Source: Actinomycetota bacterium
GTDB lineage: Bacteria; Actinomycetota; Acidimicrobiia; Acidimicrobiales; CAIXPF01
Direction of reading: 5' to 3'
Assembly (NCBI GenBank): GCA_016870475.1
Contig: VGBO01000003.1
Location: 5,800-69,799 of the forward strand
Length of the DNA stretch: 64,000 nt
Shown: positions 1 through 64,000 of the stretch, one piece after another
Numbering within the stretch: the stretch's first letter is position 1
How the letters are laid out: every line of letters begins with the position of its first letter
Position numbers and translations under genes: made by a program
The notes under the pieces: generated by a model
Told to the model about the DNA's origin: nothing
What the model saw: only the letters and a program-made list of their open reading frames with translations
Databases searched by the model: none

Positions 1-993
1 ACCCGTCCCGCCCTCGCCGCCGTCGACGACGACGAAGTCGGGTCCGCCACCGAGGTCGCCGGTCCGTCGTGCGAGCTCCTGCCAGAACCCGGTGTCGCCG
101 ACGGCCGCCTTCACGCCGACGGGCAGCCCGGTCGCGTCGGCGATCCGCTCCACGAAGGCGATCAGGCCGTCGACGTCGTCGAACGCGCGGTGCCGGTTCG
201 GGCTGATGCAGTCCTGTCCGGCCGGAACGCCTCGGGCCGCGGCGATGGTCGGGGTCACCTTGGCCGCCGGGAGGAGACCGCCGAGGCCGGGCTTGGCACC
301 CTGGCTGAGCTTGACCTCGATCGCCCGCACCGGATGGCGCTCGCACAGGTCGACGAGCCGGCCGAGATCGAACGCGCCGTGCTCGTCGCGCACCCCGAAG
401 TACCCGGTGCCGATCTGGAAGATGAGCTCGCCGCCGTGGGCGTGGTCCGGGGCGAGTCCCCCCTCGCCCGTCGACTGGAGGCAACCGGCGAGCGCCGCCC
501 CGCGGTTGAGTGCCTCGACCGCAGCGCCGGACAACGAGCCGTAGCTCATGCCCGAGATGTTCACCACCGACGCCGGACGGAACGCGTGGCGTCGACCGTG
601 CCGCTCTCCGACGACCTTGGCGACGGGGACGGGGTGCAGGGGGTCGGCGTCGGCGGCGACCGGCGCATGGGGGAACGCGGCGTGCTTCACGATCACGTAG
701 CCGGCCGGCGGACGTTCGAGGTCGTTGTCGGTGCCGAACCCCGCGTAGTCGTTCTCGCGCTTCGCCGTCGCGTACACCCAGGAGCGCTGGTCGCGCGAGA
801 ACGGGCGCTCGTCGTCGTTGGAGGTGACGATGTACTGGCGTAGCTCCGGCCCGACCTTCTCGAGCAGGTACCGCAGGTGCCCGATGAGGGGGAAGTTCCG
901 CAGGATCGTGTGGCGTCGCTGCAGGAGATCGTGCACCACGAGGGCTATGATCGCCGCGGCGAGGACGATGCCGACGACCGTCCAGGTGGGCAT
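1..993 (-). CDS. FMN-binding glutamate synthase family protein (GltB central-domain-like); C-terminus lies outside the window
   Basis: Own minus-strand translation from ATG (complement of 991-993): MPTWTVVGIVLAAAIIALVVHDLLQRRHTILRNFPLIGHLRYLLEKVGPELRQYIV...SQGAKPGLGG...GDLGGGPDFVVVDGGEGGTG. N-terminal TM helix. Absent from the ORF track because no stop lies in the window. Confidence 0.8.
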   Translation of the reverse strand, partial: MPTWTVVGIVLAAAIIALVVHDLLQRRHTILRNFPLIGHLRYLLEKVGPELRQYIVTSNDDERPFSRDQRSWVYATAKRENDYAGFGTDNDLERPPAGYVIVKHAAFPHAPVAADADPLHPVPVAKVVGERHGRRHAFRPASVVNISGMSYGSLSGAAVEALNRGAALAGCLQSTGEGGLAPDHAHGGELIFQIGTGYFGVRDEHGAFDLGRLVDLCERHPVRAIEVKLSQGAKPGLGGLLPAAKVTPTIAAARGVPAGQDCISPNRHRAFDDVDGLIAFVERIADATGLPVGVKAAVGDTGFWQELARRTGDLGGGPDFVVVDGGEGGTG

Positions 994-1061
994 GGAGCGA
1001 CTGTACCGACACGCCCGCTACCGTGCGGCGGTACGGCGAACGCTCGGAAAGGGACGGTCGG

Positions 1062-2114
1062 ATGCGACTTGCGATGGCGCTGGGGTACTCGGGTGGATTC
1101 AAGGAGGCGGTGCGCAAGATCCAGGACCTCGAGAAGGCCGGCCTCGACATCGTCTGGATCGCGGAGGCGTACAGCCACGACGCGATCAGCCAGGTCGGCT
1201 ACCTCGCGGCGATGACGGAACGGGTCCACATCGGCACGGGCATCGTGAACGTGTACTCCCGTTCGGCGGCGCTCATGGGGATGACCGCGGCGGGCTGCGA
1301 CTTTGTCTCCGACGGCCGGTTCATCCTCGGCCTCGGTGCGTCCGGCCCGCAGGTGGTCGAGGGGTTCCACGGGATCCCCTACGAGAAGCCGATGCAGCGG
1401 ATCAAGGAGTACATCGACGTCGTCCGCATGACGCTGCGTCGGGAGCCGCTCGTCTACGACGGCCGTACCGTGCAGTTGCCGCTCCCGGCCGGGCAGGGCA
1501 CGGGGCTCGGCAAGCCGTTGAAGCTGATCAACCACCCGGTCCGACCCGACGTGCCGATCTGGTGGGCGTCCCTGCAGGGGCGTTCGGTCGAGGCGACCGC
1601 CGCCTACGCGGACGGGTGGCTGCCCGTGTTCTTCGAGCCGGAGAAGTTCCAGAGTGTCTGGGGCGACGACCTGAAGAAGGGCCTCGCGAAGCGGGATTCC
1701 TCGCTGCCCCGCCTCGAGATCTCCGCCGGCGGGATGCTGGCGATCGGCGACGATCTCGTCGGCGACGCGCAGGACCGAGTGCTCGACGCGGCTCGGCCGC
1801 AGACGGCGCTGTACTGGGGCGGCATGGGGGCGCGTGACAAGAACTTCTACAACGACGTCGCGCGCCGGTACGGGTACGAGGCCGAGGCCATCGAGATCCA
1901 GGACCTGTACCTCGACGGGCACAAGGACGAAGCGGCGGCCAAGGTGCCGTCGTCGTTCCTGCGGGCGTCGCACCTCGTCGGCACCCCCGGGTTCATCCGG
2001 GAACGCCTCGGTGCCTTCAAGGAGGCCGGGGTGACCGTGCTCAACGTGAACCCCGTCGGTCCCGACGCCGTGCGGACGGTCGAGACGCTGCGGTCCCTCG
2101 TCGACGACCTCTGA
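1062..2114 (+). CDS. LLM-class (luciferase-like) F420-dependent oxidoreductase
   Basis: ORF track 1023..2114. ATG at 1062 (MRLAMALGYSGGF) is preferred. LLM-type stretches IVWIAEAYSHDAISQ, RFILGLGASGPQVVEGFHG and ADGWLPVFF. Confidence 0.8.
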   Translation: MRLAMALGYSGGFKEAVRKIQDLEKAGLDIVWIAEAYSHDAISQVGYLAAMTERVHIGTGIVNVYSRSAALMGMTAAGCDFVSDGRFILGLGASGPQVVEGFHGIPYEKPMQRIKEYIDVVRMTLRREPLVYDGRTVQLPLPAGQGTGLGKPLKLINHPVRPDVPIWWASLQGRSVEATAAYADGWLPVFFEPEKFQSVWGDDLKKGLAKRDSSLPRLEISAGGMLAIGDDLVGDAQDRVLDAARPQTALYWGGMGARDKNFYNDVARRYGYEAEAIEIQDLYLDGHKDEAAAKVPSSFLRASHLVGTPGFIRERLGAFKEAGVTVLNVNPVGPDAVRTVETLRSLVDDL

Positions 2115-2131
2115 GCCCCATTGCCGGCGGC

Positions 2132-2824
2132 TCAGGCGTCGAGCACGCCGTCGCTGATGTGCACCGTCCGGTCGGCGAAGGCGGTGATCCGCTCGTCGTG
2201 GGTGACGACGATCGCCGCGATGCCCCGAGCGGTCATCTCGGACCGGATCAGCTCCATCACCTGTCGGCCGAGCTTGCTGTCGAGGGCCGAGGTCGGTTCG
2301 TCGAACAGTACGAGCGTCGGGTCGTTCATGAGCGCCCGCCCGATCGCCACGCGTTGGCGCTGCCCGCCCGAGAGCTGTGAGGGCAGGTTCTTCGCACGGT
2401 CCGCGAGCCCGAGCTCCTCGAGGAGCTGATCGGCCCGTGCCCGGGCGGGGGCGCCGGTGCGCGCGCCGATCTCGTCGACGACGAGGAGGTTCTCCCGGGC
2501 GGTGAGGAACGGCACCAGGTTCACGGTCTGGAACACGAATCCGACGGCGCGCCGGCGGAACGCGGTCAGCTGCTTGGGCGAGTACCCCGAGATGTCGTCA
2601 CCACCGACGACGATCGTCCCGCCGCTCGCCCGCAGGATGCCGCCGGCGATCGAGCACAGGGTCGTCTTGCCGGAACCGGACGGCCCGACGAGCGCGACGA
2701 TCTCGCCCCGGTCCACGGTGAGGTCGGCACGTTCGAGGGCGACGACCTCACCGTCGGCCATCGGGTACACCTTGCGGACGCCCTCGAGTCGGAGCGCTGG
2801 GGCGTGCGGATCGGTGACGGTCAC
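2132..2824 (-). CDS. ABC transporter ATP-binding protein (MacB/LolD-like)
   Basis: GTG at 2824 overlaps the upstream permease stop (GTGA). Walker A GPSGSGKTT, signature LSGGQRQRVAIGRAL and Walker B LVLFDEPTSALD. The longer 425-aa track ORF is an upstream read-through. Confidence 0.9.
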   Translation of the reverse strand: MTVTDPHAPALRLEGVRKVYPMADGEVVALERADLTVDRGEIVALVGPSGSGKTTLCSIAGGILRASGGTIVVGGDDISGYSPKQLTAFRRRAVGFVFQTVNLVPFLTARENLLVVDEIGARTGAPARARADQLLEELGLADRAKNLPSQLSGGQRQRVAIGRALMNDPTLVLFDEPTSALDSKLGRQVMELIRSEMTARGIAAIVVTHDERITAFADRTVHISDGVLDA

Positions 2825-3930
2825 GAGGAACTCCCGATGGCGGAGGCCGGGTCGACGCGGAGCACCCGGCGCAGCGAGAACGCCGAGCCGGCGACCGCAG
2901 CGACGAGCAGGGACAACACACTGGAGACGATGCGCGGCACGGTGATCGTGACGGGGATCGAGCCGGGCGGGATCGCCGCATCGAGCAGCAGCACGACGAC
3001 GGTCGCGACCGTCGAGGCGATGACCGTGACAACGATCGCCTGTACGACGAGGCCGGCGAAGATCGTCCGCGACCGCGCCCCGATCGCCTTCAGCACGCCG
3101 TAGAGGGCGACCCGTTCGACGGTGAGCAGCGCGAAGAACAACGCGATGACGACGATCGCGATGGCGACGGTCACCCCGATGATCTGGTTGAAGGTCCCCC
3201 GCTGCTCGGCGACACCGGGGATCGCGTTCGCCGTGTCGGCGATCGTGAGCGACAGGGTGGCTCCACCGGTCGCGGCGTCGACGGCGGCGGCGAGGTCGAC
3301 GGGGCTCCCCGATCCGCGCACCACGAGCGACTGGAACACGCCGTCGGCGACGATCTCCGCCGGACGGTTCGCGGCGACGACCGAGCGCCAGGTCGCCGGT
3401 GAACCCCACAGCCCGGCCTGGCCGAGGTAGTTCGTGTCCTCCACGAAGCCGACCACGACGACGGGGCTACGAGCCGGTCCGAGGAGCAGTTCGGTGCCGA
3501 CCCGGACGCCGTCGGCCTCGAGGATCCGGTCGGCCCACACCTCGCCGGTGTCGGGCACGTTCGGCACGCCCCGCGGCGCGATCTCCACGCCGAACAGCGC
3601 GACGTCGGCGAGATCACGGGGGCCGTTGCCCGGTACCCGGGCACCGAGCTGGACGATGCCGAGCCCGCCGACCTCCTCCACTCCGGGTGCCGCCGCGACC
3701 CTGGCCCGGAGGTCGGGGTCGATGCGGCTGCGCAGGAAGGAACTCTGCGACGCCGCGGACGACACGACCACGCCGCCCTGCTGCGCGCGGACGGCGCCCG
3801 TGGAGTTCCGGATCAACCCGTCGAGTAGCCCGCCGAGGAACAGCAGCAGCAGTGCGATGAGGGTGAGGATGACCGTCGCCGTGGCGAACCGACCGGGACG
3901 GCGCCGGAGCTCCCGCAGTGCGATCTTCAT
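2821..3930 (-). CDS. ABC transporter permease, FtsX-like
   Basis: ORF track 369 aa. N-terminus MKIALRELRRRPGRFATATVILTLIALLL is typical of FtsX/MacB-type permeases, with C-terminal TM helices. Overlaps both neighbours by 4 nt. Confidence 0.8.
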   Translation of the reverse strand: MKIALRELRRRPGRFATATVILTLIALLLLFLGGLLDGLIRNSTGAVRAQQGGVVVSSAASQSSFLRSRIDPDLRARVAAAPGVEEVGGLGIVQLGARVPGNGPRDLADVALFGVEIAPRGVPNVPDTGEVWADRILEADGVRVGTELLLGPARSPVVVVGFVEDTNYLGQAGLWGSPATWRSVVAANRPAEIVADGVFQSLVVRGSGSPVDLAAAVDAATGGATLSLTIADTANAIPGVAEQRGTFNQIIGVTVAIAIVVIALFFALLTVERVALYGVLKAIGARSRTIFAGLVVQAIVVTVIASTVATVVVLLLDAAIPPGSIPVTITVPRIVSSVLSLLVAAVAGSAFSLRRVLRVDPASAIGSSS

Positions 3931-5048
3931 CGATCCATCCCCGTTCCCCCGAGCGCCGCGGCCGGGTCGATGGCGACGACCCGACGAGCCGACACGACCG
4001 ACGAGGCGGTTCCGAGGACGAGCAGTGCGATCGACCAGCCGATGACCGCGGCGGTCTCGAAGCGCAGCGTGATCCCGCCGATCCGCTGCACCGACAGCGG
4101 GGCGTAGAGCCCGATCCCGATCGCCAGCCCACCGCCGACGACGAGGAGCACCTGCACCAGCAACGCGGCGACGAGCCGCCCGGCCGGCGCACCGATCGCT
4201 CGGAGCAGGGTGAGCGACGGCGCCTTCTGGAACGTCACGATCAGGAAGAACAGGCCGGTCACGAGGGGGACGACGAGGCCGTAGAGCAGGAAGATCACCC
4301 GGAAGGACTGCTGCACCTGCGCAACGCCGGGCGTCTTCGCTGCGGCGTCCGCCCGGGTGAGGGCGTCGAGGTCGTCGGACGCTGCGTTGATCAGGGCGGC
4401 GGTGTCACCGGCGGAGATGCCCGGTGCGGGCTCGACGGCGAGCACGTTCGGCGGTGGGGTCCCGGCGTCGGGGTTCCGACTGCGCACGGCGTCGAGATAG
4501 GTCTCGTAGGCCACGAAGAGCGTCGGGGCCACGTTGAGCTGGATGTCGTCCGCGAGCCCGACGACCCGCACCTCGAGGCCGCCCGGTTCGATCCGCACGA
4601 CGTCGCCGACGCCGAATCCGGCTGCCTCGTCCGCGGCGCTCGCCACCGCTTCCCCCGGTCCCTGCGGGAGACGGCCGGTCACGAGGGTGGTCGGTGAGCC
4701 GAGCCCTTCCTCCTCGTAGCCGAGGACGGTGGCCTCGGACAGGGCGTCGTCCGCGGTCACGGTGAACGTCCCCTGCCCGATCCGACCGACGCGTCCTCCG
4801 GCGACGGCGTCGCGGACCTGCGCCTCGAGCTCGGGTCCGATCACGGATCCCTGGATGACCCGGCGGCCGTCGACGCTGTAGACGAGCACGGGGGCCGACT
4901 GGTTGCGGACGGCTCCGACGAAGGCGGTGATCAGCCCGTTCTGCAGTGACTGCTGGAAGAGGATGAGGAACACCAGCAGGCCGACAGCGGCCATCAGCAG
5001 CGTGAACCGCACCTTGGCGCGGCGCATCTCCTTGAGGGCGAGGAACAC
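3927..5048 (-). CDS. ABC transporter permease, FtsX-like (second permease)
   Basis: ORF track 373 aa. N-terminus MFLALKEMRRAKVRFTLLMAAVGLLVFLILF, a large periplasmic loop and C-terminal TM helices. Confidence 0.8.
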   Translation of the reverse strand: MFLALKEMRRAKVRFTLLMAAVGLLVFLILFQQSLQNGLITAFVGAVRNQSAPVLVYSVDGRRVIQGSVIGPELEAQVRDAVAGGRVGRIGQGTFTVTADDALSEATVLGYEEEGLGSPTTLVTGRLPQGPGEAVASAADEAAGFGVGDVVRIEPGGLEVRVVGLADDIQLNVAPTLFVAYETYLDAVRSRNPDAGTPPPNVLAVEPAPGISAGDTAALINAASDDLDALTRADAAAKTPGVAQVQQSFRVIFLLYGLVVPLVTGLFFLIVTFQKAPSLTLLRAIGAPAGRLVAALLVQVLLVVGGGLAIGIGLYAPLSVQRIGGITLRFETAAVIGWSIALLVLGTASSVVSARRVVAIDPAAALGGTGMDR

Positions 5049-5108
5049 GCCGCGGACGTTACCGGCGCGGTCCTCGCTACCGGACCGCGGCGCAGCCGCT
5101 GGCGACGG

Positions 5109-6275
5109 TCAGGTGGTGTAGTCGGCGTTGATCCGCACGTAGCCGTCGGAGAGGTCGCACCCGTACACCGTCCAGCTCCCTGCGCCGATGCCGAGCGACA
5201 CGGTGATGTGCACCTCGGCGGCGGCCATCGTCTCGGCGAGCTCGCGCAGCCCCTGCTCGTCGAGGTCACCGGGGAACACCTGCTGTGCGCCGAAGCGGAT
5301 GACGACGCGTTCCTGGTCGATGTCGGTGTCCTCCGCGCACTTGCCGACCGCCATGGCGACGCGACCCCAGTTCGGGTCGGCGCCGTGCACGGCCGTCTTG
5401 ACGAGCGGCGAGTTCAGGATCGACTTGGCGACCCGCTTGGCCTGCAGGTCGTCGCGTGCGCCGTCGACCGTCACCACGAGGAGCTTGGTCGCCCCCTCGC
5501 CGTCGCGTGCGAGCTGGCGGGTCAGCGAGAGGCACACGTCGCCGAGTGCATCGGTGAACGCGTCGACGTCGACGGGTCCGGCGAGCCCGTTGGCGAGGAT
5601 CGCCGCGGTGTCCGAGGTCGACGTGTCCGTGTCGACGCTCAGGCTGTTGAACGTGCGGTCGACGACGTGACGGAACGCCCGGTCGAGCTCGCCCGGGGAG
5701 AGCTCGGCGTCGGTGAACACGAGGGTGATCATCGTGGCCATGTCCGGCTCGATCATGCCGACCCCCTTGGCGAGGCCGACGATGCGGGCGTCGCCGACGG
5801 TCGCCTCGGCGATCTTCGGCACCGTGTCGGTGGTCATCATCGCCGTCGCGGCGGCGAGGGCGTCGGTGGCGGGGTAGGGGGGCGGTCCGAGCGTGGCGAG
5901 GTGCGCGTCGATGCGCTCCATCGGGTACTGGCGTCCGATCACGCCCGTCGAGGCGAGCAGGACGTCACCTTCCGGACAACCGAGCGCCCGGGCCACGCCA
6001 GCGACGACCGCTTCGGCGTTCGCCGTCCCCTGTGCCCCGGTCGCGACGTTCGCGTTCTTCGAGATCACCACGGCCGCCTGCAACCGGCCGTCGGCGATCT
6101 GGCGCCGTGACAGGGTGACGCTCGGTCCGGCGAACCGCGAGCGGGTGAAGGTGGCCGCGGCGCTCGCCGGCACCGACGACGCAACGACGAGGAAGTCGGT
6201 CGTCGTGTCCTTGATGCCGATGTTCGCGATGTGCGCGGTGAAGCCTGCGGGGAGCTGGGTCGTTTCGGGTGCCAC
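5109..6275 (-). CDS. argJ: Bifunctional glutamate N-acetyltransferase / amino-acid acetyltransferase (ornithine acetyltransferase)
   Basis: ORF track 5109..6365. Contains [12 protein letters not shown], the autoproteolysis motif [14 protein letters not shown] and the C-terminal [13 protein letters not shown] at 6275 ([12 protein letters not shown]) is preferred because the ATGs at 6365 and 6338 would overlap the divergent mdh start. Confidence 0.85.
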
Positions 6276-6336
6276 GGGGGGAAGTCTGGCACCCGGTGGT
6301 GGAGTGCCGGTGGCCGACGAACTAGCGTCGCCCGCC

Positions 6337-7329
6337 ATGAAGACTCCCGTGCGCGTCGCCGTCACCGGGGCTGCGGGCCAGATCGGCTACAGCCTCCTCT
6401 TCCGAATCGCGAGTGGTCAGATGCTCGGCCCCGATCAGCCGGTCATCCTGCAGATGCTCGAGATCACGCCGGCGCTCGGAGCGCTCAACGGCGTGGCGAT
6501 GGAGCTCGACGACTGCGCCTTCCCGCTGCTCGCCGGCATGGTGCAGACCGACGACGCCGACACGGCGTTCGGCGACGCCGACTACGCGCTGCTCGTCGGC
6601 GCGATGCCTCGCAAGGCGGGCATGGAACGCGCCGACCTGCTGAACGCCAACGGCGCGATCTTCACAGTGCAGGGCAAGGCCCTCTCCGACTCGGCATCCC
6701 GCGACGTCCGGGTGCTCGTCGTGGGGAACCCGGCGAACACGAACGCGCTGATCGCGATGAACAACGCGCCGAAGCTCGACCCGCGGCGTTTCACCGCGAT
6801 GACCCGACTCGACCACAACCGTGCGCTCGCACAGCTCGCGGCGCGGACCGGTCGTCCCGTCTCGGCGATCCGTCGGATGACGATCTGGGGGAACCACTCG
6901 GTCACCCAGTACCCGGACCTGTTCCACTGCGAGGTCGACGGCTCGAACGCGGCGCAGCTCGTGAACGACCAGACCTGGCTCGAGAACGACTTCATCCCCA
7001 CCGTCGCCAAGCGCGGTGCGGCGATCATCGAGGCGCGGGGCCTGTCCTCGGCGGCTTCGGCGGCGAACGCGGCGATCGACCACATGCGCAGCTGGGCACT
7101 CGGAACCGCCGACGGCGACTGGGTGTCCATGGCGATCCCGTCCGACGGGAGCTACGGCGTTCCCGCGGGCCTGATCTCCTCGTTCCCCTGCGTGTGCAAG
7201 GACGGCGACTACGCCATCGTGCCCGGCCTCGAGATCGACGCGTTCTCACGTGGTCGGATCGACGCGTCGGTTGCGGAGCTCGAGGACGAGCGGAACGCCG
7301 TCCGGGAGCTGGGGCTCATCCCCGCCTGA
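6337..7329 (+). CDS. mdh: Malate dehydrogenase
   Basis: ATG at 6337 inside track ORF 5893..7329. [27 protein letters not shown] (Rossmann fold), [12 protein letters not shown] and [12 protein letters not shown]. Confidence 0.95.
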
Positions 7330-7338
7330 GCAGCAGCG

Positions 7339-7707
7339 TCAGCTGAGCGTGTCGAGCGCCCGGTCGATCGCTCCGAGCAACGCGGCTCGGCCCAGAAGCT
7401 GGGTCGCGTCGCCGATGATCACGACGCTGCCGTCGAGCACCGAGCGTTGCGCCGACCGTTCGCCCTGCGCGATCGCTACCGCGGTCCCGTAGCTCTGGCG
7501 GAACGTGACGGTGGCATCCTCGGCGATCCCGGGCACCACCCGGGCCCCGTCCGGGGTGACCCGGAGCGCGTAGGAGGTGCAGTCCGCCGGCGCATCCTCG
7601 AGCAGGTATTGCACGACGAGCGGGGCTCCCTCGTGGGGGCCGGCGTCCGTGGCGGCGAGCGCCCGGTTGAAGCCGGCGATCCACTCCGGTGTGGCGTAGC
7701 GGGGCAT
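7339..7707 (-). CDS. SCP2 sterol-binding-domain protein
   Basis: ORF track 122 aa. PEWIAGFNRALAA...TVTFRQSYGTAVAIAQGERSAQRSVLDGSVVIIGDATQLL resembles the actinobacterial SCP2-domain family. Confidence 0.6.
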   Translation of the reverse strand: MPRYATPEWIAGFNRALAATDAGPHEGAPLVVQYLLEDAPADCTSYALRVTPDGARVVPGIAEDATVTFRQSYGTAVAIAQGERSAQRSVLDGSVVIIGDATQLLGRAALLGAIDRALDTLS

Positions 7708-7728
7708 CCCGACGGAGGCTAGCGAGCG

Positions 7729-8457
7729 GTGGGCACGACGTCGGTGGCGGTGGGTGAGGATCTCGTGGTCCAGAGCTGGGACCTCTGGGTTCCAGGTGCC
7801 GACCTGTCGGCGTTCGTGGTCGTCGCCCGGGTCCCCCGATCGGGCCGGTGCTGGTACTGGACGGCGGTGGTCGGGACGGCCGCGGCACCGGTCGTCGTCG
7901 TCGCCGACCTCGACGTCCCGTCCCCCGCCCGTGGCCTCGAGCTGCGAACGGACGGCCTGTGGGCCGACGCCAACCTCGAGGAGCCGGACCGGCGCTGGTC
8001 CCTCGGGCTCGAGGCGTTCGCCGTCGGGGTGGACGATCCGGCAGCGTTCCGTTCGGTCGACCCTGCGACGGTCCGTGGTGACCGCATCCCCTACGGGTTC
8101 GATCTCGAGTGGGAGGCCGACGGTGTCGCGCAGACGGGCGGCTCCGACGCTCGTCGGCCGATCTGTGAGGTTCGCGGGGAGTTGCTCGTCGGCACGCGAT
8201 CCTTCGAGCTGCAGGATCTCGGTGCCGTGGGCACCTTCAGTGGTCCGGCGTCGGTGACCGTCATGGCGGGCAGCTCCTGGTGGGGGCTGCTCGCCGCGCG
8301 GTCGGCGGGGGGCACCGGTCCGGCTCCTTTCCCTGCGGAGGTCGCTGTGGAGGTCCCGCTCTGCGTCGCTCCGGGGGTGGACCTCGAGCGCCGGCGCTGG
8401 ACCGTGCCGGGGGCCGAGGGCGGGGACGGCTGGGCCGGCGGCTTCTCGATCAGCTGA
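7729..8457 (+). CDS. Hypothetical protein
   Basis: ORF track 242 aa with a GTG start. Composition looks protein-like (W/D/E/F-containing blocks such as IPYGFDLEWEADGV). No family recognised and the start is uncertain. Confidence 0.45.
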   Translation: MGTTSVAVGEDLVVQSWDLWVPGADLSAFVVVARVPRSGRCWYWTAVVGTAAAPVVVVADLDVPSPARGLELRTDGLWADANLEEPDRRWSLGLEAFAVGVDDPAAFRSVDPATVRGDRIPYGFDLEWEADGVAQTGGSDARRPICEVRGELLVGTRSFELQDLGAVGTFSGPASVTVMAGSSWWGLLAARSAGGTGPAPFPAEVAVEVPLCVAPGVDLERRRWTVPGAEGGDGWAGGFSIS

Positions 8458-9697
8458 TGCCGAGGGCGACCACGGCGAGGATCAGGGCGACGGCTCCCAC
8501 GAAGTCGACCGTCGACGTGACGAGCGGGATCCCGTGGGTGTCGGGGTCGAGTCCGACCCGGGTCGCGGCCATGGTCCCGTAGTAGGCCACGGCGAGCACG
8601 AACGCCACGACCACGAGGCCGGCGAGCAGCGACACGCCGAGGAGCGCGAGCAGCCCCGGGCTTCGCACCCCGAGGACCAGCGCGACGGCGTGGGCTCCGA
8701 CCGCGTTGAACAGCGCGACCGGCGCAGCGAGCATCGCGACGACCAGACCGGTCTCGCGGGCGCGGCGATCCGGCAGCAGGTCCGGCTCGATCAGACCGAG
8801 TTGGAACGCGGTCGACAGCCGACTCGAGAGGATGCCGCCGAGCGCCCCGGCCGAGGACACGAACGCCGGTTGGAGGATCAAGAGCGCGGCGACCGACTCG
8901 AACAGCTCGAGCCGCTTCTCGAGGACGAGGCCGGCGAGCATCGAGAACCCGACCGCGGCGGTGAGCACCGGGGCGGACTCCCGGACTATGCGTCGCAGGA
9001 TGTCGAGCGGGGTGCGCCATGCGAACGCGGAGAGGACCGCCGCCACGGCGACGAGGGCCACGGTCAGCGACTGCGACAGCAGCGGCACGCCGATGAGCAG
9101 CGATGCGACCCACAGCGCAGGGATCGTGACGACGTCGCCGAGGGTCGACACGATGGGTGCGACGAGGTTGTCGAGGTCCCATCCGAACCGCGTCGCCGCC
9201 ACCGAGAGGCCGACCGTCGCGGCCAACACGACGACACTGGCGATCATCCCGCCGAGGATCGACACGAGGAGGAGGTCACCGACATTTGGACGATCGGAGA
9301 CCCCGAGCGCGAGCACGAGCACCGATGCCCCGAGCGCCGCGACGAGGGAGATCCCGAGCGAGAGCACGAGCGATGCGGCGACGTTCTGACCGAACACGCT
9401 GTCGCGCCGGGCCGACACCCGGAAGGTCCCGAGGTGCACGGTGGTCGACAGCCGACTCCCGAGTGCGGAGAACACGTTGCCCCGGAGGCCGATCGCCGCA
9501 GGCACGAGCACGAGGAGCCCGGGCAGGTCCCGGAGCGTCCCGGTGATGGCGCTGAGACTCGCACCGGCGACGAAGCTCGTGAGGCTGTTCAGTGCGAGGG
9601 CGACGAGGGTCTGGCGGGTGCCGGAGGACGGAGCACGCAGAAGACGACGCCGGCGACCGGCGCGAGCCCTTCTCTCCGGTCGCCGACCACCGAGCAC
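8450..9697 (-). CDS. MgtE-family divalent-cation transporter (duplicated membrane domain, no cytosolic domain)
   Basis: ORF track 415 aa, polytopic. LNSLTSFVAGASLSAITGTLRDLPGLLVLVPAAIGLRGNVFSALGSRLST and a second similar half (ILQPAFVSSAGALGGILSSRLST). Confidence 0.7.
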   Translation of the reverse strand: MLGGRRPERRARAGRRRRLLRAPSSGTRQTLVALALNSLTSFVAGASLSAITGTLRDLPGLLVLVPAAIGLRGNVFSALGSRLSTTVHLGTFRVSARRDSVFGQNVAASLVLSLGISLVAALGASVLVLALGVSDRPNVGDLLLVSILGGMIASVVVLAATVGLSVAATRFGWDLDNLVAPIVSTLGDVVTIPALWVASLLIGVPLLSQSLTVALVAVAAVLSAFAWRTPLDILRRIVRESAPVLTAAVGFSMLAGLVLEKRLELFESVAALLILQPAFVSSAGALGGILSSRLSTAFQLGLIEPDLLPDRRARETGLVVAMLAAPVALFNAVGAHAVALVLGVRSPGLLALLGVSLLAGLVVVAFVLAVAYYGTMAATRVGLDPDTHGIPLVTSTVDFVGAVALILAVVALGIS

Positions 9698-9743
9698 GAG
9701 GTGGCACGGTAGCGGTCGACCCGGCAGGTCGGCACCGTTGGCG

Positions 9744-10508
9744 TCAGATGGACTGCGACAGCAGCTGGCGGTTCTTCCGCTTCGACTTCACGTAGTCACG
9801 GTTCATCATCGCGATGAAGTCGACCGAGATCTCCTTCGGGCACGCGTCCTGGCATTCGCCGTGGTTCGTGCACGAGCCGAAGAACTGCTCCATCGTCTCG
9901 ACCATCGCCTCGGTGCGGGCCCAGCGTTCCGGCTGGCCCTGCGGCATGAGGTTGAGGTGGGCGAGCTTGGCGGACGTGAAGAGCTGCGCCGCGGAGTTCG
10001 GGCAGGCGGCCACGCAGGCGCCGCAACCGATGCACTGCGCGGCGTCCATCGAGGCGTCGGCGACCGGCTTGGGGATCGGGATCATGTTCGCGTCGATCGC
10101 CGATCCCGTCGGCGCCGAGATGTACCCGCCGGCCTCGACGATCCGGTCGAACGCCGACCGGTCGACTGCGAGGTCGCGGATGACCGGGAAGGCTGCTGCC
10201 CGCCACGGCTCGACGGCGATCGTGTCACCGTCGCTGAACTTCCGCATGTGGAGCTGGCAGGTCGCCGTCCCTCGTTCGGGACCGTGCGCGACGCCGTTGA
10301 TGATGACGCCGCAGCTCCCGCAGATGCCCTCGCGACAGTCGTGATCGAACACGATCGGCCGGTCACCGGACTCGGTGAGACGGCCGTTCACGACGTCGAG
10401 CATCTCGAGGAAGGACATTTCGGGTGACACGCCCGGCACGTCGACCACCTGGAACCCGCCCTTGTCGGAGGGGTTGTCCTGTCGCCAGACCTTGAGGGTG
10501 ATCCGCAT
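9744..10508 (-). CDS. sdhB: Succinate dehydrogenase / fumarate reductase iron-sulfur subunit
   Basis: ATG at 10508 ([11 protein letters not shown]). Three Cys clusters: [22 protein letters not shown] and [12 protein letters not shown]. Confidence 0.9.
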
Positions 10509-10531
10509 CGTCTGGCCGTGTCCGCTGCCGC

Positions 10532-12459
<1,928 letters not shown>

Positions 12460-12463
<4 letters not shown>

Positions 12464-13344
12464 TTCTTCGCACCTTCCTTTGCAACCGCAGTCGGATCGA
12501 ATTGGGCCTTCGCCTCGTCACCGAGGCAGATGTCGGTCGGCTCGCCGTCGAGCAGGTGGCACGGGGCCGTGCGCTCGTCCTGGCTGACCACGCCGGCGAG
12601 GGTCATGATCGGGAACGACAGGTTGCCGATGAGGATGATCGCCGCGAACCCGTTGGCGAAGGTGCGCCGGGCGGCGTTGAACTTCGGGTTGTTCCACCCG
12701 AGGCTCTGGAAGAGGCTCCACGCACCGTGGCGGAGGTGCACGGCGAGCGCCACGTTGGCGACGATGTAGATGATCGCGACCGGGACGTTCGAGAGGCTCT
12801 GCACCACGTTGTTGTAGACGTCGCCGTAGATGTACGTGTCGGGGAAGATCCGGCCCCACGTGAGGTCGGCGAGGTGGAACAACACGTAGAGGATCACCAC
12901 GAGACCGGTGAGCCGCATGGACCGCGACGACGTGTTCGCCACCCGGTAGCGACGGCTCGCCTGGTAGCGGGTCGGTCGGGCGGCCCGGTTGATCCTCGTG
13001 AGCGTCACGGCGGAGTGGATGTGCAGCGCCACCGCCCCGAGAAGCCCGGCACGCAGGCCCCACAGTGCCCACTCCCGGGGGATGAAGTGCCCGCCCAGGG
13101 TCCGCAGCGCCTCGGCGTACTCGTTGAACTTCGCCGGGCCCTCGTACATGTGGAGGTTGCCGATCATGTGCACGAGCACGAAGCCCATGAGCATGAGGCC
13201 CGTGACCCCCATCACCCACTTCTTGCCGACCGCCGACTGGTAGAGGCCGAAGGGGTACGGGAGGCGCTTCTGCGGCCGTCGGAACGCCGGCTTCACGAGC
13301 CCGCGCGCACTCACTCCCGACGAGCGCACCGTTGTGGTCGCCAC
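12460..13344 (-). CDS. sdhC: Succinate dehydrogenase cytochrome b subunit (single-subunit, b558-type anchor)
   Basis: GTG at 13344 is preceded by GGAGGAG. Five predicted TM helices with conserved His residues ([42 protein letters not shown]). The 568-aa track ORF is an upstream read-through. Confidence 0.8.
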
Positions 13345-13485
13345 GTGTCTCCTCCCAGCCCGCCCCGGGCGGTCTTGCATGCGTCGATGTGAGGGGAACG
13401 GTACCGTCTCGCCGAGGGACGCGGCGAACCGTGTCGGGTCCGGGTCGGTCGACGGTCGCAGGGCCGGGGCAGGGGAGAAATCCGG

Positions 13486-14262
13486 GTGGAACTTCGGGAC
13501 CGTGTCGCGGTGATCACCGGGGGTGGCGGCGGGATCGGGTCGGCGGTCGGTCGCCGGTTCGCCGCCGAGGGGGCGCGGGCGGTGGTGCTCGTCGACCGCG
13601 ACGCAGCCGCGGCCGAGGCGGCGGCCGCACAGCTCGGTCTCGGCGAGCGCGGGTTCGGGGTCGGCCTCGACGTCACCGACGAGGCGGCGGTGGTCTCCCT
13701 CGTGGAGTCGGTGCTCGACCGGTTCGGGCCGATCGACGTGTTCTTCTCGAACGCCGGTGCCGGCGCCGACGGAGGCGTCGAGGCGTCGAATGCGGCGTGG
13801 CAGCGGCAGTGGGACCTGCACGTGATGTCGCACGTGTACGCGGCTCGGGCCGTGCTGCCCTCGATGGTGGCGCGGGGTGAGGGCTATCTGCTGCACACGG
13901 CGTCGGCGGCCGGGTTGCTGCTCGCGATGGGCAGCGCGCCCTACAGCGTGACGAAGGCGGCGTGCATCAAGCTCGCCGAGTACCTGGCGATCAGCCACGG
14001 CGACGACGGCATCCGGGTCTCGGTGCTGTGCCCGCAGGGGGTGAACACCGCGATGGCCCCCCGCCAGCTCGGCGACGGGGCGACGGACGGGATCAAGGAG
14101 CCCGACGACGTGGCCGTCGCGGTCGTCGAGGCGATGCGGGAGGAGCGGTTCATGATCCTGTCGCACCCCGAGGTCGGTGAGTACGTGCGGCGCAAGGCGA
14201 TCGATCCGGATCGCTGGCTGCGCGGGATGCGACGCCTACGGGGTCGTTCGCTCGACCGCTGA
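13486..14262 (+). CDS. SDR family oxidoreductase
   Basis: ORF track 258 aa. TGGGGGIG cofactor motif, NAG, and catalytic YSVTKAA (YxxxK). Confidence 0.85.
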   Translation: MELRDRVAVITGGGGGIGSAVGRRFAAEGARAVVLVDRDAAAAEAAAAQLGLGERGFGVGLDVTDEAAVVSLVESVLDRFGPIDVFFSNAGAGADGGVEASNAAWQRQWDLHVMSHVYAARAVLPSMVARGEGYLLHTASAAGLLLAMGSAPYSVTKAACIKLAEYLAISHGDDGIRVSVLCPQGVNTAMAPRQLGDGATDGIKEPDDVAVAVVEAMREERFMILSHPEVGEYVRRKAIDPDRWLRGMRRLRGRSLDR

Positions 14263-14336
14263 GAGGGCCGAAGGTCCCGTGCTCTCGGGACCTCCGACCA
14301 CTGCGCCGGATCGGACCGCCTCCGTACCGTCGACCC

Positions 14337-14597
14337 ATGGCACTTGCGCAGATCGACATGGCGGCCGACGAGATGCTCGAGCCGGAGGACCGGGCGTTCG
14401 TGCGGACCACGGCGCTTGGCGTCCTCGTCGGCGTCGCGGTCGTGTTCGGGCTGATCACCCTCGCCGTGCAGATCGTCGCCGGCGGTCTCGGGTGGTGGTA
14501 CACGCTCGGCGTGGCGACGTTCGCATCGGTGGTGACCGGCGGGTTCTTCGGTGGCGTGGTGTTCGCCTCACGCCACCTCATTGTCCACGGCCACTGA
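14337..14597 (+). CDS. Small membrane protein, hypothetical
   Basis: ORF track 86 aa with two clear hydrophobic helices (LGVLVGVAVVFGLITLAVQIV; VATFASVVTGGFFGGVVFA). Confidence 0.5.
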   Translation: MALAQIDMAADEMLEPEDRAFVRTTALGVLVGVAVVFGLITLAVQIVAGGLGWWYTLGVATFASVVTGGFFGGVVFASRHLIVHGH

Positions 14598-14603
14598 GCG
14601 GGC

Positions 14604-15572
14604 TCAGCGGCGCAGCGGTGCTGCGTCGCTCCAGGCGAGTCGCTCCTCGACGACGGGGAGTCGGACCTGCCGCCAGGTGATCTGAACGGCGTCGCCGTCG
14701 GCGGGTTCGACCATCAGTTCGAACATGCCGCTCCGTACCTCGTCGCGCGGTCGGGCGAGCAGTTGCAGGAACGCCTCGGCGGCCTCGGTCGTGGCGAGCA
14801 TGCGTGGCTGCCACCTCCCGAACACCTTCTCGTTGTCGGCGTACTCGTCGGTCATGCCGGTGCGGATGAAGGGGAAGAGCACGGAGCACGCCGAGGCGAG
14901 CTCCGCGGCGCGCCCGAGGTTGATGTCGAGGACCTGCGGGAGCTGCAGGACCGCCCAGTTCGAGATCGCGTAGCCGGGGACGGAGGGCCCCGGGTCGATC
15001 GCCTGCCGGGAGGACACGTAGACGATCTGCACGGGCACGCCGTGGTGCACGGCCTCGCCGGCCCAGAGGTGGGTGACGGCGAGGAACCCGTCGATCTTCG
15101 TGTCGAGCACGAGCCGGGACTCCTCGAGGTTGTCGATGAAGTGCTGGCGCACACGGGCCCGCCGCATCGCCGTGGACTCGTCGGGGACCTCGCGCAGCGC
15201 CCGGCCGAAGCTGTAGCCGCGCTCCGTGAGTCCGGAGTTGCAGATGATGAGGTCGGGCGGGAGTCCGCCCATGTGCTCGATGACGTAGGACCGCATCGCC
15301 CACAGGTCGCCCATGTTCGTCACGTCGGCCTGCACGGGGAATGCGTCGACACCTTCCGACCGCAGGCGGTCGACCAGGTCGAAGCCGTCGTGGTAGCTGC
15401 GGTGGAAGTGCACGCCGACGGTCGCCGCGCCGTTCAGGCCGGCGGCGAGAGCGAAGGCCTGACCGATGCCGCCGTCCTTGCCCGCCCCGGTGATCAGCAC
15501 CCGCCGCCCGGTCACCCCGGCGGCGAGTTGCGGGTCGAAGCGGAAGGCGTCGAGGTCGACGGTGAACGCCAT
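14604..15572 (-). CDS. Atypical SDR-like NAD(P)-binding protein
   Basis: ATG at 15572 is preceded by GGAGG. RVLITGAGKDGGIGQAFA Rossmann motif. The expected YxxxK reads YAISN, so the catalytic Lys may be missing. The 771-aa track ORF is a read-through. Confidence 0.7.
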   Translation of the reverse strand: MAFTVDLDAFRFDPQLAAGVTGRRVLITGAGKDGGIGQAFALAAGLNGAATVGVHFHRSYHDGFDLVDRLRSEGVDAFPVQADVTNMGDLWAMRSYVIEHMGGLPPDLIICNSGLTERGYSFGRALREVPDESTAMRRARVRQHFIDNLEESRLVLDTKIDGFLAVTHLWAGEAVHHGVPVQIVYVSSRQAIDPGPSVPGYAISNWAVLQLPQVLDINLGRAAELASACSVLFPFIRTGMTDEYADNEKVFGRWQPRMLATTEAAEAFLQLLARPRDEVRSGMFELMVEPADGDAVQITWRQVRLPVVEERLAWSDAAPLRR

Positions 15573-15659
15573 GGTTGGCCTCCGTGAGCGATGGTGCTCC
15601 GAGGCTAGGTGCCCTGGTCCACGATCTCGCAGCCGTGGGCTCTCGGTTAGCGTGGCCGC

Positions 15660-17078
15660 ATGTCGACCACCGCGCATCCTCCGGCAGCGACCCTCGGACA
15701 GCTCCGGGCGTCCGGCTGGGTCTCCCGGTCCGTGAAGGCCGAGCTCCGCGAGAGCGCGATCGCAAGGATCCGGGCGGGTGAGCCGCTCTTCCCCCGGGTG
15801 CTCGGCTACGAGGACACGGTGGTGCCGCAGCTCGAGAACGCGCTGCTCGCCGGACACGACATCGTGCTGCTCGGGGAGCGCGGGCAGGCGAAGACGCGGC
15901 TGATCCGTGCCCTCGTCGGTCTGCTGGACGAGTGGATGCCAATCGTCGCCGGCTCCGAGATCAACGACGATCCGTACGAACCGATCTCGAGGTACGCCCG
16001 TGATCTTCTCGCCGAGCACGGCGACGACACGCGCATCGAGTGGGTCCACCGGGACCGTCGCTACGGCGAGAAGCTGGCCACGCCCGACACGTCGGTCGCC
16101 GATCTCATCGGCGAGGTCGACCCGATCAAGGTGGCGGAGGGCCGCTACCTGTCCGACGAGTTGACCGTCCACTACGGGCTGGTTCCCCGGACGAATCGCG
16201 GGATCTTCGCCATCAACGAACTCCCGGACCTCGCCGAGCGGATCCAGGTCGGGTTGTTGAACGTGCTCGAGGAGCGCGACGTGCAGATCCGCGGCTACAA
16301 GCTGCGACTCCCGCTCGACGTCGTGCTCGTCGCCTCGGCGAACCCCGAGGACTACACGAACCGCGGTCGGCTCATCACCCCGTTGAAGGACCGGTTCGGT
16401 TCCCAGATCCGCACCCACTACCCGCCGACGGTCGAGATCGAGATGGAGATCGTCGCCCAGGAGGCGGTGCCCTTCGCCGTGGACGGCCTGCGCGTCTCCG
16501 TTCCCGAGTGGATGCGCGAGATCGTCGCGACCGTGTCGCACCTCGCCCGGGCGTCGGGCAACGTCAACCAGCGGTCGGGCGTCTCGGTCCGCCTGTCGGT
16601 GTCGAACGAGGAGACCCTCGTGGCGAACGCAGCACGGAGGTGCCTGCTCGCGGGTGAGGACGAGGTCGTGCCCCGGGTCTGCGACCTCGACGCGATGCTC
16701 GCCTCGACCATGGGCAAGGTCGAGATCGAGTCGCTCGAGGAAGGCCGCGACGTGGCGATCGTCGACCAGTTCCTGCGCCAGGCGACCCTCGCCGTCTTCC
16801 GCGACCGGATCGACCCGGACGTCGCCGGTGCGGTCCTCGACGCGTTCGAGGACGGGCTCACCGTCAGCACCGGGGAAGATGTCTCCTCGGCGGATCTCGC
16901 GGCGGTCGCCGGGGCGCACCCGGCACTCGCCACGGCGGTCGCGACCCTCGACGGCGTCGCCGACTCACCGGCGACGGTCGCCTCGGCCGTGGAGTTCGTC
17001 CTCGAGGGCCTGCACCTTTCGAAGCGACTCAACAAGGACGCCGTGGGGAACCGCGCGAGCTATCGCTCGCGGAGCTGA
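15660..17078 (+). CDS. AAA+ ATPase, Mg-chelatase ChlI / MoxR-like
   Basis: ORF track 472 aa. Walker A LLGERGQAKT and Walker B-like GIFAINELPDL. Overall resemblance to the actinobacterial family annotated as possible magnesium chelatase, which is normally paired with a VWA protein. Confidence 0.85.
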   Translation: MSTTAHPPAATLGQLRASGWVSRSVKAELRESAIARIRAGEPLFPRVLGYEDTVVPQLENALLAGHDIVLLGERGQAKTRLIRALVGLLDEWMPIVAGSEINDDPYEPISRYARDLLAEHGDDTRIEWVHRDRRYGEKLATPDTSVADLIGEVDPIKVAEGRYLSDELTVHYGLVPRTNRGIFAINELPDLAERIQVGLLNVLEERDVQIRGYKLRLPLDVVLVASANPEDYTNRGRLITPLKDRFGSQIRTHYPPTVEIEMEIVAQEAVPFAVDGLRVSVPEWMREIVATVSHLARASGNVNQRSGVSVRLSVSNEETLVANAARRCLLAGEDEVVPRVCDLDAMLASTMGKVEIESLEEGRDVAIVDQFLRQATLAVFRDRIDPDVAGAVLDAFEDGLTVSTGEDVSSADLAAVAGAHPALATAVATLDGVADSPATVASAVEFVLEGLHLSKRLNKDAVGNRASYRSRS

Positions 17079-18280
17079 CGTTCCGCCCGCGCCCGGGCAC
17101 CGAGCTCGACACCGGTCGGACGCAGCGTCCGGTCGCGGGTGAGGAGTCCGAGGCGTGGGCCGAAGCCAATGCTCCCGTCGGTCCCGGCGAGGAGGTCGGC
17201 TGCGGCGATTCGGTAGCCGTCGACGGCGGGCTCCCACAGCCACGCCCGGAGGTCGATCCCGTCACGGCGGGCCGCGTCGACCTGCGCGAGGGCCTCGTCC
17301 AGGCGCTCGAGGTCGGCGGGATCGTCGGCGGCGCCCGCAGCGACGGTCTGACCGAGGACCATCAGCGGCCGATCCGGACCTTCCTCGGCGGCGCGGTGCA
17401 GTGTGGCGAGCAGGTGCTCCGGTCCGTGGCGTCGGTACAGGCCCCCGTCGCCGTCGACGACGAGCTCACCCTCGGGGAACAGCCCGACAACGTCGAAGGC
17501 GTCACGCATCGCCGGGACCTGCACGGGCGGGAGGCGACGGAGGTGGAGGACACCGTCACGGAAGCCTTCCGTCCAGCACCACAGCGTCTCCTCGAGCGCC
17601 CGGGCTCGGCGACTGCTCGTCACCCGCTCGTCGGCGGCCCGGACCGGGCCGACCTCGTAGCAGGCGGCCACCGGCGCACGACCGCCGCGCAGGACTCGCC
17701 AGGACTCGAGCGCGGCGAGGTGCCCGCCGCGGACGGTCTCGATGAACTTCTGGGGGCTACGGACCGCCGGAGGTGCAGTGCCCACGAGGAACGCCGCCCG
17801 TGCCGCTGCGACGGTCCGGGTGATGGGCGCCCACCCGTCGACGAGGTCACCGAAGGCGTCGGCGCAGCGCTCCACGTGCCGCGGCCACAGCAGCGACCGG
17901 GAGGTCCGGTCGCGCCAACCGTTGAGGTCGACGGCGAACCAGCCCGGCAGCACGCCATCGGCGAGGGTGACCCACACGGCGAGGCCGGTCGATCGGATCG
18001 AGGTGATCCGTTCCCGGTAGGTCTCGAGGGCGGCCCGGTCGATGCGCCCCTCCGCCGGTTCGATGCGGGCCCAGTCGATCCCCATCCGGACGAGGTCGAG
18101 GCCGGCGTCGGCGAGTTGGCGGGCGTCGGCGTCGAGATCGGACACGGCCCCATTCCCGTCGGCGCTCGGCGGTGCGGCCCCCGCCTGTTCGTGGGCGAAC
18201 CAGTCCGACGCGAGCGACGCGCCCTCGGCCTGCGTCGCGGACCATGCGGCACCGAGGCGGAGTCCCGGCGGCGGCGTCAT
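17060..18280 (-). CDS. Glycoside hydrolase family 1-like protein, probably catalytically dead
   Basis: ORF track 406 aa. GH1-type blocks GLDLVRMGIDWARIEPAEGRIDRAALETYRERITSIRSTGLAVWVTL and FGPRLGLLTRDRTLRPTG. The NEP acid/base site reads TRT (GWAPITRTV). The I/V-TENG nucleophile site reads LGQTV. Confidence 0.7.
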   Translation of the reverse strand: MTPPPGLRLGAAWSATQAEGASLASDWFAHEQAGAAPPSADGNGAVSDLDADARQLADAGLDLVRMGIDWARIEPAEGRIDRAALETYRERITSIRSTGLAVWVTLADGVLPGWFAVDLNGWRDRTSRSLLWPRHVERCADAFGDLVDGWAPITRTVAAARAAFLVGTAPPAVRSPQKFIETVRGGHLAALESWRVLRGGRAPVAACYEVGPVRAADERVTSSRRARALEETLWCWTEGFRDGVLHLRRLPPVQVPAMRDAFDVVGLFPEGELVVDGDGGLYRRHGPEHLLATLHRAAEEGPDRPLMVLGQTVAAGAADDPADLERLDEALAQVDAARRDGIDLRAWLWEPAVDGYRIAAADLLAGTDGSIGFGPRLGLLTRDRTLRPTGVELGARARAERQLRER

Positions 18281-18346
18281 GGAGTGACGGTACTCGGGGT
18301 GCAGGCGACCCCGGCACAGGCCGGGTTCGGTCGGTACGCTGCCCCC

Positions 18347-20368
18347 ATGACGGCACCGCGTTTCCGGTACTCACGCTGGGACGGCTCGCAGAAGGGATTC
18401 TCCTTCGGAGCGGACGACGTGATGTCGGAGATCACCGACGATCTCCTCTACCACGGCGATCTGAATGCGGCGCTCCGGCGCATGATGCAGCAGGGCATGC
18501 GGAACGCCGACGGCGAGCGCATGCAGGGCGTGCGCGAGATGCTCGAGAATCTGCGTCGTCGTCGGAAGGACGAGCTCGAGCGGTACGACCTCGGTGGTGT
18601 GTACGACGACATAGCGCAGGAGTTGCGCGAGGTCGTGGAGACCGAGCGGGAGGCGATCGAGGACCGGCTCGACGACGTCGCCGCATCGGGCGACGACCGC
18701 CAGAAGGACCTGACGCGTCAGGCGATGGGGGAGCGGAACCTGCAGCTCGACATGCTGCCGCGCGACCTCGCCGGTCAGGTCCGCGGACTGCAGGACTACG
18801 ACTTCGTCTCCGAAGCGGCCGCTCAGCGGTTCGAGGAGCTCGTCGACCAGCTCCGCCAGCAGGTCGTCCAGTCGCAGTTCAACGAGATGGCCGGGGCGAT
18901 GCAGGACATCCGACCCGAGGACATGGCGCGCATGAAGGACATGATGAGCGCGCTCAACGAGCTGCTCGAGGCGCGCAACCGTGGCGAGGACACCCAGGAG
19001 GCGTTCGAGCGGTTCATGTCGGAGTTCGGGGACTTCTTCCCGGAGAACCCGCAGGATCTCGAGGAGCTCCTCGAGCTGATGGCGCGTCGGATGGCGGCGA
19101 TGCAGGCGATGCTCAACTCCATGACGCCCGAGCAGCGCCAGCAGCTCCAGGAGCTGTCGAACCAGCTCCTCGAGGACATGGATCTGCGCTGGCAGATGGA
19201 TCAGCTCGCCCAGAACCTGCAGGCGGCGTTCCCCGACGCCGGGTGGGAGCGCAGCTACGACTTCAGCGGACAAGATCCGCTCGACATGATGTCGGCGTCG
19301 CAGGTGATGCAGGACCTCGGCGATCTCGACGACCTCGAGAACCTGCTGCGGAACGCATCGAACCCGGGGGCGTTGGCTGAGGTCGACGTCGACCGTGCCC
19401 GCGAGCTCCTCGGCGAGGACGCGGCGCAGAGCCTCGAGAACATGGCCCGGGTGGCGCGCATGCTCGAGGAGGCGGGTCTCATCGAGAACCGGGAGGGCAA
19501 GCTCGAGCTGACCCCTCGTGGGTTGCGTCGTCTCGGCCAGAACGCCCTCGCGGAGCTGTTCCGGAAGCTGCGGGTCGACCAGGTCGGACAGCACCAGATC
19601 GAGAAGTCGGGCTGGGGTCACGAGCGCGAGTACTCGACGAAGGCGTACGAGTTCGGCGATCCGTTCAACCTCGACATCAACGAGACCGTTCGCAATGCAA
19701 TCCGCCGGGTGGGGACGGGCACCCCGGTGCGGCTCACCCCGGAGGACTTCGAGGTGGAGCGCACCGAGTCGATGGTGCGGCAGTCGACCGTGTTGATGCT
19801 CGACCTGTCGATGTCGATGCCGATGCGCGACAACTTCCTGCCGGCGAAGAAGGTCGCGATGGCGCTGCACCAGCTCATCTCGTCGGCCTACCCGCGGGAC
19901 TACCTCGGTCTCGTCGGCTTCTCGTCGGTGGCCCGCGAGTTCAAGGCATCGGAGTTGCCCGAGGTCTCCTGGGACTACGTGTACGGCACGAACATGCAGC
20001 ACGGCATGGCGATCGCCCGTCGGTTGCTCGCCCGCCAGTCCGGGTCGAAGCAGATCATCATGATCACCGACGGCGAGCCGACCGCCCATACCGAGGACGA
20101 CGGCACGCCGTACTTCGCCTATCCGCCCGAGCCGGAGACGATCCGCCGCACACTCCGCGAGGTGGGGCGGTGCACGCGCGACGGCATCGTGATCAACACG
20201 TTCATGCTCGACGCGACCAGTTACCTGAAGGCGTTCATCGAGCGTGTGGCCGAGATGAACCGTGGTCGTGCGTTCTTCACGACACCCGAGACGCTCGGTG
20301 ACTACGTGCTCGTCGACTTCATCGAGCAGAAGAAGCGCCTGCTCGGTGGCCGGGCCCGTCGGGCCTGA
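18347..20368 (+). CDS. VWA domain-containing protein (partner of the AAA+ ATPase)
   Basis: ATG at 18347 inside track ORF 17396..20368. Long acidic, Met/Gln-rich helical region. C-terminal VWA domain with MIDAS motif DLSMSM and IIMITDGEPT. Confidence 0.85.
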   Translation: MTAPRFRYSRWDGSQKGFSFGADDVMSEITDDLLYHGDLNAALRRMMQQGMRNADGERMQGVREMLENLRRRRKDELERYDLGGVYDDIAQELREVVETEREAIEDRLDDVAASGDDRQKDLTRQAMGERNLQLDMLPRDLAGQVRGLQDYDFVSEAAAQRFEELVDQLRQQVVQSQFNEMAGAMQDIRPEDMARMKDMMSALNELLEARNRGEDTQEAFERFMSEFGDFFPENPQDLEELLELMARRMAAMQAMLNSMTPEQRQQLQELSNQLLEDMDLRWQMDQLAQNLQAAFPDAGWERSYDFSGQDPLDMMSASQVMQDLGDLDDLENLLRNASNPGALAEVDVDRARELLGEDAAQSLENMARVARMLEEAGLIENREGKLELTPRGLRRLGQNALAELFRKLRVDQVGQHQIEKSGWGHEREYSTKAYEFGDPFNLDINETVRNAIRRVGTGTPVRLTPEDFEVERTESMVRQSTVLMLDLSMSMPMRDNFLPAKKVAMALHQLISSAYPRDYLGLVGFSSVAREFKASELPEVSWDYVYGTNMQHGMAIARRLLARQSGSKQIIMITDGEPTAHTEDDGTPYFAYPPEPETIRRTLREVGRCTRDGIVINTFMLDATSYLKAFIERVAEMNRGRAFFTTPETLGDYVLVDFIEQKKRLLGGRARRA

Positions 20369-20497
20369 CGACCGTCGGCGCTCGGACGCCGAATTCGTTC
20401 GGCCTTGCGACCGCGCCGTCGCTGCGCAATGATGACATCGCTGTAATTACGTGCCCGTCCCCACGGGGCATCCCGGCAAGGACCGGGGAGGAACGAC

Positions 20498-20785
20498 ATG
20501 CGAAACGTCATCGAGAACGAGGATCTGACCTGGCAGCGGCTCGCCAACTGCCTGGGCGTCGATCCCGACCTGTTCTTCCCCGAGCGCGGTGCGTCGACGC
20601 GGGAGGCCAAGGAGGTCTGTCGCGGGTGCGTCGTCCGGGAGAGCTGCCTCGAGTTCGCCATCACGAACGGCGAGAAGTTCGGGATCTGGGGCGGGCTGTC
20701 GGAGCGTGAACGCCGACGGATCCGGCGGGCCCGTGCGGTCGCAGCGGCGAACGTCGTCCCGCTGCGCCGACCGGCCTCGGCCTGA
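20498..20785 (+). CDS. WhiB family transcriptional regulator
   Basis: ORF track 95 aa. Four Cys (NC...VCRGCVVRESC) and the GIWGG turn followed by a basic tail. Confidence 0.9.
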   Translation: MRNVIENEDLTWQRLANCLGVDPDLFFPERGASTREAKEVCRGCVVRESCLEFAITNGEKFGIWGGLSERERRRIRRARAVAAANVVPLRRPASA

Positions 20786-20837
20786 CTCTCTGCCGGCCCG
20801 GGGCGGCACGAACGCCCGGCATCGGTAGGATGCGGGC

Positions 20838-21011
20838 ATGTTCGCATTCATCCAGGGACCCGAGTGGATTCTGGTTCTCGTGGTTCTCCTGCTGTTCTTC
20901 GGCGGGTCGCAGTTGCCCAAGCTCGCCCGGTCGCTCGGGCAGGCGCAGCGTGAGCTGAAGAAGGGCCTCGAAGAGGGCGCCTCCGGGGACACCGACAAGA
21001 AGTCGTCCTGA
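20838..21011 (+). CDS. tatA: Twin-arginine translocase TatA/TatE family subunit
   Basis: Own translation; at 57 aa it is below the ORF-track size cutoff. MFAFIQGPEWILVLVVLLLFFGGSQLPKLARSLGQAQRELKKGLEEGASGDTDKKSS: TM helix, amphipathic helix and acidic/basic tail. Confidence 0.8.
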   Translation: MFAFIQGPEWILVLVVLLLFFGGSQLPKLARSLGQAQRELKKGLEEGASGDTDKKSS

Positions 21012-21068
21012 CGACGACGCACTAGCGTTCCACGGCCGCACCACGCCCTTTCGTCCGGAGAGACACCG

Positions 21069-21335
21069 ATGACCGACACCGCACCCCTCGAGGCGCCGAT
21101 CGCGCACGTGACCATCGTCTACCTCGGACCGGTCGCGCCCCACTGGGAGGTGCGCGGCATCGCCGGCGACCGCAAGGCGATCGACGACTTCCGCAACCGG
21201 GTCGCCGCCCGACTCGTGCTGCTCCCCCCGCACGACCCCCAGTTCCGCCGCAATCGTGAGCGGGTGCAGCGGGACGCCGAGCGCGAGAACATCGCCCTCG
21301 GCTGGGACCTCGGCTACGACGAGCAGGAAAGCTGA
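21069..21335 (+). CDS. Hypothetical small protein
   Basis: ORF track 88 aa. Protein-like composition, ending 14 nt before ppk1. No family recognised. Confidence 0.45.
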   Translation: MTDTAPLEAPIAHVTIVYLGPVAPHWEVRGIAGDRKAIDDFRNRVAARLVLLPPHDPQFRRNRERVQRDAERENIALGWDLGYDEQES

Positions 21336-21348
21336 TCCGGCCGGGGTC

Positions 21349-23403
21349 ATGGTCGCCGAGGCGGCGAAGGACCCCGGGAGGTTCCTGAACCGCGAGCTGT
21401 CCTGGCTCGCCTTCGACGAGCGCGTCCTCGCCCTCGCTGCCGATCCGTCGCTCCCGCTCCTCGAGCGCCTCCGGTTCCAGGCGATCTTCGCCTCGAACCT
21501 CGACGAGTTCTTCCAGGTCCGGGTCGCCTCCCTGCTCGATCGCGTCGCCGGCGGGGTGACGAAGGCGTCGGCCGACGGTCGTCGACCTCGACAGCAGCTC
21601 CGGGAGATCCGCGCCGAGGTGGGTCGACTGACCGACCTGGAGGAGGCGACGTTCCTCGACGGTCTCCTTCCGGCGCTCCGGGCGGCGGGCATCGACCTCG
21701 TCGACTGGGGTGATCTCGACGAGGCCGACCGGAACTGGTGCGCACTCGAGTTCGATGCCCGGATCTTCCCGGTGCTGACGCCGCTCGCCGTCGATCCGAG
21801 CCACCCGTTCCCCTACATCTCCGACCTGTCGCTCAGCCTGGCCGTCCGCGCCCAGCCGGCGGGGTCCGAGGAGATCCGATTCGCGAGGGTGAAGGTCCCG
21901 TCGCTGCTGCCGAGGTTCCTGCACCTTCCCGACTCGGACCGCTTCGTACCGGTCGAGCAGGTGATCGCTGCGCACCTGCACCGCCTCTTCCCCGACGCGG
22001 CGATCGTGTCGGTCGACGCGTTCCGGCTCACGCGCAGCGCGGACCTCGACCTCGACGAGACCGAGGCGGACGATCTCCTCGCTGCGGTCGAGACCGAACT
22101 CCGCCGTCGCAGGTTCAACCGGGCGGTCCGGCTCGACGTGACGTCGACGATGCCGACCGAGGTCCGGACACTCCTCCTCGACGAGCTCGAGCTCTCCGAC
22201 GACGACGTCTACGCGCACCGCATGCTGCTCGGCGGCGCGGACCTCGTCGAGCTGGTGGCGCTCGACCGTCCTGATCTGTTACGGGCACCGCTCCCGGTCG
22301 TCCCGCACCCGCAGTTCGACGCACCGGACGTTGATCTGTTCGCTGCGATTCGGGCGCAGGATCTGCTCGTCCACCACCCGAACCACTCTTTCCGGTCGTC
22401 GGTCGAGGCGTTCGTGACGACGGCGGCATCGGACCCGGCGGTGCTCGCGATCAAGATGACGCTGTACCGGACGTCGGAGGACGGCGAACTGCTGCAGTCC
22501 CTCGTGCGAGCCGCCGAGGAGGGCAAGCAGGTGGTGGTGCTCGTCGAGCTGAAGGCTCGCTTCGACGAGCAGGTGAACATCGTGTGGGCCCGGCGCCTCG
22601 AGGCGGCAGGGGCACACGTCGTCTACGGGATCGCGGGTCTGAAGACGCACGCGAAGACGGTCCTCGTGATCCGGGACGAACCCGGCGGGCTGCGCCGTTA
22701 CGCGCACGTCGGCACCGGCAACTACAACGCCTCGACCGCACGGTTCTACGAAGATCTCGGGCTGTTCTCTGCGGATCCGTCGGTCGGTGACGACCTGATC
22801 GGGTTGTTCAACTACCTCACCGGGTTCGGCACCGAGACGGACTACCGGACGTTGCTCGTCGCGCCGCACCACCTGCGGACCTCGCTCGTGGCGTTGATCC
22901 GCGGCGAACGCGGTGCCGACGGTGGTCGCATCGTAATGAAGATGAACTCGCTCGTGGATCCGCAGCTCATCGACGAGCTCTATGCGGCGAGCGCCGACGG
23001 CGTGCGGATCGACCTCGTCGTGCGTGGGATCTGCTGCCTGCGTCCCGGGGTCCCGGGTCTTTCGGAGAACATCCGGGTGCGCTCGGTCGTCGGCCGGTAC
23101 CTCGAGCACTCCCGCGTGTACCACTTCGCGAACGGCGCCGGTCCGGGCCGACCCGCCGCCTGGATCGGCTCCGCCGACCTGATGCCCCGGAACCTCGACC
23201 GTCGCGTCGAGGTGCTCGTCCCCGTCCGGCCCGCCGCGTTGCGCACCCGGATCGAGGACATGCTCGACGTCCTGCTCGCCGACGACGTCCTCGCGTGGGA
23301 GCTCGATGGAGACGGCCGTTGGCACCGCGTGCGGGATCGGGGAGGAAGCGGCGCGTTCGAGTCGCAGATGGAACTGCATCGGCGGACGATGCAGTGGACC
23401 TGA
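21349..23403 (+). CDS. ppk: Polyphosphate kinase 1
   Basis: ATG at 21349 inside track ORF 21256..23403. FLNRELSWLAFDERVL, RFQAIFASNLDEFF, the catalytic-His region DPSHPFPYIS and two PLD-like modules (HAKTVLV; HSRVYHF). Confidence 0.95.
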   Translation: MVAEAAKDPGRFLNRELSWLAFDERVLALAADPSLPLLERLRFQAIFASNLDEFFQVRVASLLDRVAGGVTKASADGRRPRQQLREIRAEVGRLTDLEEATFLDGLLPALRAAGIDLVDWGDLDEADRNWCALEFDARIFPVLTPLAVDPSHPFPYISDLSLSLAVRAQPAGSEEIRFARVKVPSLLPRFLHLPDSDRFVPVEQVIAAHLHRLFPDAAIVSVDAFRLTRSADLDLDETEADDLLAAVETELRRRRFNRAVRLDVTSTMPTEVRTLLLDELELSDDDVYAHRMLLGGADLVELVALDRPDLLRAPLPVVPHPQFDAPDVDLFAAIRAQDLLVHHPNHSFRSSVEAFVTTAASDPAVLAIKMTLYRTSEDGELLQSLVRAAEEGKQVVVLVELKARFDEQVNIVWARRLEAAGAHVVYGIAGLKTHAKTVLVIRDEPGGLRRYAHVGTGNYNASTARFYEDLGLFSADPSVGDDLIGLFNYLTGFGTETDYRTLLVAPHHLRTSLVALIRGERGADGGRIVMKMNSLVDPQLIDELYAASADGVRIDLVVRGICCLRPGVPGLSENIRVRSVVGRYLEHSRVYHFANGAGPGRPAAWIGSADLMPRNLDRRVEVLVPVRPAALRTRIEDMLDVLLADDVLAWELDGDGRWHRVRDRGGSGAFESQMELHRRTMQWT

Positions 23404-24545
23404 ACCACCCCTCGACGAAGTTCCGTCGGGTCCTCGAGGTGGGCGCGTTGTTCGCCTGGCTGGGGCTCATCGGCTTCGGCGGACCCGCAGCGCACATCGG
23501 GCTCATCCGGCGGGAGGTCGTCGAACGGCGGGGCTGGCTGCGCGACGAGGAGTTCGCCGATCTCGTGGGAGCGTCCGCACTGATCCCCGGGCCGACGTCC
23601 TCGGAGCTGGCCATGCACGTGGGAAAGGTGCGAGCCGGTCTGCCGGGAATGCTCGCGGCGGGTCTCGGGTTCCTCACGCCGTCCGCGCTCATGGTCGGGA
23701 TCATCGCCTGGGGTGCCGCGGTGGCGACGGTCGCCGAGTTCGCCGATCCCGTGCTCGCGGGGTTGCTGCCCGTCGTCCTCGCCATCGTGGTCCATGCAGG
23801 GGCGGGGTTCGGACGCACGGTACTGCGCGGTCGGAGCGCACCGGTCGTGGCCGTCGGTGCGGCCGTGGGCGTGTCGGCCGGATTGCACGAGCTCGTGGTC
23901 CTCGGTTGCGCAGCGGCGGTCGGTGTCGCGCTCGTCCGCGCGCGGCGGCGCCGACCGGGGGTCGCGTCGGTGCTCCCGCTGGGTTCCCTGCTCGCCATCG
24001 TCGACGGCGCGGGATCCGGGTTCCCGCTCGTCAGGATCGCCTGGTCGTTCGTGACGATCGGGGCGACCGTCTTCGGCAGCGGGTACGTCCTCGTGTCGTT
24101 CCTCGAGCGCGAGTTCGTGCAGCGTGCCGGGTGGGCCACGAGCCAGCAGGTGCTCGACGCCGTCGTGGCGGGACAGGTGACCCCGGGCCCGCTCTTCACG
24201 GCGGCCACACACCTCGGCTACCAGTTCGCCGGCATCCCTGGTGCGGTGGTCGCAACGGTGTCGATCTTCCTGCCGTCGTTCCTCCTCGTCGGGTTGCTCG
24301 GGCCGTTGGTCGGCCGGATCCGCCGCAGCGTCTCGGCGTCTGCGGCGCTCGACCATCTGAACGCCGCCTCGTTCGGGATCCTGACGGTCGCGGTGGCCGT
24401 TCTCGGACGGGTCGCGATCGCCGACGTTCCGGCAGCCGTCGTCGGGCTCGTCGCCCTCCTGTTGCTCTGGCGCCGAGCGCTGGGCAGCGGACCGCTGCTC
24501 CTCGGTGGTGTGATGCTCGGGCTCCTCCGCACTGCGGCGATGTGA
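23394..24545 (+). CDS. chrA: Chromate transporter (CHR family)
   Basis: Track ORF 23295..24545; GTG at 23394 preferred. FGGPAAHIGLIRREVVERRGWL and a second half with FGSGYVLVSFLEREFV...AGQVTPGPLF. Confidence 0.8.
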   Translation: MDLNHPSTKFRRVLEVGALFAWLGLIGFGGPAAHIGLIRREVVERRGWLRDEEFADLVGASALIPGPTSSELAMHVGKVRAGLPGMLAAGLGFLTPSALMVGIIAWGAAVATVAEFADPVLAGLLPVVLAIVVHAGAGFGRTVLRGRSAPVVAVGAAVGVSAGLHELVVLGCAAAVGVALVRARRRRPGVASVLPLGSLLAIVDGAGSGFPLVRIAWSFVTIGATVFGSGYVLVSFLEREFVQRAGWATSQQVLDAVVAGQVTPGPLFTAATHLGYQFAGIPGAVVATVSIFLPSFLLVGLLGPLVGRIRRSVSASAALDHLNAASFGILTVAVAVLGRVAIADVPAAVVGLVALLLLWRRALGSGPLLLGGVMLGLLRTAAM

Positions 24546-24576
24546 CGCGGGGCACGAAACGGAGGATTCCGGGATC

Positions 24577-24598
24577 ATTCACCTCACGTTCACCGCGA
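24577..24598 (+). promoter_or_regulatory. PHO box (two 11-nt direct-repeat units) upstream of pstS
   Basis: ATTCACCTCAC GTTCACCGCGA: the TTCACC core repeats with exact 11-nt periodicity, 76 nt upstream of the pstS TTG start. Matches the actinobacterial PhoP/RegX3-type GTTCACC unit. Confidence 0.5.
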
Positions 24599-24673
24599 CG
24601 ACCGGTGGCGGTCACGTGCCCTCCGTACCGTTCGCTCGTCCAACCGACCAGAACGCCCAAGGAGGGCATTCCC

Positions 24674-25792
24674 TTGACGCCGATCCGCCGCCGCTCCGCC
24701 GGCATCCTCGCAGCGACACTCGCACTCGCAACCCTCGCCACGGCGTGCGGTGGCTCCGACTCCACCACCTCGTCCTCGGCTGCCGACACCACGGCCAAGG
24801 AAGCGGCGACCACGACCGCCAAGCGCCCCGAGGTCACCGGCACGCTCGCGGCGTCGGGCGCCACGTTCCCCAAGGCCTTCTACGAGGTCATGATCGCCGA
24901 CTTCAAGAAGGCCCAGCCGAAGGCCACCGTCACCTACGCGGGTGGCGGATCGGGCAAGGGCCGCACCGACCTGCAGAACCAGGTCGTCGACTTCGCGGGC
25001 ACCGACGGGCTCGTGAAGGACGCCGACAAGCCGAACTACAAGGGCGGCGAGTTCTTCTACATCCCGACGGTCGCGGCGCCGATCACCGTGTCGTACAACC
25101 TCGACGGCGTCGACAAGCTGAACCTCTCGTCCGACACGATCGCCAAGATCTTCCAGCGTCAGATCAAGACCTGGGACGATCCGGCCATCGTCGCCGAGAA
25201 CCCCGACGCGAAGGCGAAGCTGACGGGCAACATCACCGTCGCCCGCCGCTCCGACGGATCGGGCACCACCGAGAACTTCACCAAGTTCCTCGTGAAGGCG
25301 TCGCCCACCGCATGGAACCTCAAGTCCGGTTCGACGGTCGAGTGGCCGGCGGACACGCAGGCAGGCAACGGCAACGCGGGCGTCGCCCAGATCGTGAAGG
25401 ACACGAAGGGCGCGATCGGCTACGTGGACCTCGCCGACGCGAAGGCCACCGGCTTGAAGCGGGCCCTGGTCAAGAACAAGGCCGGCAAGTTCGTGGCGCC
25501 GAGCCTCGAGGGTGCCACGGCGTCGCTCGAAGGCATCACGCTGAACGCCGACCTCAGCTACGACCCGCTCTGGGCCGACGGTGACAAGGCCTACCCGATT
25601 ACGGCACCGACCTGGATCATGGTCTACGCCACCCAGACCGACAAGGTGAAGGGCGAGACCGTCAAGGAGTTCCTCCACTACATGCTGACCGACGGTCAGA
25701 AGGTGGCTTCCTCGGTCGACTTCGCACCGCTGCCTGCCTCGGTGATCGAGAAGGCGCTGGCGCAGCTCGACAAGATCAGGATCCCGGCCTGA
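24674..25792 (+). CDS. pstS: Phosphate ABC transporter substrate-binding lipoprotein
   Basis: TTG at 24674 follows AAGGAGG. Lipobox LATACGG. GATFPKAFYE, AGGGSGKGRTD and RRSDGSGTTENFTKFL. Confidence 0.9.
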   Translation: MTPIRRRSAGILAATLALATLATACGGSDSTTSSSAADTTAKEAATTTAKRPEVTGTLAASGATFPKAFYEVMIADFKKAQPKATVTYAGGGSGKGRTDLQNQVVDFAGTDGLVKDADKPNYKGGEFFYIPTVAAPITVSYNLDGVDKLNLSSDTIAKIFQRQIKTWDDPAIVAENPDAKAKLTGNITVARRSDGSGTTENFTKFLVKASPTAWNLKSGSTVEWPADTQAGNGNAGVAQIVKDTKGAIGYVDLADAKATGLKRALVKNKAGKFVAPSLEGATASLEGITLNADLSYDPLWADGDKAYPITAPTWIMVYATQTDKVKGETVKEFLHYMLTDGQKVASSVDFAPLPASVIEKALAQLDKIRIPA

Positions 25793-25892
25793 TCGGATCC
25801 TGAACCCGATCGCTGCTCCTGACCGGGTCGACATGCCGTCTCCCCTTCGGCAACGTCGACCTGGTCGGGATGCGGTAGAACGAGGTACGGGT

Positions 25893-26840
25893 ATGGACGC
25901 ACCTCTCGACTTCCGCGGTAAGGCGGGGATCGCCGACCGACTGTTCGGCTTCGCCGCTCTCGCCGCCGGCACGATCGTCCTCGTGGCGCTCGGCACGATC
26001 GCCTTCACGACGACCCGGCGTGCCTGGCCGGCGCTCGATGCGATGGGGTTCGACTTCATCACGAGCACGCGCTGGGCACCGAACGACGAGGTCTTCGGTG
26101 CGGGGGCGTTCGTCTACGGGACCCTCGTCACGTCGACGATCGCACTGGTGCTCGCCGTCCCGGTCAGCATCGGGATCGCCCTGTTCACCACCCAGGTGGC
26201 CCCGCCCCGCTGGCGGAAGCCGATCGTCTACGTCGTCGACCTGCTCGCGGTGATCCCGTCGGTCGTCTTCGGTCTCTGGGGGATCCTCGTGTTCTCCAAG
26301 CAGGTGCTACCCGTCTACGAGCTGCTCCACGGTTGGTTCGGCGGGATCCCGGTGATCGGGGCGCTGTTCGGTGAGACCGGCAGCGGGAGGAACTTCATGA
26401 CCGCCGGCATCGTGCTGGCCGTCATGATCACCCCGATCATCACGTCGTTGTCCCGCGAGGTGATGGACACCTGCCCGACGACCGACCGTGAGGGGGCGTA
26501 CGCTCTCGGCGCGACCCGGTGGGAGATGATCCGTGGTGCCGTGCTCCCGCATTCGCGCAACGGGCTCGTCGGGGCGGTGATGCTCGGCCTCGGTCGGGCC
26601 ATGGGCGAGACCATCGCCGTTGCCCTCGTGATCGGCTCCACGGTCGGCGTCTCGGCGAACCTGTTCGCCGCCGGCGATGCGTTGCCCGCCCGGATCGCGA
26701 ACGAGTGGGGTGAGGCGGAGGGGAACTGGCGGGCCGCACTCGTCGGCCTCGCCGTAGCGCTCTTCGTGATCACGATCATCGTGAATCTCGCTGCGACGGC
26801 GGTCGTGCAGCGAACCGGCGAACGCGGAGGACGGCGATGA
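25893..26840 (+). CDS. pstC: Phosphate ABC transporter permease PstC
   Basis: Track ORF 25833..26840; ATG at 25893 preferred. EAA-loop region REGAYALGATRWEMIRGAVLP. Confidence 0.9.
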   Translation: MDAPLDFRGKAGIADRLFGFAALAAGTIVLVALGTIAFTTTRRAWPALDAMGFDFITSTRWAPNDEVFGAGAFVYGTLVTSTIALVLAVPVSIGIALFTTQVAPPRWRKPIVYVVDLLAVIPSVVFGLWGILVFSKQVLPVYELLHGWFGGIPVIGALFGETGSGRNFMTAGIVLAVMITPIITSLSREVMDTCPTTDREGAYALGATRWEMIRGAVLPHSRNGLVGAVMLGLGRAMGETIAVALVIGSTVGVSANLFAAGDALPARIANEWGEAEGNWRAALVGLAVALFVITIIVNLAATAVVQRTGERGGRR

Positions 26841-27718
26841 CGGTCGACGGCGGATCGGGCCTCGACCTCTCGCAGCGGCCGTCGTCCCGCACGCGGACGG
26901 ACCGTGCCATGACCGCGGTGATGCTGGTCTGTCTCCTCGCCGTCGTCGTCCCGCTCGCTGCGGTCGTCTACACGCTGTTGAAGAACGGCGCGGGTCAGCT
27001 CTCCGCCGAGTTCTTCACGGCGGACATCCCGACGATCAGCAGGATCGAGGGCCCGGGCATGGGTCCGGCGATCGTCGGCACGCTGCTGATCACGGCGGTG
27101 GCGGCCGCGATGGCCCTGCCGCTCGGGATCCTCGGGGCGATCTACCTGAACGAATCCAGCGCCGGCGGTCGACTCGGGCGCCTGATCCGCTTCATGGCGA
27201 CCGTCATGACCGGTGTGCCGTCGGTCGTCATGGGCCTGTTCGTCTACGTGACCTACACGCTGCGCTTCAAGCAGAACGCGTTCGGTGGAGCGCTCGCACT
27301 CGCCTTCCTGATGCTCCCCGTCGTGATCCGCACGACGGAGGAGATGCTCAAGCTCGTGCCCGACAACCTCCGCGAAGCGTCCGCAGCACTCGGCGCCCGC
27401 CGGAGTCGTACGGTGCTCACCGTGGTGCTGCCCGCTGCACTGCCCGGGGTGGTCTCCGGTTGTCTTCTCGCCGTCGCCCGAGCTGCCGGTGAGACGGCGC
27501 CGATCCTGTTCGTGGTCGGCGCGGCGACGTCGGTCAACACGAACGTGTTCCGCGAGGTCAACACCGCGCTGTCCGCGCAGATCTTCGCGAACGCCCAGCT
27601 CCCCTTCGAAGGCGCGCAGCAGCGTGCCTGGGGGGCGGCGCTCACCCTCGTACTGCTCGCGTTCGTGATCACCTTGATCGCACGCGTCGTCACCGCGCGG
27701 TTCGCGCTCAAGCGTTAG
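26837..27718 (+). CDS. pstA: Phosphate ABC transporter permease PstA
   Basis: ORF track 293 aa, overlapping pstC by 4 nt. [22 protein letters not shown]. Confidence 0.9.
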
Positions 27719-27726
27719 GGAACGTC

Positions 27727-28563
27727 ATGACCGACACACTGCACGACGGTCTGGCCGACGACAGCTCCTCGACCGACGACGCCCCCGTCTTCGTCACGAG
27801 CGACCTCTCGGTCTACTACGGCGCCTATCGAGCGGTCCGCAACGTCTCCATCGACATCCGCCAGAACGAGATCACGTCGTTCATCGGACCGTCGGGGTGT
27901 GGCAAGACCACGGTGCTGCGCTGCTTCAACCGGATGAACGACCTCATCGTCGGCGCACGCGTCGATGGCTCGATCCTCTACCGGGGCATCGACCTGTACG
28001 GAGCGGACGTGTCCGCCGTCGAGGTGCGTCGCCACATCGGCATGGTGTTCCAGAAGCCGAATCCCCTGCCGAAGAGCATCTACGACAACATCGCCTTCGG
28101 ACCGCGCATCAACGGCGTCCGCAAGCGGTCCGAGCTCGACGACATCGTGGAGCGCTCGCTGGTCCGTGCTGCGCTCTGGGACGAGGTGAAGGACCGGGTC
28201 AAGGCGTCGGCGCTCGGCCTGTCCGGTGGTCAGCAGCAGCGCCTCTGCATCGCTCGGACGATTGCGGTCGAACCCGATGTGATCCTCATGGACGAGCCGT
28301 GCTCGGCGCTCGACCCGATCGCCACCGGTCGGATCGAGGAGCTGATGCAGGAACTCAAGTCGGATTACTCGATCGTGATCGTCACCCACAACATGCAGCA
28401 GGCGGCCCGGGTGAGCGACCGGACGGCGTTCTTCACCGTCGAGGTGAACCCGGAGAGCGACCGGCGGACCGGGGTACTCGTCGAGTTCGACAGCACGAAG
28501 AAGATGTTCTCGAATCCCGCCGACGAGCGGACCGAGAACTACGTGACCGGCCGGTTCGGCTGA
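27727..28563 (+). CDS. pstB: Phosphate ABC transporter ATP-binding protein
   Basis: ORF track 278 aa. [34 protein letters not shown], and a C-terminus typical of PstB. Confidence 0.95.
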
Positions 28564-28587
28564 TCCGGGACGATCGAGGAGGATCCG

Positions 28588-29301
28588 ATGACCGAGGACC
28601 TGCGTAAGAACCTGCACCGGGGGATCGACTCGATCCAGCACGACGTCGTCCGCCTGTCGGCGATGGTCGCGGAGGGCGTGGTCGCGGGGACGGCCGCGCT
28701 GCTCGACTCCGACATGGACGCCGCCCAGTCGTTGATCGACGCCGACGACGTGCTCGACGAGTTGACGAACGACCTCGAGGAACGCTGCTTCGCCGTGCTG
28801 GCGCTCGAACAGCCGATGGCGAGCGATCTCCGGTCCGTGACCGGATCGCTCCGTATCGCGAGCGACCTCGAGCGAGCCGGCGACCTCGTCGTGAACATCA
28901 TGAAGGGTGCACGGCGCATGTACGGCCAGGATCTGCCGGTGCGCCTCCGCGGGATCATCCAGCAGATGAGCGAGGAGAGCGCCCGGCTCATCCGCCTCGC
29001 GTCCGACGCGTACGCAGAGCGGAACGGGGCGCTCGGCTCGGCGCTCAACGAAATCGACAACCGTCTCGACGAGCTGCAGCGGGACTTCATCGCAGCGATG
29101 TTCGACGCGCACACCAACGGTGAGTGCGAGCTGCCCCAGGCGGTGCAGCTCGCACTGATCGCCCGGTACTACGAGCGCATCGGCGACCACGCGGTGAACA
29201 TCGGCGAACGGGTCGCGTTCATCGCGACCGGAGCGCTCCCGGACTACGCGGCGATGGGTGCGCGTGGCGTCCCCGGGGCCGGGAGCGCCGAGGAGGAGTG
29301 A
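28588..29301 (+). CDS. phoU: Phosphate signalling complex protein PhoU
   Basis: ORF track 237 aa with two PhoU repeats (ASDLERAGDLVVNI; ARYYERIGDHAVNI). Confidence 0.9.
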   Translation: MTEDLRKNLHRGIDSIQHDVVRLSAMVAEGVVAGTAALLDSDMDAAQSLIDADDVLDELTNDLEERCFAVLALEQPMASDLRSVTGSLRIASDLERAGDLVVNIMKGARRMYGQDLPVRLRGIIQQMSEESARLIRLASDAYAERNGALGSALNEIDNRLDELQRDFIAAMFDAHTNGECELPQAVQLALIARYYERIGDHAVNIGERVAFIATGALPDYAAMGARGVPGAGSAEEE

Positions 29302-30536
29302 GCCAAGCCGCCGTCCTGCTGCTCGGCCTCCTCGCCGGGGTGATCGGCGGCGCCGTGGTCGGCGGCGTCGTGGGAGCCCGCAGGTCCCGTCGGCTCGGGG
29401 CGCGACGCGTCGACGACGAGTTGCGTGCGTCAGGGCTCGAACATCTGACCGGTGGCGCCGACCCGGCAGCGGCGGTGGTCCGTGTCGTCCGAGAGGTCCG
29501 TCGCTCCGCGGCGGAGGAGTCGAGGGCCCGGGCGCTCCTCGTCGACGTCCTCGACGGGTTGCCGCCGGCGATCGTGCTCTTCGACAGCGCGGGTGTCGTC
29601 GTGCTCTCGAACAGCGAGGGAGCCCGGATGCTCGGCGGTCGACACGGCGAGGCGATCGTCGCCCGGGTGGTCCGCGACCTCCTCGCCACGGGTGGCGACC
29701 GCGCGGTGGAGCTCGCCGGGCCGCCGGCACGGCACGTCGAGATCGCCATGCGCGTCCTCGCCGACGGGCATCGGGTCGCAGTGGTCGACGACGTCACGGA
29801 ACGGCGACGTCTCGAGGGCATCCGGCGCGACTTCGTGGCGAACATCAGCCACGAGCTCCGCACGCCCGTCGGTGCGATCGTCGTGCTCACCGAGGCGATG
29901 ATCGATCAGGCCGAACCGGCGGTCCTCGAACGCCTCGGGGCGAAGGTGCACCGCGAGGCCGTGCGGGTGAGCGAGGCGATCGACGACCTCATCGAGCTCT
30001 CCCGTCTCGAGCACGACGCGGGGCTCGACGTCGCGCCGGTCCTCGCCGCGAGCCTCGTGCGTGAAGCGGTCGGCAGGGTGGCGCATGCGGCGGAGGAGCG
30101 GGGCATTGGGTTCCGGTGCGACGTCTCCGGCGGTGTGGACGAGGTGCTGGTCGATGAGCGCCAGGTGGTGTCGGCGCTCGTGAACCTTCTCGACAACGCC
30201 GTGAAGTACTCGCCGGCCGGTTCGGTGGTGACGGTCGGTGTGCGGCCGTGCACCACGGGCGCCGGGGCCCGCGGCGTCTGTTTCGAGGTGGCGGACGAGG
30301 GCATCGGGATCCCGGCCCGTGACCTCGAGCGGATCTTCGAGCGTTTCTACCGGGTCGATCGCGCGCGCAGCCGTTCGACCGGTGGTATCGGCCTCGGGCT
30401 CGCGATCGTGCGCCACGTCGCGCAGAACCACGCCGGGGACATCGCCGTGTCCTCCCGGGAGGGCACGGGTACGACGTTCACCCTCCGCATCCCGACGCCG
30501 GTGGACGGTCCGGCCGACCACGAGGAGACCTCATGA
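29298..30536 (+). CDS. Sensor histidine kinase (SenX3/PhoR-like)
   Basis: GTG at 29298 overlaps the phoU stop. N-terminal TM helix, H-box SHELRTPV, N-box LLDNAVKYSP, G1 DEGIGIP and G2 GGIGLGLAIV. Confidence 0.85.
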   Translation: MSQAAVLLLGLLAGVIGGAVVGGVVGARRSRRLGARRVDDELRASGLEHLTGGADPAAAVVRVVREVRRSAAEESRARALLVDVLDGLPPAIVLFDSAGVVVLSNSEGARMLGGRHGEAIVARVVRDLLATGGDRAVELAGPPARHVEIAMRVLADGHRVAVVDDVTERRRLEGIRRDFVANISHELRTPVGAIVVLTEAMIDQAEPAVLERLGAKVHREAVRVSEAIDDLIELSRLEHDAGLDVAPVLAASLVREAVGRVAHAAEERGIGFRCDVSGGVDEVLVDERQVVSALVNLLDNAVKYSPAGSVVTVGVRPCTTGAGARGVCFEVADEGIGIPARDLERIFERFYRVDRARSRSTGGIGLGLAIVRHVAQNHAGDIAVSSREGTGTTFTLRIPTPVDGPADHEETS

Positions 30537-31255
30537 CGACGCGCGGGCCGACGGTGTTCGTCGTCGAGGACGAGGACAGTTTCGTGGACGCGTTGACGGT
30601 CGGGCTCGAACGGGAGGGGTTCCGGGTCGAGGTCGCCATGGACGGGATCGAGGCGTGCGAACGCTTCGACGAGGTCCGCCCCGACATCGTGCTGCTCGAC
30701 GTGATGTTGCCCCGGCGTTCCGGTATCGACGTCTGTCGCGAGATCCGCAAGCGCTCGCAGGTGCCGATCATCATGGTCACCGCTCGGAGCGCTGAACTCG
30801 ACACGGTGGTCGGCCTCGAGGTCGGCGCGGACGACTACGTCAGCAAGCCGTACCGGCTCCGTGAGCTCGTCGCCCGGATGCGGGCGGTGATGCGCCGGAC
30901 TGCCGACCGGCAGGTGGCATCGGCTGAGGGCACCGAGGGTTCGGTCGGGCGGCTCGCCGCCGGCGACGTGGTCGTCGACCTCGATCGTCACGAGGTCGAG
31001 GTCCGGGGCACACCGGTCCGGCTCCCGTTGAAGGAGTTCGAGTTGCTCGCCCTGCTCGTCGCGAACGCCGGACGGGTGCTGCCCCGGGAGACGCTCATCG
31101 ATCGGATCTGGGGGTCGGACTACGTGGGCGACACGAAGACCCTCGACGTCCATGTCAAGCGGCTCCGGGCCAAGGTCGAGGTCGACCCGTCGAACCCGGA
31201 GCACATCGTCACGATCCGGGGCCTCGGCTACAAGTTCGTCGCCACCGGGGCCTGA
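30533..31255 (+). CDS. OmpR-family response regulator (RegX3/PhoP-like)
   Basis: ORF track 240 aa. Receiver domain with LLDVMLP and MVTAR. Winged-helix C-terminus IVTIRGLGYKF. Confidence 0.9.
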   Translation: MTTRGPTVFVVEDEDSFVDALTVGLEREGFRVEVAMDGIEACERFDEVRPDIVLLDVMLPRRSGIDVCREIRKRSQVPIIMVTARSAELDTVVGLEVGADDYVSKPYRLRELVARMRAVMRRTADRQVASAEGTEGSVGRLAAGDVVVDLDRHEVEVRGTPVRLPLKEFELLALLVANAGRVLPRETLIDRIWGSDYVGDTKTLDVHVKRLRAKVEVDPSNPEHIVTIRGLGYKFVATGA

Positions 31256-31269
31256 GTCCCGCCCCTACC

Positions 31270-32556
31270 ATGGGGTCGATGTCCGGATCCGGATCGGCGA
31301 GGCCACCGATGTCCCGCGCACGGGCCTTCAGTCGCCTGGCGCGGACCCATGCCGCGGCCGCCGCCGGCGACGCGTCTGTCGCCGTCGCCCTCGCCGGATC
31401 GTTGTTCTTCTCGATCGACTACGACGCGGCGCGTTGGCGTGTCGTCCTCTATCTCGTGCTCACGCTGGCGCCGTTCGCGGTCGTCGCCCCCCTGCTCGGA
31501 CCGGCGATCGATCGGGCCCGCGGTGGTGCCCGTTGGCTCATCGTCGGAAGTGTCGCGACCCGGACGGCCGTCGCACTCCTCCTCGTCAGCCACCTCGATT
31601 CGCTGCTGCTGTTCCCCGAGGCGTTCACGCTGCTCGTGATGGGCAAGAGCTACCAGGTCGCGAAGAGCACCTATCTGCCGACGGTCGTCGAGTCGGACTC
31701 GGCGCTCGTGGCCACGAATGCACGGATGGCGCTGCTCTCGGCGGTTTCTGGCGGCGTCGGCGCGATCCCGGCGGTGATTTGTTCCCGACTGTTCGGCCCG
31801 CACGCCGCGATGGCCGTGGCGATGTGCTGGTTCGCGCTCGCGACCTGGTGCTCGTTCATGATCCCCCAGCCTCCGTCGACGAAGGTCGGCCAGCCGACCG
31901 TCGAGGAGCGTGCCGAGCTCGCCTCCGGGGGGATCCGGGTTGTCGCCTCCGCGATGGGGGGACTGCGCAGCGCCGTCGGATTCCTCACGTTCTGGATCGC
32001 GTTCGAGCTACGGGCCCAGAGCGCCGCTCCCGTCGAGTTCGCGTTGGTGCTCGGACCCATCGCGGCAGGGGCGATCACCGGGTCGCTCGTCGCGCCGCGC
32101 GTCCGCCGGGTGCTCAAGGAGGAGCAGATGCTCGCCGGTGCGCTCATCGTGGTCGGCGCAGCGGCAGCGCTCGCAGCGTTCATCGGTGGGCTGCGCGGCG
32201 CCGGACTCCTCGGCGCGGGTGTCGCCGTGGTGAGCGCCTCGGCGAAGCTCGCATTCGACTCCCTCGTCCAGCGTGACGCTCCGCACGCCGACAAGGGCCG
32301 GGCGTTCGCTACCTACGAGGCCCGGTTCCAGCTCCTCTGGGTGATCGGTGCGTTGGTCGGGGTGCTCGTCCCGCTGCCGTTGCGGGCAGGGTTCGTGCTC
32401 GTCGCGGTCGGTGCGGCGTTGGCCGGTCTGCGCGTGGTCCACGGTCGGCGGGCTGTGGCGGCGGGGAAGTCCCCGCCGACCTTGCCCGATCTCGTGCACC
32501 GGGTGCTCCACGACCCGACGCCTCTCGTCGGTCGCGGCCGGGGCGGTCCGCCGTGA
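31270..32556 (+). CDS. MFS transporter
   Basis: ORF track 428 aa with about 12 hydrophobic segments and an MFS-type loop GPAIDRARGGARW. Confidence 0.7.
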   Translation: MGSMSGSGSARPPMSRARAFSRLARTHAAAAAGDASVAVALAGSLFFSIDYDAARWRVVLYLVLTLAPFAVVAPLLGPAIDRARGGARWLIVGSVATRTAVALLLVSHLDSLLLFPEAFTLLVMGKSYQVAKSTYLPTVVESDSALVATNARMALLSAVSGGVGAIPAVICSRLFGPHAAMAVAMCWFALATWCSFMIPQPPSTKVGQPTVEERAELASGGIRVVASAMGGLRSAVGFLTFWIAFELRAQSAAPVEFALVLGPIAAGAITGSLVAPRVRRVLKEEQMLAGALIVVGAAAALAAFIGGLRGAGLLGAGVAVVSASAKLAFDSLVQRDAPHADKGRAFATYEARFQLLWVIGALVGVLVPLPLRAGFVLVAVGAALAGLRVVHGRRAVAAGKSPPTLPDLVHRVLHDPTPLVGRGRGGPP

Positions 32557-33047
32557 CCGTCCGGGCGCTCGTCGTGTCGGACACCCATCTCCGGTCGGGC
32601 GCGGATCTCCCCGTGGCGCTCCTCCCTCTCCTCGGGCTCGCCGACGTCGTTCTGCACGCCGGGGACATCACTGCGGCGGGTGTGCTCGATCGGTTCGCCG
32701 AGTTCGCGCCGGTGCACGCCGTGCTCGGCAACAACGACGCCCCCTACCTCGGCCTGCTGCCCGAACGTCGCTCGGTCGACCTCGACGGCGTCGCGGTCGG
32801 GATGGTGCACGACAGCGGGCCCGTGGCGGGCCGGGCCGTTCGGCTGCGGCGGTGGTTCCCCGCCGCCGACGTCGTGCTCTTCGGGCATTCGCACCTGCCC
32901 GTCGTGGAGCGGGTCGACGGCGCACCGGTGTTGGTGAACCCCGGGTCGCCGACGCAGCGTCGACGTGCACCGACGCACACGGTCGCGTGGTTGTCCTGTG
33001 CCGAAGCGAAGGTCATCGGCACCGAGATCGTCGATCTCGGGCCCTGA
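32553..33047 (+). CDS. Metallophosphoesterase (YfcE/MJ0936 family)
   Basis: ORF track 164 aa. Motifs VVSDTH, HAGD, GNND, GHSH and NPGS in the canonical order. Confidence 0.8.
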   Translation: MTVRALVVSDTHLRSGADLPVALLPLLGLADVVLHAGDITAAGVLDRFAEFAPVHAVLGNNDAPYLGLLPERRSVDLDGVAVGMVHDSGPVAGRAVRLRRWFPAADVVLFGHSHLPVVERVDGAPVLVNPGSPTQRRRAPTHTVAWLSCAEAKVIGTEIVDLGP

Positions 33048-33058
33048 GGAGGATCGCC

Positions 33059-34228
33059 TCAGCTGAACTCGAGGCGGGCGAGCCAGAGACCGGGGGCGTC
33101 GACCTCGGCCGGGGTCGGCAGCGATCGATCGTCGTTCCAGAGACGGGTGAGAGCGTCGACACCGCCACGGTCGATCACGCCGGTGACGAAGGCCCCGCCG
33201 CGGCGGTAGGTCTCCTCGGTGAGCTCGAGACCGAGGAGGCGTTCCACGAAGCGGTCGGCGTCGGAGACCTCGACGCGGCGTCGACGGAGCGCCTCGCCGA
33301 GGCGACCGTTGCCGAGGAGTCGGGCGGTGAGCGTGTCCATCGTGTGATCCACCCAACCGGCGATGGTGGCGACGAGCGCGTCGAGCTGGGGGACGATGGC
33401 GTCCTGTTGTGGTGTGCGCGCCGCCCCGAGGAGCACCGCCGGATCGCCGAGCAGGGCTCGGAGTCCGTCGGGGTCGCCGAGTTGCGTCGGGTCGAGCGTC
33501 CCGAATGCGTTCTCCAGTGCCCCGGCGTCCGGACGGAACGCACCGACGTAGCGCTCGAGCAGGTGCTGCAGCCGAGCGGCGACGTGCGGTCGTCCGAGCA
33601 CCGCGTGGTGGGTGAGCTCCGACAGGCAGACCCACAGCGCCACGTCGTCGAACTGCAGCTCCCAGTCGTCGGCGAACGCCTCGACGTTCGGCACGACGAG
33701 CTCGAGGCCGCTCCCGACCGGTCGCGGAAGGGGAAGGTGGTAGGTGCCGAGCGCCCGGCCGGCGAGATGGCCGATCATCGACCCGGCCGTCATGCCGAGG
33801 AGCATCGGGGCGAGCATGCGGGTGAGGTTGCCGAACATCGCGGCGAAGGGATCGGTCGGTGGGTCGTCGTCGGGCGGTGGCGTCTGGGTGAGCGCGGTGG
33901 CGAGACGTTCGAACAGGTTGCGGTGGTCCCGCAGGGCGTTCGTCGCCCAGGTGGAACGGTTCACGGCGACGATGTCGGCGGTGAGGGCGGTGTCTTCGAC
34001 GAGCGCCCCGACATGGAAGGTGGCGAGCCGGGCGAGGTCGGTGACGGCGATGCGTCGGGTCGGATCGACGTTGCGTTCCGGTTCTCCGTCGGTGGCGATC
34101 GAGACGGCGAGCTGACGGGCAGCGTCCCACGGTGCCGTTCCCGATGCCGACCCGCCGAGCAGCCGGGCGAGGTCCCCGAAGATGGGGATCCCGGCGAAGG
34201 GGTTCTCCGAGGGGTCGGGCTCGGTCAC
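33059..34228 (-). CDS. Zinc-dependent metalloprotease-like hydrolase (actinobacterial family)
   Basis: GTG at 34228 inside track ORF 33059..34492. Contains LSELTHHAVLG (HExxH-like) and the conserved N-terminus NPFAGIPIFGDLARLLG. Confidence 0.7.
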   Translation of the reverse strand: MTEPDPSENPFAGIPIFGDLARLLGGSASGTAPWDAARQLAVSIATDGEPERNVDPTRRIAVTDLARLATFHVGALVEDTALTADIVAVNRSTWATNALRDHRNLFERLATALTQTPPPDDDPPTDPFAAMFGNLTRMLAPMLLGMTAGSMIGHLAGRALGTYHLPLPRPVGSGLELVVPNVEAFADDWELQFDDVALWVCLSELTHHAVLGRPHVAARLQHLLERYVGAFRPDAGALENAFGTLDPTQLGDPDGLRALLGDPAVLLGAARTPQQDAIVPQLDALVATIAGWVDHTMDTLTARLLGNGRLGEALRRRRVEVSDADRFVERLLGLELTEETYRRGGAFVTGVIDRGGVDALTRLWNDDRSLPTPAEVDAPGLWLARLEFS

Positions 34229-34325
34229 GTGGCCGATGGTATGCGGGCACGGCGGCGAACCGTCAGGGCCCGGAACGGCCGGGAGGTCCGCCGCTGCGCC
34301 GCTGCGCCGCTCTACGATCGGAGAC

Positions 34326-34793
34326 GTGCAGCCACCGGCACATGGCGAGAGCTGGCTCGGGCTGACGGAAGCCCCGCTCCCCGTCGACGACGCGTCGGCA
34401 TGGGTCGTTCGCCCCGACTGCGGCGCCGTCGTCCTGTTCTCCGGCACTGCCCGGGACCACGCGGACGGCCGACCGGACGTTTCCCTGCTCACCTACGAGG
34501 CGTACGAGTCCCAGGTGGTGCCGCGGCTCGCAGCGGTCGACGAGGAGCTCCGTCGCCGGTGGCCCGCCGTCGGACGGGTCGTGCTGCTGCACCGGACCGG
34601 CGAGCTCCGCGTCGGCGAATCGGCGGTGGTGGTCGCCGTCTCCGCTCCGCATCGCGACGAGGCGTTCGCCGCGGCACGGTTCGGCATCGACACGGTGAAG
34701 GCGACCGTGCCGATCTGGAAGCAGGAGACGTGGGCAGGCGGCGAGAGCTGGGGTCTCGAAGCCCAGCACATCGTCGAGGCGGAGGTCGGTTGA
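34326..34793 (+). CDS. moaE: Molybdopterin synthase catalytic subunit
   Basis: GTG at 34326 inside track ORF 34182..34793. GAVVLFSGTARD...LTYEAYESQV...VVAVSAPHRDEAFAAARFGIDTVKATVPIWKQE. Confidence 0.8.
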   Translation: MQPPAHGESWLGLTEAPLPVDDASAWVVRPDCGAVVLFSGTARDHADGRPDVSLLTYEAYESQVVPRLAAVDEELRRRWPAVGRVVLLHRTGELRVGESAVVVAVSAPHRDEAFAAARFGIDTVKATVPIWKQETWAGGESWGLEAQHIVEAEVG

Positions 34794-35149
34794 TGGGCAA
34801 CCTCTGGTACCTCGTGCCCGTGGTCGCACTGTCCGTGCTTGGTGGCGCGGCGGTCTGGGCGTTCAGGAACCGGCCTCGTTCGATGCAGGCGTCGATGGAC
34901 GCATTCCACCGGGAGCTCGACGCCATCGCCCCTCGACGTACGGGCTCGGAGCCGTCGACTCGCGTCGGTGAGGGCGCTGCCCACCTCGACGACGTCCACC
35001 CGACCCCCTTGCGGCGGCGAGCGGACGCGACCGGTTCCGGCGGTCTGTCCCCGACCGGGGCCGCCGTTGCCGGTGGCCGCATGCCGGACCACGATCGAGA
35101 CAGTTCCGCCCGACCCCTCGGGCGGCGGCCCGGACGACCGATCGCGTAG
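34793..35149 (+). CDS. Hypothetical membrane-anchored protein
   Basis: ATG at 34793 overlaps the moaE stop (TGATG). MGNLWYLVPVVALSVLGGAAVWAF TM helix followed by a disordered tail. Lies in the frame of the long spurious track ORF 32348..35149. Confidence 0.4.
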   Translation: MGNLWYLVPVVALSVLGGAAVWAFRNRPRSMQASMDAFHRELDAIAPRRTGSEPSTRVGEGAAHLDDVHPTPLRRRADATGSGGLSPTGAAVAGGRMPDHDRDSSARPLGRRPGRPIA

Positions 35150-35161
35150 CGGGCTGCATCG

Positions 35162-36163
35162 TTGTCACGCGACATCGCAATCGATCTCGGCACGGCGAAC
35201 ACGCTCGTGTACGTGCGTGGAGAGGGCATCGTGCTCAACGAGCCCTCCGTGATCGCCGTGAACACGTCGACGCGTGAAGTGCTCGCAATGGGGCACGAGG
35301 CCTGGCGGATGATCGGCCGGACCCCGGCGAACATCGTGGCCGTGCGCCCGCTCCGCAAGGGCGCCATCACCGACTTCGACATCACGCAGCGCATGATCAG
35401 GCTGGTGTTGCAGCGCGCCGGGGTGAACCGCTTCAACCGGCCGAAGGTCGTCGTGTGCGTGCCCTCCGCGATCACACCGGTCGAGCGGCGCGCCGTGATC
35501 GAAGCCGCCCGGCGCGCCGGGGCGGCGGAGGCCCAACTGCTCGACCAGCCGATGGCCGCAGCGATCGGCGCGGGTCTCCCGATCCACGAGCCGGTGGGCT
35601 CGCTGGTCGTCGACATCGGGGGCGGCACGACCGAGACGGCACTGATCTCCCTCGGTGGGATCGTCGCACTCGAGGCGGTGCGGGTCGGCAGCTTCGACAT
35701 CGATGCGGCCATCGCGACGCACATCCGGCGCACGTACGGCATAGCGATCGGCGAGCGCACGGCCGAGGCGATCAAGATCGCGACCGGGTCGGCGGATCCG
35801 ACGCCGGATGAGCTCGCGGCAGAGGTGCGGGGCCGTGAACTGACGAGCGGGCTCCCGAAGACCGTGCTTCTCTCGGCCGCCGAGGTCCGCGAAGCGGTCC
35901 ACGAGCCGGTCGCGGCGATGGTCGAATCGGTGCTGCGATGCCTCGGTGCGACGCCGCCGGAGCTCGCTCGCGACCTGATCGCCGGCGGGATGCACCTCGT
36001 CGGCGGTGGAAGCCTGCTGCGGGGTCTCGACGTGCGGCTCGCCCGCGAGTCCACCATCCCGGTCCAGCAGGTCGACACGCCGCTCGAGTGCGTGGTGCTC
36101 GGCGCCGGACGCTGCGTGGAGTCCTACGACATGCTGCGGGCGCTGCTCCGTTCCCGCCGCTGA
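35162..36163 (+). CDS. mreB: Rod shape-determining protein MreB
   Basis: ORF track 333 aa with a TTG start. IAIDLGTANTLVY, RPLRKGAITDFD, VVDIGGGTTE, and C-terminal GGGSLLRGLD. Confidence 0.9.
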   Translation: MSRDIAIDLGTANTLVYVRGEGIVLNEPSVIAVNTSTREVLAMGHEAWRMIGRTPANIVAVRPLRKGAITDFDITQRMIRLVLQRAGVNRFNRPKVVVCVPSAITPVERRAVIEAARRAGAAEAQLLDQPMAAAIGAGLPIHEPVGSLVVDIGGGTTETALISLGGIVALEAVRVGSFDIDAAIATHIRRTYGIAIGERTAEAIKIATGSADPTPDELAAEVRGRELTSGLPKTVLLSAAEVREAVHEPVAAMVESVLRCLGATPPELARDLIAGGMHLVGGGSLLRGLDVRLARESTIPVQQVDTPLECVVLGAGRCVESYDMLRALLRSRR

Positions 36164-36173
36164 GCGGGTCGGT

Positions 36174-36809
36174 TCAGTCCTCGAACGCGAGCAGGTCCTC
36201 GGCAGCCTGGCGGACCTGCCAGTCCCGGTCGGTCGCTGCGTTGTCGAGTGCCGCGCGGATGTCCTCGCCCTCGAAGGGGGCGAGCGCGAGCACGGCGCGC
36301 CGGCGAACGGCGGCGACGTCGCCCATCGCCGCGAGCACGCCGGCCCGACCCTCGGGGAGCTCGAGGGCGCCGATCGACGCAGCGGCCGCCTCGCGGACGA
36401 GCGCGTCGGCGTGCCCGGTGCACAGCGCCACGAGCGTCGCCCGCTCCTCGGCGTCGACGCTGTCGATCGGACGCTCGCCGAGTGCCCAGGCAGCCATCTC
36501 CACGACGCTCGGGTCCGGGTCGAGCAGCGCGGTGCGGAGGGGTGGAGCGGTCGTCGCGCCGGCGAGTTCCACGGCGCGACGGCGGACCCCGGGGTCCGGA
36601 TCCGTGATCCCCCGGGTGAGCACTGCGACGTAGTCGGCGTGGCGCTCGTCGAGGGGGTCTCCGGCGATCCTGGCGAACGCACCGAGCGCCGCCGTGCGAA
36701 CCGGTGCGCTCGGGTCGTCGAGGTGGGCGAGGACGATGGCCAGATCGCCGGCATGGCCGGCGAGCACCACGGTCCGGCGGCGTTCGGCGTCGACGGGGTC
36801 CGTCGTCAT
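36174..36809 (-). CDS. HEAT-repeat protein
   Basis: ORF track 211 aa. Recurrent D-P-x-x-x-VR-x-A-A units (DDPSAPVRTAAL, DPDPGVRRRAV, DPDPSVVEMAAWAL, DRDWQVRQAA). Confidence 0.7.
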   Translation of the reverse strand: MTTDPVDAERRRTVVLAGHAGDLAIVLAHLDDPSAPVRTAALGAFARIAGDPLDERHADYVAVLTRGITDPDPGVRRRAVELAGATTAPPLRTALLDPDPSVVEMAAWALGERPIDSVDAEERATLVALCTGHADALVREAAAASIGALELPEGRAGVLAAMGDVAAVRRRAVLALAPFEGEDIRAALDNAATDRDWQVRQAAEDLLAFED

Positions 36810-37063
36810 CCGGTGAGGAACCGGAACAGGGTGAGCAGCGCGGCCGCGCCGGCGCCGCCGATCGCAAAGGCGGCGAAGAGGCCGAGCACGACGACGAGCA
36901 GCAGCAGCAGGATCGCCCCCCGGATCCGTTCGAGCGGGGACGGCGTGACACGGACACGTTCGCGTCGGCGACGGTCCCTAGCGTCGTGCGGTGCGGCGTC
37001 CGCCGGGGGCGCCACGTGCTCGGGAGCCCGAAGTGACCACGACTCGGCATTCGGAACCGTCAT
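36806..37063 (-). CDS. Small membrane protein, hypothetical
   Basis: ORF track 85 aa. Its stop overlaps the HEAT gene start by 4 nt. One strong TM helix (ILLLLLVVVLGLFAAFAIGGAG). The start is uncertain and overlaps the divergent PDZ gene start. Confidence 0.4.
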   Translation of the reverse strand: MTVPNAESWSLRAPEHVAPPADAAPHDARDRRRRERVRVTPSPLERIRGAILLLLLVVVLGLFAAFAIGGAGAAALLTLFRFLTG

Positions 37064-38121
37064 CGCCGACGAGCGTAGCGGCGCGCCGTGGGTTCTCCCG
37101 CCCGAAGCTCGTCGCGGTCGTCGTGCTGTGCTTCGTGGTCGGCATCGGTGTCGCCGTCACGCCGGTGCCGTACTACACGTTGGGCCCCGGGATGGTTCGG
37201 CCGACTGCCGAGCTGATCGACCTCGGTGGTGCCGACCGCGATCCCTCGCAGCAATCGGTTGCGTTCGTGACCGTGTCGGTACTCGGCCGGGCGTCGATCG
37301 CGCAGGCGGTGCTCGGTTGGCTGCGACCGTCGGTGGACGTCGTGCACGAGGACGAGTTCCTCGGCGGTCAGACCCCCGCGGAGAACAAGGAGTTCAACGA
37401 GGAGCTGATGCAGGGGTCGAAGTCGGTAGCGGTCCAGGTCGCGCTCGGTGTGCTCGGGTACTCAGAGCCCGTAGGTGCCCGGGTCGTCGCCCTCGTCGAG
37501 GGGGCGCCGGCAGCGGACGTGCTTGCGGTCGGGGACGTGGTCGTCGCGCTCGGCGGCGTTCCGGTCGCCGATTCCGTCACCGCGGTCCGGATGATTCGGG
37601 CGCTCGAGCCCGGCGTGGCGGTGGAGGCCGAGGTGCTACCCGCCGGTGGCACGACGAGCGTCGTGCGACGCCTCGTGCCGCAGCGGAACGCGGACACGGG
37701 AACGACGTGGATCGGGGCGAGCGTGACCACCGAGTACGAGAGCTCGTTCCCCTACGAGGTCTCCATCGACAGCGCCGGGGTCGGTGGACCGTCCGCCGGG
37801 CTCGCGTTCACGCTCGGGGTGATCGACCTGCTGACCGCAGGGGATCTCATGGGCGGATCGTTCGTCGCCGCCACGGGGGTGATCCGGGCGGACGGTTCGA
37901 TCGGACCGATCGGCGGGGTCGCGCAGAAGGCAGCCGCCGCGCGCCGCGACGGCGTGGACCTCCTGCTCGTCCCGGCGGAGCTCGCGCCCGAGGATCTCGA
38001 GCGGGCCCGGGAGCTTGCGGGCGACCGGACCCGGGTCGTGGCCGTTGCGACCCTCGACGACGCGCTGCGCGAGTTGTCGACGCGGGGCGGCATCCCGGCC
38101 GATCTCGCACGTGCGGCATGA
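36991..38121 (+). CDS. PDZ domain / Lon-type S16 serine protease (YlbL/SdrC-like)
   Basis: ORF track 376 aa (alternative GTG at 37033). TM anchor, PDZ region (GDVVVALGGVPV) and Lon catalytic block GVGGPSAGLAFTLGV. Confidence 0.8.
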   Translation: MRRPPGAPRAREPEVTTTRHSEPSSPTSVAARRGFSRPKLVAVVVLCFVVGIGVAVTPVPYYTLGPGMVRPTAELIDLGGADRDPSQQSVAFVTVSVLGRASIAQAVLGWLRPSVDVVHEDEFLGGQTPAENKEFNEELMQGSKSVAVQVALGVLGYSEPVGARVVALVEGAPAADVLAVGDVVVALGGVPVADSVTAVRMIRALEPGVAVEAEVLPAGGTTSVVRRLVPQRNADTGTTWIGASVTTEYESSFPYEVSIDSAGVGGPSAGLAFTLGVIDLLTAGDLMGGSFVAATGVIRADGSIGPIGGVAQKAAAARRDGVDLLLVPAELAPEDLERARELAGDRTRVVAVATLDDALRELSTRGGIPADLARAA

Positions 38122-38235
38122 GACGGTCCGGTCCTCGACGACTGGGCCCCTTGCGTTGGGTGGTCCCACGCCCACACTGCGTGGGGACCTAGCATCGAAC
38201 TGCATCGCGTCGGAACGGATCACGACGGTCGCAGC

Positions 38236-39969
38236 GTGGAGGAGACCGAGGTGGCGTCTGGGAGCGGGGACCCACTGACCCCGGAGCGGGTCGCGGATGC
38301 GGAGTTCAAGAGCGCGTTCCGGGGTCTCGACCCGATCGAGGTGCGGGCGTTCCTCCAGCGCGTCGGGGACGAGTTGCGGGCCGCAGATGCGCGAGTCGCC
38401 GAACTCCGGGCCGAGGTTGAGCGACTCGCCGACCGGCCACCTCCGCTGATCGCGGACCTGCCGACCCCGGAGCTCGCTGCGCAGCTCGGCCGGGAGACGG
38501 CCCGGGTCGTCGAGGCGGCGCGTGACGCAGCCGACGAGATCCGGCGGAACGCCGAGACCGCGGCGGCGGCGATGCTCGCCGAGGCCGAGGCGACGGCCGC
38601 GGAGTTGCGGGCGACGGTCGAAGCGGAGGTCACGGAACTCCGCACGGCGACCGAGGCGGAACTCGATGCGGCGCGTGCGACCGCCGGGGAGGAGTCGTCG
38701 GCCCTGCTGGCTCGGGCCGAGACGCTGCTCGAGGAACGTACCGCCGAGGCCGAGGCAGCAGCGGCGACGCTCCGCGACGAATCGGAGCAGGCCTCCGCGG
38801 CGATGCGCGCCGAGGCCGAGACCCTGCGGGACGACGCGCGAGCGAAGGCCAACGGCCTCCTCGAGCAGGCGACCGCCGAGGCGGAGGCGACGCTCGAACA
38901 GGCGCGCCAGGAGGGCCGGCAGATGGTCGCCGAGGCCCGCGCCGTACGGGAGCGGATCCTCGGCGACATGGCGGCGAGACGCGACCACGCACGCCGCCAA
39001 CTCGAACGGGCGCGAGCGGCACGCGAACGACTCGTCGCCGCCATCGAGGATGTCGACGCGCACGTCCGACGAGCGAAGGACGAACTGCACGGGTCGCTCG
39101 CGGCAGCGAAGCTCGCCGGTGATCGTGCTGCTCTCGCCGTCCAGCCCGACGACGAGGCCCTCCTCGTCGCCGATGACGATGCCGTCGGCGCGCCGCGGGA
39201 GACGGCCGGCGACCTCGGCGGGGCGACCGAGGACACGGCCGACGCGATCGACACCGTGACGGAGGCCGTAGTGGCCGCCGACGATCCGGTGCCGACCCCA
39301 GTGGTCGTGGTAGCCGACCGCCCGGTGAGCCCGACGCCGATCGCCTCCGACGCGACGTCGCGACGGTCGGCGCCGGTGTTCGGACGTGCGAGGTTGCCGG
39401 AACCGGTGGCGGTCGGTGAGGTCGCGGGCCGGGACGGGGACGCCGAGGAACCGGTAGCCGACGTCGAGGCGGACGTCGACGTCGAGGTTGAGGTCGATCC
39501 GACTCGCCTCGAGGAGCTGACGGCTGCCGGGCAGCTCGGCCCGGTGGTCCGTGACCTCACCCGGGCGTTGAAGCGGGCGCTCGCCGACCAGGAGAACGCG
39601 TTGCTCGACTCGGCCCGCAGAGGTGACGCGCCGGTGCTCGACGATCTCGACCGTCCCATCCGCGACGCGGCCGCCGCCGAGCTGGTGGTTGCCGCTCGCC
39701 TCGGTGCGAGCGTCGTGTCCGATGCCGGTGCCGACCGCGTCGACGCGGAGACGGTCGCCGGTGTCGCCGACGAGGTCGCCGCCGAGCTCGCCGGAGCGGT
39801 GCTGGAGCGCCTCGACCGACCCGCCGAGGGAGGCGACGACCCCGACGTCCTCGATGCGAGGATCCGCGGTCTGTTCCGCGAGTTGCGCAACCGGCGGGTC
39901 GGTGCGCTCGCCGAGCAGGCGGCGCAGCGGGCCTGGGCGGCCGGCGAACTGGCGGCCGTCACCGACTGA
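38236..39969 (+). CDS. DivIVA domain-containing protein with a long Ala/Glu-rich coiled coil
   Basis: ORF track 577 aa. N-terminal DivIVA motif LTPERVADAEFKSAFRGLDPIEVRAFLQRVGDEL, followed by an extended A/E/R heptad-like region. Confidence 0.75.
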   Translation: MEETEVASGSGDPLTPERVADAEFKSAFRGLDPIEVRAFLQRVGDELRAADARVAELRAEVERLADRPPPLIADLPTPELAAQLGRETARVVEAARDAADEIRRNAETAAAAMLAEAEATAAELRATVEAEVTELRTATEAELDAARATAGEESSALLARAETLLEERTAEAEAAAATLRDESEQASAAMRAEAETLRDDARAKANGLLEQATAEAEATLEQARQEGRQMVAEARAVRERILGDMAARRDHARRQLERARAARERLVAAIEDVDAHVRRAKDELHGSLAAAKLAGDRAALAVQPDDEALLVADDDAVGAPRETAGDLGGATEDTADAIDTVTEAVVAADDPVPTPVVVVADRPVSPTPIASDATSRRSAPVFGRARLPEPVAVGEVAGRDGDAEEPVADVEADVDVEVEVDPTRLEELTAAGQLGPVVRDLTRALKRALADQENALLDSARRGDAPVLDDLDRPIRDAAAAELVVAARLGASVVSDAGADRVDAETVAGVADEVAAELAGAVLERLDRPAEGGDDPDVLDARIRGLFRELRNRRVGALAEQAAQRAWAAGELAAVTD

Positions 39970-40038
39970 CAGGCGGCTGCACGCCGTCCCGACGATGCCG
40001 GATCGTTACCAGACACCCGGTCAGTAATATCTCGCACC

Positions 40039-43008
40039 ATGCGCGCCCCCGACGCCGGCCGGTCCGGTCCACGTCGCCGTCTGTCGCCGAAGGGCCGTGT
40101 CGGCCTGTCGGTGCTCGTGGCCACACTCGTCGTGTTGTTCCTCTCCCTCCGGGGGATCGCCGGCATCTACACCGATTTCCTCTGGTTCTCGAGCGTCGAT
40201 CTGTCGACGGTGTGGACCGGAATCCTCGGCGCTCGGTTCGCCCTCGGCGCGATCTTCACGGGTGCGTTCTTCGTGCTGCTCTGGGCGAACCTCCTGATCG
40301 CCGAACGGCTCGCCCCGCGGTTCCGGCCGATCGGACCCGAGGAGGAGCTCCTCGAGCGCTACCACGCCGTGGTCGGCAGACGGAAGGGCATCGTCCGAGC
40401 GGCGGTCGCCCTGCTGTTCGCACTCGTCGCCGGCGTCGGGGTTTCCGCGCAGTGGGAGTCGTGGCTGCTCTTCACGAACCGCACGGAGTTCGGGGTCACC
40501 GACCCGCTCTTCGGTCTCGACATCGGCTTCTACGTCTTCCAGTTGCCGTTCCTGAGCTTCCTCGTGGACTGGCTGTTCGCAGCGTTCATGATCGTGCTCA
40601 TCGTGACGGTCGCAGCGCATTACCTGAACGGCGGGATCCGCGTCCAGGTGCCAGGGCAGCGGGTCACGGCCCAGGTGAAGGCCCACGTCTCGGTCCTGCT
40701 CGGCATGTTGGCGCTCGTGCGCGCCGGAGGGTACCTGCTCGCCCGCTACGAGCTGACGGTCTCCCAGCGCGGCGTCGTCGACGGCGCGAGCTACACCGAC
40801 GTGAACGCGCAGCTCCCTGCGCTGAACCTCCTGGTGCTGATCTCGCTGTTCAGCTTCGTGTTGCTGCTGTTCAACATCAAGCGACGCGGTTGGGCGCTCC
40901 CGGTGGTGGGTGTCGGCCTTTGGTTGCTGTCCTCCGTTGTCGTCGGGACGACCTACCCGTGGTTCGTGCAGCGGTTCCTCGTGGAGGCGCGGGGCGAGTC
41001 GGCGAAAGAGCAACCGTTCATCGAACGGAACATCGTCGCGACGCGTGACGCGTACGGTCTCGCGGACGTCGACGAGGTCGACTTCCCCGGGAGTGGGCAG
41101 GTCGCCACATCCGACGTGGAGGACGCTTCGGAGATCGGGGTGTTCCGCAACGTGCGCCTCGTCGACCCCGATCTCGCATCTCGGGTGTTGAACCGCCGAC
41201 AGGCCAAGTTCGGCTACTACGAGTTCCCCGACACGCTCGACGTCGACCGGTACCTGATCGACGGTGTCTCCACGCTCTCGCTGATCGGGAGTCGGGAGCT
41301 GAACCCGGCGGGGATCCCCCAGCAGTCGTGGGAGGGGCAGCGGCTCATCTACACCCAGGGGTACGGGGTCGTCGTCTCCCCGCTCGGGGAGTCGGTGAAC
41401 GGCGAGCCGTCGTACACGATCGGTGATGTCACCCCTCCGCCGATCTCGGACCGCTCGGGGCGGAGCGACCTCACCGTCGACCAACCCCGGCTCTACTTCT
41501 CCGAGTCGAGTGCCGGCTACGCGGTCGTGACCACCACCCGCGACGAGATCGCCTTCGAGGGTGACCGGTTCTCCTACGACGGATCGGGCGGTGTGCAGCT
41601 CGGGTCGATCCTCCGTCGCGGAGCGTTCGCGCTGCGGTTCGGCGAGTTCAACCTGTTCGCGTCGGGGTTCGTGACGCCGCAGAGCCGCATCCTGTACCAC
41701 CGCGAGGTCCGGGAGCGGGCTGAGAAGCTCGCACCGTTCGTGCGGTTCGACGGGAACCCGTACCCGGTCGTGGCCGACGGTCGGATCGTCTACGTGATCG
41801 ACGGGTACACGACGACGGACCGCTATCCCTATGCGCAGGTCACCCGGGCCGACAACGTGACCGATGCCGGTGGGCTGCGCAGTCGGTTCAACTACGTGCG
41901 CAATTCGGTCAAGGCGGTCGTCGATGCCTATGACGGTTCGGTCGACCTCTATCTCGTCCCCGGCGCCGACGGGCAGGTCGAGCCGATCGCCCGGGCGTAC
42001 GCATCGGCGTTCCCCGATCTCTTCCGTCCCCTCGCCGACATGCCCGAGTCGATCCGGGACCACCTCCGCCATCCCGAGGACCTGTTCACGGTGCAGACGG
42101 CGATGTTCGCCACGTACCACGTGACCGACGCGGCGAGCTTCTACAACCGGACCGGCCGCTGGGTCGTCGCCCCGGCGCCGATCACGGACGTGTCCGATCG
42201 CACGGTGGCGGCCCCGCCCCCGACGACGTTGCTCGGCGACGCCGTCTTCAGCGGCGTGGCGACCTCGACCCCCAGGGTGGCGCCGCAGTACCAGCTCGTC
42301 CGACTCCCCGGCGAGGACGAACTCTCATTCTCGCTGCTGCGGCCGTTCGTGCCGGTCTCCGAGCGGGGTGCGCGCGAGGAGATGACGGCCTTCATGGCGG
42401 CGAAGCCGGACGGTTCGCTCGTGGTGTACCGCCTGCAGTCCACCGACGCGCCGGGGCCGTCGCTCCTGACCTCGAGGATCCTCTCCGATACCGAGATCAG
42501 TCAGCGGATCACCCTCCTCGGGAGCACCGGCTCGCAGGTCCTGCTCGGCAACCGGGTCCTGCTCCCGGTCGGTGATGCGCTCGTCTGGGTGACCCCGATG
42601 TACGTGAGCGCCGCGTCGGCATCGGCGAGCGTGCCGGTGCTGACGGAGGTGATCGTGACCGTGGGGACCACGATGGTGATGGCGCCGACGTTCGACGAGG
42701 CGTTGCGTGAGGCGTTCGGGGCGAACGTCGACATCGACACCCTGACGGGTACGGCACCGAACGCTGCGGCACCCGCCGCCGGCACCGGGAACGTGGGAAC
42801 CACGCCTGCACCGACGACCACGACCGTGCGGTCGTCGGGTGCGACGACCACGGTGCCCGGCACGACGATCACCGACGCGCAGGCGTTGCAGCAGGCAGCC
42901 GTGCTCCTCGAGGAGGCGGACGCAGCGCTGCTGCGCGGCGATCTGGCGACCTACCAGCGCAAGGTGAACGAGGCTCGGGCACTGCTCGCGACCAAGACGA
43001 CGCGCTAG
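40039..43008 (+). CDS. UPF0182 family membrane protein
   Basis: ORF track 989 aa. N-terminal multi-TM region with YTDFLWFSSVD and FGLDIGFYVFQLPF, and a large extracytoplasmic domain. Length and motifs match the family. Confidence 0.85.
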   Translation: MRAPDAGRSGPRRRLSPKGRVGLSVLVATLVVLFLSLRGIAGIYTDFLWFSSVDLSTVWTGILGARFALGAIFTGAFFVLLWANLLIAERLAPRFRPIGPEEELLERYHAVVGRRKGIVRAAVALLFALVAGVGVSAQWESWLLFTNRTEFGVTDPLFGLDIGFYVFQLPFLSFLVDWLFAAFMIVLIVTVAAHYLNGGIRVQVPGQRVTAQVKAHVSVLLGMLALVRAGGYLLARYELTVSQRGVVDGASYTDVNAQLPALNLLVLISLFSFVLLLFNIKRRGWALPVVGVGLWLLSSVVVGTTYPWFVQRFLVEARGESAKEQPFIERNIVATRDAYGLADVDEVDFPGSGQVATSDVEDASEIGVFRNVRLVDPDLASRVLNRRQAKFGYYEFPDTLDVDRYLIDGVSTLSLIGSRELNPAGIPQQSWEGQRLIYTQGYGVVVSPLGESVNGEPSYTIGDVTPPPISDRSGRSDLTVDQPRLYFSESSAGYAVVTTTRDEIAFEGDRFSYDGSGGVQLGSILRRGAFALRFGEFNLFASGFVTPQSRILYHREVRERAEKLAPFVRFDGNPYPVVADGRIVYVIDGYTTTDRYPYAQVTRADNVTDAGGLRSRFNYVRNSVKAVVDAYDGSVDLYLVPGADGQVEPIARAYASAFPDLFRPLADMPESIRDHLRHPEDLFTVQTAMFATYHVTDAASFYNRTGRWVVAPAPITDVSDRTVAAPPPTTLLGDAVFSGVATSTPRVAPQYQLVRLPGEDELSFSLLRPFVPVSERGAREEMTAFMAAKPDGSLVVYRLQSTDAPGPSLLTSRILSDTEISQRITLLGSTGSQVLLGNRVLLPVGDALVWVTPMYVSAASASASVPVLTEVIVTVGTTMVMAPTFDEALREAFGANVDIDTLTGTAPNAAAPAAGTGNVGTTPAPTTTTVRSSGATTTVPGTTITDAQALQQAAVLLEEADAALLRGDLATYQRKVNEARALLATKTTR

Positions 43009-43052
43009 GCGCCGGGTAATGTCGTCTCGACGACGCAGGGGGGGGCGACGAC

Positions 43053-44975
43053 ATGACGGTGATCGACGAATCCAGCTACGCCGAGGCGCTCGAATCGGCG
43101 AACATCCCGACGCTGCTGATGGTGCTCGTGCAACTCACCGGTGAGACGCACTGGCTCAAGGCGCCGTACGCGCCGAAGCGGGCGACCGGGCTGGGCGACA
43201 ACGATTCCGGTGGCCTGTCGCCGGAGTTGCAGCGGGAGGTCCGCGACGCAGCCCTCGAGGCGATCGTCGCCTGGAAGCAGGGCCGCCCGATGGCGATCCC
43301 CACGCCGTCGAACGAGCTGTTCGTGCGCATGCTGAGCGTGTCGATGGCCGAGGCGGTGCCGGAGGAGTACGGGGAATTCACCGCTGCGCAGTTCGGAGCG
43401 GTGAAGTTCCTCGACCACGAGCGGTATCCGGTGCCGGAGGGCTTCAAGGTCTTCATCATCGGCGCCGGGGTGTCGGGCCTCTGCGCGGCGATCAACCTCG
43501 AGATGGCCGGGGTCCCCTTCGAGATCGTGGAACGGCATCCGACCGTCGGTGGCGTGTGGTGGGAGAACCGCTACCCGGGCGCCGGCGTCGACACGCCGAA
43601 CCACCTCTACTCGTTCTCCTTCGCGCCGTACGACTGGAAGAACTACTTCTGCCTGCGCGACGAACTGCACGGCTACCTCGAGCACGTCGCCGACGAGTTC
43701 GACGTGCGCCGTCACATCGAGTTCTCCACGACCGTGACCCGCATCGAGTACCAGGCCGCCCGGCAGATGTGGCGGATCGAGACGACGGACGCGAACGGTG
43801 CGGTGCGCACCCGTGAGGCGAACGTCGTGCTGAGCGCGGCGGGGTTGTTCAACCCGCCGGTCGAGCCCGACATCCCCGGCCTCGACGGCTGGACGGGCGA
43901 GAAGTGGCACACGGCGCGCTGGCCCGCCGACGCGTCGGTGCAGGGCAAGCGGGTTGCGATCATCGGGAACGGGGCGAGCTGCATGCAGACCGCACCGGAG
44001 ATCCAGCACGACGTGGAATCGCTCACGATCTACCAGCGGTCGAACCACTGGGCGGCACCGTTCGAGCGGTTCCGGCAGGTCGTGCCGGAAGGTCTGCGGT
44101 TCCTGTTCCAGGAGGTGCCGCTCTACCGGGCGTGGTACCGGACCCGCCTCGGTTGGACGTTCAACGACCGCATCCACTCGGTGCTGCACAAGGACCCGGA
44201 CTGGGAGCACCCGGACCGTTCGCTGAACGCCACCAACGACGCACACCGGGCGTACTTCACGCAGTACGTGATCGATGAGCTCGGCGAGCGGGTCGACGAG
44301 CTGCTCCCGAAGGTGCTGCCGACGTATCCGCCGTTCGGCAAGCGCATGTTGATGGACAACGGCTGGTACCGGATGCTGAGCCGGAACCCGAAGGTCGATC
44401 TCGTCACCGACCGGGTCGCGCGGGTCGAGGGGAACCGCGTCATCGCCGAGGACGGCACCGAACGTGAGGCCGACGTGCTGGTGCTCGCCACCGGGTTCGA
44501 CGTGCTGCGGCTCATCAACACCTACGAGGTGGTCGGCAAGTCGGGCGTGTCGCTGCGCGACGCGTGGGAGGACGACGACTGCCAGGCGTACCTCGGCACC
44601 GTCGTGCCGGATTTCCCGAACTTCTTCATGCTCTACGGCCCGAACCTGCAGCCCGGCCACGGCGGCAGCCTGATCTTCGTCGTGGAGATGCAGGTCCGCT
44701 ACATCATGGACATGATCCGCACGATGGTGGAACGGGGCATCGGCGAGGTCGATGTCCGCCGCGACGTCCACGAGCAGTACAACGCCGACATCGCCGAGCG
44801 CCACACGCAGATGGTGTGGTCGCACCCGGGTATGTCGACCTACTACCGGAACGGTCGTGGACGGATCACGATCAACTCGCCGTACCGGAACGTCGACTTC
44901 TACGAGATGACCAAGCGCGTCGACCTCGACGACTACACGACGGAACCGTCGGCGCAGCACGCACTGGTCGGCTGA
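43053..44975 (+). CDS. Baeyer-Villiger-type flavin monooxygenase (HAPMO-like, with N-terminal extension)
   Basis: ORF track 640 aa. FAD motif IIGAGVSGL, GGVWWENRYPG, BVMO fingerprint variant WTGEKWHTARWP and a second Rossmann motif VAIIGNGASC. Confidence 0.85.
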   Translation: MTVIDESSYAEALESANIPTLLMVLVQLTGETHWLKAPYAPKRATGLGDNDSGGLSPELQREVRDAALEAIVAWKQGRPMAIPTPSNELFVRMLSVSMAEAVPEEYGEFTAAQFGAVKFLDHERYPVPEGFKVFIIGAGVSGLCAAINLEMAGVPFEIVERHPTVGGVWWENRYPGAGVDTPNHLYSFSFAPYDWKNYFCLRDELHGYLEHVADEFDVRRHIEFSTTVTRIEYQAARQMWRIETTDANGAVRTREANVVLSAAGLFNPPVEPDIPGLDGWTGEKWHTARWPADASVQGKRVAIIGNGASCMQTAPEIQHDVESLTIYQRSNHWAAPFERFRQVVPEGLRFLFQEVPLYRAWYRTRLGWTFNDRIHSVLHKDPDWEHPDRSLNATNDAHRAYFTQYVIDELGERVDELLPKVLPTYPPFGKRMLMDNGWYRMLSRNPKVDLVTDRVARVEGNRVIAEDGTEREADVLVLATGFDVLRLINTYEVVGKSGVSLRDAWEDDDCQAYLGTVVPDFPNFFMLYGPNLQPGHGGSLIFVVEMQVRYIMDMIRTMVERGIGEVDVRRDVHEQYNADIAERHTQMVWSHPGMSTYYRNGRGRITINSPYRNVDFYEMTKRVDLDDYTTEPSAQHALVG

Positions 44976-44976
44976 G

Positions 44977-46422
44977 GTGCGACGGCACGCCGTCCGCCGC
45001 CGGACCCTCGCTGTCGTCGCCGGGCTCGCCGCGCTGTGCGGCATCGTCACGGCGGCGCCTGCGGCGACGGCCGGGTAGACCGGTGCGCCGCTGGCGTGGG
45101 TGCAGTTCGGCGGGGCCGACTCGGATATCGGGCGGACCGTCGTACCGCTGCCCGACGGCGGGCTCGTGGCCGGTGGGTTCTTCGGGTCGACGATCACGTT
45201 CGGGTCGACGACGCTGACCTCGGCCGGCTCCGACGACGCGTTCATCACCCGCCTCGACGCGTCGGGCGACGTGGTGTGGGCGATCGGCTTCGGCGGGACG
45301 TCGAGTGACCTGGTGGCCGACCTCGCGGTCGACGCCTCCGGAGCGATCACCGCGGTCGGGTTCTTCGGCAATTCGCTCACGATCGGCTCGACGACGCTCA
45401 CGTCGGCCGGCTCGCGTGACGGGTTCGTCGCCCGGTTCGATGCGAACGGGAACGCCCAGTGGGCGCTTCGCTTCGGCGGTACCGCCGTGGATTCGGCGCT
45501 CAGTGTCGTCCCAGCGGCGAATGGCGACGTGATCGTCGGCGGCTTCGTTGACAATGCAGCGACGTTCGCCTCGAGTGTCAGCGTGCCCGTCGGAGCGGGT
45601 CAGGGGAGCCGGGACCTCATCGTCGTCCGGCTCACGTCGGCCGGCGGAATCGTGTTCCTCGAACGCCTCGGCGGCACGGGCATCGACGGGTTCGGTGGCC
45701 TCGACATCGGACCGTCGGAGGAGGTTTTCGTCGGAGGGAACTTCGCGTCGCCGACCGTCGCGATCGGGTCGTCGACGCTCGTGAACGTCGGGAACATCGA
45801 TTTGCTGCTCGCCAAGCTCGGTGCCGACGGCGTGCCGTTGTGGGCGACCTCGTGCGGTGGTGCGGGTGCCGACGGCCTGCTCGACGTGACCGTCGACGGA
45901 GCGGGTGGTGTGTACCTGTTCGGCGAGGTCGAGGGTGCGGCCGTGTGTGGCGCCGGTGCGGTGGGAACGCCGCAGGGCGGTGCCGACCTGCTGGTGGCCC
46001 GCGTCGACGGGAACGGCACGGTGACGTGGGCGCAGCGCCACGGCGGCGCACTCGACGAGGCCGCACGCCAGTCAGCCCGTGGCCCGGACGGCGGGTTGGT
46101 GCTTGCCGGGGCGACCGACATCGCAGGGTCCGGTACGGGCGATGCGTTCCTCGTCGCCGTCGGTCCGGATGGGACGCTCCGGTGGACGGGAACGATGGGC
46201 GGCTCGGGCTACGACATCGCCCAGGGCGTTGCCATCGACGCCGAGGGCTATGTCTTCGTGACGCTCCGCTTCGAGGGCGGCGACCTCGATCCGGGAACCG
46301 CCGATCTGCAGGTCACGACCGCTGGACTGTCGGACGTGGTGGTTGTGACTCTCACCCCCGACGGGTCGCTGGCACCCATCGTCCGTCCTCGGCCGCCGGT
46401 CGCACCCGCCTACACGGGCTGA
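44977..46422 (+). pseudogene. Secreted SBBP-type beta-propeller repeat protein, interrupted by an in-frame TAG at 45076-45078
   Basis: GTG at 44977 encodes VRRHAVRRRTLAVVAGLAALCGIVTAAPAATAG (signal peptide), then TAG. The same frame continues TGAPLAWVQFGGADSDIGRTV into track ORF 45100..46422. That ORF has repeated G-x-D-x-G / VTxxGxF blocks. Confidence 0.6.
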
Positions 46423-46437
46423 TGGTCGATCCCGATG

Positions 46438-46466
46438 TTGTGACGCCCCCGGCGGTGGGGTAGGTT
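46438..46466 (+). promoter_or_regulatory. Putative promoter of the tRNA gene
   Basis: TTGTGA (46438-46443), a 17-nt spacer, then TAGGTT (46461-46466), ending 13 nt before tRNA position 1. Confidence 0.35.
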
Positions 46467-46479
46467 CTCGGTCTCACAC

Positions 46480-46556
<77 letters not shown>

Positions 46557-46569
46557 AGCAAAGAACCAG

Positions 46570-46609
46570 GTCAGAGGCCCTTTCCGGGAAGTCGGGAAGG
46601 GCCTCTGAC
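46570..46609 (+). terminator. Perfect 13-bp stem hairpin downstream of the tRNA
   Basis: GTCAGAGGCCCTT (46570-46582), a 14-nt loop, then AAGGGCCTCTGAC (46597-46609). There is no U-tract. Confidence 0.5.
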
Positions 46610-46697
46610 GTTCCGAAGGGGCCGGGATGGGAACAAAACGCGAACACGCCGTCGGAAACGTCATCCAGGGCCCCTGGAGCGCACCAGCGCCCACGGG

Positions 46698-46835
46698 AGG
46701 GACTGCCGCGCGAGGAGGGGACATCTGAGCTGGCTTGCCCGAGAGGGTGGCCTGGAAGGATGTTCCAATACCCAAGCCCTATCCGCAGGAGTTCCGCGAC
46801 GATGTCGTGAAGGTCGCTCGGCGTCGACCGGAGCG
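46698..46835 (+). mobile_element. Relic left end of an IS3-family-like element (copy X)
   Basis: Reads IPKPYPQEFRDDVVKVARRRPE from 46768, resembling the MPKPYPxEFRxDVV N-terminus of IS3-family OrfA, but with ATA in place of ATG and no continuation. The upstream about 70 nt are colinear with copy Y at 54739. Confidence 0.4.
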
Positions 46836-46932
46836 AGCATCGCTTCGAGTCGCTCGGCCTGCGCGGCCCACCGCCGGGAGGTCTCACCAGCCCAATCAGC
46901 ACTCGCCAAACCCGGCGCGCCATCGGACCCGG

Positions 46933-47196
46933 TCATCGGTGATCCCTGTGGTCGTGTTGCCGGTGGCTGCGGGTGGCGACGGGCCGCCCGGCGAGTTCGC
47001 CAACGGCGTGCAACACATGATCAGGCACCACGGCTCGCGGTGGGTCGACGTGCCCGGTCGCCGGGTCGATCACGATCGTCACGGCGCCGCGCCGGATGCG
47101 GACTCGCCCGTCGACGAGCAGCGTGAGAGTGTGTTCGACGCGACCTTGGCAGTCGAGCAACTCGGCGCCCGCAAGGTAACGATCGAGGTCACTCAT
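46933..47196 (-). CDS. Hypothetical protein with a His-rich C-terminus
   Basis: ORF track 87 aa ending SHRQHDHRDHR. Lies 129 nt downstream of palindrome copy A. No family recognised; it may be a relic. Confidence 0.3.
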   Translation of the reverse strand: MSDLDRYLAGAELLDCQGRVEHTLTLLVDGRVRIRRGAVTIVIDPATGHVDPPRAVVPDHVLHAVGELAGRPVATRSHRQHDHRDHR

Positions 47197-47324
47197 GTCG
47201 GCCGACCGCCTGATCGGGGGCGACGCACTCGGTCGCCCCGAACGAGATGTTCGATGCTTCCGGAGGTGGTCTCCAGGCGCGGCCCACGGTTGACATGCAA
47301 CGACATGGGCAGATTCTAGCTGCG

Positions 47325-47343
47325 AATCGGAACGATTCCTATC
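47325..47343. promoter_or_regulatory. Metal-cluster palindrome, copy A
   Basis: AATCGGAA CGA TTCCTATC. Confidence 0.4.
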
Positions 47344-47372
47344 GACCGGTCGGCGATCCGTGGAGCGTTTTG

Positions 47373-47828
47373 TCAGGAGGCGCAGTCGGCGCAGATCCCG
47401 ACGGCGTCGAGTCGGTGTCCGGTCGGCCGGAACCCGGTCTTACTGAGCGCCCTTTCGAGGGCCGCTGCGAGTGACCGCTCTGTGCTCGCCGGCACCACGA
47501 AATCGTCGATCGAACCGCACTCGATGCAGATGCTGTGGTGGTGGTGGCCGATGAGGTCCTCGTCAAGTTCGTAACGAGTGTGCTCATCGGTACCAATGAC
47601 CTTCTGCACGACACCGACAGCTTCGAGGTCGGCCATGTTCCGGTACATCGAGCTGAGTGTCAGCTTGGGTCGTTGCTCGACGAGTTCGGGCATGGTGGCC
47701 GGTCTGGACAGCCCAGCGAGCAGCCCGACGAGTTCCCGCCGTCCTTTGGTGAAGACGAGTCCGGCAGCGCGAACTCGTTGCTCCGCGAGCTGATGAAGTT
47801 CGCTCGTGTCGACGGCCATGCCGACCAT
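47373..47828 (-). CDS. Fur-family metalloregulator (Zur-like)
   Basis: ORF track 151 aa (alternative ATG at 47819). Winged-helix N-terminus, then HHHHSICIECG and CADC (a CxxC...CxxC structural site plus a His cluster). Confidence 0.85.
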   Translation of the reverse strand: MVGMAVDTSELHQLAEQRVRAAGLVFTKGRRELVGLLAGLSRPATMPELVEQRPKLTLSSMYRNMADLEAVGVVQKVIGTDEHTRYELDEDLIGHHHHSICIECGSIDDFVVPASTERSLAAALERALSKTGFRPTGHRLDAVGICADCAS

Positions 47829-47852
47829 GATACGCCGGTGTCAACGATTTTG

Positions 47853-47871
47853 AATCGGAACGAGTCCGATC
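47853..47871. promoter_or_regulatory. Metal-cluster palindrome, copy B
   Basis: AATCGGAA CGA GTCCGATC, 25 nt upstream of the Fur-family gene ATG at 47828. Confidence 0.45.
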
Positions 47872-48031
47872 TCACGCCCAGGTTGGTGGCATCGAAAGCG
47901 GTGACGGGACCAGGTTATGACGAGTTCGCCGAGGACCTGGTCGGGGTGATGCCGATCGATCGGCAGCGATGCTTGCCGCCCGAAACGTCACGTGGTCGTA
48001 CTGGCGATCGGATCCGCCCAGGGGCACCGGT

Positions 48032-48953
48032 TCAGACCGAGGCGGAGAATGCTGTCGCGGTGCACGTGATGGTGAAGCCGAGTCGCTCGTACAGCCCGAG
48101 AGCGGAGGTGTTCGCAGCATCGACGAACAACATGGCCCGCTCGATCCAGCGGTCACGAAGGGACCGCAGGCCGGCCTCGGCCAGGGAGCGACCCACACCG
48201 CGGCCGTGATGGGTTGGCCTCACCGCGAGGACGTAGATCTCGCCGATCGGCGAGCTTGGCGAGCGGTGAACCTTCGTCCAACAGAATCCGAGCATGGTGC
48301 CGCAGTCGTCGACGTGAAGCAGCAGCCCGGTCGGATCGAACCAATCGCTGGCGAAGCCAGCCTCGAGTGACGCGTGTGTTCAGTTGCCCTGGTCGGAATG
48401 ACGCTCGAAGGCCAGGTTGTTCACCTCGAGGAGTGCTGATTCGTCGACGCCTGCCACGAACTCGCGGGTGGGGAGCGTTGGGCGCGTCGGGGCGGCGCCG
48501 AGTTGCGTCTGCATCTGGTGCAACTGACGCGTTGGCAGCAAGCCATGTCGTTCGGCGGTCGCCCGATCGGTGGCGGTGGCCTCGTGACACCACCACCGCA
48601 CGCTCCGGGCGTTGCGCGCGGACCCACTCGATAGCAGCGCCACACGCGGTGTCGAGAATGCGGGCACGATCGGCGCGGCTGTGAGGATCGACTGCGATGT
48701 CGAGGGTCTAGGTGGTGGAAGGTTCCGCCGTGGGAGTCGCCTGTGCGTATGCCGCAGGGTTCAGCGATCGATCGAGAACGGCGAGCGCTCGTGCGATGAG
48801 CGTCCGATGAGTGGCTGCGCTCAACGCGTGGTCACTGAGCGGGGGTCGGCCATCGACGTCCTGGCATCGATCGAGCAGCTCGCGAACCGACGACCGGCTG
48901 ATCGCGTCGAATGCGTCGATGTCGATGACCGAGTACGGCGATGGCGCGGTCAT
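48032..48953 (-). pseudogene. mshD: Mycothiol synthase (MshD)-like GNAT acetyltransferase, disrupted
   Basis: Three collinear pieces. (1) 48953-48711 MTAPSPYSVIDIDAFDAISRSSVRELLDRCQDVDGRPPLSDH..., then an in-frame TAG at 48708. (2) LDIAVDPHSR..., with a frameshift near 48610-48650 into ...VRWWCHEATATDRATAERHGLLPTRQLHQMQ...LLEVNNLAFERHSDQGN, then a TGA at 48380. (3) THASLEAGFASDWFDPTGLLL...MLGFCWTKVH...GEIYVLAVRPTHHGRGVGRSL. Confidence 0.7.
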
Positions 48954-49768
48954 GTGCGTCGGCGCAAGGTCGTCACGGTGGCGACTGCGAAGCAGGCCAC
49001 GGTGACCAGCGCAATGGTCGGGCCGGGCGGGGTGGCGAGGTGATAGCTGGCGGTGAGACCAACGAGCGCGGAGAGCACTCCGATTGCGATCGCGACTGCG
49101 GTCATGGTCTCGATTCGCTGCGTCAGGAGGCGTGCGGTCGCCGCTGGGGTGATGAGCATCGCAACGCTCATCAGCAGCCCGACGGTGCCGAGACTGACGA
49201 CGACGGTGATGGAGATCAGCACGATCAGCACGAGCCGTAGCGGACCAACCGGGATGCCCACCTGACGGGCGTGGCCGGCGTCGAAGGTGACGTTGCGCAG
49301 ATCGGAGAACGTGAATGCAACGATGCACAAAGCCACGGCCGTCAACCCGCTGTTGACGATGATGTCGCTGCGTGTCGTGGTGACGATCTGGCCGAGCAGG
49401 AAGTGGGTGAGGTCGACGCCGATGCGGTCGTTGCGCGAGATCAGGATGAGGCCTGTTGCGAACATCAGCGTCTCGGCCACTCCGATGGCGCTGTCGTGTC
49501 CGAGTCGTCGCTGCCTGTCGAACAAGGCGACCAGGAGCCCCATGGTCACTCCCGCTGCGAGCGCGCCGACGGTGATGCTGATGCCGGTGAGGTAGGCGCC
49601 GGCGACACCAGCGAGGATTCCGTGGCTCATTGCGTCGCCGAGGTAGGCGAGGCGCCGCAGGACGACCCACACGCCGATGGTGGGGGCGAGCACGCCGATG
49701 AGTAGTGCGGTGATTGCCGCGTGCTGCATGAATTGGGTCCGGTAGGGGTCGGTGAACCAGTCGATCAT
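48950..49768 (-). CDS. Metal (Zn/Mn) ABC transporter permease, ZnuB/TroC-like
   Basis: ATG at 49768 overlaps the ATPase stop (ATGA). MIDWFTDPYRTQFMQHAAITALLIG...LAYLGDAMSHGILAGVAGAY. 272 aa, polytopic. Confidence 0.85.
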   Translation of the reverse strand: MIDWFTDPYRTQFMQHAAITALLIGVLAPTIGVWVVLRRLAYLGDAMSHGILAGVAGAYLTGISITVGALAAGVTMGLLVALFDRQRRLGHDSAIGVAETLMFATGLILISRNDRIGVDLTHFLLGQIVTTTRSDIIVNSGLTAVALCIVAFTFSDLRNVTFDAGHARQVGIPVGPLRLVLIVLISITVVVSLGTVGLLMSVAMLITPAATARLLTQRIETMTAVAIAIGVLSALVGLTASYHLATPPGPTIALVTVACFAVATVTTLRRRT

Positions 49769-50520
49769 GCGGCGCTGCTCGATCTGGGGGCCGTGCCGAA
49801 GGTGGCCTCGATGTGATCGGAGTCGAGTGCCTGCCCGGGTGGGCCGTCGCCCACGAGCCGCCGGTTGACGGCGAGGCAGCGACTGAACCGCCTGCGGGCC
49901 AGCGAAAGGTCGTGTGTGGCGACCAGGAGGGACGTGCCAGACGCAGCGAGGTCGGCGAACAGGTCGAACAGGGCTTCGGTGCGGGGTTCGTCGACACCGC
50001 TGAGGGCTTCGTCGAGCAGGATCAGGCGGGCTTCCTGGGCGAGTGCGCGAGCCAGGAAGGCGCGCTGCATCTGACCGCCTGACAGCGTCCCCAGTGGACG
50101 CCGGCGCAGATCGGCCAATCCGACGCGTTCGAGTGCGTCGTGCGCGGCTTGACGGTGCCGTTGGCCGGGTCGTTGCCCGAGGCGCAGGAACCTGCGTCGG
50201 CCGGCGAGTACGAGCTGGCCGACGGTGATCGGGAAGTCGACGTCGAGATCGCTGCGCTGGGGGATGTAGGCCGCTCCGAGCCGGTCGCGCTGATGGTGGC
50301 AGTGGTTGCCGCACAGCTCGACCGAGCCGTGGTGGTTGACGAGTCCGCTGATGGCTTTGAACAGCGTCGATTTACCGGCACCGTTGGGGCCGACGACGGC
50401 GATCAGCTCACCGACGTCCACCTGGAACGACACGTCAACGAGTGCCTCGGTGGCGGGCGGGTAGGTGACGCCGACCCCTGTGAGCTGCAGGATCGGATGG
50501 TCTCGAGGTGCGTCGTTCAT
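49765..50520 (-). CDS. Metal ABC transporter ATP-binding protein, ZnuC-like
   Basis: ATG at 50520 overlaps the binding-protein stop (ATGA). GPNGAGKSTL, LSGGQMQRAFLARAL and LILLDEALSGVD. Confidence 0.9.
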   Translation of the reverse strand: MNDAPRDHPILQLTGVGVTYPPATEALVDVSFQVDVGELIAVVGPNGAGKSTLFKAISGLVNHHGSVELCGNHCHHQRDRLGAAYIPQRSDLDVDFPITVGQLVLAGRRRFLRLGQRPGQRHRQAAHDALERVGLADLRRRPLGTLSGGQMQRAFLARALAQEARLILLDEALSGVDEPRTEALFDLFADLAASGTSLLVATHDLSLARRRFSRCLAVNRRLVGDGPPGQALDSDHIEATFGTAPRSSSAA

Positions 50521-51488
50521 CCGGCGCATTCGAGGCCGGCTGCGAGCCGGCGCAGGTTGTCACGCATGATCGATGCGTAGGTGTCGCCAGCGTCGAGCTG
50601 GTCCTGGGTCAGGCCCTCGATCGGGTCGAGCAGGTCGAGCTCCGCGCCGATCTCACGGGCGACCGTCTTCGCCAGGTCCGGCGGCGCGATCGACTCCAGG
50701 AAGATCGTGGTGACGCCCTCGGCTTTCGCCTCGGCGGCGATGGCTTTCAGGGTGCGCGGGTCAGGTTCGACATCGGGGGAGATGCCGGCGATCGGGATCT
50801 GGCGGAGGTCGTAGGTGTCGGCGAGGTACCCGAAGGCGCGATGACTGGTGACGATCACGCGTGAGCGGCACTTGGCCAGGCCGGCGCGGTACTCGCGGTC
50901 GAGCCCGCGCAGGTCGGTCAGATACGTCTCCGCGTTGGCGCGGTACGTGTCAGCGTTGTCCGGGTCGATCTCCGCGAGCGTGTTCGTGATGGCGTCCACC
51001 ATGGTGATCATCCGACTCGGGTCGAGCCACACGTGCGGGTCGACGTCGCCCTCCAGCACCTCACCGTCCACCTCGCCCTCAGTACCGGCGAGTTGCTCGT
51101 CGACCCCAAGGAGATCGACCGAGTCGAGGAGGTCGAGCCGGGTCACGCCTGCTGGCGAGTTGGCGAGTGCGGCCTCCACCTGCGGCTGGAACCCGCGGCC
51201 GAGATAGATCACCACGTCGGCCTCTTCGAAGGCGCCCATCTGAGCCGGCTGTAACTCCAAGTCGTGAGGTCCCTGCCCAGGCGGCGTCAGATCGGTCACC
51301 GAAACCAGGTCGCCGCCCACGCCCCTGGCCGCCTCGCCGAGGGGATAGAACGCGGCGAGCACGGTCAACGTCGGCTGCGAGCCACCCGTGTCGTCGCTAC
51401 CGCACGACGCAACAACCAGGCTCGCCGACACGGCGAACATGGTGAGGGAAGTGCGGATCGGCCGGATGCGGAGCGGAGAAGATCTCAT
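50517..51488 (-). CDS. Metal ABC transporter substrate-binding lipoprotein, ZnuA/TroA-like
   Basis: ORF track 323 aa. Lipobox VVASCG. Cluster A-I hallmarks GQGPHDLELQP, DPHVWLDP and VTSHRAFGYLA. The flexible loop is acidic rather than His-rich (EGEVDGEVLEGDVD). Confidence 0.85.
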   Translation of the reverse strand: MRSSPLRIRPIRTSLTMFAVSASLVVASCGSDDTGGSQPTLTVLAAFYPLGEAARGVGGDLVSVTDLTPPGQGPHDLELQPAQMGAFEEADVVIYLGRGFQPQVEAALANSPAGVTRLDLLDSVDLLGVDEQLAGTEGEVDGEVLEGDVDPHVWLDPSRMITMVDAITNTLAEIDPDNADTYRANAETYLTDLRGLDREYRAGLAKCRSRVIVTSHRAFGYLADTYDLRQIPIAGISPDVEPDPRTLKAIAAEAKAEGVTTIFLESIAPPDLAKTVAREIGAELDLLDPIEGLTQDQLDAGDTYASIMRDNLRRLAAGLECAG

Positions 51489-51504
51489 GGCCGCATCGTA
51501 TCAG

Positions 51505-51523
51505 AATAGGACAGATTCCGATT
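51505..51523. promoter_or_regulatory. Metal-cluster palindrome, copy C
   Basis: Reverse strand reads AATCGGAA TCT GTCCTATT. Lies 17 nt upstream of the binding-protein ATG (51488) and 111 nt upstream of the divergent ArsR-family gene. Confidence 0.45.
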
Positions 51524-51633
51524 TGATAGCCGATCCGTTCTGTGGGTCGCTGGGTGAGGCGGTGCACGGTCAGTTGCGCGGTTCGCACGAATCGACGCTG
51601 GACGATGACCCAACCGAGCAGACGCGTGCACAC

Positions 51634-51963
51634 ATGCGAATGTATGCATATGAGCGAGAGGTGACGTCGCCTCCCCCGGTCTCGATCGCTCGGGGTGCCG
51701 AGCTGCTCAAGACTCTGGGCAGCCCGGTTCGACTCGGGGTGATCTTGCAGCTGCAGGCTCACGGTGAGCAGTGCGTGCACGAGTTGGTGGCCTCACCCGA
51801 GGTGTCCCAGCCACTCATTTCGCAGCATCTTCGGGTGCTTCGCGACGCGCGGCTCATCGTCGGTCGGCGCGCTGGCAAAGAGATCCGCTACTCGATCGCA
51901 GACGATCACGTCTCACACATCGTTCACGATGTAATTCGACACGCCGAGGAGGAACTTCCATGA
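51634..51963 (+). CDS. ArsR/SmtB-family metalloregulator with an intact alpha5-type site
   Basis: ATG at 51634 inside track ORF 51388..51963. HTH LGSPVRLGVILQL...CVHELV...SQPLISQHLRVLRDARLI. C-terminal IADDHVSHIVHDVIRHAEEE gives D-x-H, then H 11 residues later, then x-x-E, as in SmtB/CzrA alpha5 Zn sites. Confidence 0.85.
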   Translation: MRMYAYEREVTSPPPVSIARGAELLKTLGSPVRLGVILQLQAHGEQCVHELVASPEVSQPLISQHLRVLRDARLIVGRRAGKEIRYSIADDHVSHIVHDVIRHAEEELP

Positions 51964-52109
51964 CCATGACACATACGGTCCACGACGACCATCAGCACGA
52001 GCACGGCCCCAACTGTGGCCATGCCGCGACCGAGCACGACGGCCACACGGACTACTTCCACGATGGTCACGTGCATCACCAGCACGACGGTCATTGGGAC
52101 GAGCACTGA
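51960..52109 (+). CDS. 49-aa histidine-rich metal-binding peptide
   Basis: ATG at 51960 overlaps the ArsR stop (ATGA) and follows GAGGAGGAA. MTMTHTVHDDHQHEHGPNCGHAATEHDGHTDYFHDGHVHHQHDGHWDEH has 15 His, 10 Asp/Glu and 1 Cys. Confidence 0.6.
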   Translation: MTMTHTVHDDHQHEHGPNCGHAATEHDGHTDYFHDGHVHHQHDGHWDEH

Positions 52110-52162
52110 CTTGTCGGTGCCACCGGCCAGCTGAAGGTGCACGCCCTCACTGGGAAATCGCC

Positions 52163-52570
52163 TCAGCTCCGCAGCCCTGACAACGCGACGCTGACACTCG
52201 GTGGGGTCGAGCCGTTCGAGAACACCCGTGCCGCGACCGCTGCCGGGGCCGGGGTGACGGCGTCGGCGGCGATCCAGTCGCAAAGCTGGTCGACGATCTC
52301 GTCGTCGAGCACACCACCGACCCAAACACGATCAGTCGAGATCCCGGCCGGTCGCACGATCACGACGTTCGACCGCTCGCACGCGCCGACGCACCCGACG
52401 ACCCGGCTTCGACCGCCCGCGGAGACGGCGGCAGCGTCGATGCGCTCGCGGATGGCCGCGTGGTCGACGCCGGGGTGTTTGCGGTCGGTACCGCAACAGC
52501 ACCCGTCGCACACCTGGACCCGAATGTTCAACCAGCGTTCTCGACGGGCTGCACCAGAGCGTGTCGTCAC
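52163..52570 (-). CDS. Cys-rich thioredoxin-like [2Fe-2S] ferredoxin-like protein
   Basis: GTG at 52570 overlaps the WD40 stop (GTGA). VQVCDGCCCGTDRKHPGVDH...VVGCVGACERSNVVIV. 135 aa. The longer 340-aa track ORF is a read-through. Confidence 0.65.
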   Translation of the reverse strand: MTTRSGAARRERWLNIRVQVCDGCCCGTDRKHPGVDHAAIRERIDAAAVSAGGRSRVVGCVGACERSNVVIVRPAGISTDRVWVGGVLDDEIVDQLCDWIAADAVTPAPAAVAARVFSNGSTPPSVSVALSGLRS

Positions 52571-53616
52571 CGCTGCTCCAGCGACGTCTCGTGAACAGGT
52601 CGACGTTCCAACGTGCCATCGGCGCGTCCGACAAGGAGCGAGCCGCCTGCGGGATGCCAGACGACCGTGGCGACGGCGACGTCTCCGTTGTGCACGTCGT
52701 CGGGTGTCAGCGGTCGCTTGACCGTGCGTGGCGACGGCCAGAGCGCGAGGCGGCCGTCGGCGCCCCCACTGCACAGTCGCGTGCCGGCGGGTTCCCAGGC
52801 GAGGCAGCTGATGTGCCTTTCGTGGGCGTTGCCGGTGGCTGGCCTCGTTCCCTTCGGGCCCTTGCCCGAGAAGTCCCACACGGTGAGCTCGTCGAGGCAC
52901 GCCGAGGCCATCCAGTGGCTGTCGTCGCGGAAAGCGAGGTGCTGGATCTTGGCGGGGTAGCCCGACATCGAGAGGTCGTCGCCCGACCACAGCCGCCACA
53001 GATGGATGCTCGAGTCCTGGAACCCGGCGCACGCCCACTTGCCATTCGGTGCCAGCACGAGCGCGAGTGGTGACCCCTTGAACTGGTGAGTTCGTGACGG
53101 CGTTCCGGCGTGCAGCCGTTCGGGGTCGTACCAGGTGATGCCCCCGTACGAGGTGACACCGATCCGTTTGCCATTCGTCGCCCACGCGACCGCGGTGATC
53201 GTCGACGAGACCGCCGGATACCGCTGGAGCCTTGCCCCGTCACGGTCGCAGAGAACGAGGTGCCGTCCGTCTGCCACCGCCAGGAGCGCACCGTCGGGCG
53301 ACCAAGCGACATGGGGGATCCATGCCGTCCCGAGATGCGCCGCCAGCTCGTGCCCTGTTCGGTCGTAGACGCGGATCACGCCGTCCTGGCCGCCGATCGC
53401 GAGTCGCGAACCGTCAGGCGACCACGCGCCGCACAGCACACCCATCGGGTGCTCCGCCAACTTGCAGACCACCAAACCATCGACCGTGACGATCGCCGCA
53501 TCGCCTCCGAGCGAACCGGCGGCGAGCAGATCTCCGTGCGGAGAGATAGTCAGTGCTGTGACGTAGTCGCCGAGCTGCATCTCCCATTCGACGGGGCCGA
53601 TCATCGGACCAGACAC
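52567..53616 (-). CDS. WD40 repeat beta-propeller protein
   Basis: ORF track 349 aa. An alternative ATG at 53604 forms ATGA with the upstream stop. Seven to eight repeats of the type xAWSPDGxxLAxGGxDGxIRVYD. Confidence 0.8.
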
Positions 53617-54590
53617 TCCCGGAAACTGCGCTCCAACGCAGCACGTTCGAGGTTGCGGCCGATGAACACCAGCTTGTTGCTGCGCGCCTCATCTGGCCGC
53701 CATGGTCGGTCGGCTTGACCGTCGAGGAGCATGTGCACGCCCTGGAACACATATCGCTCGTTCATGCCGGCAATCGACAAGATGCCCTTGGAGCGAAAGA
53801 TGTCCGTGCCCTGCTCCGCGAGAAGTCGTCCGAGCCACTTGTTCAGCCGATCGCCGTCCAGATCCCCGTCGGCCTGGATGCCGACCGAAGTGACCGTGGC
53901 GTCGTGCTGGTGTTCGGCATCAGGATCGAGGAACGCCGGGTCGTCGATCAACACACGATCGAGATCGAATGCGCCCACGTCGAGGATCAGGTCGAGATCC
54001 ACCTGACCGTGGCTCGTGTGGATGAGCGGCGCCAATGTGTTGATTTCGCAGATCCGGCGTTCGACCTCGGCGAGCTGAGGGGCGTCGACGAGATCGACCT
54101 TGTTGATCACCACTCGGTCAGCGAACGCCAACTGCTCCACGGCTTCGTTCTCGACGCCGTCGGCCTTGATCTCATCGAGGTGCAGCAGGAGGTGCTTCGC
54201 ATCGACCACCGTCACGATCGCATCGAGCCGTAGCTGTGCCGATACCTCAGGATCGACGAAGAAGGTCTGCGCCACCGGGGCGGGATCGGCGAGTCCGGTC
54301 GTTTCGATCACGATCTGATCGAAACGGTCCTTGCGCTTCATGAGATTGCCGAGGATTCGGATCAGGTCGCCGCGAACGGTGCAGCAGATGCAGCCGTTGT
54401 TCATCTCGAAGATCTCTTCCTCGGCCTCGAGCACGAGCGCGTCGTCGATGCCGACCTCACCGAACTCGTTCTCGATCACGGCGATCCGCTTGCCGTGCTG
54501 CGCAGTGAGGATGTGGTTCAGCAGCGTCGTCTTGCCCGCCCCGAGGAACCCGGTGAGCACGGTGACAGGTACCTTCGAGTCGATTGCCAT
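53601..54590 (-). CDS. COG0523-family GTPase metallochaperone (CobW/YciC/ZigA-like)
   Basis: ATG at 54590 inside track ORF 53601..54671. Walker [13 protein letters not shown], metal motif [14 protein letters not shown], and a C-terminal CobW_C-like domain. Confidence 0.9.
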
Positions 54591-54595
54591 GACGA

Positions 54596-54614
54596 AAGCA
54601 TAACGGGTCCTATT
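54596..54614. promoter_or_regulatory. Metal-cluster palindrome, copy D (weaker left half)
   Basis: AAGCATAA CGG GTCCTATT, 6 nt upstream of the COG0523 ATG. The right half is identical to that of copy C. Confidence 0.35.
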
Positions 54615-54738
54615 CCGAGAGGACACGGTGATGATCCTCGGAGGGGCTCGCGAGACTCGGCCTCGTGCCACCCCAATGGCTTGTGTCGGTGACGGTCAAA
54701 GACTGCGCGGTTCTGCCGGTCGAAAAGTGCGCGGTGTA

Positions 54739-54870
54739 GGGCCTGCCGCGGGTGGGGGTGACATCTGATCTGTGGTGCTGGGGAGTGCCGCGGGAGAGGA
54801 TGTGTTCCATGTCGAAGGTCGTTCGGATGGAGCGCTCCGCAGGCCGAGTTGGTAGGCCGGGCGGCGTTCC
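54739..54870 (+). mobile_element. Relic IS-like end (copy Y), colinear with copy X
   Basis: Shares the blocks CTGCCGCG, GACATCTGA, AGGATGT and TTCCA with 46698-46767. Block spacings are identical (17 and 37 nt). It is followed by a short ORF, MSKVVRMERS..., at the position of the OrfA-like start in copy X. Confidence 0.35.
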
Positions 54871-54990
54871 ATGATCTGCCGGGGACCGACGCCCAGAGGC
54901 GTCGAACGGGGCAGCTGGCGGGGCCTCCGGGTCAGCGTGGCTGGTCGGCGACTAGCGCGTGGTGATGGAGTGGTCGCTCGCCTGCGGGCG

Positions 54991-55464
54991 TCAGCGAGGC
55001 GGGTTGTCGGACATCGTCACCGGGACGTCGAGCGTTCGGCCCGAGGAGAACCGGAGGGTGGCGGTGAAGGTGTCGCCGCTCTCGAGCGGGCCCGCAAGGT
55101 CGACCAGCATGATGTGGTTGCCGCCGGGTCGGAACTTGACGGTTGCGCCGGCTTCGATGACGACTTCGGCGACCTGCTCCATGGTGACGGTGCCACTGCC
55201 GACCGCGCCGTGTTGGTGGCCGTCGCCCCCGGCAGCATCGGATGTGTGGAGCTCGGCACGTCCGGCGATGTCGGTTGGCACGTCGGCAGCGACGAGCACG
55301 TCGCGGACGTCGCTACTGAGCTCGAGGTAGATCACCCCGTTCGTGGCCCCGGCTGGTGTCGGGCGGGCCCAGGCTCCCGACGCACCGAAGGCGATCTGGT
55401 CGCCGCCGCAACCAGCAAGCATCCAGCACGCGACGAACAGAGCGGCGGCGCGGTGCCTCCTCAC
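54991..55464 (-). CDS. Copper chaperone PCu(A)C lipoprotein
   Basis: GTG at 55464 overlaps the upstream stop (GTGA). Lipobox MLAGCGG. AELH...M...GNHIML fits the H(M)x10Mx21HxM motif. Confidence 0.8.
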   Translation of the reverse strand: MRRHRAAALFVACWMLAGCGGDQIAFGASGAWARPTPAGATNGVIYLELSSDVRDVLVAADVPTDIAGRAELHTSDAAGGDGHQHGAVGSGTVTMEQVAEVVIEAGATVKFRPGGNHIMLVDLAGPLESGDTFTATLRFSSGRTLDVPVTMSDNPPR

Positions 55465-56993
55465 GCCTGGCCGAACGTGCGGCGCAGCGGTGAAACGCTC
55501 TGGATGACCAACTTGTCGAATGCAACGATGACCAGCGCGACTGCTGCCCACAGCGGGTAGACGATGCCGAGCAGGACCGCGGCGCCGACGAGCTTCCATG
55601 TCAGGCGTGGGTCGGCGGGTCGGCGTGGGAGGCCGAGGGTGCCGGGCCGGCGACGCCTCCAGAACATGACGAAGGCGCTGATCACCGACCAGATTGACAG
55701 GACACACAGCAGTGTCATGAAAATGCGGCTGACCAATCCGAGCTGGGTGCCCATGTGGGTGCTCACGAGGTAGTCCATGCCGACGCTGATGGTACCGACT
55801 CCGTAGATCCGCTGTTCGTCGAGCGTGGCCCCGGAGAACTGGTCAACGAAGACGTTGCGTGCCTCGCCGGTCTGACGTGGCCACGAGTTGTAGAGCGTGA
55901 AACTGCCATAGACGGGGTTGCCGGCTTCGTCGGTCTCGTTGGCCGGGAACGAGATCGTGTAGCCGGGCTTCATTCCCTCGTCCTCGGCGATGCGTACCGC
56001 ACTGTCGAGGCTCATCGGGGACGGCATCGTGCCATCGACAGCGACGGGGGCATAGCTCGCAGGGATCACGAAGTCGCCGGTCGCCCACGGGATCTGGTTG
56101 CCGAACCGGTCGAGATCGCCACGGGTCGCGCTGGTGCTCGCCGTGTTCTCAGCTGCACTCCCCGGCGTGACCCGTTCGGCGAGAGAACTGAACCCGTCCG
56201 CCCAGTACGACGACCAAGCCATCCCGGACACGATCGTGAGCACCATGACCGGGATCATGACGAACCCGGTCAGACCGTGCAGGTCACGCCAACGTGCCCG
56301 TCCCCCGGCTGCCCACCTGACGCCGATCAACCGCCGTGCACCCTTGGAACCCTGGCTCTGACTCGACCGCCGCGGCCAAAACAGGTACAGCCCTGAACCG
56401 ACCAGCACCAGAGTCCAGACGCCGAGGACTTCCAGGACCAGATCACCCACGACGTACTCACGCATCACCGGTCCGTCGCTCCACAACGCCGCGACCGCAG
56501 GCAGCGTGACGGTGAGCGAGTCGTTGTTCAGGAAGCCGTGCAGACGATTCGACAGCCCGATCACTGCACCGCCAGGCTTCGAGACCCCGAGCACCTCAGC
56601 GGTGTAGGGGTCGACGAAGACGTGGAGGCCGCTGGCGCTGCCGTCATCGACGAAGAACCGTGTGGTCGCCTCCCGATCCGCTGGCGGGGTCAGATCGGAC
56701 ACGGTGCCGTCGGGGTAGGCGGCTGCAACAGCCTCTGCCTGCTCGTCGAACGACACGTACTCGGTCGAGCGCGATTCGGTCGAGCGGATGTCACCCTCGG
56801 TCGCTTGTTGGATCGGATCGGTGTACAGGATGACCGGACCTGTGACCGCCATCAGCAAGATGAACGGCATGGCGAACATGCCCGAGTAGAAGTGCACCCG
56901 CCACAACGAACGCCACTGACGACTCGACGAATCCCCGGACGACGCTGTCGGCGAAGTCGCCTCATCCCTGTTGGTCACGTTCGGCTCGCTCAC
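55461..56993 (-). CDS. PepSY-domain / PepSY-associated TM helix membrane protein
   Basis: GTG at 56993 is preceded by GAGGAG, inside the 653-aa track ORF. WRSLWRVHFYSGMFAMPFILLMAVTG, WRDLHGLTGFVMIPVMV and C-terminal TM helices. Confidence 0.75.
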   Translation of the reverse strand: MSEPNVTNRDEATSPTASSGDSSSRQWRSLWRVHFYSGMFAMPFILLMAVTGPVILYTDPIQQATEGDIRSTESRSTEYVSFDEQAEAVAAAYPDGTVSDLTPPADREATTRFFVDDGSASGLHVFVDPYTAEVLGVSKPGGAVIGLSNRLHGFLNNDSLTVTLPAVAALWSDGPVMREYVVGDLVLEVLGVWTLVLVGSGLYLFWPRRSSQSQGSKGARRLIGVRWAAGGRARWRDLHGLTGFVMIPVMVLTIVSGMAWSSYWADGFSSLAERVTPGSAAENTASTSATRGDLDRFGNQIPWATGDFVIPASYAPVAVDGTMPSPMSLDSAVRIAEDEGMKPGYTISFPANETDEAGNPVYGSFTLYNSWPRQTGEARNVFVDQFSGATLDEQRIYGVGTISVGMDYLVSTHMGTQLGLVSRIFMTLLCVLSIWSVISAFVMFWRRRRPGTLGLPRRPADPRLTWKLVGAAVLLGIVYPLWAAVALVIVAFDKLVIQSVSPLRRTFGQA

Positions 56994-57530
56994 GGTGTTC
57001 GCTCTCCTCGGTGGGGTTGGCGGGTTCGCAGGGCCCTTGCACCTGACGGGTAGACCGGCGTGCGGTTCCAAAAGTTCCCTCGTGCTCCCGGCGTTGAGCT
57101 TCGGTGGCAACGACGCAATCCCGTCGAACTGTCGACGGGGCCCGTGGTCGACTTGCGCAGCGCCGATCCCCGGGGCCTCGGTGAGGTCCCAGGTCTGGGC
57201 GAACTCGTCGGTGGTGTAGGTCATGTCGACGGCAGCCTCGAAGGACAGTCGTCCGGGTGGGCAGCAGTCATCGACGCGTTCCGTCGTCGCCGGGTTGTCG
57301 AGGCTGGCATCCACGGCATCGCGCACCGCTACCCAGGCGCCCACCAGGTCGGTCTCGACAGATAGAAGGTCGGTGTCTCGATGCCCGCACGCTTCGAGCA
57401 GGGCCTCGGCCCTGGGATCCACTCAACGAGATGCCGCACGACGCTGCAAGACGTCTCGCGCCGCCCATCCTGGACACGGTGACAGCGGTCGACCTGATGA
57501 GTCAGGACGTTCGCCGTCACTTGCACGTAT
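56994..57530 (-). pseudogene. DinB/MDMPI-like (mycothiol-dependent maleylpyruvate isomerase N-terminal domain family) relic
   Basis: SPCPGWAARDVL at about 57450-57485, an in-frame TGA at 57423-57425, then VDPRAEALLEACGH...TYTTDEFAQTWDLTEAPG. There is no own stop, so it runs in frame into the PepSY gene. Confidence 0.35.
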
Positions 57531-57555
57531 TGCGTTTGTGGGATAGGGCCGACCT

Positions 57556-57990
57556 ATGTCGAGTGCTGTGGAGATCAGGCCCGGCTCCGTCGAGGCGCGG
57601 GAGTTGGCGGTGATCGAGCGGGCGCTTGCTCGTGATGGTGAGGTGGCGGCCCGGTTGGTGGATGCGCGCGGTGACACCGTGGATGTGCCAGCTGAGCTGG
57701 TGGGGGTGCTGTTGGCGATCGTGCAGCACTTGAAGGCTGGGCACGGAGTGACGGTGGCGTCTGTGCAGGCCGAGCTGACGACGGTCGAGGCTGCCGAGCT
57801 GTTGAACGTGAGCCGGCCTCATCGGATCAAGCTCCTCGAGGGTGGTGCGCTGCCGTTCCGGATGGTGGGAACACATCGCCGGCTGCGGCTCGTGGATGTA
57901 CTCGCCTACCGCGACCGCCAGGACGCTGCTGCTCGTGAGGCGCTCGGCGAGTTGACCCGCCAAGCCGAAGATCTCGGCCTGTACGACTGA
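57556..57990 (+). CDS. Helix-turn-helix (excisionase-type) DNA-binding protein, probable type II antitoxin
   Basis: ORF track 144 aa. TTVEAAELLNVSRPHRIKLLEGGALPFRMVGTHRRLRLVDVLAY. Followed after 7 nt by a PIN-like ORF. Confidence 0.75.
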   Translation: MSSAVEIRPGSVEARELAVIERALARDGEVAARLVDARGDTVDVPAELVGVLLAIVQHLKAGHGVTVASVQAELTTVEAAELLNVSRPHRIKLLEGGALPFRMVGTHRRLRLVDVLAYRDRQDAAAREALGELTRQAEDLGLYD

Positions 57991-57997
57991 ACCTGCG

Positions 57998-58294
57998 GTG
58001 GTGTCTGGCCGTGTCGTGGTCGTCGACGCGAATGTTTTCTACTCAATCGAGTTGACCGACCTGCTCGTGACGTTCGCAGCACACCGGCTTGTCCGCCGGC
58101 ACTGGTCATCGACGATCCTCGACGAAGTCGGCCGCAACCTCGCGAAGCGTGCCGACCTCTCCCCGGTCGCAATCGCCCACCGGATCGGGCGGATGGACGC
58201 CACGCCGGATGGAACCGGTTCGTCGACGCCGTTCACATCCCCCTGTTCGGTGCATGGACGGCCGGCACGATGGTCGCGTGCATCCCGCATCTGA
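57998..58294 (+). pseudogene. PIN-domain toxin, truncated
   Basis: VVVVDANVFYSIELTDLLVTFAAHRLVRRHWSSTILDEVGRNL is a PIN N-terminus. Family-like sequence stops around codon 70 (about 58200) and the frame then drifts into unrelated sequence. Confidence 0.5.
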
Positions 58295-58881
58295 GCGGGT
58301 ACGCGTCACCCACGATGGAGCGCCTCGGCGTCGTCGAGCTCGCCGCGCTGGGCACCCTTGCGGTGCGGTACGCAGTGGAGAACGTTGCACGGGTCTCCGT
58401 GGCGGAGCGGCTCGGCGCGGTCGAGGTCGGCGAGCTGCCTGAGCCGTCGGCGGTCCAGCGGCACCTCTCGGCGTTGGTGCGATCGGCGTTGTTCGTCTTC
58501 GTCGCGGCCGTGTTCATCGAGGCGAGATGGGCGCTCTGGCTGGGTGAGGCGATGTTCCTCGTCCCGAAGCTCGTCGAACAGTTCGCGGAACGGTTCCCGA
58601 ACTTCGGCGAGGCGTACCGATGGGTGCCCCGGAACCACTTCCGGATCGTTGCCATGTTCTTCGTGATGCTGTGGTGGGGAATCGCGCTGGCAGATGCGGT
58701 CGAGGGTCCGGACGGCGTCGCTCGCGGTTTCGTATTGATGAGCGTGCCGGGATTGCTGCTCGGTGGGCTCGACTGGTTCGTGCGTGACGGATCTCGGTGG
58801 CCGTCGAATGCGCTGAGTCGGCTCCTCGGTGTGGCGCCGTTCCTGTTCGGTGTCGCGCTCGTCCGGGGCCTGGTGCTCTGA
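58270..58881 (+). CDS. Hypothetical membrane protein (about 4 TM helices)
   Basis: ORF track 203 aa (alternative ATG at 58315). Hydrophobic helices ALFVFVAAVFIEARWALWL, IVAMFFVMLWWGIALA, FVLMSVPGLLLGGL and LLGVAPFLFGVALV. Confidence 0.5.
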   Translation: MVACIPHLSGYASPTMERLGVVELAALGTLAVRYAVENVARVSVAERLGAVEVGELPEPSAVQRHLSALVRSALFVFVAAVFIEARWALWLGEAMFLVPKLVEQFAERFPNFGEAYRWVPRNHFRIVAMFFVMLWWGIALADAVEGPDGVARGFVLMSVPGLLLGGLDWFVRDGSRWPSNALSRLLGVAPFLFGVALVRGLVL

Positions 58882-58915
58882 CCCGCCGTCCCAGAGGTTG
58901 CCGGCACGAACCGGG

Positions 58916-59170
58916 TCACTCCTCCGGGTGCCGCCGGTCCGCATCGGACCAGTTGCACGCCGTGCATCGCACCGTGGGGTCGTAGCCGGGGGAGATGACA
59001 CAACCACCGAGGACGACGTCGCCTCGCTCGTAGGCATCCGCCAGCTCGCTACCCGGATAGCCGAAGACGACCGGCACCACGCTCCGTCGACCGCATTCGG
59101 GACAGTCGGCCCGGTCGCCGATCTCTCTCGGCCATCGCTCGTCGCGTTGGTCGTTGCTGTTCTCGCGCAT
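58916..59170 (-). CDS. Small zinc-ribbon-like protein, hypothetical
   Basis: ATG at 59170 is preceded by GGAGG. MRENSNDQRDERWPREIGDRADCPECGRRS...VRCTACNWSD carries CxxC...CxxC. Confidence 0.5.
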   Translation of the reverse strand: MRENSNDQRDERWPREIGDRADCPECGRRSVVPVVFGYPGSELADAYERGDVVLGGCVISPGYDPTVRCTACNWSDADRRHPEE

Positions 59171-59358
59171 TGTCGCACCTCCACGCACGACCCTACGGGC
59201 GACCCGGGACACGGTTCGCGGGCGCCGATCGTGGGTATGCCGCGCGCGTGCCACCCCTTCGACGGTCGGATCGGCGCAGCGTGCGCGCCCCTGCAGAGCG
59301 CTCCCGGCGGACGTCGGCACCCTGGCACATCCACGTGCCGACGAGGCGACACCCGGGT

Positions 59359-59553
59359 GTGCGGTCGGTCGCCGAGCTCACCCCCGGTGAGCGCGCTGCG
59401 GACTGGCTGCGCAACCGCATGGGGTCGTGGGGCTTCGTGTTCTGGGCGCTCGTCTTCCTCGCCGGCTGGATGGCGGGGGCGATCCGGCTCATCGCAGCTC
59501 AGTCGACGAACCGCATGGCGAGTGATCCACCGACGGCGAGCAGGAGCACATAA
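59359..59553 (+). pseudogene. DUF1003-family membrane protein stub
   Basis: LTPGERAADWLRNRMGSWGFVFWALVFLAGWM matches the family N-terminus. Similarity ends near 59470-59480, and the frame runs into the 3' end of the convergent antiporter gene. Confidence 0.45.
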
Positions 59554-60641
59554 GCGGCAGCGAACCCACCGAGGCGAGGCTCGATCCCGGCGGCGGTGCC
59601 GAGTCCGGCGATCACCACCGAGAACTCGCCTCGTGGGATGAGCGACGCTGCGGCGCGTCGTCGGCCACGGATCCCGATGCCGGCGCGACGTGCTGCCCAC
59701 CAGCCGGTGCCGGCCTTCGATGCGGCACCGACGACGGCGAGAGCGAGCGCGGGAAGGACCACCGGCGGGAGCTCGCCGATGTCGACCTGCATCCCGAAGA
59801 AGATGAAGAACAACCCGCCGAACACGTCCCGGATCGGTGTGAGCAGCGCCCGACCTCGCTCGGCCATCTGCCCGGACAGCATCACGCCGATCAGGAACGC
59901 GCCGACGGCCGCCGAGACGCGGACCCGGTCGGCGAGACCTGCGGCGAGGAGCGTGACCCCGAGGACCGTGAGCAGCAGGAGTTCCGGCGACGGTGAGTCG
60001 AGGAGTCGGCTCACGAGGGTGCCGTGGCGGAACGACACGAGGAGGGCGACAGCGACGACGCCGAGAGCGATGGCGACGGAGACGCCGGCGTCGGTGAGCG
60101 ATGAGCCGACGAGCAGCACGCCGGCGACCGGGAGGAACACCGCCATCACGATGTCCTCGATCACGAGGACCGAGAGCACCGTGGAGGTCTCGCGGTTGCC
60201 GAACCGGTCGAGGTCGCCGAGCAACCTCGCGACGATGCCGGACGATGTGATGTAGGTGACGCCGCCGAGGAGGAACGCGGCGACGGGGTCCCATCCGAGG
60301 AGGAACCCTGCAGCGAGGCCCGGCGTGAAGTTCGCGACCACATCGAGCGCACCGGCCGACCAGTCACGCCGGATTCCCGTGCGCAACTCCTCCGGCGTGT
60401 ACTCGAGCCCGAGAAGGAGGAGCAGGAGCACCACACCGAGGTCCGCACCGATACGGATGAAGTCCGTGCTCCCCTCGAGCCCGATCGGGCTCCCCTCACC
60501 GAGCAGCAGACCCGCGACGAGGTAGAGGGGGATCGACGGCAGGCCGACGCGCGCGGCGAGTCGGCCGCTGACGGCGAGCACGAGCAGCACGGCACCGAGT
60601 TCGACGAGGACGGCCCCGGCCGTCGATGCGGCGAGGATCAC
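59499..60641 (-). CDS. Cation:proton antiporter (CPA2, KhtU/Kef-like)
   Basis: GTG at 60641 inside track ORF 59499..60848. RVGLPSIPLYLVAGLLLGEGSP, LLLLLLGLEYTPEEL; polytopic. Confidence 0.85.
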   Translation of the reverse strand: MILAASTAGAVLVELGAVLLVLAVSGRLAARVGLPSIPLYLVAGLLLGEGSPIGLEGSTDFIRIGADLGVVLLLLLLGLEYTPEELRTGIRRDWSAGALDVVANFTPGLAAGFLLGWDPVAAFLLGGVTYITSSGIVARLLGDLDRFGNRETSTVLSVLVIEDIVMAVFLPVAGVLLVGSSLTDAGVSVAIALGVVAVALLVSFRHGTLVSRLLDSPSPELLLLTVLGVTLLAAGLADRVRVSAAVGAFLIGVMLSGQMAERGRALLTPIRDVFGGLFFIFFGMQVDIGELPPVVLPALALAVVGAASKAGTGWWAARRAGIGIRGRRRAAASLIPRGEFSVVIAGLGTAAGIEPRLGGFAAAYVLLLAVGGSLAMRFVD

Positions 60642-60654
60642 GACGCGCCGACCG

Positions 60655-61134
60655 TCAACCGTGCAGCAGTTGCTGAGCGGCGAGCACGCCGTCGTGGGAG
60701 CCGACGACGAGCGCAACGTCGCCCGCCTCGAGCACGAACTCCGGTCCCGGTCCGGGGATCGAGGCGTCACCACGGAGGACGGCGACGACGGATGCGCCGG
60801 TTGCGGTGCGGATGCGACCGTCCCCGATGGTTCGTCCGGCGAGCCCACGCCCGGCTTCGAGCGGCACCCATTCGATCGACAGGCCCTCGACCTCGTACAT
60901 GAGATCTGCGATCCGTTCGGTCACCTTCGTGCCGCCGAGGAGTTCGACGAGAGTTGCGGTCTCCTCGCCCGACATCATGACGGTGTCGCGGCAGGAATCC
61001 GGGTCACGCTTGTCGTACAGGACGAGCTCGCGACGCCCGTCACGACGAACGATGACACCGAGACGGTCGCCGGCTGCGCTCGTGAACTCGTAACGGACCC
61101 CGACTCCGGGCAGAAGGGTCTCGAACAGCTCCAC
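60655..61134 (-). CDS. Cation:proton antiporter regulatory subunit (TrkA-C domain, KhtT-like)
   Basis: ORF track 159 aa. LPGVGVRYEFTSAAGDRLGVIVRRDGRRELVLYD plus C-terminal TrkA-C (LAGRTIGDGRIRTATGASVVAVLRG). Sits 13 nt upstream of the antiporter gene. Confidence 0.85.
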   Translation of the reverse strand: MELFETLLPGVGVRYEFTSAAGDRLGVIVRRDGRRELVLYDKRDPDSCRDTVMMSGEETATLVELLGGTKVTERIADLMYEVEGLSIEWVPLEAGRGLAGRTIGDGRIRTATGASVVAVLRGDASIPGPGPEFVLEAGDVALVVGSHDGVLAAQQLLHG

Positions 61135-61168
61135 GGCACGTCACCCTACCGTCCCGGTGCGAGGTCGC

Positions 61169-61954
61169 TCAGTGCGGAACGGACGTCACGGCGAACCGGG
61201 CCTGACCCGGGTCGTCCTCGCCGAACCCGGAGAACCGTCGTTGGGTGGTCAGGAACCGCACCGTCGGTTCGCGCTCGGGAGTGACGACGAGGATGCGACC
61301 GTCGTCGACGAGGACGGTGCGGCCGTCGGGCGCCCAGAACGCGGCCACGATCCGGTAGAGGTAGTCACCGGGCCCCTGAGCGGACAGCACGGTGGTGCGC
61401 CGTCCCGATGCGTCGGTGCGGAACACCTCGACCTTGCCGGTCTCCTCATCGGAGCGGAACGAGAGCCGGTCGCCGGCGTCGTTCACGAGCGGCCTGGTGC
61501 CGAGATCCGCATATGCGGCGCGTCGTTCCGGCGGCACGTCCTCGACCGCTCCGGTCGCGGGGTCCACGAGGCGCTGCCAGGAAACGGCGAACGCCGGCCC
61601 CGAACGTTCGTCCATGCGGAGCATCGTCACCTCGAGCCGGCCGTCCGCCGCCCACAGGAGTTGCGGGCCGACCGGCTTGCCGAACCGTTCGGCCTCCGTC
61701 ACGTCGAAGCCGCTCGCCTCCGGTGGGCAGTAGAGCTCTCGTTGCGGGCCCCCGCCGAGGGAAATCAGATGGACGCACCCCGATGCCTCGTCGACGTTCG
61801 CGACCGTGCCGACGAGCGTCGGGTCCGGCGACGCGACGAGTGAGGGAAACCGCGGATCGTTCCGCTGCAGGAGCGTGCTGGCGATCCCGACCGAGCTGAG
61901 GGTTGCGACGAACACCATGGCGGCGGCGACCACGGCGAGTGCTCGGGGGTACAC
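61169..61954 (-). CDS. Hypothetical membrane-anchored or secreted protein
   Basis: ORF track 261 aa. N-terminal TM/signal helix ALAVVAAAMVFVATLSSVG, then a beta-rich-looking body. No family recognised. Confidence 0.55.
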   Translation of the reverse strand: MYPRALAVVAAAMVFVATLSSVGIASTLLQRNDPRFPSLVASPDPTLVGTVANVDEASGCVHLISLGGGPQRELYCPPEASGFDVTEAERFGKPVGPQLLWAADGRLEVTMLRMDERSGPAFAVSWQRLVDPATGAVEDVPPERRAAYADLGTRPLVNDAGDRLSFRSDEETGKVEVFRTDASGRRTTVLSAQGPGDYLYRIVAAFWAPDGRTVLVDDGRILVVTPEREPTVRFLTTQRRFSGFGEDDPGQARFAVTSVPH

Positions 61955-62048
61955 GAGATGATCCTCCCACGATCGGCGGCGGGGCGAGATCTACCCGCTG
62001 CCGAACCTCAGTAGGCCTCAGCTCGCAGGTCGTCGACCGGACCGACGC

Positions 62049-63098
62049 TCACGTCGACGCCCCGTCATCCCCGATGTCGTCGAGAGCATCGATCGATCCG
62101 ATCCAGGGCGCCGCGGTCGGGTCGAAGTGGATGCGGAGCCAGCCGGCGCTCTCGGCGGGATCCGCAGCGGTGATCTCACCGGCGTCGGCGCCGACGGTGT
62201 CGGGCGGGCCGACGATCAAGGGGTCGGGCGACCCGACGATGTCGAGCCGCTTGTCGGGGTAGTCGAGCCCGGCGAGGACGAAGCGCATCGCTTCGAGGCG
62301 CGCCCGCTTCTTGTCGTTCGTCCTGACGACAGTCCATGGCGCGAGGTCGTGGTCGGTTCGTCGGAACATCTCGACCTTCGCGGCGGTGAAGTCGTCCCAA
62401 CGGTCGAGGGTCGCGAGATCGTTGGCGCTGAGTTTCCACTGCCGCACGGGATCGATCCGGCGGATGAGGAACCGCGTGATCTGCTCATGGCGCGACACCG
62501 AGAACCACAGTTTCACGATGCGCACACCGGATTCGACGAGGAGTCGCTCGAAGGTCGGCGCCTGCTGCGCGAACTCCTCGTACTGTTCCTCGCTGCAGTA
62601 CCCCATAACGCGCTCGACGACCGCTCGGTTGTACCAGGATCGGTCGAACAGGACGATCTCACCGTTGGTGGGCAGATGTTCGACGTACCGCTGGAAGTAC
62701 CACTGCCCGGTCTCGCGCGCCGACGGTGCCGACAGCGCGATGACCCGAGCGCCGCGTGGGTTCAGGTGCTCCATGAACCGCTTGATCGTCCCGCCCTTCC
62801 CTGCGGCGTCACGACCTTCGAACAGCACGATCAGACGACCGCCGCTCTCCTGGATCCACGTCTGCGCCTTGAGCAGTTCGATCTGGAGGAGGCGCTTCTG
62901 GCCCTCGTAGTACTCCCGGGTGAGCCGGTGGTCGTAGGGGTAGCCCTCACGCCAGGTCTCGACGACCCTCCCGTCGGGGCCGATGAGGACTGGGTCGTCG
63001 ACGGTACCGAACGTTCCTTCGACGGTGAAGCCGAGCGACGCGAGTTGCGCATCGGACATCGTGCGGAGCGTCGAGATCACCTCGCTGAGGGGGATCAT
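62049..63098 (-). CDS. ppk2: Polyphosphate kinase 2
   Basis: ATG at 63098 (or 63059) inside track ORF 62049..63476. Walker A FEGRDAAGKGGTIKR, FDRSWYNR and lid-region WKLSANDL. Confidence 0.9.
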   Translation of the reverse strand: MIPLSEVISTLRTMSDAQLASLGFTVEGTFGTVDDPVLIGPDGRVVETWREGYPYDHRLTREYYEGQKRLLQIELLKAQTWIQESGGRLIVLFEGRDAAGKGGTIKRFMEHLNPRGARVIALSAPSARETGQWYFQRYVEHLPTNGEIVLFDRSWYNRAVVERVMGYCSEEQYEEFAQQAPTFERLLVESGVRIVKLWFSVSRHEQITRFLIRRIDPVRQWKLSANDLATLDRWDDFTAAKVEMFRRTDHDLAPWTVVRTNDKKRARLEAMRFVLAGLDYPDKRLDIVGSPDPLIVGPPDTVGADAGEITAADPAESAGWLRIHFDPTAAPWIGSIDALDDIGDDGAST

Positions 63099-63123
63099 CG
63101 GGGCGGGAACGTACAGGTCGCCG

Positions 63124-63504
63124 ATGAACGCCAGGTGGCCGAGACGTGGCGGAACCGGGAACAACGAGGGCAAACCGTTTCCTCGGCGTGGTCCCCGGGG
63201 CACGCGGTCCACGGGGTCGGGAACCGCCCGGCCACCATGGAGGTGGATCACGAGGAAGCGGAAGATCGCAGCAGCAGCCGGTGGGGGGAACGGTGGTGAC
63301 ACCGAGACCTGGAAGGCGGCGACGGAGAAGTCGTACCTGTCGGACTGCCTCGACAAGGCCTTCAAGTCGAGGTACACGGCGGAGGAGGCCACAGCGATCC
63401 TCGCCCAGGCGAACTGCGACCACTGGGGTCCGTGGATCATCTGTGAGGTCGACCCGGGCAACTCCGCGACCCACAACAGCGCGCCGGGAGACGACGACCG
63501 CTGA
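63124..63504 (+). CDS. Hypothetical small protein with a four-Cys C-terminal domain
   Basis: Part of track ORF 62983..63504; the first ATG clear of ppk2 is at 63124. The last 65 codons look coding (WKAATEKSYLSDCLDKAFKSRYTAEEATAILAQANCDHWGPWIICEVD). The N-terminal part is Arg/Gly-rich and doubtful. Confidence 0.3.
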   Translation: MNARWPRRGGTGNNEGKPFPRRGPRGTRSTGSGTARPPWRWITRKRKIAAAAGGGNGGDTETWKAATEKSYLSDCLDKAFKSRYTAEEATAILAQANCDHWGPWIICEVDPGNSATHNSAPGDDDR

Positions 63505-63524
63505 GTCGAGCTCGCCGGCCCGGG

Positions 63525-64000
63525 TCAGCGTGCGGCGAATCGAGCGATCCGGATCTCGAACGGTCCGGTCTGCTCGTCCACCACGTACACGGTGAACTGT
63601 ACGACCCGGGCCGGGTCGAGCGGCGCGTCCGCGACACGCCGGTTGAGTCGAGAGGTGACCGGTTCGAACCCCGCCACGGGGAGTTCGTGCCCGACGAGGG
63701 TGCCTGCGGTCGTGCGGAACCGTTGCACCCAACGTCCCCCGTCGCGGTCGACGACCTGCAGGAGGTAGGTCGTGCCGTCCCCCTCGGCGTCGACGATGAA
63801 CGCCGTCGCACCTGCGGCGCCAGCGCTGAGATCCGCAGCCGGCCCCCGAACCGAGGAGAACCCGCCGTTGTTCTCGAGCGACACCGTGCCGCGGAAGCGG
63901 AGTCGACCGTCCTGCCAGTCGACGGTGCTCAGCGACACCCCGCCCATCACCCGGTCGTCGACCGTCGACCAGCCGGCGATCGACGAAGGATCGGTGAATC
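63525..64000 (-). CDS. CIA30-family (complex I intermediate-associated protein 30-like) protein; N-terminus outside the window
   Basis: Track ORF 63525..63950. The frame stays open to the window edge and reads FTDPSSIAGWSTVDDRVMGGVS, the family hallmark (W..v.DrVMGG.S). Confidence 0.7.
   Translation of the reverse strand, partial: FTDPSSIAGWSTVDDRVMGGVSLSTVDWQDGRLRFRGTVSLENNGGFSSVRGPAADLSAGAAGATAFIVDAEGDGTTYLLQVVDRDGGRWVQRFRTTAGTLVGHELPVAGFEPVTSRLNRRVADAPLDPARVVQFTVYVVDEQTGPFEIRIARFAAR

Follow-up and report, generated by a model that had tools for sequence, protein, structure and literature searches.

The DNA described here lies downstream of an initiator tRNA-Met(CAT) gene (tRNA-fMet) in a stretch of 64 kb, called the window throughout. 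The tRNA has the C1xC72 mismatch and the three anticodon-stem G-C pairs expected for an initiator tRNA. The features of the left part are the following (L numbers are handles of the relatives compared; L001 is another species).

46480-46556, plus strand: initiator tRNA-Met(CAT) (ARAGORN; Rfam tRNA model, 64 bits).
46557-46697, plus strand: tRNA-proximal segment with a terminator hairpin (46570-46609), common to the sister population.
46698-46870, plus strand: IS3-family left-end relic 1, a 35-nt repeat (46698-46732) followed by what is left of an OrfA N-terminus.
46933-47196, minus strand: small conserved protein of 87 aa with no family assignment, intact, called as a gene in L044-L051.
47326-47342: candidate Zur box ATCGGAACGATTCCTAT, preceding the gene for the 87-aa protein.
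47373-47828, minus strand: Fur-family regulator, intact (Pfam FUR, E=2e-15).
47854-47870: candidate Zur box ATCGGAACGAGTCCGAT, upstream of the Fur-family regulator's own gene.
48032-48953, minus strand: mshD (mycothiol synthase) pseudogene, from a codon-level alignment to the intact L001 ortholog.
48950-51440, minus strand: metal ABC importer operon, all genes intact (Pfam ZnuA, ABC_tran and ABC-3), made up of the next three entries.
48950-49768, minus strand: permease (Pfam ABC-3; best NCBIfam match AztB, below cut-off).
49765-50520, minus strand: ATPase (Pfam ABC_tran; AztA third among the NCBIfam matches).
50517-51440, ORF open to 51488, minus strand: substrate-binding protein (Pfam ZnuA; best NCBIfam match AztC, below cut-off).
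51506-51522: candidate Zur box ATAGGACAGATTCCGAT, in the promoter region from which the binding-protein gene and arsR diverge.
51634-51963, gene caller start 51487, plus strand: ArsR/SmtB metalloregulator (Pfam HTH_5; NF033788, 81 bits, cut-off 55).
51960-52109, plus strand: His-rich peptide gene, 49 aa, overlapping the ArsR/SmtB gene and conserved in L001 and L004.
52163-52570, minus strand: Cys-rich thioredoxin-like [2Fe-2S] ferredoxin-like protein.
52567-53604, minus strand: WD40 beta-propeller protein.
53601-54590, minus strand: cobW-type G3E GTPase.
54738-54935, plus strand: IS3-like left-end relic 2, a 35-nt repeat (54738-54772), then ATG and decayed codons.

The preliminary description had noticed AT-richer DNA after the tRNA, and windowed profiles bear this out: GC is 0.663 in 46557-59498, versus 0.700 in 1-46479 and 0.688 in 59499-64000. 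The five 13-kb windows of lowest GC in the 64 kb begin at 45751-46751, and every such window left of the island has a GC of at least 0.686. Codon composition agrees, with a GC3 of about 0.78 in ORFs inside and 0.85 outside for a crude ORF set (Mann-Whitney p=4e-4). Of the three AT-rich strings that had been offered as examples, the two at 47846 and 51499 coincide in part with candidate operator palindromes, and are not random AT drift.

The two IS-like end relics reported earlier are both present, as a 35-nt direct repeat with 83% identity. The start-codon position, some 35-40 nt after each repeat, reads ATA (46768-46770) in copy 1 and ATG in copy 2. The peptide of relic 1 matches the N-termini of IS3-family transposases (68% over 28 aa, E=1e-4, tblastn), with matches to annotated IS3 transposases in 159 actinobacterial plasmid records; relic 2 would derive from an insertion sequence judged solely by its similarity to relic 1.

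The zinc module (46698-54935, about 8.2 kb) is the largest piece of the stretch. Its Fur-family regulator is 89% identical in amino acids to the L001 ortholog over the full length and is probably Zur, an identity that no curated model resolves. The importer proteins, with 86-91% amino acid identity to those of L001, are predicted to form a ZnuABC/Azt-type importer. The 87-aa protein adjoins WD40, cobW or znuA in the zinc clusters of relatives and is degenerate in L001, and the cobW-WD40 pair is kept in 18 of 19 related loci. The intact genes of the module are under purifying selection, since their codon positions 1 and 2 are far better conserved than position 3 in comparison with L001.

A 7-1-7 palindrome, ATCGGAAnnnTTCCGAT, is present in three promoters of the zinc part. 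At two mismatches or fewer, three matches are found where 0.13 are expected (none of 100 shuffles reaches three), and all three sit in module promoters. The position of ATCGGAACGAGTCCGAT is also occupied in L001 and L002, and in relatives the same box precedes fur, cobW, znuA and an L31 paralog. The mycobacterial Zur box is of the TGAAAAT type, and we take the half-site TCGGAAT to be a GC-richer variant of it. In Zur regulons the repressor leaves its boxes under zinc shortage. By analogy, the predicted zinc responsiveness of the module would work as follows: the boxes would serve the repressor's own gene, the small conserved gene and the ZnuABC/Azt-type importer; upon zinc shortage the repressor would come off them and uptake and chaperone genes would be expressed. 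The cobW product may be a GTPase acting as a metallochaperone, partnered by the WD40 and ferredoxin-like proteins, and excess zinc may be handled by the ArsR/His-rich peptide pair.

Within the module, mshD carries, as previously stated, exactly three lesions relative to its intact L001 ortholog, which scores over the TIGR03448 MshD cut-off (213 bits vs 163): TGG to TAG at 48708-48710, a 2-bp deletion at 48620/48619, and TGG to TGA at 48380-48382. These are not assembly errors, because all three recur in 8 independent assemblies, which show the same arrangement of the stretch and match it at 99.93-99.98% identity. Both nonsense changes, together with the ATA against ATG of the IS relics, fit the G-to-A changes that had been suggested, and since these events number only three, no mutational bias can be inferred from them.

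The right part of the stretch holds the following features.

54991-55422, minus strand: PCuAC copper chaperone.
55461-56993, minus strand: PepSY_TM membrane protein (GTG start inferred from L001; ORF open to 57422).
57556-57990, plus strand: HTH_17/excisionase-family antitoxin-like gene, intact.
57998-58294, plus strand: PIN toxin, truncated, matching only positions 1-59 of the 177-position PIN model.
58270-59553: segment of small genes, none assigned to a family, present in the sister population (L039) and absent from L043; the next three entries lie in it.
58270-58881, plus strand: membrane-like ORF of 203 aa.
58916-59320, minus strand: Cys-rich ORF.
59170-59553, plus strand: possible DUF1003 N-terminal fragment (profile positions 1-24 of 103, E=0.028, a weak match).

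The truncated PIN and DUF1003 genes had both been noted before, and both are recovered, the DUF1003 fragment as a weak candidate. The HTH_17 protein looks like an antitoxin, and with the PIN gene it looks like a toxin-antitoxin remnant. A DinB-like gene with an in-frame TGA, also claimed, is absent from six-frame Pfam scans of the unassigned stretches, and its best candidate (56997-57555, minus strand) has no Pfam or NCBIfam match at E<=10 when read through the stop. The reported drop in gene integrity applies to mshD, the IS stubs, PIN and possibly DUF1003, to which decay is limited; roughly 10 of the 13 kb consist of intact genes, and this intact part is a set of zinc and copper genes predicted to be co-regulated. 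The right edge placed at 59498 is supported by no comparison. It is not demonstrated as the end of the island, because L039 runs through it at normal identity.

Comparison with close relatives divides the stretch further. L021 and L022, conspecific and from a sister population, are 98.6% identical to window positions 30039-46697 and unrelated beyond; the homology ends 141 nt past the tRNA, exactly where relic 1 starts (46698), and different genes lie there (glyoxalase, LuxR-type, beta-lactamase and sulfatase genes), in DNA that is likewise GC-poorer (0.671 vs 0.707). L021 and L039 are unlinked contigs from the same metagenome. In L038, a 95.7% relative with PCuAC and other genes in place of cobW, homology to the window begins at 54936, adjoining the end of relic 2, and L043, a 94% relative, departs from the window at 58155, inside PIN. 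At least three segments (46698-54935, 54936-58155 and 58156-59498) are thus differently distributed among relatives, and the stretch is a mosaic of them, not one decaying element. The preliminary description had read it as one old integrative element, some 13 kb long (46557-59498), which no longer has its integrase or att repeat and is decaying throughout. The lower GC over the entire span, the pseudogenes or relics at 46.7, 48-49, 54.8, 58.0 and 59.3 kb, and the missing integrase and att repeat all agree with this. The reading is nevertheless quite improbable: its sub-blocks are found separately, some 15 genes are intact, those of the zinc module compared with L001 are under purifying selection and have a common operator motif, and the edge at 59498 is unsupported. 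Moreover, divergence within the same genome pair, the window and L001, is much lower for the module than for PCuAC and PepSY (third-codon-position identity of 0.77-0.93 for module genes, 0.67 for PCuAC and 0.64 for PepSY, the last two with only 76-78% nucleotide identity); therefore, they represent separate arrivals. Stronger constraint could explain part of the similarity of the module to L001, yet the mshD pseudogene, too, has 91-94% identity.

The tRNA-fMet gene is a conserved integration hotspot. It lies 3' of a UPF0182 gene in every relative examined (synteny in L020, L021, L028 and L029). In four other Acidimicrobiales genomes this order is kept and the cargo after the tRNA differs, L020, L028 and L029 each carrying their own. 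In L029 a tyrosine integrase is encoded 4 kb downstream of the tRNA, and in L028 a 44-nt repeat of the tRNA 3' half, 1.3 kb downstream, encloses a Gp49/HTH toxin-antitoxin pair. In L001 the zinc module is bracketed by a pair of direct repeats (8783-8685 and 16733-16637), each made up of the tRNA-fMet 3' half and the terminator, and ARAGORN detects no whole tRNA there; the terminator of 46557-46697 is also found 3' of these scars. A third tRNA-half scar stands beside the zinc cluster of L002. The break in L021 and L022, the varied cargo and the L001 repeats support the proposal that the region is accessory and tied to tRNA-fMet. The further idea that in relatives the tRNA is followed directly by khtT/khtU fails, for neither gene occurs within 6-10 kb of it in any relative examined, and an empty site (tRNA-fMet abutting PCuAC or khtU) was found in no genome. 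It could be argued that the block is ancestral core DNA, deleted by relatives, whose low GC comes from its gene content (AT-rich regulatory sites, His codons), given that the cobW-WD40 pair and zinc genes are widespread in Acidimicrobiales and that the module genes look functional. This is very improbable indeed, as the sister population has other DNA at the site instead of a deletion, the L001 module lies in a different context, between tRNA-half scars, synonymous divergence does not agree with that of the neighbouring genes, and GC3 is lowered too, beyond intergenic GC.

We consider it quite probable that the stretch is an additive flexible genomic island, assembled piecemeal at the tRNA hotspot, whose biggest piece is a horizontally exchanged zinc-economy cassette. 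The tRNA 3' half occurs only once in the window (elsewhere, a tRNA-plus-downstream query matches over 14 nt at most) and no target-site duplication was found, nor are there integrase or transposase domains in a six-frame scan of three unassigned stretches, the gene-bearing stretches being scanned as called proteins only; as to integrase and tRNA repeat the preliminary description was right. Because integrase, distal tRNA-half repeat and target-site duplication are all missing here, we infer integration at the tRNA from the relatives only. As for mechanism and order of events, we infer that the cassette most likely entered through site-specific recombination within the tRNA gene's 3' half, as suggested by the tRNA-half scars that flank it in a relative. 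Its ends would later have been remodelled in this genome by an IS3-family element that left two left-end stubs, and the integrase and distal repeat would since have been lost. Along the DNA, the cassette is followed by the copper-related PCuAC/PepSY_TM pair and then by the toxin-antitoxin remnant. Alternatively, an IS3 composite transposon or IS-mediated rearrangement could itself have placed the module, with two direct IS3 copies around it that were truncated later. The relics stand exactly at both synteny breakpoints (46698 versus L021, and 54738-54935 before the L038 homology), the OrfA N-terminus resembles IS3 transposases, and two similar left ends around cargo recall a composite transposon. 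Unlike such elements, both copies retain stubs of about 200 nt from the same (left) end, lacking transposase, right inverted repeat and target duplication; the second is too decayed for independent identification, and in L001 the module is flanked by tRNA-half repeats and lacks an IS relic. Placement by IS3 is thus unlikely, and as a later step it is compatible with the tRNA-hotspot island.

Classical tRNA-linked islands and prophages use tyrosine recombinases that cross over within the anticodon loop or 3' of it. The present island resembles them in its location 3' of the tRNA gene, its deviant composition, the scars in relatives that run from the anticodon stem-loop to the CCA end, and the integrase beside the same tRNA in L029. 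It differs in that integrase, attR and excisionase function are absent here and in L001, the HTH_17 'excisionase-family' protein being paired with a PIN remnant and antitoxin-like. Flexible islands linked to tRNA genes are of an ordinary kind, already described. In Ca. Actinomarinales, of the class Acidimicrobiia, tRNA-hotspot islands hold cassettes that end in a partial tRNA direct repeat and are exchanged between genera, and additive flexible islands (fGI1 and the 'tRNA-direct repeat' islands) have been reported for these aquatic Acidimicrobiia (Lopez-Perez et al., 2020; PMC7771536). Common to both cases are the equivalent location with differing content among genomes more than 98% identical, tRNA genes as targets, ABC-transporter cargo adjoining tRNA fragments, and cassettes exchanged between distant lineages. 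Here, however, initiator tRNA-Met serves as the target, and the host belongs to a lineage of 70% GC that is related to Ilumatobacter. The cassette carries a metal regulon in place of envelope glycosylation genes; in this genome it lacks the distal repeat and has IS3 stubs at its ends. The Zur/FurB-controlled zinc-responsive island LSP14/LSP15 of Mycobacterium avium ssp. paratuberculosis (Eckelt et al., 2014; PMC4298942) is likewise actinobacterial and lineage-specific, with zinc-starvation genes and Zur/FurB boxes concentrated in it. That island measures about 90 kb and its zinc response was demonstrated by experiment, whereas the cassette here measures about 8 kb, its regulation is predicted, and it carries its own regulator.

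A minor observation concerns the junction itself. Relative to the sister population, 12 differences fall in the approximately 166 nt from the T-stem to 46697 and one in the approximately 130 nt upstream, a higher SNP density that may perhaps be ordinary intergenic divergence; the T-stem of tRNA-fMet differs by a compensatory pair.

The 13 kb directly 3′ of the initiator tRNA (46557-59498) had been described preliminarily as a single, decaying accessory element. A map built from open reading frames, from Pfam and NCBIfam matches and from genes called on public contigs almost identical to the window shows that intact genes, mostly serving metal homeostasis, take up about 10 of these 13 kb, a point absent from that description. 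Exact-sequence look-ups worked for KhtT and the Fur-family protein; that of the 323-aa ZnuA open reading frame gave no match, probably as a result of another start being chosen by the gene caller.

Features of the tRNA-fMet site and of the DNA 3′ of it (window coordinates)
46480-46556, tRNA-Met(CAT), the sole tRNA gene in the window
Directly after the tRNA, terminator hairpin
46698-~46870, IS3-like stub 1
46933-47196, minus strand, 87-aa conserved gene
47373-47828, minus strand, Fur-family regulator
48032-48953, minus strand, mshD, broken
48950-49768, metal ABC importer permease (best match AztB; ZnuA/B/C lower)
49765-50520, metal ABC importer ATPase (AztA the third match; ZnuA/B/C lower)
50517-51440, metal ABC importer binding protein (best match AztC; ZnuA/B/C lower)
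51634-51963, plus strand, ArsR/SmtB regulator, overlapping the next gene
51960-52109, 49-aa His-rich peptide gene
52163-52570, minus strand, Cys-rich ferredoxin-like gene
52567-53604, minus strand, WD40 protein
53601-54590, minus strand, CobW-type GTPase
54738-54935, IS-like stub 2
54991-55422, minus strand, PCuAC
55461-56993, minus strand, PepSY_TM
57556-57990, plus strand, HTH_17 antitoxin-like gene
57998-58294, plus strand, PIN stub
Then, up to the antiporter, three small open reading frames without family assignment (the third may be an N-terminal piece of DUF1003)
Right of these, cation/proton antiporter and KhtT-like partner

As read from its sequence, the tRNA has the hallmarks of an initiator, with C1xC72 mismatched and an anticodon stem containing three G-C pairs. 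It ends at 46556, and divergence from the contigs of the same species starts at 46698, that is, directly 3′ of a tRNA gene. The drop in GC content noticed after the tRNA is real, though modest: in a window of about 70% GC overall, the region has 0.663 vs 0.700 in the left flank and 0.688 in the right, and the lowest-GC 13-kb windows of the 64 kb coincide with it; on its left side, 13-kb windows never fall below 0.686. The reported absence of an integrase and of a repeat of the tRNA 3′ half also stands. Neither the called proteins nor six-frame scans of three unassigned stretches yielded a transposase domain or an integrase domain of the tyrosine or serine type, and matches in the window to the tRNA plus its downstream sequence (blastn-short, word size 7) were of at most 14 nt, as expected by chance; the spacer at 54619-54936 bears no similarity to the tRNA. 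The 5′ side is not fully stable either, since the SBBP-repeat beta-propeller gene of the window (45100-46422), also present in two contigs of a sister population (L021 and L022), is not found in the interval (14997-15063) that separates the FMO-like gene from the tRNA in L020, another Acidimicrobiales locus, which instead has a gene for a 1427-aa protein 3′ of its tRNA.

What follows the tRNA differs among relatives. The two sister contigs, whose homolog of the core gene UPF0182 is 99% identical to the window copy (39970-43008), are 98.6% identical to window 30039-46697, up to 141 nt past the tRNA, and share nothing beyond; their cargo comprises glyoxalase, LuxR-type, beta-lactamase and sulfatase genes, with a GC content of 0.671 vs 0.707 in their own flank. 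Within one species, therefore, the same location holds different content, and two close relatives, L038 and L043, diverge further in, at 54936 and 58155. The order UPF0182, tRNA-fMet is kept in three other Acidimicrobiales, followed by the 1427-aa protein gene in L020 (UPF0182 identity 85%), in L028 (65%) by a toxin-antitoxin pair of Gp49/HTH type, at the end of which the tRNA 3′ half recurs as a 44-nt direct repeat, and in L029 (59%), about 4 kb past the tRNA, by a gene for a tyrosine integrase. It had been proposed that relatives might show tRNA-fMet followed directly by khtT/khtU; the pair lies near the tRNA in none of L020, L021, L028 and L029, so this "empty site" was not observed among them, and the idea that khtT/khtU is the native neighbour of the tRNA found no support.

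Some further associations were noticed. The start of the cobW-WD40 pair lies approximately 35-150 nt downstream of a tRNA-Leu gene in five Acidimicrobiales genomes of greater distance (L009 8852-8937, L011 8782-8868, L013 8828-8914, L015 8747-8834, L016 7671-7757), and from this placement an association of the pair with tRNA genes may also hold in other lineages. Nucleotidyltransferase/HEPN-type (read from translations) and XRE-type toxin-antitoxin-like pairs lie at the variable positions beside PCuAC and PIN in L038 (1268-2724) and L043 (7486-8343); such modules appear to mark the majority of junctions here.

Judged by synteny, the region is a mosaic and not one element, as its segments are differently distributed among relatives. 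At this site, only the window population has the stretch 46698-54935; 54936-58155 is common to L038, L039 (a further sister-population contig) and L043 at 94-98% identity; and 58156-59498 is common to L039, not L043. In L038 (95.7% identical), homology to the window begins at 54936, and PCuAC is followed by unrelated genes. The right boundary proposed at 59498 is without support from comparison, since L039 stays 97.5% identical to the window through it and on to 64000. Breaks in short-read assemblies fall at 46529, 54396 and 56834, as expected where variants or repeats come together.

The two IS-like end relics noticed previously were confirmed. A 35-nt direct repeat with 83% identity (46698-46732 and 54738-54772) is followed by looser similarity over about 50 nt more, up to the position of a start codon, which is ATA in copy 1 and ATG in copy 2. 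Pfam and NCBIfam did not detect an IS3 relic, which was identified by tblastn against plasmids alone: the 30 residues after copy 1 align with the N-terminal ends of proteins annotated as IS3-family transposases on 159 plasmids of actinobacteria. Of an IS3 element, with its OrfA/OrfB, terminal inverted repeats and 3-4 bp target duplication, approximately 25-30 OrfA codons and the shared 35-nt left end are left, and neither a transposase domain (six-frame scans of the unassigned stretches) nor an inverted copy was found. Each stub lies exactly at a synteny breakpoint (46698; 54738-54935), a placement suggesting that the ends of the cassette were reworked through an IS in the window lineage. The possibility that the 35-nt repeat is a known RNA was rejected, since an Rfam search of 46000-60000 (E<=1) returned the tRNA and two sub-threshold chance matches only.

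The segment between the stubs appears, from its operators, to form one regulatory unit for zinc. A 17-bp palindrome of 7-1-7 architecture, ATCGGAAnnnTTCCGAT, has three matches at up to two mismatches vs 0.13 expected, a number reached in none of 100 shuffles. All three lie in promoters of the zinc module: before the 87-aa gene (47326-47342), before the regulator gene (47854-47870), and between the binding-protein gene and arsR (51506-51522). This architecture is typical of Fur-family operators, and the sequence is presumably a GC-richer version of the usual Fur-family box. In relatives, the box (L001 15559 and 19314; L002 4318; L003 8995 and 11307; L004 13426; L006 690) precedes fur, cobW, znuA and an L31 paralog (L31 read from translations), which are classic kinds of Zur target in other bacteria. 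A predicted palindromic operator stands 5′ of zinc-uptake and zinc-sparing genes, and ATCGGAAnnnTTCCGAT looks like a candidate Zur operator of this Acidimicrobiales lineage. The regulator has a Pfam FUR match; its NCBIfam matches are all far below cut-off, with no curated model splitting Zur from Fur/PerR, and it is called a putative Zur by context. It is important to note that two of the three AT-rich strings cited earlier as examples of decay (47846 and 51499) overlap this palindrome. A more degenerate copy, TCGGAATAGGACCCG, is found just before cobW (~54600-54620).

The same module, with gene content and order unchanged between the 87-aa gene and cobW, is present in L001, which belongs to another species, at 88-90% nucleotide identity and with an intact mshD. 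In the intact genes, codon positions 1 and 2 are far more conserved than position 3 (for instance, 0.97, 0.98 and 0.82 in cobW), an asymmetry lacking in the distal two mshD fragments; on this codon evidence the cassette is maintained and not decaying. Third-position identity between the window and L001 is 0.77-0.93 for the module genes, vs 0.67 for PCuAC and 0.64 for PepSY, and is 0.65 for UPF0182 between the window and L020, which is as distant as L001. The cassette is then closer between the two lineages than its surroundings (one genome pair), which argues that it was exchanged much more recently than PCuAC and PepSY diverged.

In L001 the module is bracketed by two direct copies of the tRNA-fMet 3′ half (16733-16637 and 8783-8685), each running from the anticodon loop to CCA and on into a terminator hairpin as in the window. 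These are not whole, unusual tRNAs: ARAGORN gives no tRNA for L001, and pairing between their 5′ parts and the acceptor 3′ strand is lacking. A third such scar lies beside the zinc cluster of L002. Partial tRNA repeats at cassettes are seen in L001 (the same module), in L002 and in L028 (other cargo), and were not found in the window itself. Past the inner scar lies an additional segment of 2.5 kb in L001, resembling LysR, a small protein and a siderophore-interacting-like protein (read from translations), with PCuAC and PepSY after it. Compensatory pairs distinguish the T-stems of tRNAs and scars in different genomes: GCAGG/CCTGC in the window, L001_b and L020; ACAGG/CCTGT in L021 and L002; and AGAGG/CCTCT in L001_a and L028. 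When the window is set against L021, single-nucleotide differences cluster from the T-stem on. This pattern fits incoming elements that replace the 3′ half of the tRNA; ordinary intergenic divergence could also produce it.

L001 contains a second zinc-type block past the outer scar (16734-21044), with ArsR and His-rich peptide genes, a methyltransferase-like open reading frame, a second Fur-family gene, L33 and L31 paralogs (read from translations) and a second cobW-like gene, an arrangement that suggests tandem accretion of zinc cassettes. The arsR of its first module lacks about 170 nt relative to the window (51629-51798).

True decay is found in fewer places than had been claimed. The three lesions reported in mshD were borne out by codon-by-codon alignment with the L001 ortholog, whose product passes TIGR03448 (213 bits, cut-off 163): TGG to TAG (48708-48710), a 2-bp deletion (48620/48619) and TGG to TGA (48380-48382). 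With two stop codons and a frameshift, the window copy does not encode a full-length, two-GNAT MshD. Assembly errors were rejected as the cause, since all three lesions are shared by eight assemblies that are independent of one another (three from Logan, five from JGI metagenomes; 99.93-99.98% identical to the window); the lesions are real and fixed in the window population. The start of mshD overlaps the stop of the permease gene (ATGA), and by this overlap mshD was probably once co-transcribed with the zinc importer. The PIN toxin is indeed truncated, with the first 59 of 177 model positions matched, and the copy in the 94% identical L043 is damaged differently. Of the supposed truncated DUF1003 gene, an N-terminal match is present (first 24 of 103 profile positions), which is weak. 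The DinB-like gene with an in-frame TGA was not recovered: the best candidate stretch has no match of any kind at E<=10 (Pfam, NCBIfam), DinB_2 and MDMPI_N included, and six-frame scans of the unassigned stretches gave none. What may have been seen is 56997-57555, where "PGWAARDVL" precedes an in-frame TGA, a reading without statistical support. This stretch is not conserved in L001, is frameshifted in L043 and is probably non-coding or a dead remnant. The PepSY frame is open for 143 codons 5′ of the L001-inferred start (GTG, 56993), and public gene calls include most of the stretch in a 627-aa PepSY product.

With the integrase and distal repeat of a strict integrative island missing, and its location, composition and variability present, the block is filed as a flexible island of a tRNA hotspot, whose periphery is degraded and whose zinc cassette is predicted to be functional. 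Its structure matches the additive flexible genomic islands known from marine Acidimicrobiia (PMC7771536). A zinc-responsive, Zur-controlled genomic island is known in an actinobacterium (PMC4298942), and Zur-regulated island genes are reported from Vibrio cholerae. The general interest is modest, since this kind of element is already well described. Nonetheless, the block should not count as junk in annotation: it probably holds the zinc-uptake regulon of the organism and a copper pair. From the point of view of method, AT-rich strings and scattered pseudogenes beside a tRNA can mark a real island whose bulk is healthy. The fixed mshD pseudogene raises the question of whether the population still makes mycothiol; if the genome is without a second mshD, its synthesis would have been lost. 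In ecological terms, two co-existing lake populations, 98.6% identical, bear unlike cargo at one tRNA hotspot, which suggests that metal acquisition may be a flexible, strain-level trait.

A more far-reaching proposal, which we regard as tentative and rather doubtful, is that the 8-kb cassette is a self-contained regulon (repressor, operators, importer, chaperone GTPase and excess-zinc sensor) that lacks its own integrase and circulates among Acidimicrobiales of fresh water. It would be mobilised in trans via the tRNA-fMet 3′ half and terminator that it carries, each arrival replacing the 3′ half of the essential initiator tRNA, and such arrivals would explain the compensatory T-stem "alleles". 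If true, zinc economy would be a swappable trait at strain level in lake populations, and the sequence of the initiator tRNA would be partly shaped by island traffic.

Two kinds of small protein accompany the zinc genes. The first, a family of about 70-90 aa, has the motif LxDCxGRxxHTLTLLxDGxVRVR and no Pfam or NCBIfam match; at least six relatives have a member within their zinc clusters (among them L002 6998-7150, L003 11145-11294, L005 11115-11261, L006 2804-2962 and L007 3038-3211), and the window has one (46933-47196) with a Zur-like box upstream. The second is the 49-aa His-rich peptide, MTMTHTVHDDHQHEHGPNCGH...HDGHWDEH, always 3′ of the ArsR/SmtB gene (window 51960-52109; L001 11504-11781 and 16893-17378; L004 11901-12203) and internally duplicated in the second module of L001; without family assignment, it could be a small metal-buffering protein. 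Further to the right, a 203-aa membrane-like open reading frame includes a hypervariable patch (58350-58404) that is unalignable in L039, with 97-98% identity on both sides, and its product is only 84% identical to that of L039.

Follow-up and report, generated by a model that had tools for sequence, protein, structure and literature searches.

Islands that target tRNA genes, such as the pSAM2- and SLP1-type elements of actinomycetes, have an att identity of approximately 50-110 bp that comprises the 3' part of a tRNA from the anticodon loop, and in the standard model all DNA between the full tRNA and the last tRNA fragment has been inserted. The locus described here, which holds a zinc module, resembles such islands: one end has an intact tRNA, the tRNA 3' half recurs in direct repeats that begin at the anticodon loop, conserved arms have doubled short motifs, the displaced chromosomal copy is at the far end, accretion is tandem, and a tyrosine integrase with an arm-binding domain is encoded at one such locus (L109). 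It differs from them in that the zinc module has no integrase, excisionase or transfer genes, the copy analyzed here has no attR, and the repeat in a 98%-identical relative is unusually long (188 bp, running past the terminator). The locus also resembles composite transposons such as Tn10 and Tn5, with two IS-derived sequences (termed X and Y) around a discrete functional gene set. Unlike in Tn10 and Tn5, X and Y come from different IS lineages, only the inner-left and outer-left ends remain, no target duplication is seen, and the same cargo is found in the same place without ISs in a relative.

IS3 elements of Actinomycetota are the closest described relatives of X and Y themselves. A 1264-bp element of Rhodococcus qingshengii (NZ_CP042915.1, 2684-3947) is colinear with X (IS nucleotides 1-122) and Y (1-79), as is a second full-length reference, a 1280-bp element on a plasmid of Streptomyces sp. 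Caat 7-52 (NZ_CP098484.1). The plasmid elements share with X and Y a 25-bp terminal inverted repeat (GGGNCTGC...GGTGACA), a leader of approximately 45 nt ending in GGAAGGATGT, and an OrfA that begins M/V-PKPYPxEFRxDVV. The reference element L001 (1264 bp, 25-bp inverted repeats) encodes an OrfA with HTH_Tnp_1 and an OrfB with rve. In comparison with functional IS3 elements, approximately 90% of the element is gone from X and Y, which have no orfB (rve), frameshift site or right inverted repeat (IRR), and their inverted repeats carry CTGCCGCG where those of the plasmid elements carry CTGCTGCA. X and Y are relics, not functional IS3 members.

The window is the whole 64,000-nucleotide stretch of DNA that was analyzed. 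The features at and around its zinc module were as follows.

46480-46556, + strand: intact tRNA-Met (CAT), from ARAGORN and Rfam (tRNA, 64 bits)
46512-46556, + strand: 3' part of the tRNA-Met from the anticodon loop, att-core-like, repeated in relatives as fragments that all start CTCATAA
46570-46612, + strand: G+C-rich terminator-like hairpin 3' of the tRNA, seen in the sequence and included in the repeated unit
46613-46697, + strand: arm-like segment, candidate P' arm, with the doubled motif GAACAAAACGCGAACAC at 46631-46652
46699-46825 (end approximate), + strand: relic X, assigned as an IS3-family left end from plasmid blastn, alignment and tblastn; left inverted repeat (IRL) at 46699-46723, leader, and orfA codons 1-20 at 46768-46827 with the start codon mutated to ATA
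46933-47196, - strand: orf87, a small His-rich protein with no Pfam family (gene call)
47373-47828, - strand: Fur-family regulator, Zur-like (PF01475, E 2e-15)
48032-48295, - strand: 87-aa GNAT acetyltransferase fragment (Pfam Acetyltransf_1)
48950-49768, 49765-50520 and 50517-51440, - strand: znuB, znuC and znuA (Pfam ABC-3, ABC_tran and ZnuA)
51487-51963 and 51960-52109, + strand: ArsR/SmtB-type regulator (HTH_5) and a 49-aa ORF (gene calls)
52163-52570, 52567-53604 and 53601-54590, - strand: operon of a 135-aa protein, a WD40 protein (WD40) and a COG0523 protein (cobW/CobW_C)
54693-54986, no strand: right-border DNA specific to the window lineage, from comparison with L004/L103
54739-54830 (end approximate), + strand: relic Y, assigned as an IS3-family left end from plasmid blastn and alignment; IRL at 54739-54763, leader, and ATG at 54810, the homologue of the orfA start codon
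54991-55422 and 55461-57344, - strand: PCuAC copper chaperone and PepSY_TM protein (gene calls), common to L004

Pfam matches agreed with the gene content of the original prediction for the Fur/Zur, ZnuB, ZnuC, ZnuA, ArsR/SmtB, WD40 and COG0523 proteins, but the supposed ferredoxin at 52163-52570 had no Pfam match. The orf87 gene accompanies zinc modules in relatives (tblastn matches in L004 and L008-L011). To the left of X, the hairpin was found copied along with the tRNA 3' half in L004, L103, L104 and L112. The segment at 46613-46697 may act as an integrase arm; in the 98% relative, where the 188-bp repeat (46510-46697) occurs twice, it is the final stretch common to both copies.

X and Y were originally described as sharing ordered blocks in direct orientation, and the blocks lay where they had been placed: CTGCCGCG at 46703 and 54743, GACATCTGA at 46720 and 54760 (8,040 bp apart), and AGGATGT at 46757 and 54797, with spacings of 17 and 37 nt that are identical in both relics. 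A repeat search of the window returned 46698-46763 and 54738-54803 as a 66-nt ungapped direct repeat with 71% identity. The local alignment score of X against Y was 42; 500 dinucleotide shuffles gave 19.7 +/- 2.8 (at most 35), and none of 1,961 real 251-nt segments from the same window scored above 39. The colinear likeness of X and Y is thus above chance and beats all of the shuffles and real-segment controls. The inverted repeat pattern CTGCYGCRNGNNNNGGKGACA occurs at only 2 sites in the 64 kb, X and Y, both on the + strand.

Plasmid blastn confirmed that both segments are left ends of the IS3 family, in direct orientation on either side of the zinc module. X matched 125 records (at most 82% identity over 122 nt, E 3e-23), in which the matching genes were annotated "IS3 family transposase", and Y matched 6 (85% over 61 nt, E 1e-8). 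Homology of both begins exactly at the outer tip of the 25-bp inverted repeat of full-length elements of 1264-1280 bp. The frame in X that had been read as the N-terminus of an OrfA-like protein, IPKPYPQEFRDDVVKVARRR, matches residues 1-20 of a genuine IS3 OrfA at 75% identity (tblastn E 2e-5), and the reference OrfA matched by these 20 codons hits PF01527. The short ORF noted at the same offset in Y starts at an ATG (54810) that is homologous to the orfA start codon, and Y retains orfA only around that codon. These alignments make X and Y almost certainly IS3-family left-end relics.

IS3 elements make a target-site duplication of 3-5 bp, but only one end of each element survives here. No inverted partner that could represent the right inverted repeat, which would lie some 1.2-1.5 kb away, was found within 500 bp of X or Y, or anywhere in the 64 kb, and OrfB had no tblastn match anywhere in the window. 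The 120-160 nt downstream of each relic scored at shuffle level against the whole IS, and an internally deleted IS (IRL...IRR) was rejected on that result.

We aligned X and Y with plasmid elements (11 sequences) and bootstrapped the grouping. X corresponds to IS positions 1 to approximately 122 of the type with leader CTGGCTTGCC, which is common to elements of Streptomyces, Mycolicibacterium, Curtobacterium, Dietzia, M. avium and Gordonia (75-78% identity). Y corresponds to positions 1 to approximately 79 of the type with leader CTGTGGTGC and a GGATGTG that is 1 nt longer, common to elements of R. qingshengii, Nocardioides and Rhodococcus DMU1 (68-78%). X and Y are 65% identical to each other overall and 54% in the leader, and they grouped with these different extant IS3 types with bootstrap values of 0.98 and 1.0. 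X and Y are therefore not copies of the same IS, as the ends of a composite transposon would be, and very probably had independent origins. The CTGCCGCG state of both inverted repeats may reflect a common host-resident source, and we treat the shared polarity and similar stub length as coincidence.

The closest other lineage with the same zinc module is represented by an Acidimicrobiales MAG (L004/L103). Its reverse complement (L004rc) matches window positions 47274-51628 at 90% and 51799-54618 at 88%, and the DNA common to both spans 46843-54692, with X (46699) and Y (54739) just outside. In L004/L103 the module has a tRNA-Met 3' fragment on its left, PCuAC-PepSY_TM on its right and no IS relics, and direct repeats of the tRNA-Met 3' half, with their arms conserved, lie on both sides of it. 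The flanks of the L004 module hold two tRNA-Met 3' fragments plus the hairpin, 88-89% identical to 46510-46608, with no intact tRNA. The right-hand fragment has the same arm of approximately 160 nt as attR-like sites beside unrelated cargo in other contigs. In place of 54693-54986, L004/L103 has 2.8 kb that includes a B-type attR, made up of an arm and a tRNA-Met 3' fragment, together with genes for a LysR regulator and a darcynin-like protein; no remnant of the attR arm was found in 54693-54738. Judged only by the tRNA fragment and PCuAC-PepSY_TM, the two modules would occupy the same chromosomal site. X and Y were absent from L004-L016, and none of the fetched Acidimicrobiia loci had an IS3 of their type; a tblastx comparison of the IS with these loci gave only noise in high-GC DNA and was discarded.

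The window has the tRNA adjacency of an integrative island, with an intact tRNA-Met and a module that starts within 400 bp 3' of it. Its island status rests on homology to L004, because no attR-like tRNA fragment follows the module in the window. Among 49 metagenome loci, the full tRNA was present in 13 and fragments in approximately 28, all starting at the anticodon loop. One contig from the 98% relative, Ga0169931_10000351, reads full tRNA, 188-bp repeat, foreign DNA, tRNA fragment, 188-bp repeat, X, orf87 and Zur; its window-like copy is located at the tRNA fragment. A different island is thus present in this relative, and absent from the window, between the tRNA and X; islands are actively accreting at this tRNA-Met in the 98% relative. 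A tyrosine integrase with an arm-binding domain (PF00589, PF14659, PF14657) was encoded 2 kb from the full tRNA in L109. No integrase was found in or adjoining the module in the window, L004, L005 or L011, and none lay up to 4 kb from the ends of the additional island carried by the 98% relative. We searched for an empty site, with tRNA-Met joined directly to PCuAC, through homologues of the SBBP gene beside the tRNA; there was none among the relatives, and the only candidate contig (L100) ends 230 bp past the tRNA. Nothing specific on a tRNA-Met island family in Acidimicrobiia was described in the literature searched.

With moderate confidence, we favor a model in which the zinc module is the cargo of an island at tRNA-Met with borders scarred by two independent IS3 insertions and deletions. 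The module would belong to an old, degenerate and now immobile integrase-type island at the 3' end of the tRNA, and we infer that it derives from the same island insertion as the L004 module. Two different members of one IS3 subgroup would have inserted separately, just inside each module border, and each IS would then have lost everything beyond its first 80-125 nt or so through a rightward deletion. Such IS-linked deletions probably took neighboring DNA too; on the left the loss would include the integrase side, and on the right it would include the copy of the tRNA 3' half that formed attR. The ISs would have helped to erode the ends of the island rather than having brought the module.

IS3 stubs are routine genome debris and an ordinary finding, of value as markers only; they show that both module borders were hit and trimmed in the window lineage after it and the L004 lineage had separated. 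What is useful is the corrected mechanism, tRNA-Met-integrated islands rather than IS-bounded transposons. Such islands now appear to be, or to have been, the vehicle of metal-homeostasis modules in uncultured lake Acidimicrobiia. The island family is a more interesting by-product than the IS finding: the same tRNA-Met is a busy integration hotspot, and its recognizable att architecture could help find islands in MAGs of the group. More tentatively, the Zur/ZnuABC/COG0523 zinc-starvation module of freshwater Acidimicrobiia could be cargo of an undescribed family of tRNA-Met-targeting islands. Members of this family would pile up in tandem, have arms of approximately 160 nt with doubled CGCGAACA or GTACAACA, and always recombine at the anticodon loop. 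Most copies would be without an integrase and be mobilized in trans or by homologous recombination between repeats, and the IS3 scars would have frozen the island in the window lineage.

Alternatively, the module could be ancestral and merely lie beside a tRNA-Met hotspot, with the L004 fragments left by islands that inserted around it and then partly decayed, and X and Y random intergenic IS scars. Across Acidimicrobiia, zinc modules made of the same genes in a rearranged order are found with no tRNA nearby (L007-L010), and the hotspot clearly accretes unrelated cargo. The lack of any integrase associated with the module fits an ancestral origin as well, as does the lack of a clear compositional signal: module G+C was 61-69% and not clearly different from that of the flanks. 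However, the L004/L103 module lies between two att-type fragments, and in L011, too, the module is closely followed by a tRNA-Met fragment. In addition, nucleotide identity between the window and L004 is 88-90% in the module, above the 78% of the common right flank. We consider an ancestral module unlikely.

The original prediction proposed that the module once moved as a composite or IS-flanked unit; two direct IS3 copies would then have captured and moved the zinc genes before decaying to left-end stubs. That proposal was not borne out and is very unlikely. Both relics are indeed direct IS3 left ends just outside the DNA common to L004, and their inverted repeats are similar, with substitutions not seen in the plasmid elements. 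However, they belong to different sublineages, and although the IRL of X still provides an outer end on the left, the IRR of the right-hand IS, which transposition would require as the outer end on the right, is missing. L004/L103 has the same module between the tRNA-Met fragment and PCuAC with no IS trace, and IS3 has no site specificity that would place a module beside tRNA-Met twice. The cassette with these ISs had no second context among the fetched genome and metagenome loci, and the plasmid search covered X and Y only.

It is very improbable that X and Y are short non-autonomous IS3-derived elements or selected regulatory pieces (a solo inverted repeat plus transposase promoter). Both stubs keep the same IS part (inverted repeat and leader) and are 100% conserved in 98%-identical relatives while nearby DNA differs by approximately 2%. 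However, neither has a matching IRR within 500 bp and the 64 kb contains no further copies, so they are not MITEs. Their promoters, directed inward, would run into convergent genes (orf87/Zur and PCuAC) from the 3' side and have nothing to drive, and the orfA start codon is destroyed in X. A MITE or solo-repeat element was rejected on the missing partner and copy number, and a structured RNA was rejected on Rfam, which matched only the tRNA and neither relic.

X and Y are fixed in the Lake Tanganyika population (16 and 10 contigs, 99.9-100% identical, no indels), although these 26 contigs are uninformative on presence or absence of the relics among strains. The relics were also present in the 98% variants, X in L104 and Y in L160.

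Two segments in direct orientation bracket the zinc module (orf87, Zur, znuBCA, an ArsR/SmtB-type gene and the WD40/COG0523 operon), which lies beside a tRNA-Met gene:

46480-46556, plus strand: intact tRNA-Met gene (CAT)
46699 to about 46825, plus strand: left IS3-family relic, X
54739 to about 54830, plus strand: right IS3-family relic, Y

A repeat search of the window returned 46698-46763 and 54738-54803 as an ungapped direct repeat of 66 nt with 71% identity. The colinear blocks CTGCCGCG, GACATCTGA and AGGATGT described in the original prediction were recovered at 46703, 46720 and 46757 in X and at 54743, 54760 and 54797 in Y, with spacings of 17 and 37 nt in both segments and 8,040 bp from one segment to the other. 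Pairwise alignment of X and Y gave a local score of 42, compared to 19.7 ± 2.8 for 500 dinucleotide shuffles (maximum 35; 0/500 at 42), and 0 of 1,961 real segments of the 69%-GC window reached that score (maximum 39). The similarity is modest, yet exceeds chance at the base composition of the window.

Both segments were compared by blastn with 72,556 plasmids. X matched 125 plasmid records, the best of them 82% identical across 122 nt (E 3e-23), and the matches coincided with annotated IS3 family transposase genes of Streptomyces, Rhodococcus, Mycobacterium, Curtobacterium and others. Y matched 6 records (85% over 61 nt, E 1e-8), mostly one Rhodococcus qingshengii IS3 in which OrfA has an HTH_Tnp_1 domain and OrfB an rve domain. 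Two full-length elements taken as references were 1264 and 1280 bp long, both with 25-bp terminal inverted repeats. In alignments, the left inverted repeat's outer tip was exactly where homology began in both X and Y, and from there it continued via the leader into orfA; as the original prediction proposed, both segments are IS3-like end relics. X corresponds to IS positions 1 to about 122, including orfA codons 1-20 at 75% identity, with the start codon mutated to ATA. Y corresponds to positions 1 to about 79, and the ATG at 54810 is the homologue of the orfA start. DNA beyond either stub had no similarity to any portion of the IS, no right inverted repeat was present near X or Y or elsewhere in the 64-kb window, and no OrfB remnant was found. 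X and Y are therefore truncated left ends, and the same three results rule out MITEs or internally deleted elements.

X and Y were then aligned with nine full-length IS left ends. The CTGGCTTGCC leader of X is the one found in elements from Streptomyces, Mycolicibacterium, Curtobacterium, Dietzia, M. avium and Gordonia (75-78% identity). Y has the CTGTGGTGC leader and a GGATGTG longer by one base, both seen in elements from R. qingshengii, Nocardioides and Rhodococcus DMU1 (68-78%). The two relics are 65% identical to each other overall and 54% in the leader, and column bootstraps grouped X and Y with their own types in 98% and 100% of replicates. Leader types and bootstraps together rule out two copies of one IS. 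Since neutral decay of sister copies would not converge on separate living lineages, X and Y stem from independent insertions, made by ISs that are related yet not the same. The inverted repeats of X (46703-46718) and Y (54743-54758) both have CTGCCGCG and a G-rich spacer, a state absent from all nine plasmid IS3 elements, which have CTGCTGCA there; host-resident variants, or else AT-to-GC drift in parallel, could account for the shared state.

The window matches a metagenome contig of 64.7 kb from Lake Tanganyika. Twenty-six further contigs from the Lake Tanganyika population were 99.9-100% identical to the window with zero indels, so both relics are fixed in that population. A ZnuA scan of species-representative genomes put the organism in Acidimicrobiales/Acidimicrobiia, and the nearest other lineage was that of locus L004, to which L103 and L123 are nearly identical. 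The L004 module is 88-90% identical in nucleotides to the window module (47274-51628 and 51799-54618), and the PCuAC and PepSY_TM genes to its right are also present (78%). There was no trace of X or Y in this lineage. At the amino acid level, window and L004 are 95% identical for COG0523 (module, 47274-54618) compared to 66% for PCuAC and 74% for PepSY_TM (flank, 54987-56933); the higher identity of the module could mean that it was exchanged more recently, or could just reflect unequal constraint.

The L004 module is flanked on both sides by a copy of about 99 nt comprising the tRNA-Met 3' half and terminator hairpin, 88-89% identical to window 46510-46608; ARAGORN found no intact tRNA in the L004 locus. 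The right-hand copy is preceded by an arm of about 160 nt, with CGCGAACA doubled and the run CTACCTGCAC...CGCCGACCAGA...GCTGTCGG, and this arm recurred upstream of tRNA-Met fragments in other contigs beside unrelated cargo. In other relatives, L011 has a tRNA-Met fragment just past its zinc module, and L005 has a full tRNA 4.4 kb from Zur. Left of its first tRNA fragment, L004 (reverse orientation, 1-6170) has a second zinc-related block with L31 type B and L28 paralogues, a second Zur, a second ArsR, and COG0523 and WD40 paralogues; in this region L123 has two tRNA fragments and L004 one.

The tRNA-Met gene is an active integration hotspot. A metagenome scan with the tRNA 3' end and hairpin returned 49 loci, 13 with a full tRNA and about 28 with fragments, all of which start at the anticodon loop, CTCATAA. 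Upstream arms formed at least two conserved families, A with GTACAACA twice and B with CGCGAACA twice. The fragment family, seen at window 46510-46697, in L102-L150, L004 and L011, recurs widely across the clade's metagenome contigs. At one locus, L109, the full tRNA precedes genes for a Fic protein and for a tyrosine integrase that has SAM-like and arm-binding domains. These fragments and arms resemble an att system belonging to a so far undescribed family of integrative elements. The independent assemblies L093, L094 and L097 break inside the tRNA-Met 3' half at window 46529, and L096 does so at about 46537; such breaks would be expected if this stretch were repeated or variable in the population.

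The most informative case is a relative 98% identical to the window (contig Ga0169931_10000351), which has FMO, SBBP, the full tRNA-Met, hairpin and arm to 46697, then foreign DNA, and past this a tRNA-Met 3' fragment, hairpin, arm to 46697, X, orf87 and Zur:

L112 3568-7792 and L104 1-3763 (pieces of this relative): extra island between full tRNA-Met and X, with glyoxalase, LuxR regulator and phosphonate ABC transporter

This island is flanked by a 188-bp direct repeat whose copies are 92.9% identical; the window-like copy adjoins X, and the foreign 3' half sits on the full tRNA. Integration into the 3' end of a tRNA classically leaves attL and attR in this arrangement. Homology of the two copies ends at the IS junction; a simple explanation would be that the IS inserted into the arm or island end and that a later deletion removed DNA to its right.

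We infer, as the most likely history, that the window module descended from the same island as that of L004, an old integrative island at tRNA-Met with the zinc module as its cargo. Once the window lineage had split from L004, but before the 98% variants diverged, two different IS3 elements would have inserted in it, one just inside the left arm and the other in the interval separating the COG0523 promoter from the distal att region, and rightward deletion would then have truncated each. Deletion at the right border, where window-specific DNA amounts only to 54693-54986, would explain the missing attR fragment, LysR and darcynin-like genes, still held by L004. Deletion at the left border would explain why the DNA beyond the arm is gone; in L004 this position holds an RHH gene, and it is on this side that integrases usually sit. 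The IS identity, separate lineages and truncation of X and Y and the comparative layout are observations, and the content of the deleted DNA, like the shared island descent, is inferred. Alternatively, the module may be ancestral DNA beside an integration hotspot, because no integrase accompanied it in the window, L004, L005 or L011 or occurred within 4 kb of either extra-island end, no relative examined had an empty tRNA-Met site without the module, base composition was uninformative on its origin, and the L004 array was compared only short of its left flank. We consider this unlikely, but a serious competitor to the island history. That a composite transposon carried the module, as the original prediction suggested in having it move as an IS-flanked unit, is very improbable and unsupported, as X and Y are independent, truncated insertions of distinct ISs absent from the L004 lineage. 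The IS relics are an ordinary finding, and the tRNA-Met att architecture that emerged alongside them is of modest interest.

Other features were observed in the window. A palindromic GAATCGGAACGATTCC-like motif is repeated at 47324-47343, 47852-47871, 51504-51523 and 54607-54634, upstream of the Zur gene, the znuA/ArsR divergent region and COG0523; these are probably Zur boxes, which would make the whole module one regulon. Small orf87 (46933-47196) has a His-rich C-terminus and no Pfam family, and is found with the zinc modules of L004 and L008-L011, where its position and orientation vary; it is possibly an uncharacterised zinc-regulon member. A 144-nt direct repeat with 183-bp spacing (45156-45482) lies within the 440-aa gene adjoining the tRNA, and these are coding repeats, since the gene product belongs to the SBBP beta-propeller repeat proteins.

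Follow-up and report, generated by a model that had tools for sequence, protein, structure and literature searches.

The Zur box of S. coelicolor has a 7-1-7 structure (tGaNNatSatNNtCa), and a 21-bp Zur consensus, taaTGaNAANNNTTNtCANta, was derived using znuA genes from 17 actinobacteria (PMC5472717). The Bacillus-group Zur box, TAAATCGTAATNATTACGATTTA, is arranged as 9-1-9 (PMC2706843, PMC6336718), a form in which the classical Fur box can also be written (AATGATAATNATTATCATT; PMC2706843). Published Zur boxes overlap the -35 and -10 promoter elements (PMC2706843). The operators of SmtB/ArsR repressors are 26 bp long and follow a 12-2-12 layout, as in AATACCTGAACA-GA-TGTTCAAGTATT (PMC8790569). 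In Anabaena, an SmtB-like gene adjoins znuABC but regulates a metallothionein, while znuABC is regulated by Zur (PMC8790569).

We analysed a 64-kb stretch of DNA (the window) in which a preliminary description had reported four copies of the palindrome AATCGGAA-N3-KTCCKATY. All four sequences were found where they had been placed: site A (AATCGGAACGATTCCTATC, 47325-47343; GATAGGAATCGTTCCGATT on the reverse strand), site B (AATCGGAACGAGTCCGATC, 47853-47871), site C (AATCGGAATCTGTCCTATT, 51505-51523, on the reverse strand) and site D (AAGCATAACGGGTCCTATT, 54596-54614; AATAGGACCCGTTATGCTT on the reverse strand). The distances to neighbouring genes given at that time are correct to within 1 nt. 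Sites A, B and C match the pattern with 0 mismatches, whereas site D carries three, all in the left half, and is a degenerate copy of the box. The motif is an imperfect palindrome of 19 bp, better written as 9-1-9 (AAT-CGG-AAY-N-RTT-CCG-ATT) than in the 8-3-8 geometry first proposed; the accompanying idea of a dimeric Fur-family operator is supported. The sites show the AA(Y)-N-(R)TT centre and the 19-21 bp 7-1-7 or 9-1-9 arrangement that characterise Zur boxes, as judged against published consensus sequences. We consider it highly probable that the four sites are Zur boxes of the 9-1-9 type, that they lie over promoters of genes for zinc uptake and of zinc-starvation genes, and that the Fur-family regulator encoded at 47373-47819 binds them as a dimer.

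The symmetrised pattern RATMGGAMNNNKTCCKATY has three exact matches in the 64-kb window and, with up to two mismatches allowed, four matches against 0.71 expected. A weight matrix built from the sites of relatives only ranked the four sites as the four top positions in the window (A, 27.5; C, 25.5; B, 21.3; D, 15.3), with no other position scoring above 12. In 200 Markov-simulated windows, the maximum score averaged 9.2 and its 95th percentile was 14.0; matches scoring at least 20 numbered three in the window against 0.005 expected. The observed pattern counts were reached in none of 100 shuffles. A reading of the copies as chance matches or as a dispersed non-regulatory repeat could draw on the weakness of site D, and on exact pattern matches in many unrelated metagenome contigs, among them a chitinase-associated palindrome, AATAGGAAASTTTCCTATT, with no tie to zinc. 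We find it scarcely credible in view of the shuffles, of the intergenic position of all four sites upstream of metal-related operons, and of the orthologous promoter positions that the sites hold in relatives although the flanks have diverged. The matrix scores, the enrichment in related loci and the placement relative to start codons already go most of the way to refuting it.

Compared with the actinobacterial Zur box, the motif has the same length and symmetry centre. The two also share their location, upstream of znuA and zur and of genes for COG0523 and for Cys-less ribosomal paralogues. The outer AAT/ATT and the inner AA-NNN-TT of taaTGaNAANNNTTNtCANta are kept, and the resemblance is thus larger than the AA-N-GATT core to which it had earlier been limited. 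The difference lies at half-site positions 4-6, which read CGG (AGG in nearer relatives) and not GAN; the box is therefore more GC-rich, as had been noticed at the outset, with a G+C content of about 42% in sites A and C. The Bacillus-group box is also close, with an identical 9-1-9 structure and identical outer AATCG...CGATT. Between the idealised half-site AATCGGAAY and its Bacillus-group counterpart AATCGTAAT (PMC2706843), one or two positions differ, with G for T at position 6 and C or T at position 9. Over both halves, 15 of the 18 specified positions agree for the idealised AATCGGAAC-N-ATTCCGATT, and 13 of the 18 for sites A-C as they stand; the flanks of site C read CAAATCGGAAT, against TAAATCGTAAT in the Bacillus group. 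The host here, however, is a high-GC actinobacterium, and B. subtilis Zur is only a distant relative of its regulator. With the classical Fur box, the motif has the frame AAT-xxx-AAT-N-ATT-xxx-ATT in common, but the specificity triplet is CGG/AGG instead of GAT and the targets are zinc genes instead of iron genes.

The presumed Zur is encoded on the minus strand (47373-47828; PF01475, E=2e-15). ATG 47819, which gives a protein of 148 aa, is likely the true start and appears better supported than ATG 47828, homologues beginning at the residue aligned with M4. The protein has the Fur-family fold and the structural CxxC...CxxC zinc site of a Zur; this motif and HHHH are invariant, the cysteines C101, C104, C146 and C149 in 23 homologues. 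The position five residues ahead of HHHH is occupied by Glu; in S. coelicolor Zur, it is a Cys. Among proteins of solved structure, PerR and Fur come closest (E=6e-11 to 3e-9), and M. tuberculosis FurB gives 1.5e-7; the protein reaches none of the NCBIfam equivalog cut-offs, and the Zur model PRK11639 gives E=0.003. The sequence of the protein does not by itself assign it to Zur, and we infer this assignment from the genomic context.

Site B lies 24-25 nt from ATG 47828, at about -52 to -34 of the predicted zur promoter. The region has a single sigma-70-like promoter match, and the site overlaps its -35 hexamer, TTCAAA. A -10-like hexamer, TATCAT (47827-47832, minus strand), sits 7 nt before ATG 47819, and relatives carry TATCAT, TAGGAT or TACGCT in its place. 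Orthologous zur boxes are found 19-22 nt upstream of the -10 in the related loci L211, L011 and L214. This placement suggests that zur is autoregulated.

Site C is located between znuA and the divergently oriented smtB-like gene, as previously described, 16 nt from the znuA ATG at 51488 and 110 nt from the smtB start. It covers the -35/spacer region (about -35 to -17) of the predicted znuA promoter, whose -10-like hexamer, TACGAT (51495-51500, minus strand), lies 6 nt before the ATG. Its target would be the znuA-znuC-znuB operon for a zinc ABC importer (48950-51488, minus strand; Pfam ZnuA, ABC_tran and ABC-3), and boxes are also present at the znuA starts of L211, L214, L014, L012, L017 and L078. 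On the other side, on the plus strand (51634-52109), are an ArsR/SmtB-type regulator (HTH_5/NF033788) with a DxH-x10-H-xx-E motif and a 49-aa peptide containing 16 His. L012 and L019 have kept this pair, and the smtB promoters of these two loci carry no box; they share a different element, TAGCATMTG / TATGCATATG. The module is probably outside the control of the box.

The preliminary description had offered the SmtB-like protein as an alternative owner of the sites. Site C does lie in the shared divergent region, SmtB/ArsR operators are likewise imperfect palindromes near metal-related genes, and the GGAA...TTCC core superficially resembles the TGAA...TTCA of SmtB-type operators. The 26-bp 12-2-12 repeats of that family (PMC8790569), however, are not found at sites A-D, which have a 9-1-9 structure with an AAY-N-RTT centre, and site C is far closer to znuA than to smtB. 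Moreover, an smtB-like gene occurs within 10 kb in only 2 of 26 box-bearing loci, and a sensor of zinc excess that induces zinc uptake would be physiologically backwards. With the geometry wrong, the relatives' smtB promoters boxless and 24 of 26 loci devoid of a nearby smtB, we rejected this candidate, which we consider very improbable. The layout fits the division of labour between an SmtB-like protein and Zur seen in Anabaena.

At site D, the distance to the COG0523 ATG (54590) is 5 nt, and the site overlaps the putative -10 element of the predicted COG0523 promoter, TATGCT (54597-54602, minus strand), a hexamer inside the site and 6 nt before the ATG. A TAnnnT hexamer 6-7 nt before the ATG is present in all eight relatives with a COG0523-proximal box, and orthologous boxes are located 3-17 nt before the COG0523 starts of L211, L011, L012, L016, L018, L020, L021 and L024. 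The presumed target is an operon (52163-54590, minus strand) of COG0523 (Pfam cobW and CobW_C), a WD40 gene (Pfam WD40) and a Cys-rich 135-aa ORF, in which stops and starts overlap between genes; the COG0523-WD40 pair is kept in nine related loci. An extra left half-site, TCTCGGAA, occurs 6 bp upstream of site D, reaching 54620. In the hexamer reading of the Fur box, overlapping sites are offset by 6 bp, and 25-bp arrays in relatives can be read as two 19-mers with this offset.

Site A is found 29 nt past the stop codon of the Fur-family gene and 128 nt ahead of the ATG of an 87-aa ORF (46933-47196, minus strand), its presumed target, which ends in a His-rich tail (HRQHDHRDHR) and has no match in Pfam or NCBIfam. 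It covers the -35 region of a putative minus-strand promoter leading to this ORF. The -10-like hexamer read from the sequence, TAGAAT (47313-47318, minus strand), lies 6 nt after site A and 6 nt before ATG 47306, the start of a 36-codon ORF that ends in a TGA overlapping the 87-aa ORF's ATG; since this hexamer is not conserved in L211, it is uncertain. Orthologous boxes follow zur in L211 and L011. Homologues of the 87-aa ORF are encoded within the COG0523 operon (L012), beside an ArsR-family gene (L022) or divergently from zur (L028).

For the scan, related Acidimicrobiia were represented by 84 zur loci totalling 1.38 Mb, all of them retrieved via their zur gene, so that co-occurrence of the box with zur is true by construction. 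Enrichment by zinc-related genes, a check proposed beforehand, was evident: 34 of 58 match clusters fell within -200 to +30 of the starts of zur, znuA/B/C or COG0523, regions that make up 3.2% of the sequence scanned (binomial p of about 1e-35; 12 of the sites in these loci partly trained the matrix). The box is, hence, located upstream of zinc acquisition and sparing genes, represented in the window by zur, znuACB and COG0523, and is conserved at orthologous promoters of related genomes. L211, with a Zur of 90% identity, has orthologous boxes at the four corresponding positions. An additional box lies there in the 38-nt gap between the Cys-less paralogues of ribosomal proteins L28 and L31, after which come COG0523 and WD40, and a box at such a locus is a hallmark of a Zur regulon.

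The half-site changes gradually with Zur identity: it reads TCGGAA at 68% or more, TAGGAA at 55-59%, TGGGAA or TGAGAA at 54-58%, and TGAGAAT...ATTCTCA at 51% or less. The last form matches both taaTGaNAANNNTTNtCANta and the S. coelicolor 7-1-7 box (PMC5472717), and the more distant Acidimicrobiia carry AATGAGAATCATTCTCATT, which fits the same consensus. Mixed half-sites (AATGAGAAT/ATTCCTATC) are also present. Relative to TAnnnT hexamers and start codons, the box keeps its position, for each gene in up to eight relatives: boxes overlap the hexamers or sit 4-22 nt upstream of them, in agreement with the published Zur boxes that lie over -35 and -10 elements (PMC2706843). The hexamers themselves are found 6-7 nt before each start codon, which suggests that the promoters yield leaderless mRNAs. 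Conservation at zur, znuA, COG0523 and L28/L31, half-site drift and the position over predicted promoter elements together support the lineage-specific Zur box that the preliminary description had considered.

Zur as the binder, zinc as the signal and the positions of transcription starts are what the sequence leads us to infer. As every box overlaps a predicted core promoter element, zinc-loaded Zur would, when zinc is sufficient, sit on the boxes and block RNA polymerase. The elements blocked would be the -35 at zur (B) and at the 87-aa ORF promoter (A), the -35/spacer at znuACB (C) and the -10 at COG0523-WD40-orf135 (D). Under zinc scarcity, Zur would give up its regulatory zinc and leave the DNA, which would derepress zur as well as the zinc importer and the COG0523 metallochaperone operon. 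The same protein might bind the sites and sense Fe, Mn, Co/Ni or peroxide, making them Fur, Mur, Nur or PerR boxes. Its best solved and NCBIfam matches are indeed PerR and Fur and not Zur, and ZnuA-family binding proteins may carry Mn or Fe. Furthermore, other lineages have exact pattern matches next to feoAB, to TonB-dependent receptors and to a catalase that adjoins a Fur-family gene, so boxes of this class belong to the Fur family at large and do not in themselves identify zinc. The target genes nevertheless point to zinc. ZnuA is nearest to the zinc-binding YcdH (1.7e-46) and AdcA (1.5e-45), against about 1e-29 or weaker for manganese-binding proteins, and its third metal ligand is His, where Mn-binding proteins have Glu. 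The targets also include a COG0523 GTPase (Pfam) and, in the 90%-identical relative, the Cys-less L28/L31, and a zinc-type SmtB regulator with a His-rich peptide belongs to the same cluster. We, thus, regard a signal other than zinc as unlikely.

The host is an uncultured freshwater actinobacterium, and the box is most likely a regulatory motif of an ordinary kind, a local form of the actinobacterial Zur box that has drifted towards a higher GC content. A bolder, joint proposal can be put forward only tentatively, and we doubt that it holds as a whole. It is that unusual regulon members are conserved across Acidimicrobiia, namely a COG0523 GTPase with translational coupling to a WD40 beta-propeller and to a ferredoxin-like protein rich in Cys, as well as a protein family, small and His-tailed, to which the 87-aa ORF belongs, and that the half-site shift TGAGAAT -> TAGGAAT -> TCGGAAC is a true change in Zur specificity, co-evolved with the recognition helix (SS[V/A]YRNL -> SS[M/L]YRNM), and not neutral drift.

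These sites leave the understanding of Zur regulation unchanged. They provide a usable Zur-box model for the little-studied, abundant freshwater Acidimicrobiia/Ilumatobacteraceae, known almost solely from metagenome-assembled genomes, from which the zinc-starvation regulon can be read directly with such a model. The analysis also records how, within one clade, a Fur-family operator has drifted step by step from the canonical AT-rich box of actinobacteria, and it flags conserved, uncharacterised regulon members, the WD40 partner of COG0523 and the His-tailed small protein.

Four 19-bp imperfect palindromes in the metal cluster of the window are most likely Zur boxes, in a locally drifted and more GC-rich form. 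They lie at 47325-47343 (A), 47853-47871 (B), 51505-51523 on the reverse strand (C) and 54596-54614 (D); direct reading of the sequence recovered all four where the preliminary description had placed them, and its gene-to-site distances were right to within 1 nucleotide. The pattern it proposed, AATCGGAANNNKTCCKATY, is exact in A, B and C, while D carries three mismatches, all in the left half. Made symmetrical, the pattern (RATMGGAMNNNKTCCKATY) is matched exactly at three places in the window and, with up to two mismatches allowed, at four, against 0.71 expected. A weight matrix derived from sites of related genomes only ranked the same four as the top positions of the 64-kb window (A, 27.5; C, 25.5; B, 21.3; D, 15.3); the mean best score in 200 simulated windows was 9.2 and the 95th percentile 14.0. 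An extra left half-site is present 6 bp upstream of D, and likewise in the D orthologues.

The window matches contig Ga0194130_10000612 of the JGI freshwater metagenome 3300021376, and its gene content was confirmed with Pfam and NCBIfam. The predicted targets are most likely the gene of the Fur-family regulator (47373-47828, minus strand; presumed zur), the znuB, znuC and znuA genes (48950-51488, minus strand), an operon encoding a COG0523 GTPase, a WD40 protein and a Cys-rich 135-aa ORF (52163-54590, minus strand), and a small His-tailed protein, the 87-aa ORF at 46933-47196 (minus strand). In every close relative examined (L011, L012, L016, L018, L020-L024 and L211), the COG0523 gene is followed by the WD40 beta-propeller gene with overlapping stop and start, and the ferredoxin-like Cys-rich ORF (~135 aa) comes next in the window, L012 and L211. 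The family of the 87-aa ORF had no database match. Its homologues always lie beside metal regulators, either within the COG0523 operon (L012, 12891-13061), divergent from an ArsR-family gene (L022, 8587-8797) or divergent from zur (L028, 9675-9944); the L211 version lacks its N-terminal half. After znuB, a fragmented GNAT gene (48032-48953, minus strand) is split over two frames: the frame shifts near 48603-48619, and there is a premature stop at 48708. Its L211 counterpart encodes an intact 307-aa double-GNAT protein, and the window copy is a pseudogene unless the assembly is in error here. Among the near-identical contigs L001-L010, gene calls vary as well. Just past COG0523, PCuAC copper-chaperone and PepSY_TM genes (54991-57422) indicate that the metal cluster reaches to copper; these genes lack an associated Zur-type box.

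We compared 80 zur loci, one genome per species, plus four obtained through exact-protein look-ups (1.38 Mb in total), with regulator homologues from metagenome-assembled genomes of Acidimicrobiia and Ilumatobacteraceae. Genes were located by tblastn with the window proteins; GC3-based calling could not separate the frames. At a matrix score of at least 14, 34 of the 58 clusters of matches fell between -200 and +30 of the starts of zur, znuA/B/C or COG0523 homologues, regions that make up 3.2% of the DNA (binomial p ~1e-35, a generous value because 12 of the counted sites partly trained the matrix). In number, the independent matches still far exceed the training set. In L211, whose regulator is 90% identical to that of the window, boxes occupy the same four positions, namely before and after zur, before COG0523 and before znuA. 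The L211 genes for ribosomal proteins L28 and L31, neither of which has the Cys motifs, are divergent, and the 38 nt that separate them are taken up by an additional box; the L31 gene is followed by COG0523 and WD40 genes. Cys-less ribosomal paralogues beside COG0523 are a classical signature of Zur regulons (PMC2706843). In other relatives, a box lies between a FecCD-type permease gene and a gene for COG0523 or a MoCF_biosynth-domain (molybdopterin-binding) protein. A palindrome search immediately 5' of every zur homologue found none at most of the distant ones, probably because zur lies within operons there. L211 also encodes two paralogous regulators (14088-14534 and 10001-10456) with 63% mutual identity and near-identical recognition helices, each gene preceded by a similar box; the transposase genes nearby suggest a recent duplication or rearrangement of its zinc cluster.

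The best solved relatives of the regulator are PerR and Fur, which score above Zur, and no NCBIfam equivalog was found at its cut-off, so that the protein cannot be named Zur by sequence alone. An exact-pattern scan of metagenome contigs returned a sample of at least 120 loci; the matches listed are mostly chance matches in AT-rich contigs, and those from other lineages include sites flanking feoA, TonB-dependent receptors, ZnuA, fur genes and a catalase beside a Fur-family gene. The class of box is thus one of the Fur family at large, and the metal is assigned from context. The scan was set aside as a regulon finder, since only this generic class of targets emerged from it. The predicted targets favour zinc over other metals: ZnuA is closest among solved structures to the zinc-binding YcdH and AdcA (about 1e-46; Mn-binding proteins reach about 1e-29 at best) and has His at the third ligand position, and COG0523 and the Cys-less L28 and L31 point the same way. 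Among the matches listed, an unrelated chitinase-associated palindrome, AATAGGAAASTTTCCTATT, was also found in high-GC contigs. The perfect palindrome AATAGGAAA[C/G]TTTCCTATT, often within a 31-bp perfect palindrome such as GAATCAAATAGGAAAGTTTCCTATTTGATTC, precedes genes for secreted GH18 chitinases and CBM5/12 or ricin-lectin proteins in metagenome contigs of 63-74% G+C (L092, L095, L096, L098, L118, L122, L134, L140, L141, L145, L148, L154, L161, L168, L173, L177, L182, L185, L187, L191, L199 and L202). A chitin-utilisation regulon of a different high-GC lineage, with no relation to zinc, apparently has this palindrome as its operator.

The box has almost exclusively A at position 11 and either C or T at position 9, which fits the Fur-family 9-1-9 frame AAT-xxx-AAY-N-RTT-xxx-ATT and replaces the 8-3-8 geometry first proposed. 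As the regulator diverges, the half-site shifts stepwise: it is TCGGAA where Zur identity is at least 68% (window, L211, L011 and L214), TAGGAA at 55-59%, TGGGAA or TGAGAA at 54-58%, and AATGAGAATCATTCTCATT at 51% or less. This last form, in the most divergent relatives, fits the published actinobacterial Zur consensus taaTGaNAANNNTTNtCANta and the 7-1-7 box of S. coelicolor (PMC5472717). The outer AATCG...CGATT of the present box is identical to that of the Bacillus-group Zur box, TAAATCGTAATNATTACGATTTA (PMC2706843). Mixed boxes such as AATGAGAAT/ATTCCTATC show the two half-site types to be apparently interchangeable. In several relatives, the distance between the same outer half-sites is 6 bp greater, as in the perfect 12-1-12 palindrome GATAGGAATGAG-A-CTCATTCCTATC; like classical Fur boxes, these wider arrays can be taken as a pair of 19-mers shifted by 6 bp. 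The znuA-zur interval of L012 holds a tandem direct repeat, CCATTCAAATCGAACCAGA(G/A)TGG, at 9915-9975, which contains AATCGAACCA-GAG-TGGTTCCATT, a box-related palindrome with a longer spacer. A correspondence between recognition helix and box type was suggestive, but loci L014 and L017 break the rule and we make no claim of it. The boxes at zur, znuA and COG0523 starts in relatives, the Cys-less L28 and L31 of L211 and the half-site drift uphold the main reading of the preliminary description, a lineage-specific Zur box.

Its other reading, that the sites are operators of the neighbouring ArsR/SmtB-type regulator (smtB, about 51634-51963, plus strand), fails on four counts. Repeats of the SmtB/ArsR family are 12-2-12 (PMC8790569); site C and the znuA start are 16 nt apart, whereas smtB starts 110 nt away; the box is absent from the promoters of the smtB and His-rich-peptide pairs conserved in L012 and L019; and an smtB-like gene occurs within 10 kb in only 2 of 26 box-bearing loci. 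No 12-2-12 operator was found near smtB in the window, L012 or L019, where the sole common feature is a TAGCATMTG / TATGCATATG element. The regulator has a DxH-x10-H-xx-E motif, and its gene overlaps by ATGA that of a 49-aa peptide (51960-52109, plus strand; the pair spans 51634-52109). The peptide, MTMTHTVHDDHQHEHGPNCGHAATEHDGHTDYFHDGHVHHQHDGHWDEH, contains 16 histidines and one Cys and had no Pfam or NCBIfam match. The pair is kept in L012 (13219-13776) and L019 (8118-8687), whose peptides consist of the window unit duplicated in tandem. A possible role for the peptide is that of a metallothionein-like zinc buffer, based on His and induced when zinc is in excess.

The placement of the putative Zur boxes can be related to promoters. 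A TAnnnT hexamer precedes the start codon by 6-7 nt at zur (TATCAT), znuA (TACGAT) and COG0523 (TATGCT), the likely true zur start being ATG 47819, in agreement with the homologue alignment; for each gene, as many as eight relatives show this arrangement. This suggests that the three mRNAs are leaderless, as is common in Actinobacteria. If so, B would span about -52 to -34 and C about -35 to -17, and D would overlap the -10 element. Downstream of A, a TAGAAT lies 6 nt from the site and 6 nt before ATG 47306, the first codon of a 36-codon ORF that runs into the beginning of the 87-aa ORF. A leaderless mRNA might tentatively be placed here, but both the hexamer and the 36-codon frame are lost in L211, which has only part of the 87-aa ORF. 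The predicted box positions would fit repression by promoter occlusion, the mode described for Zur elsewhere (PMC2706843).

In the literature that was searched, no paper on Zur in Acidimicrobia was found. The putative regulon follows a well-known system in both mechanism and architecture, and what most merits follow-up is the uncharacterised members of the regulon and the stepwise drift of the operator.
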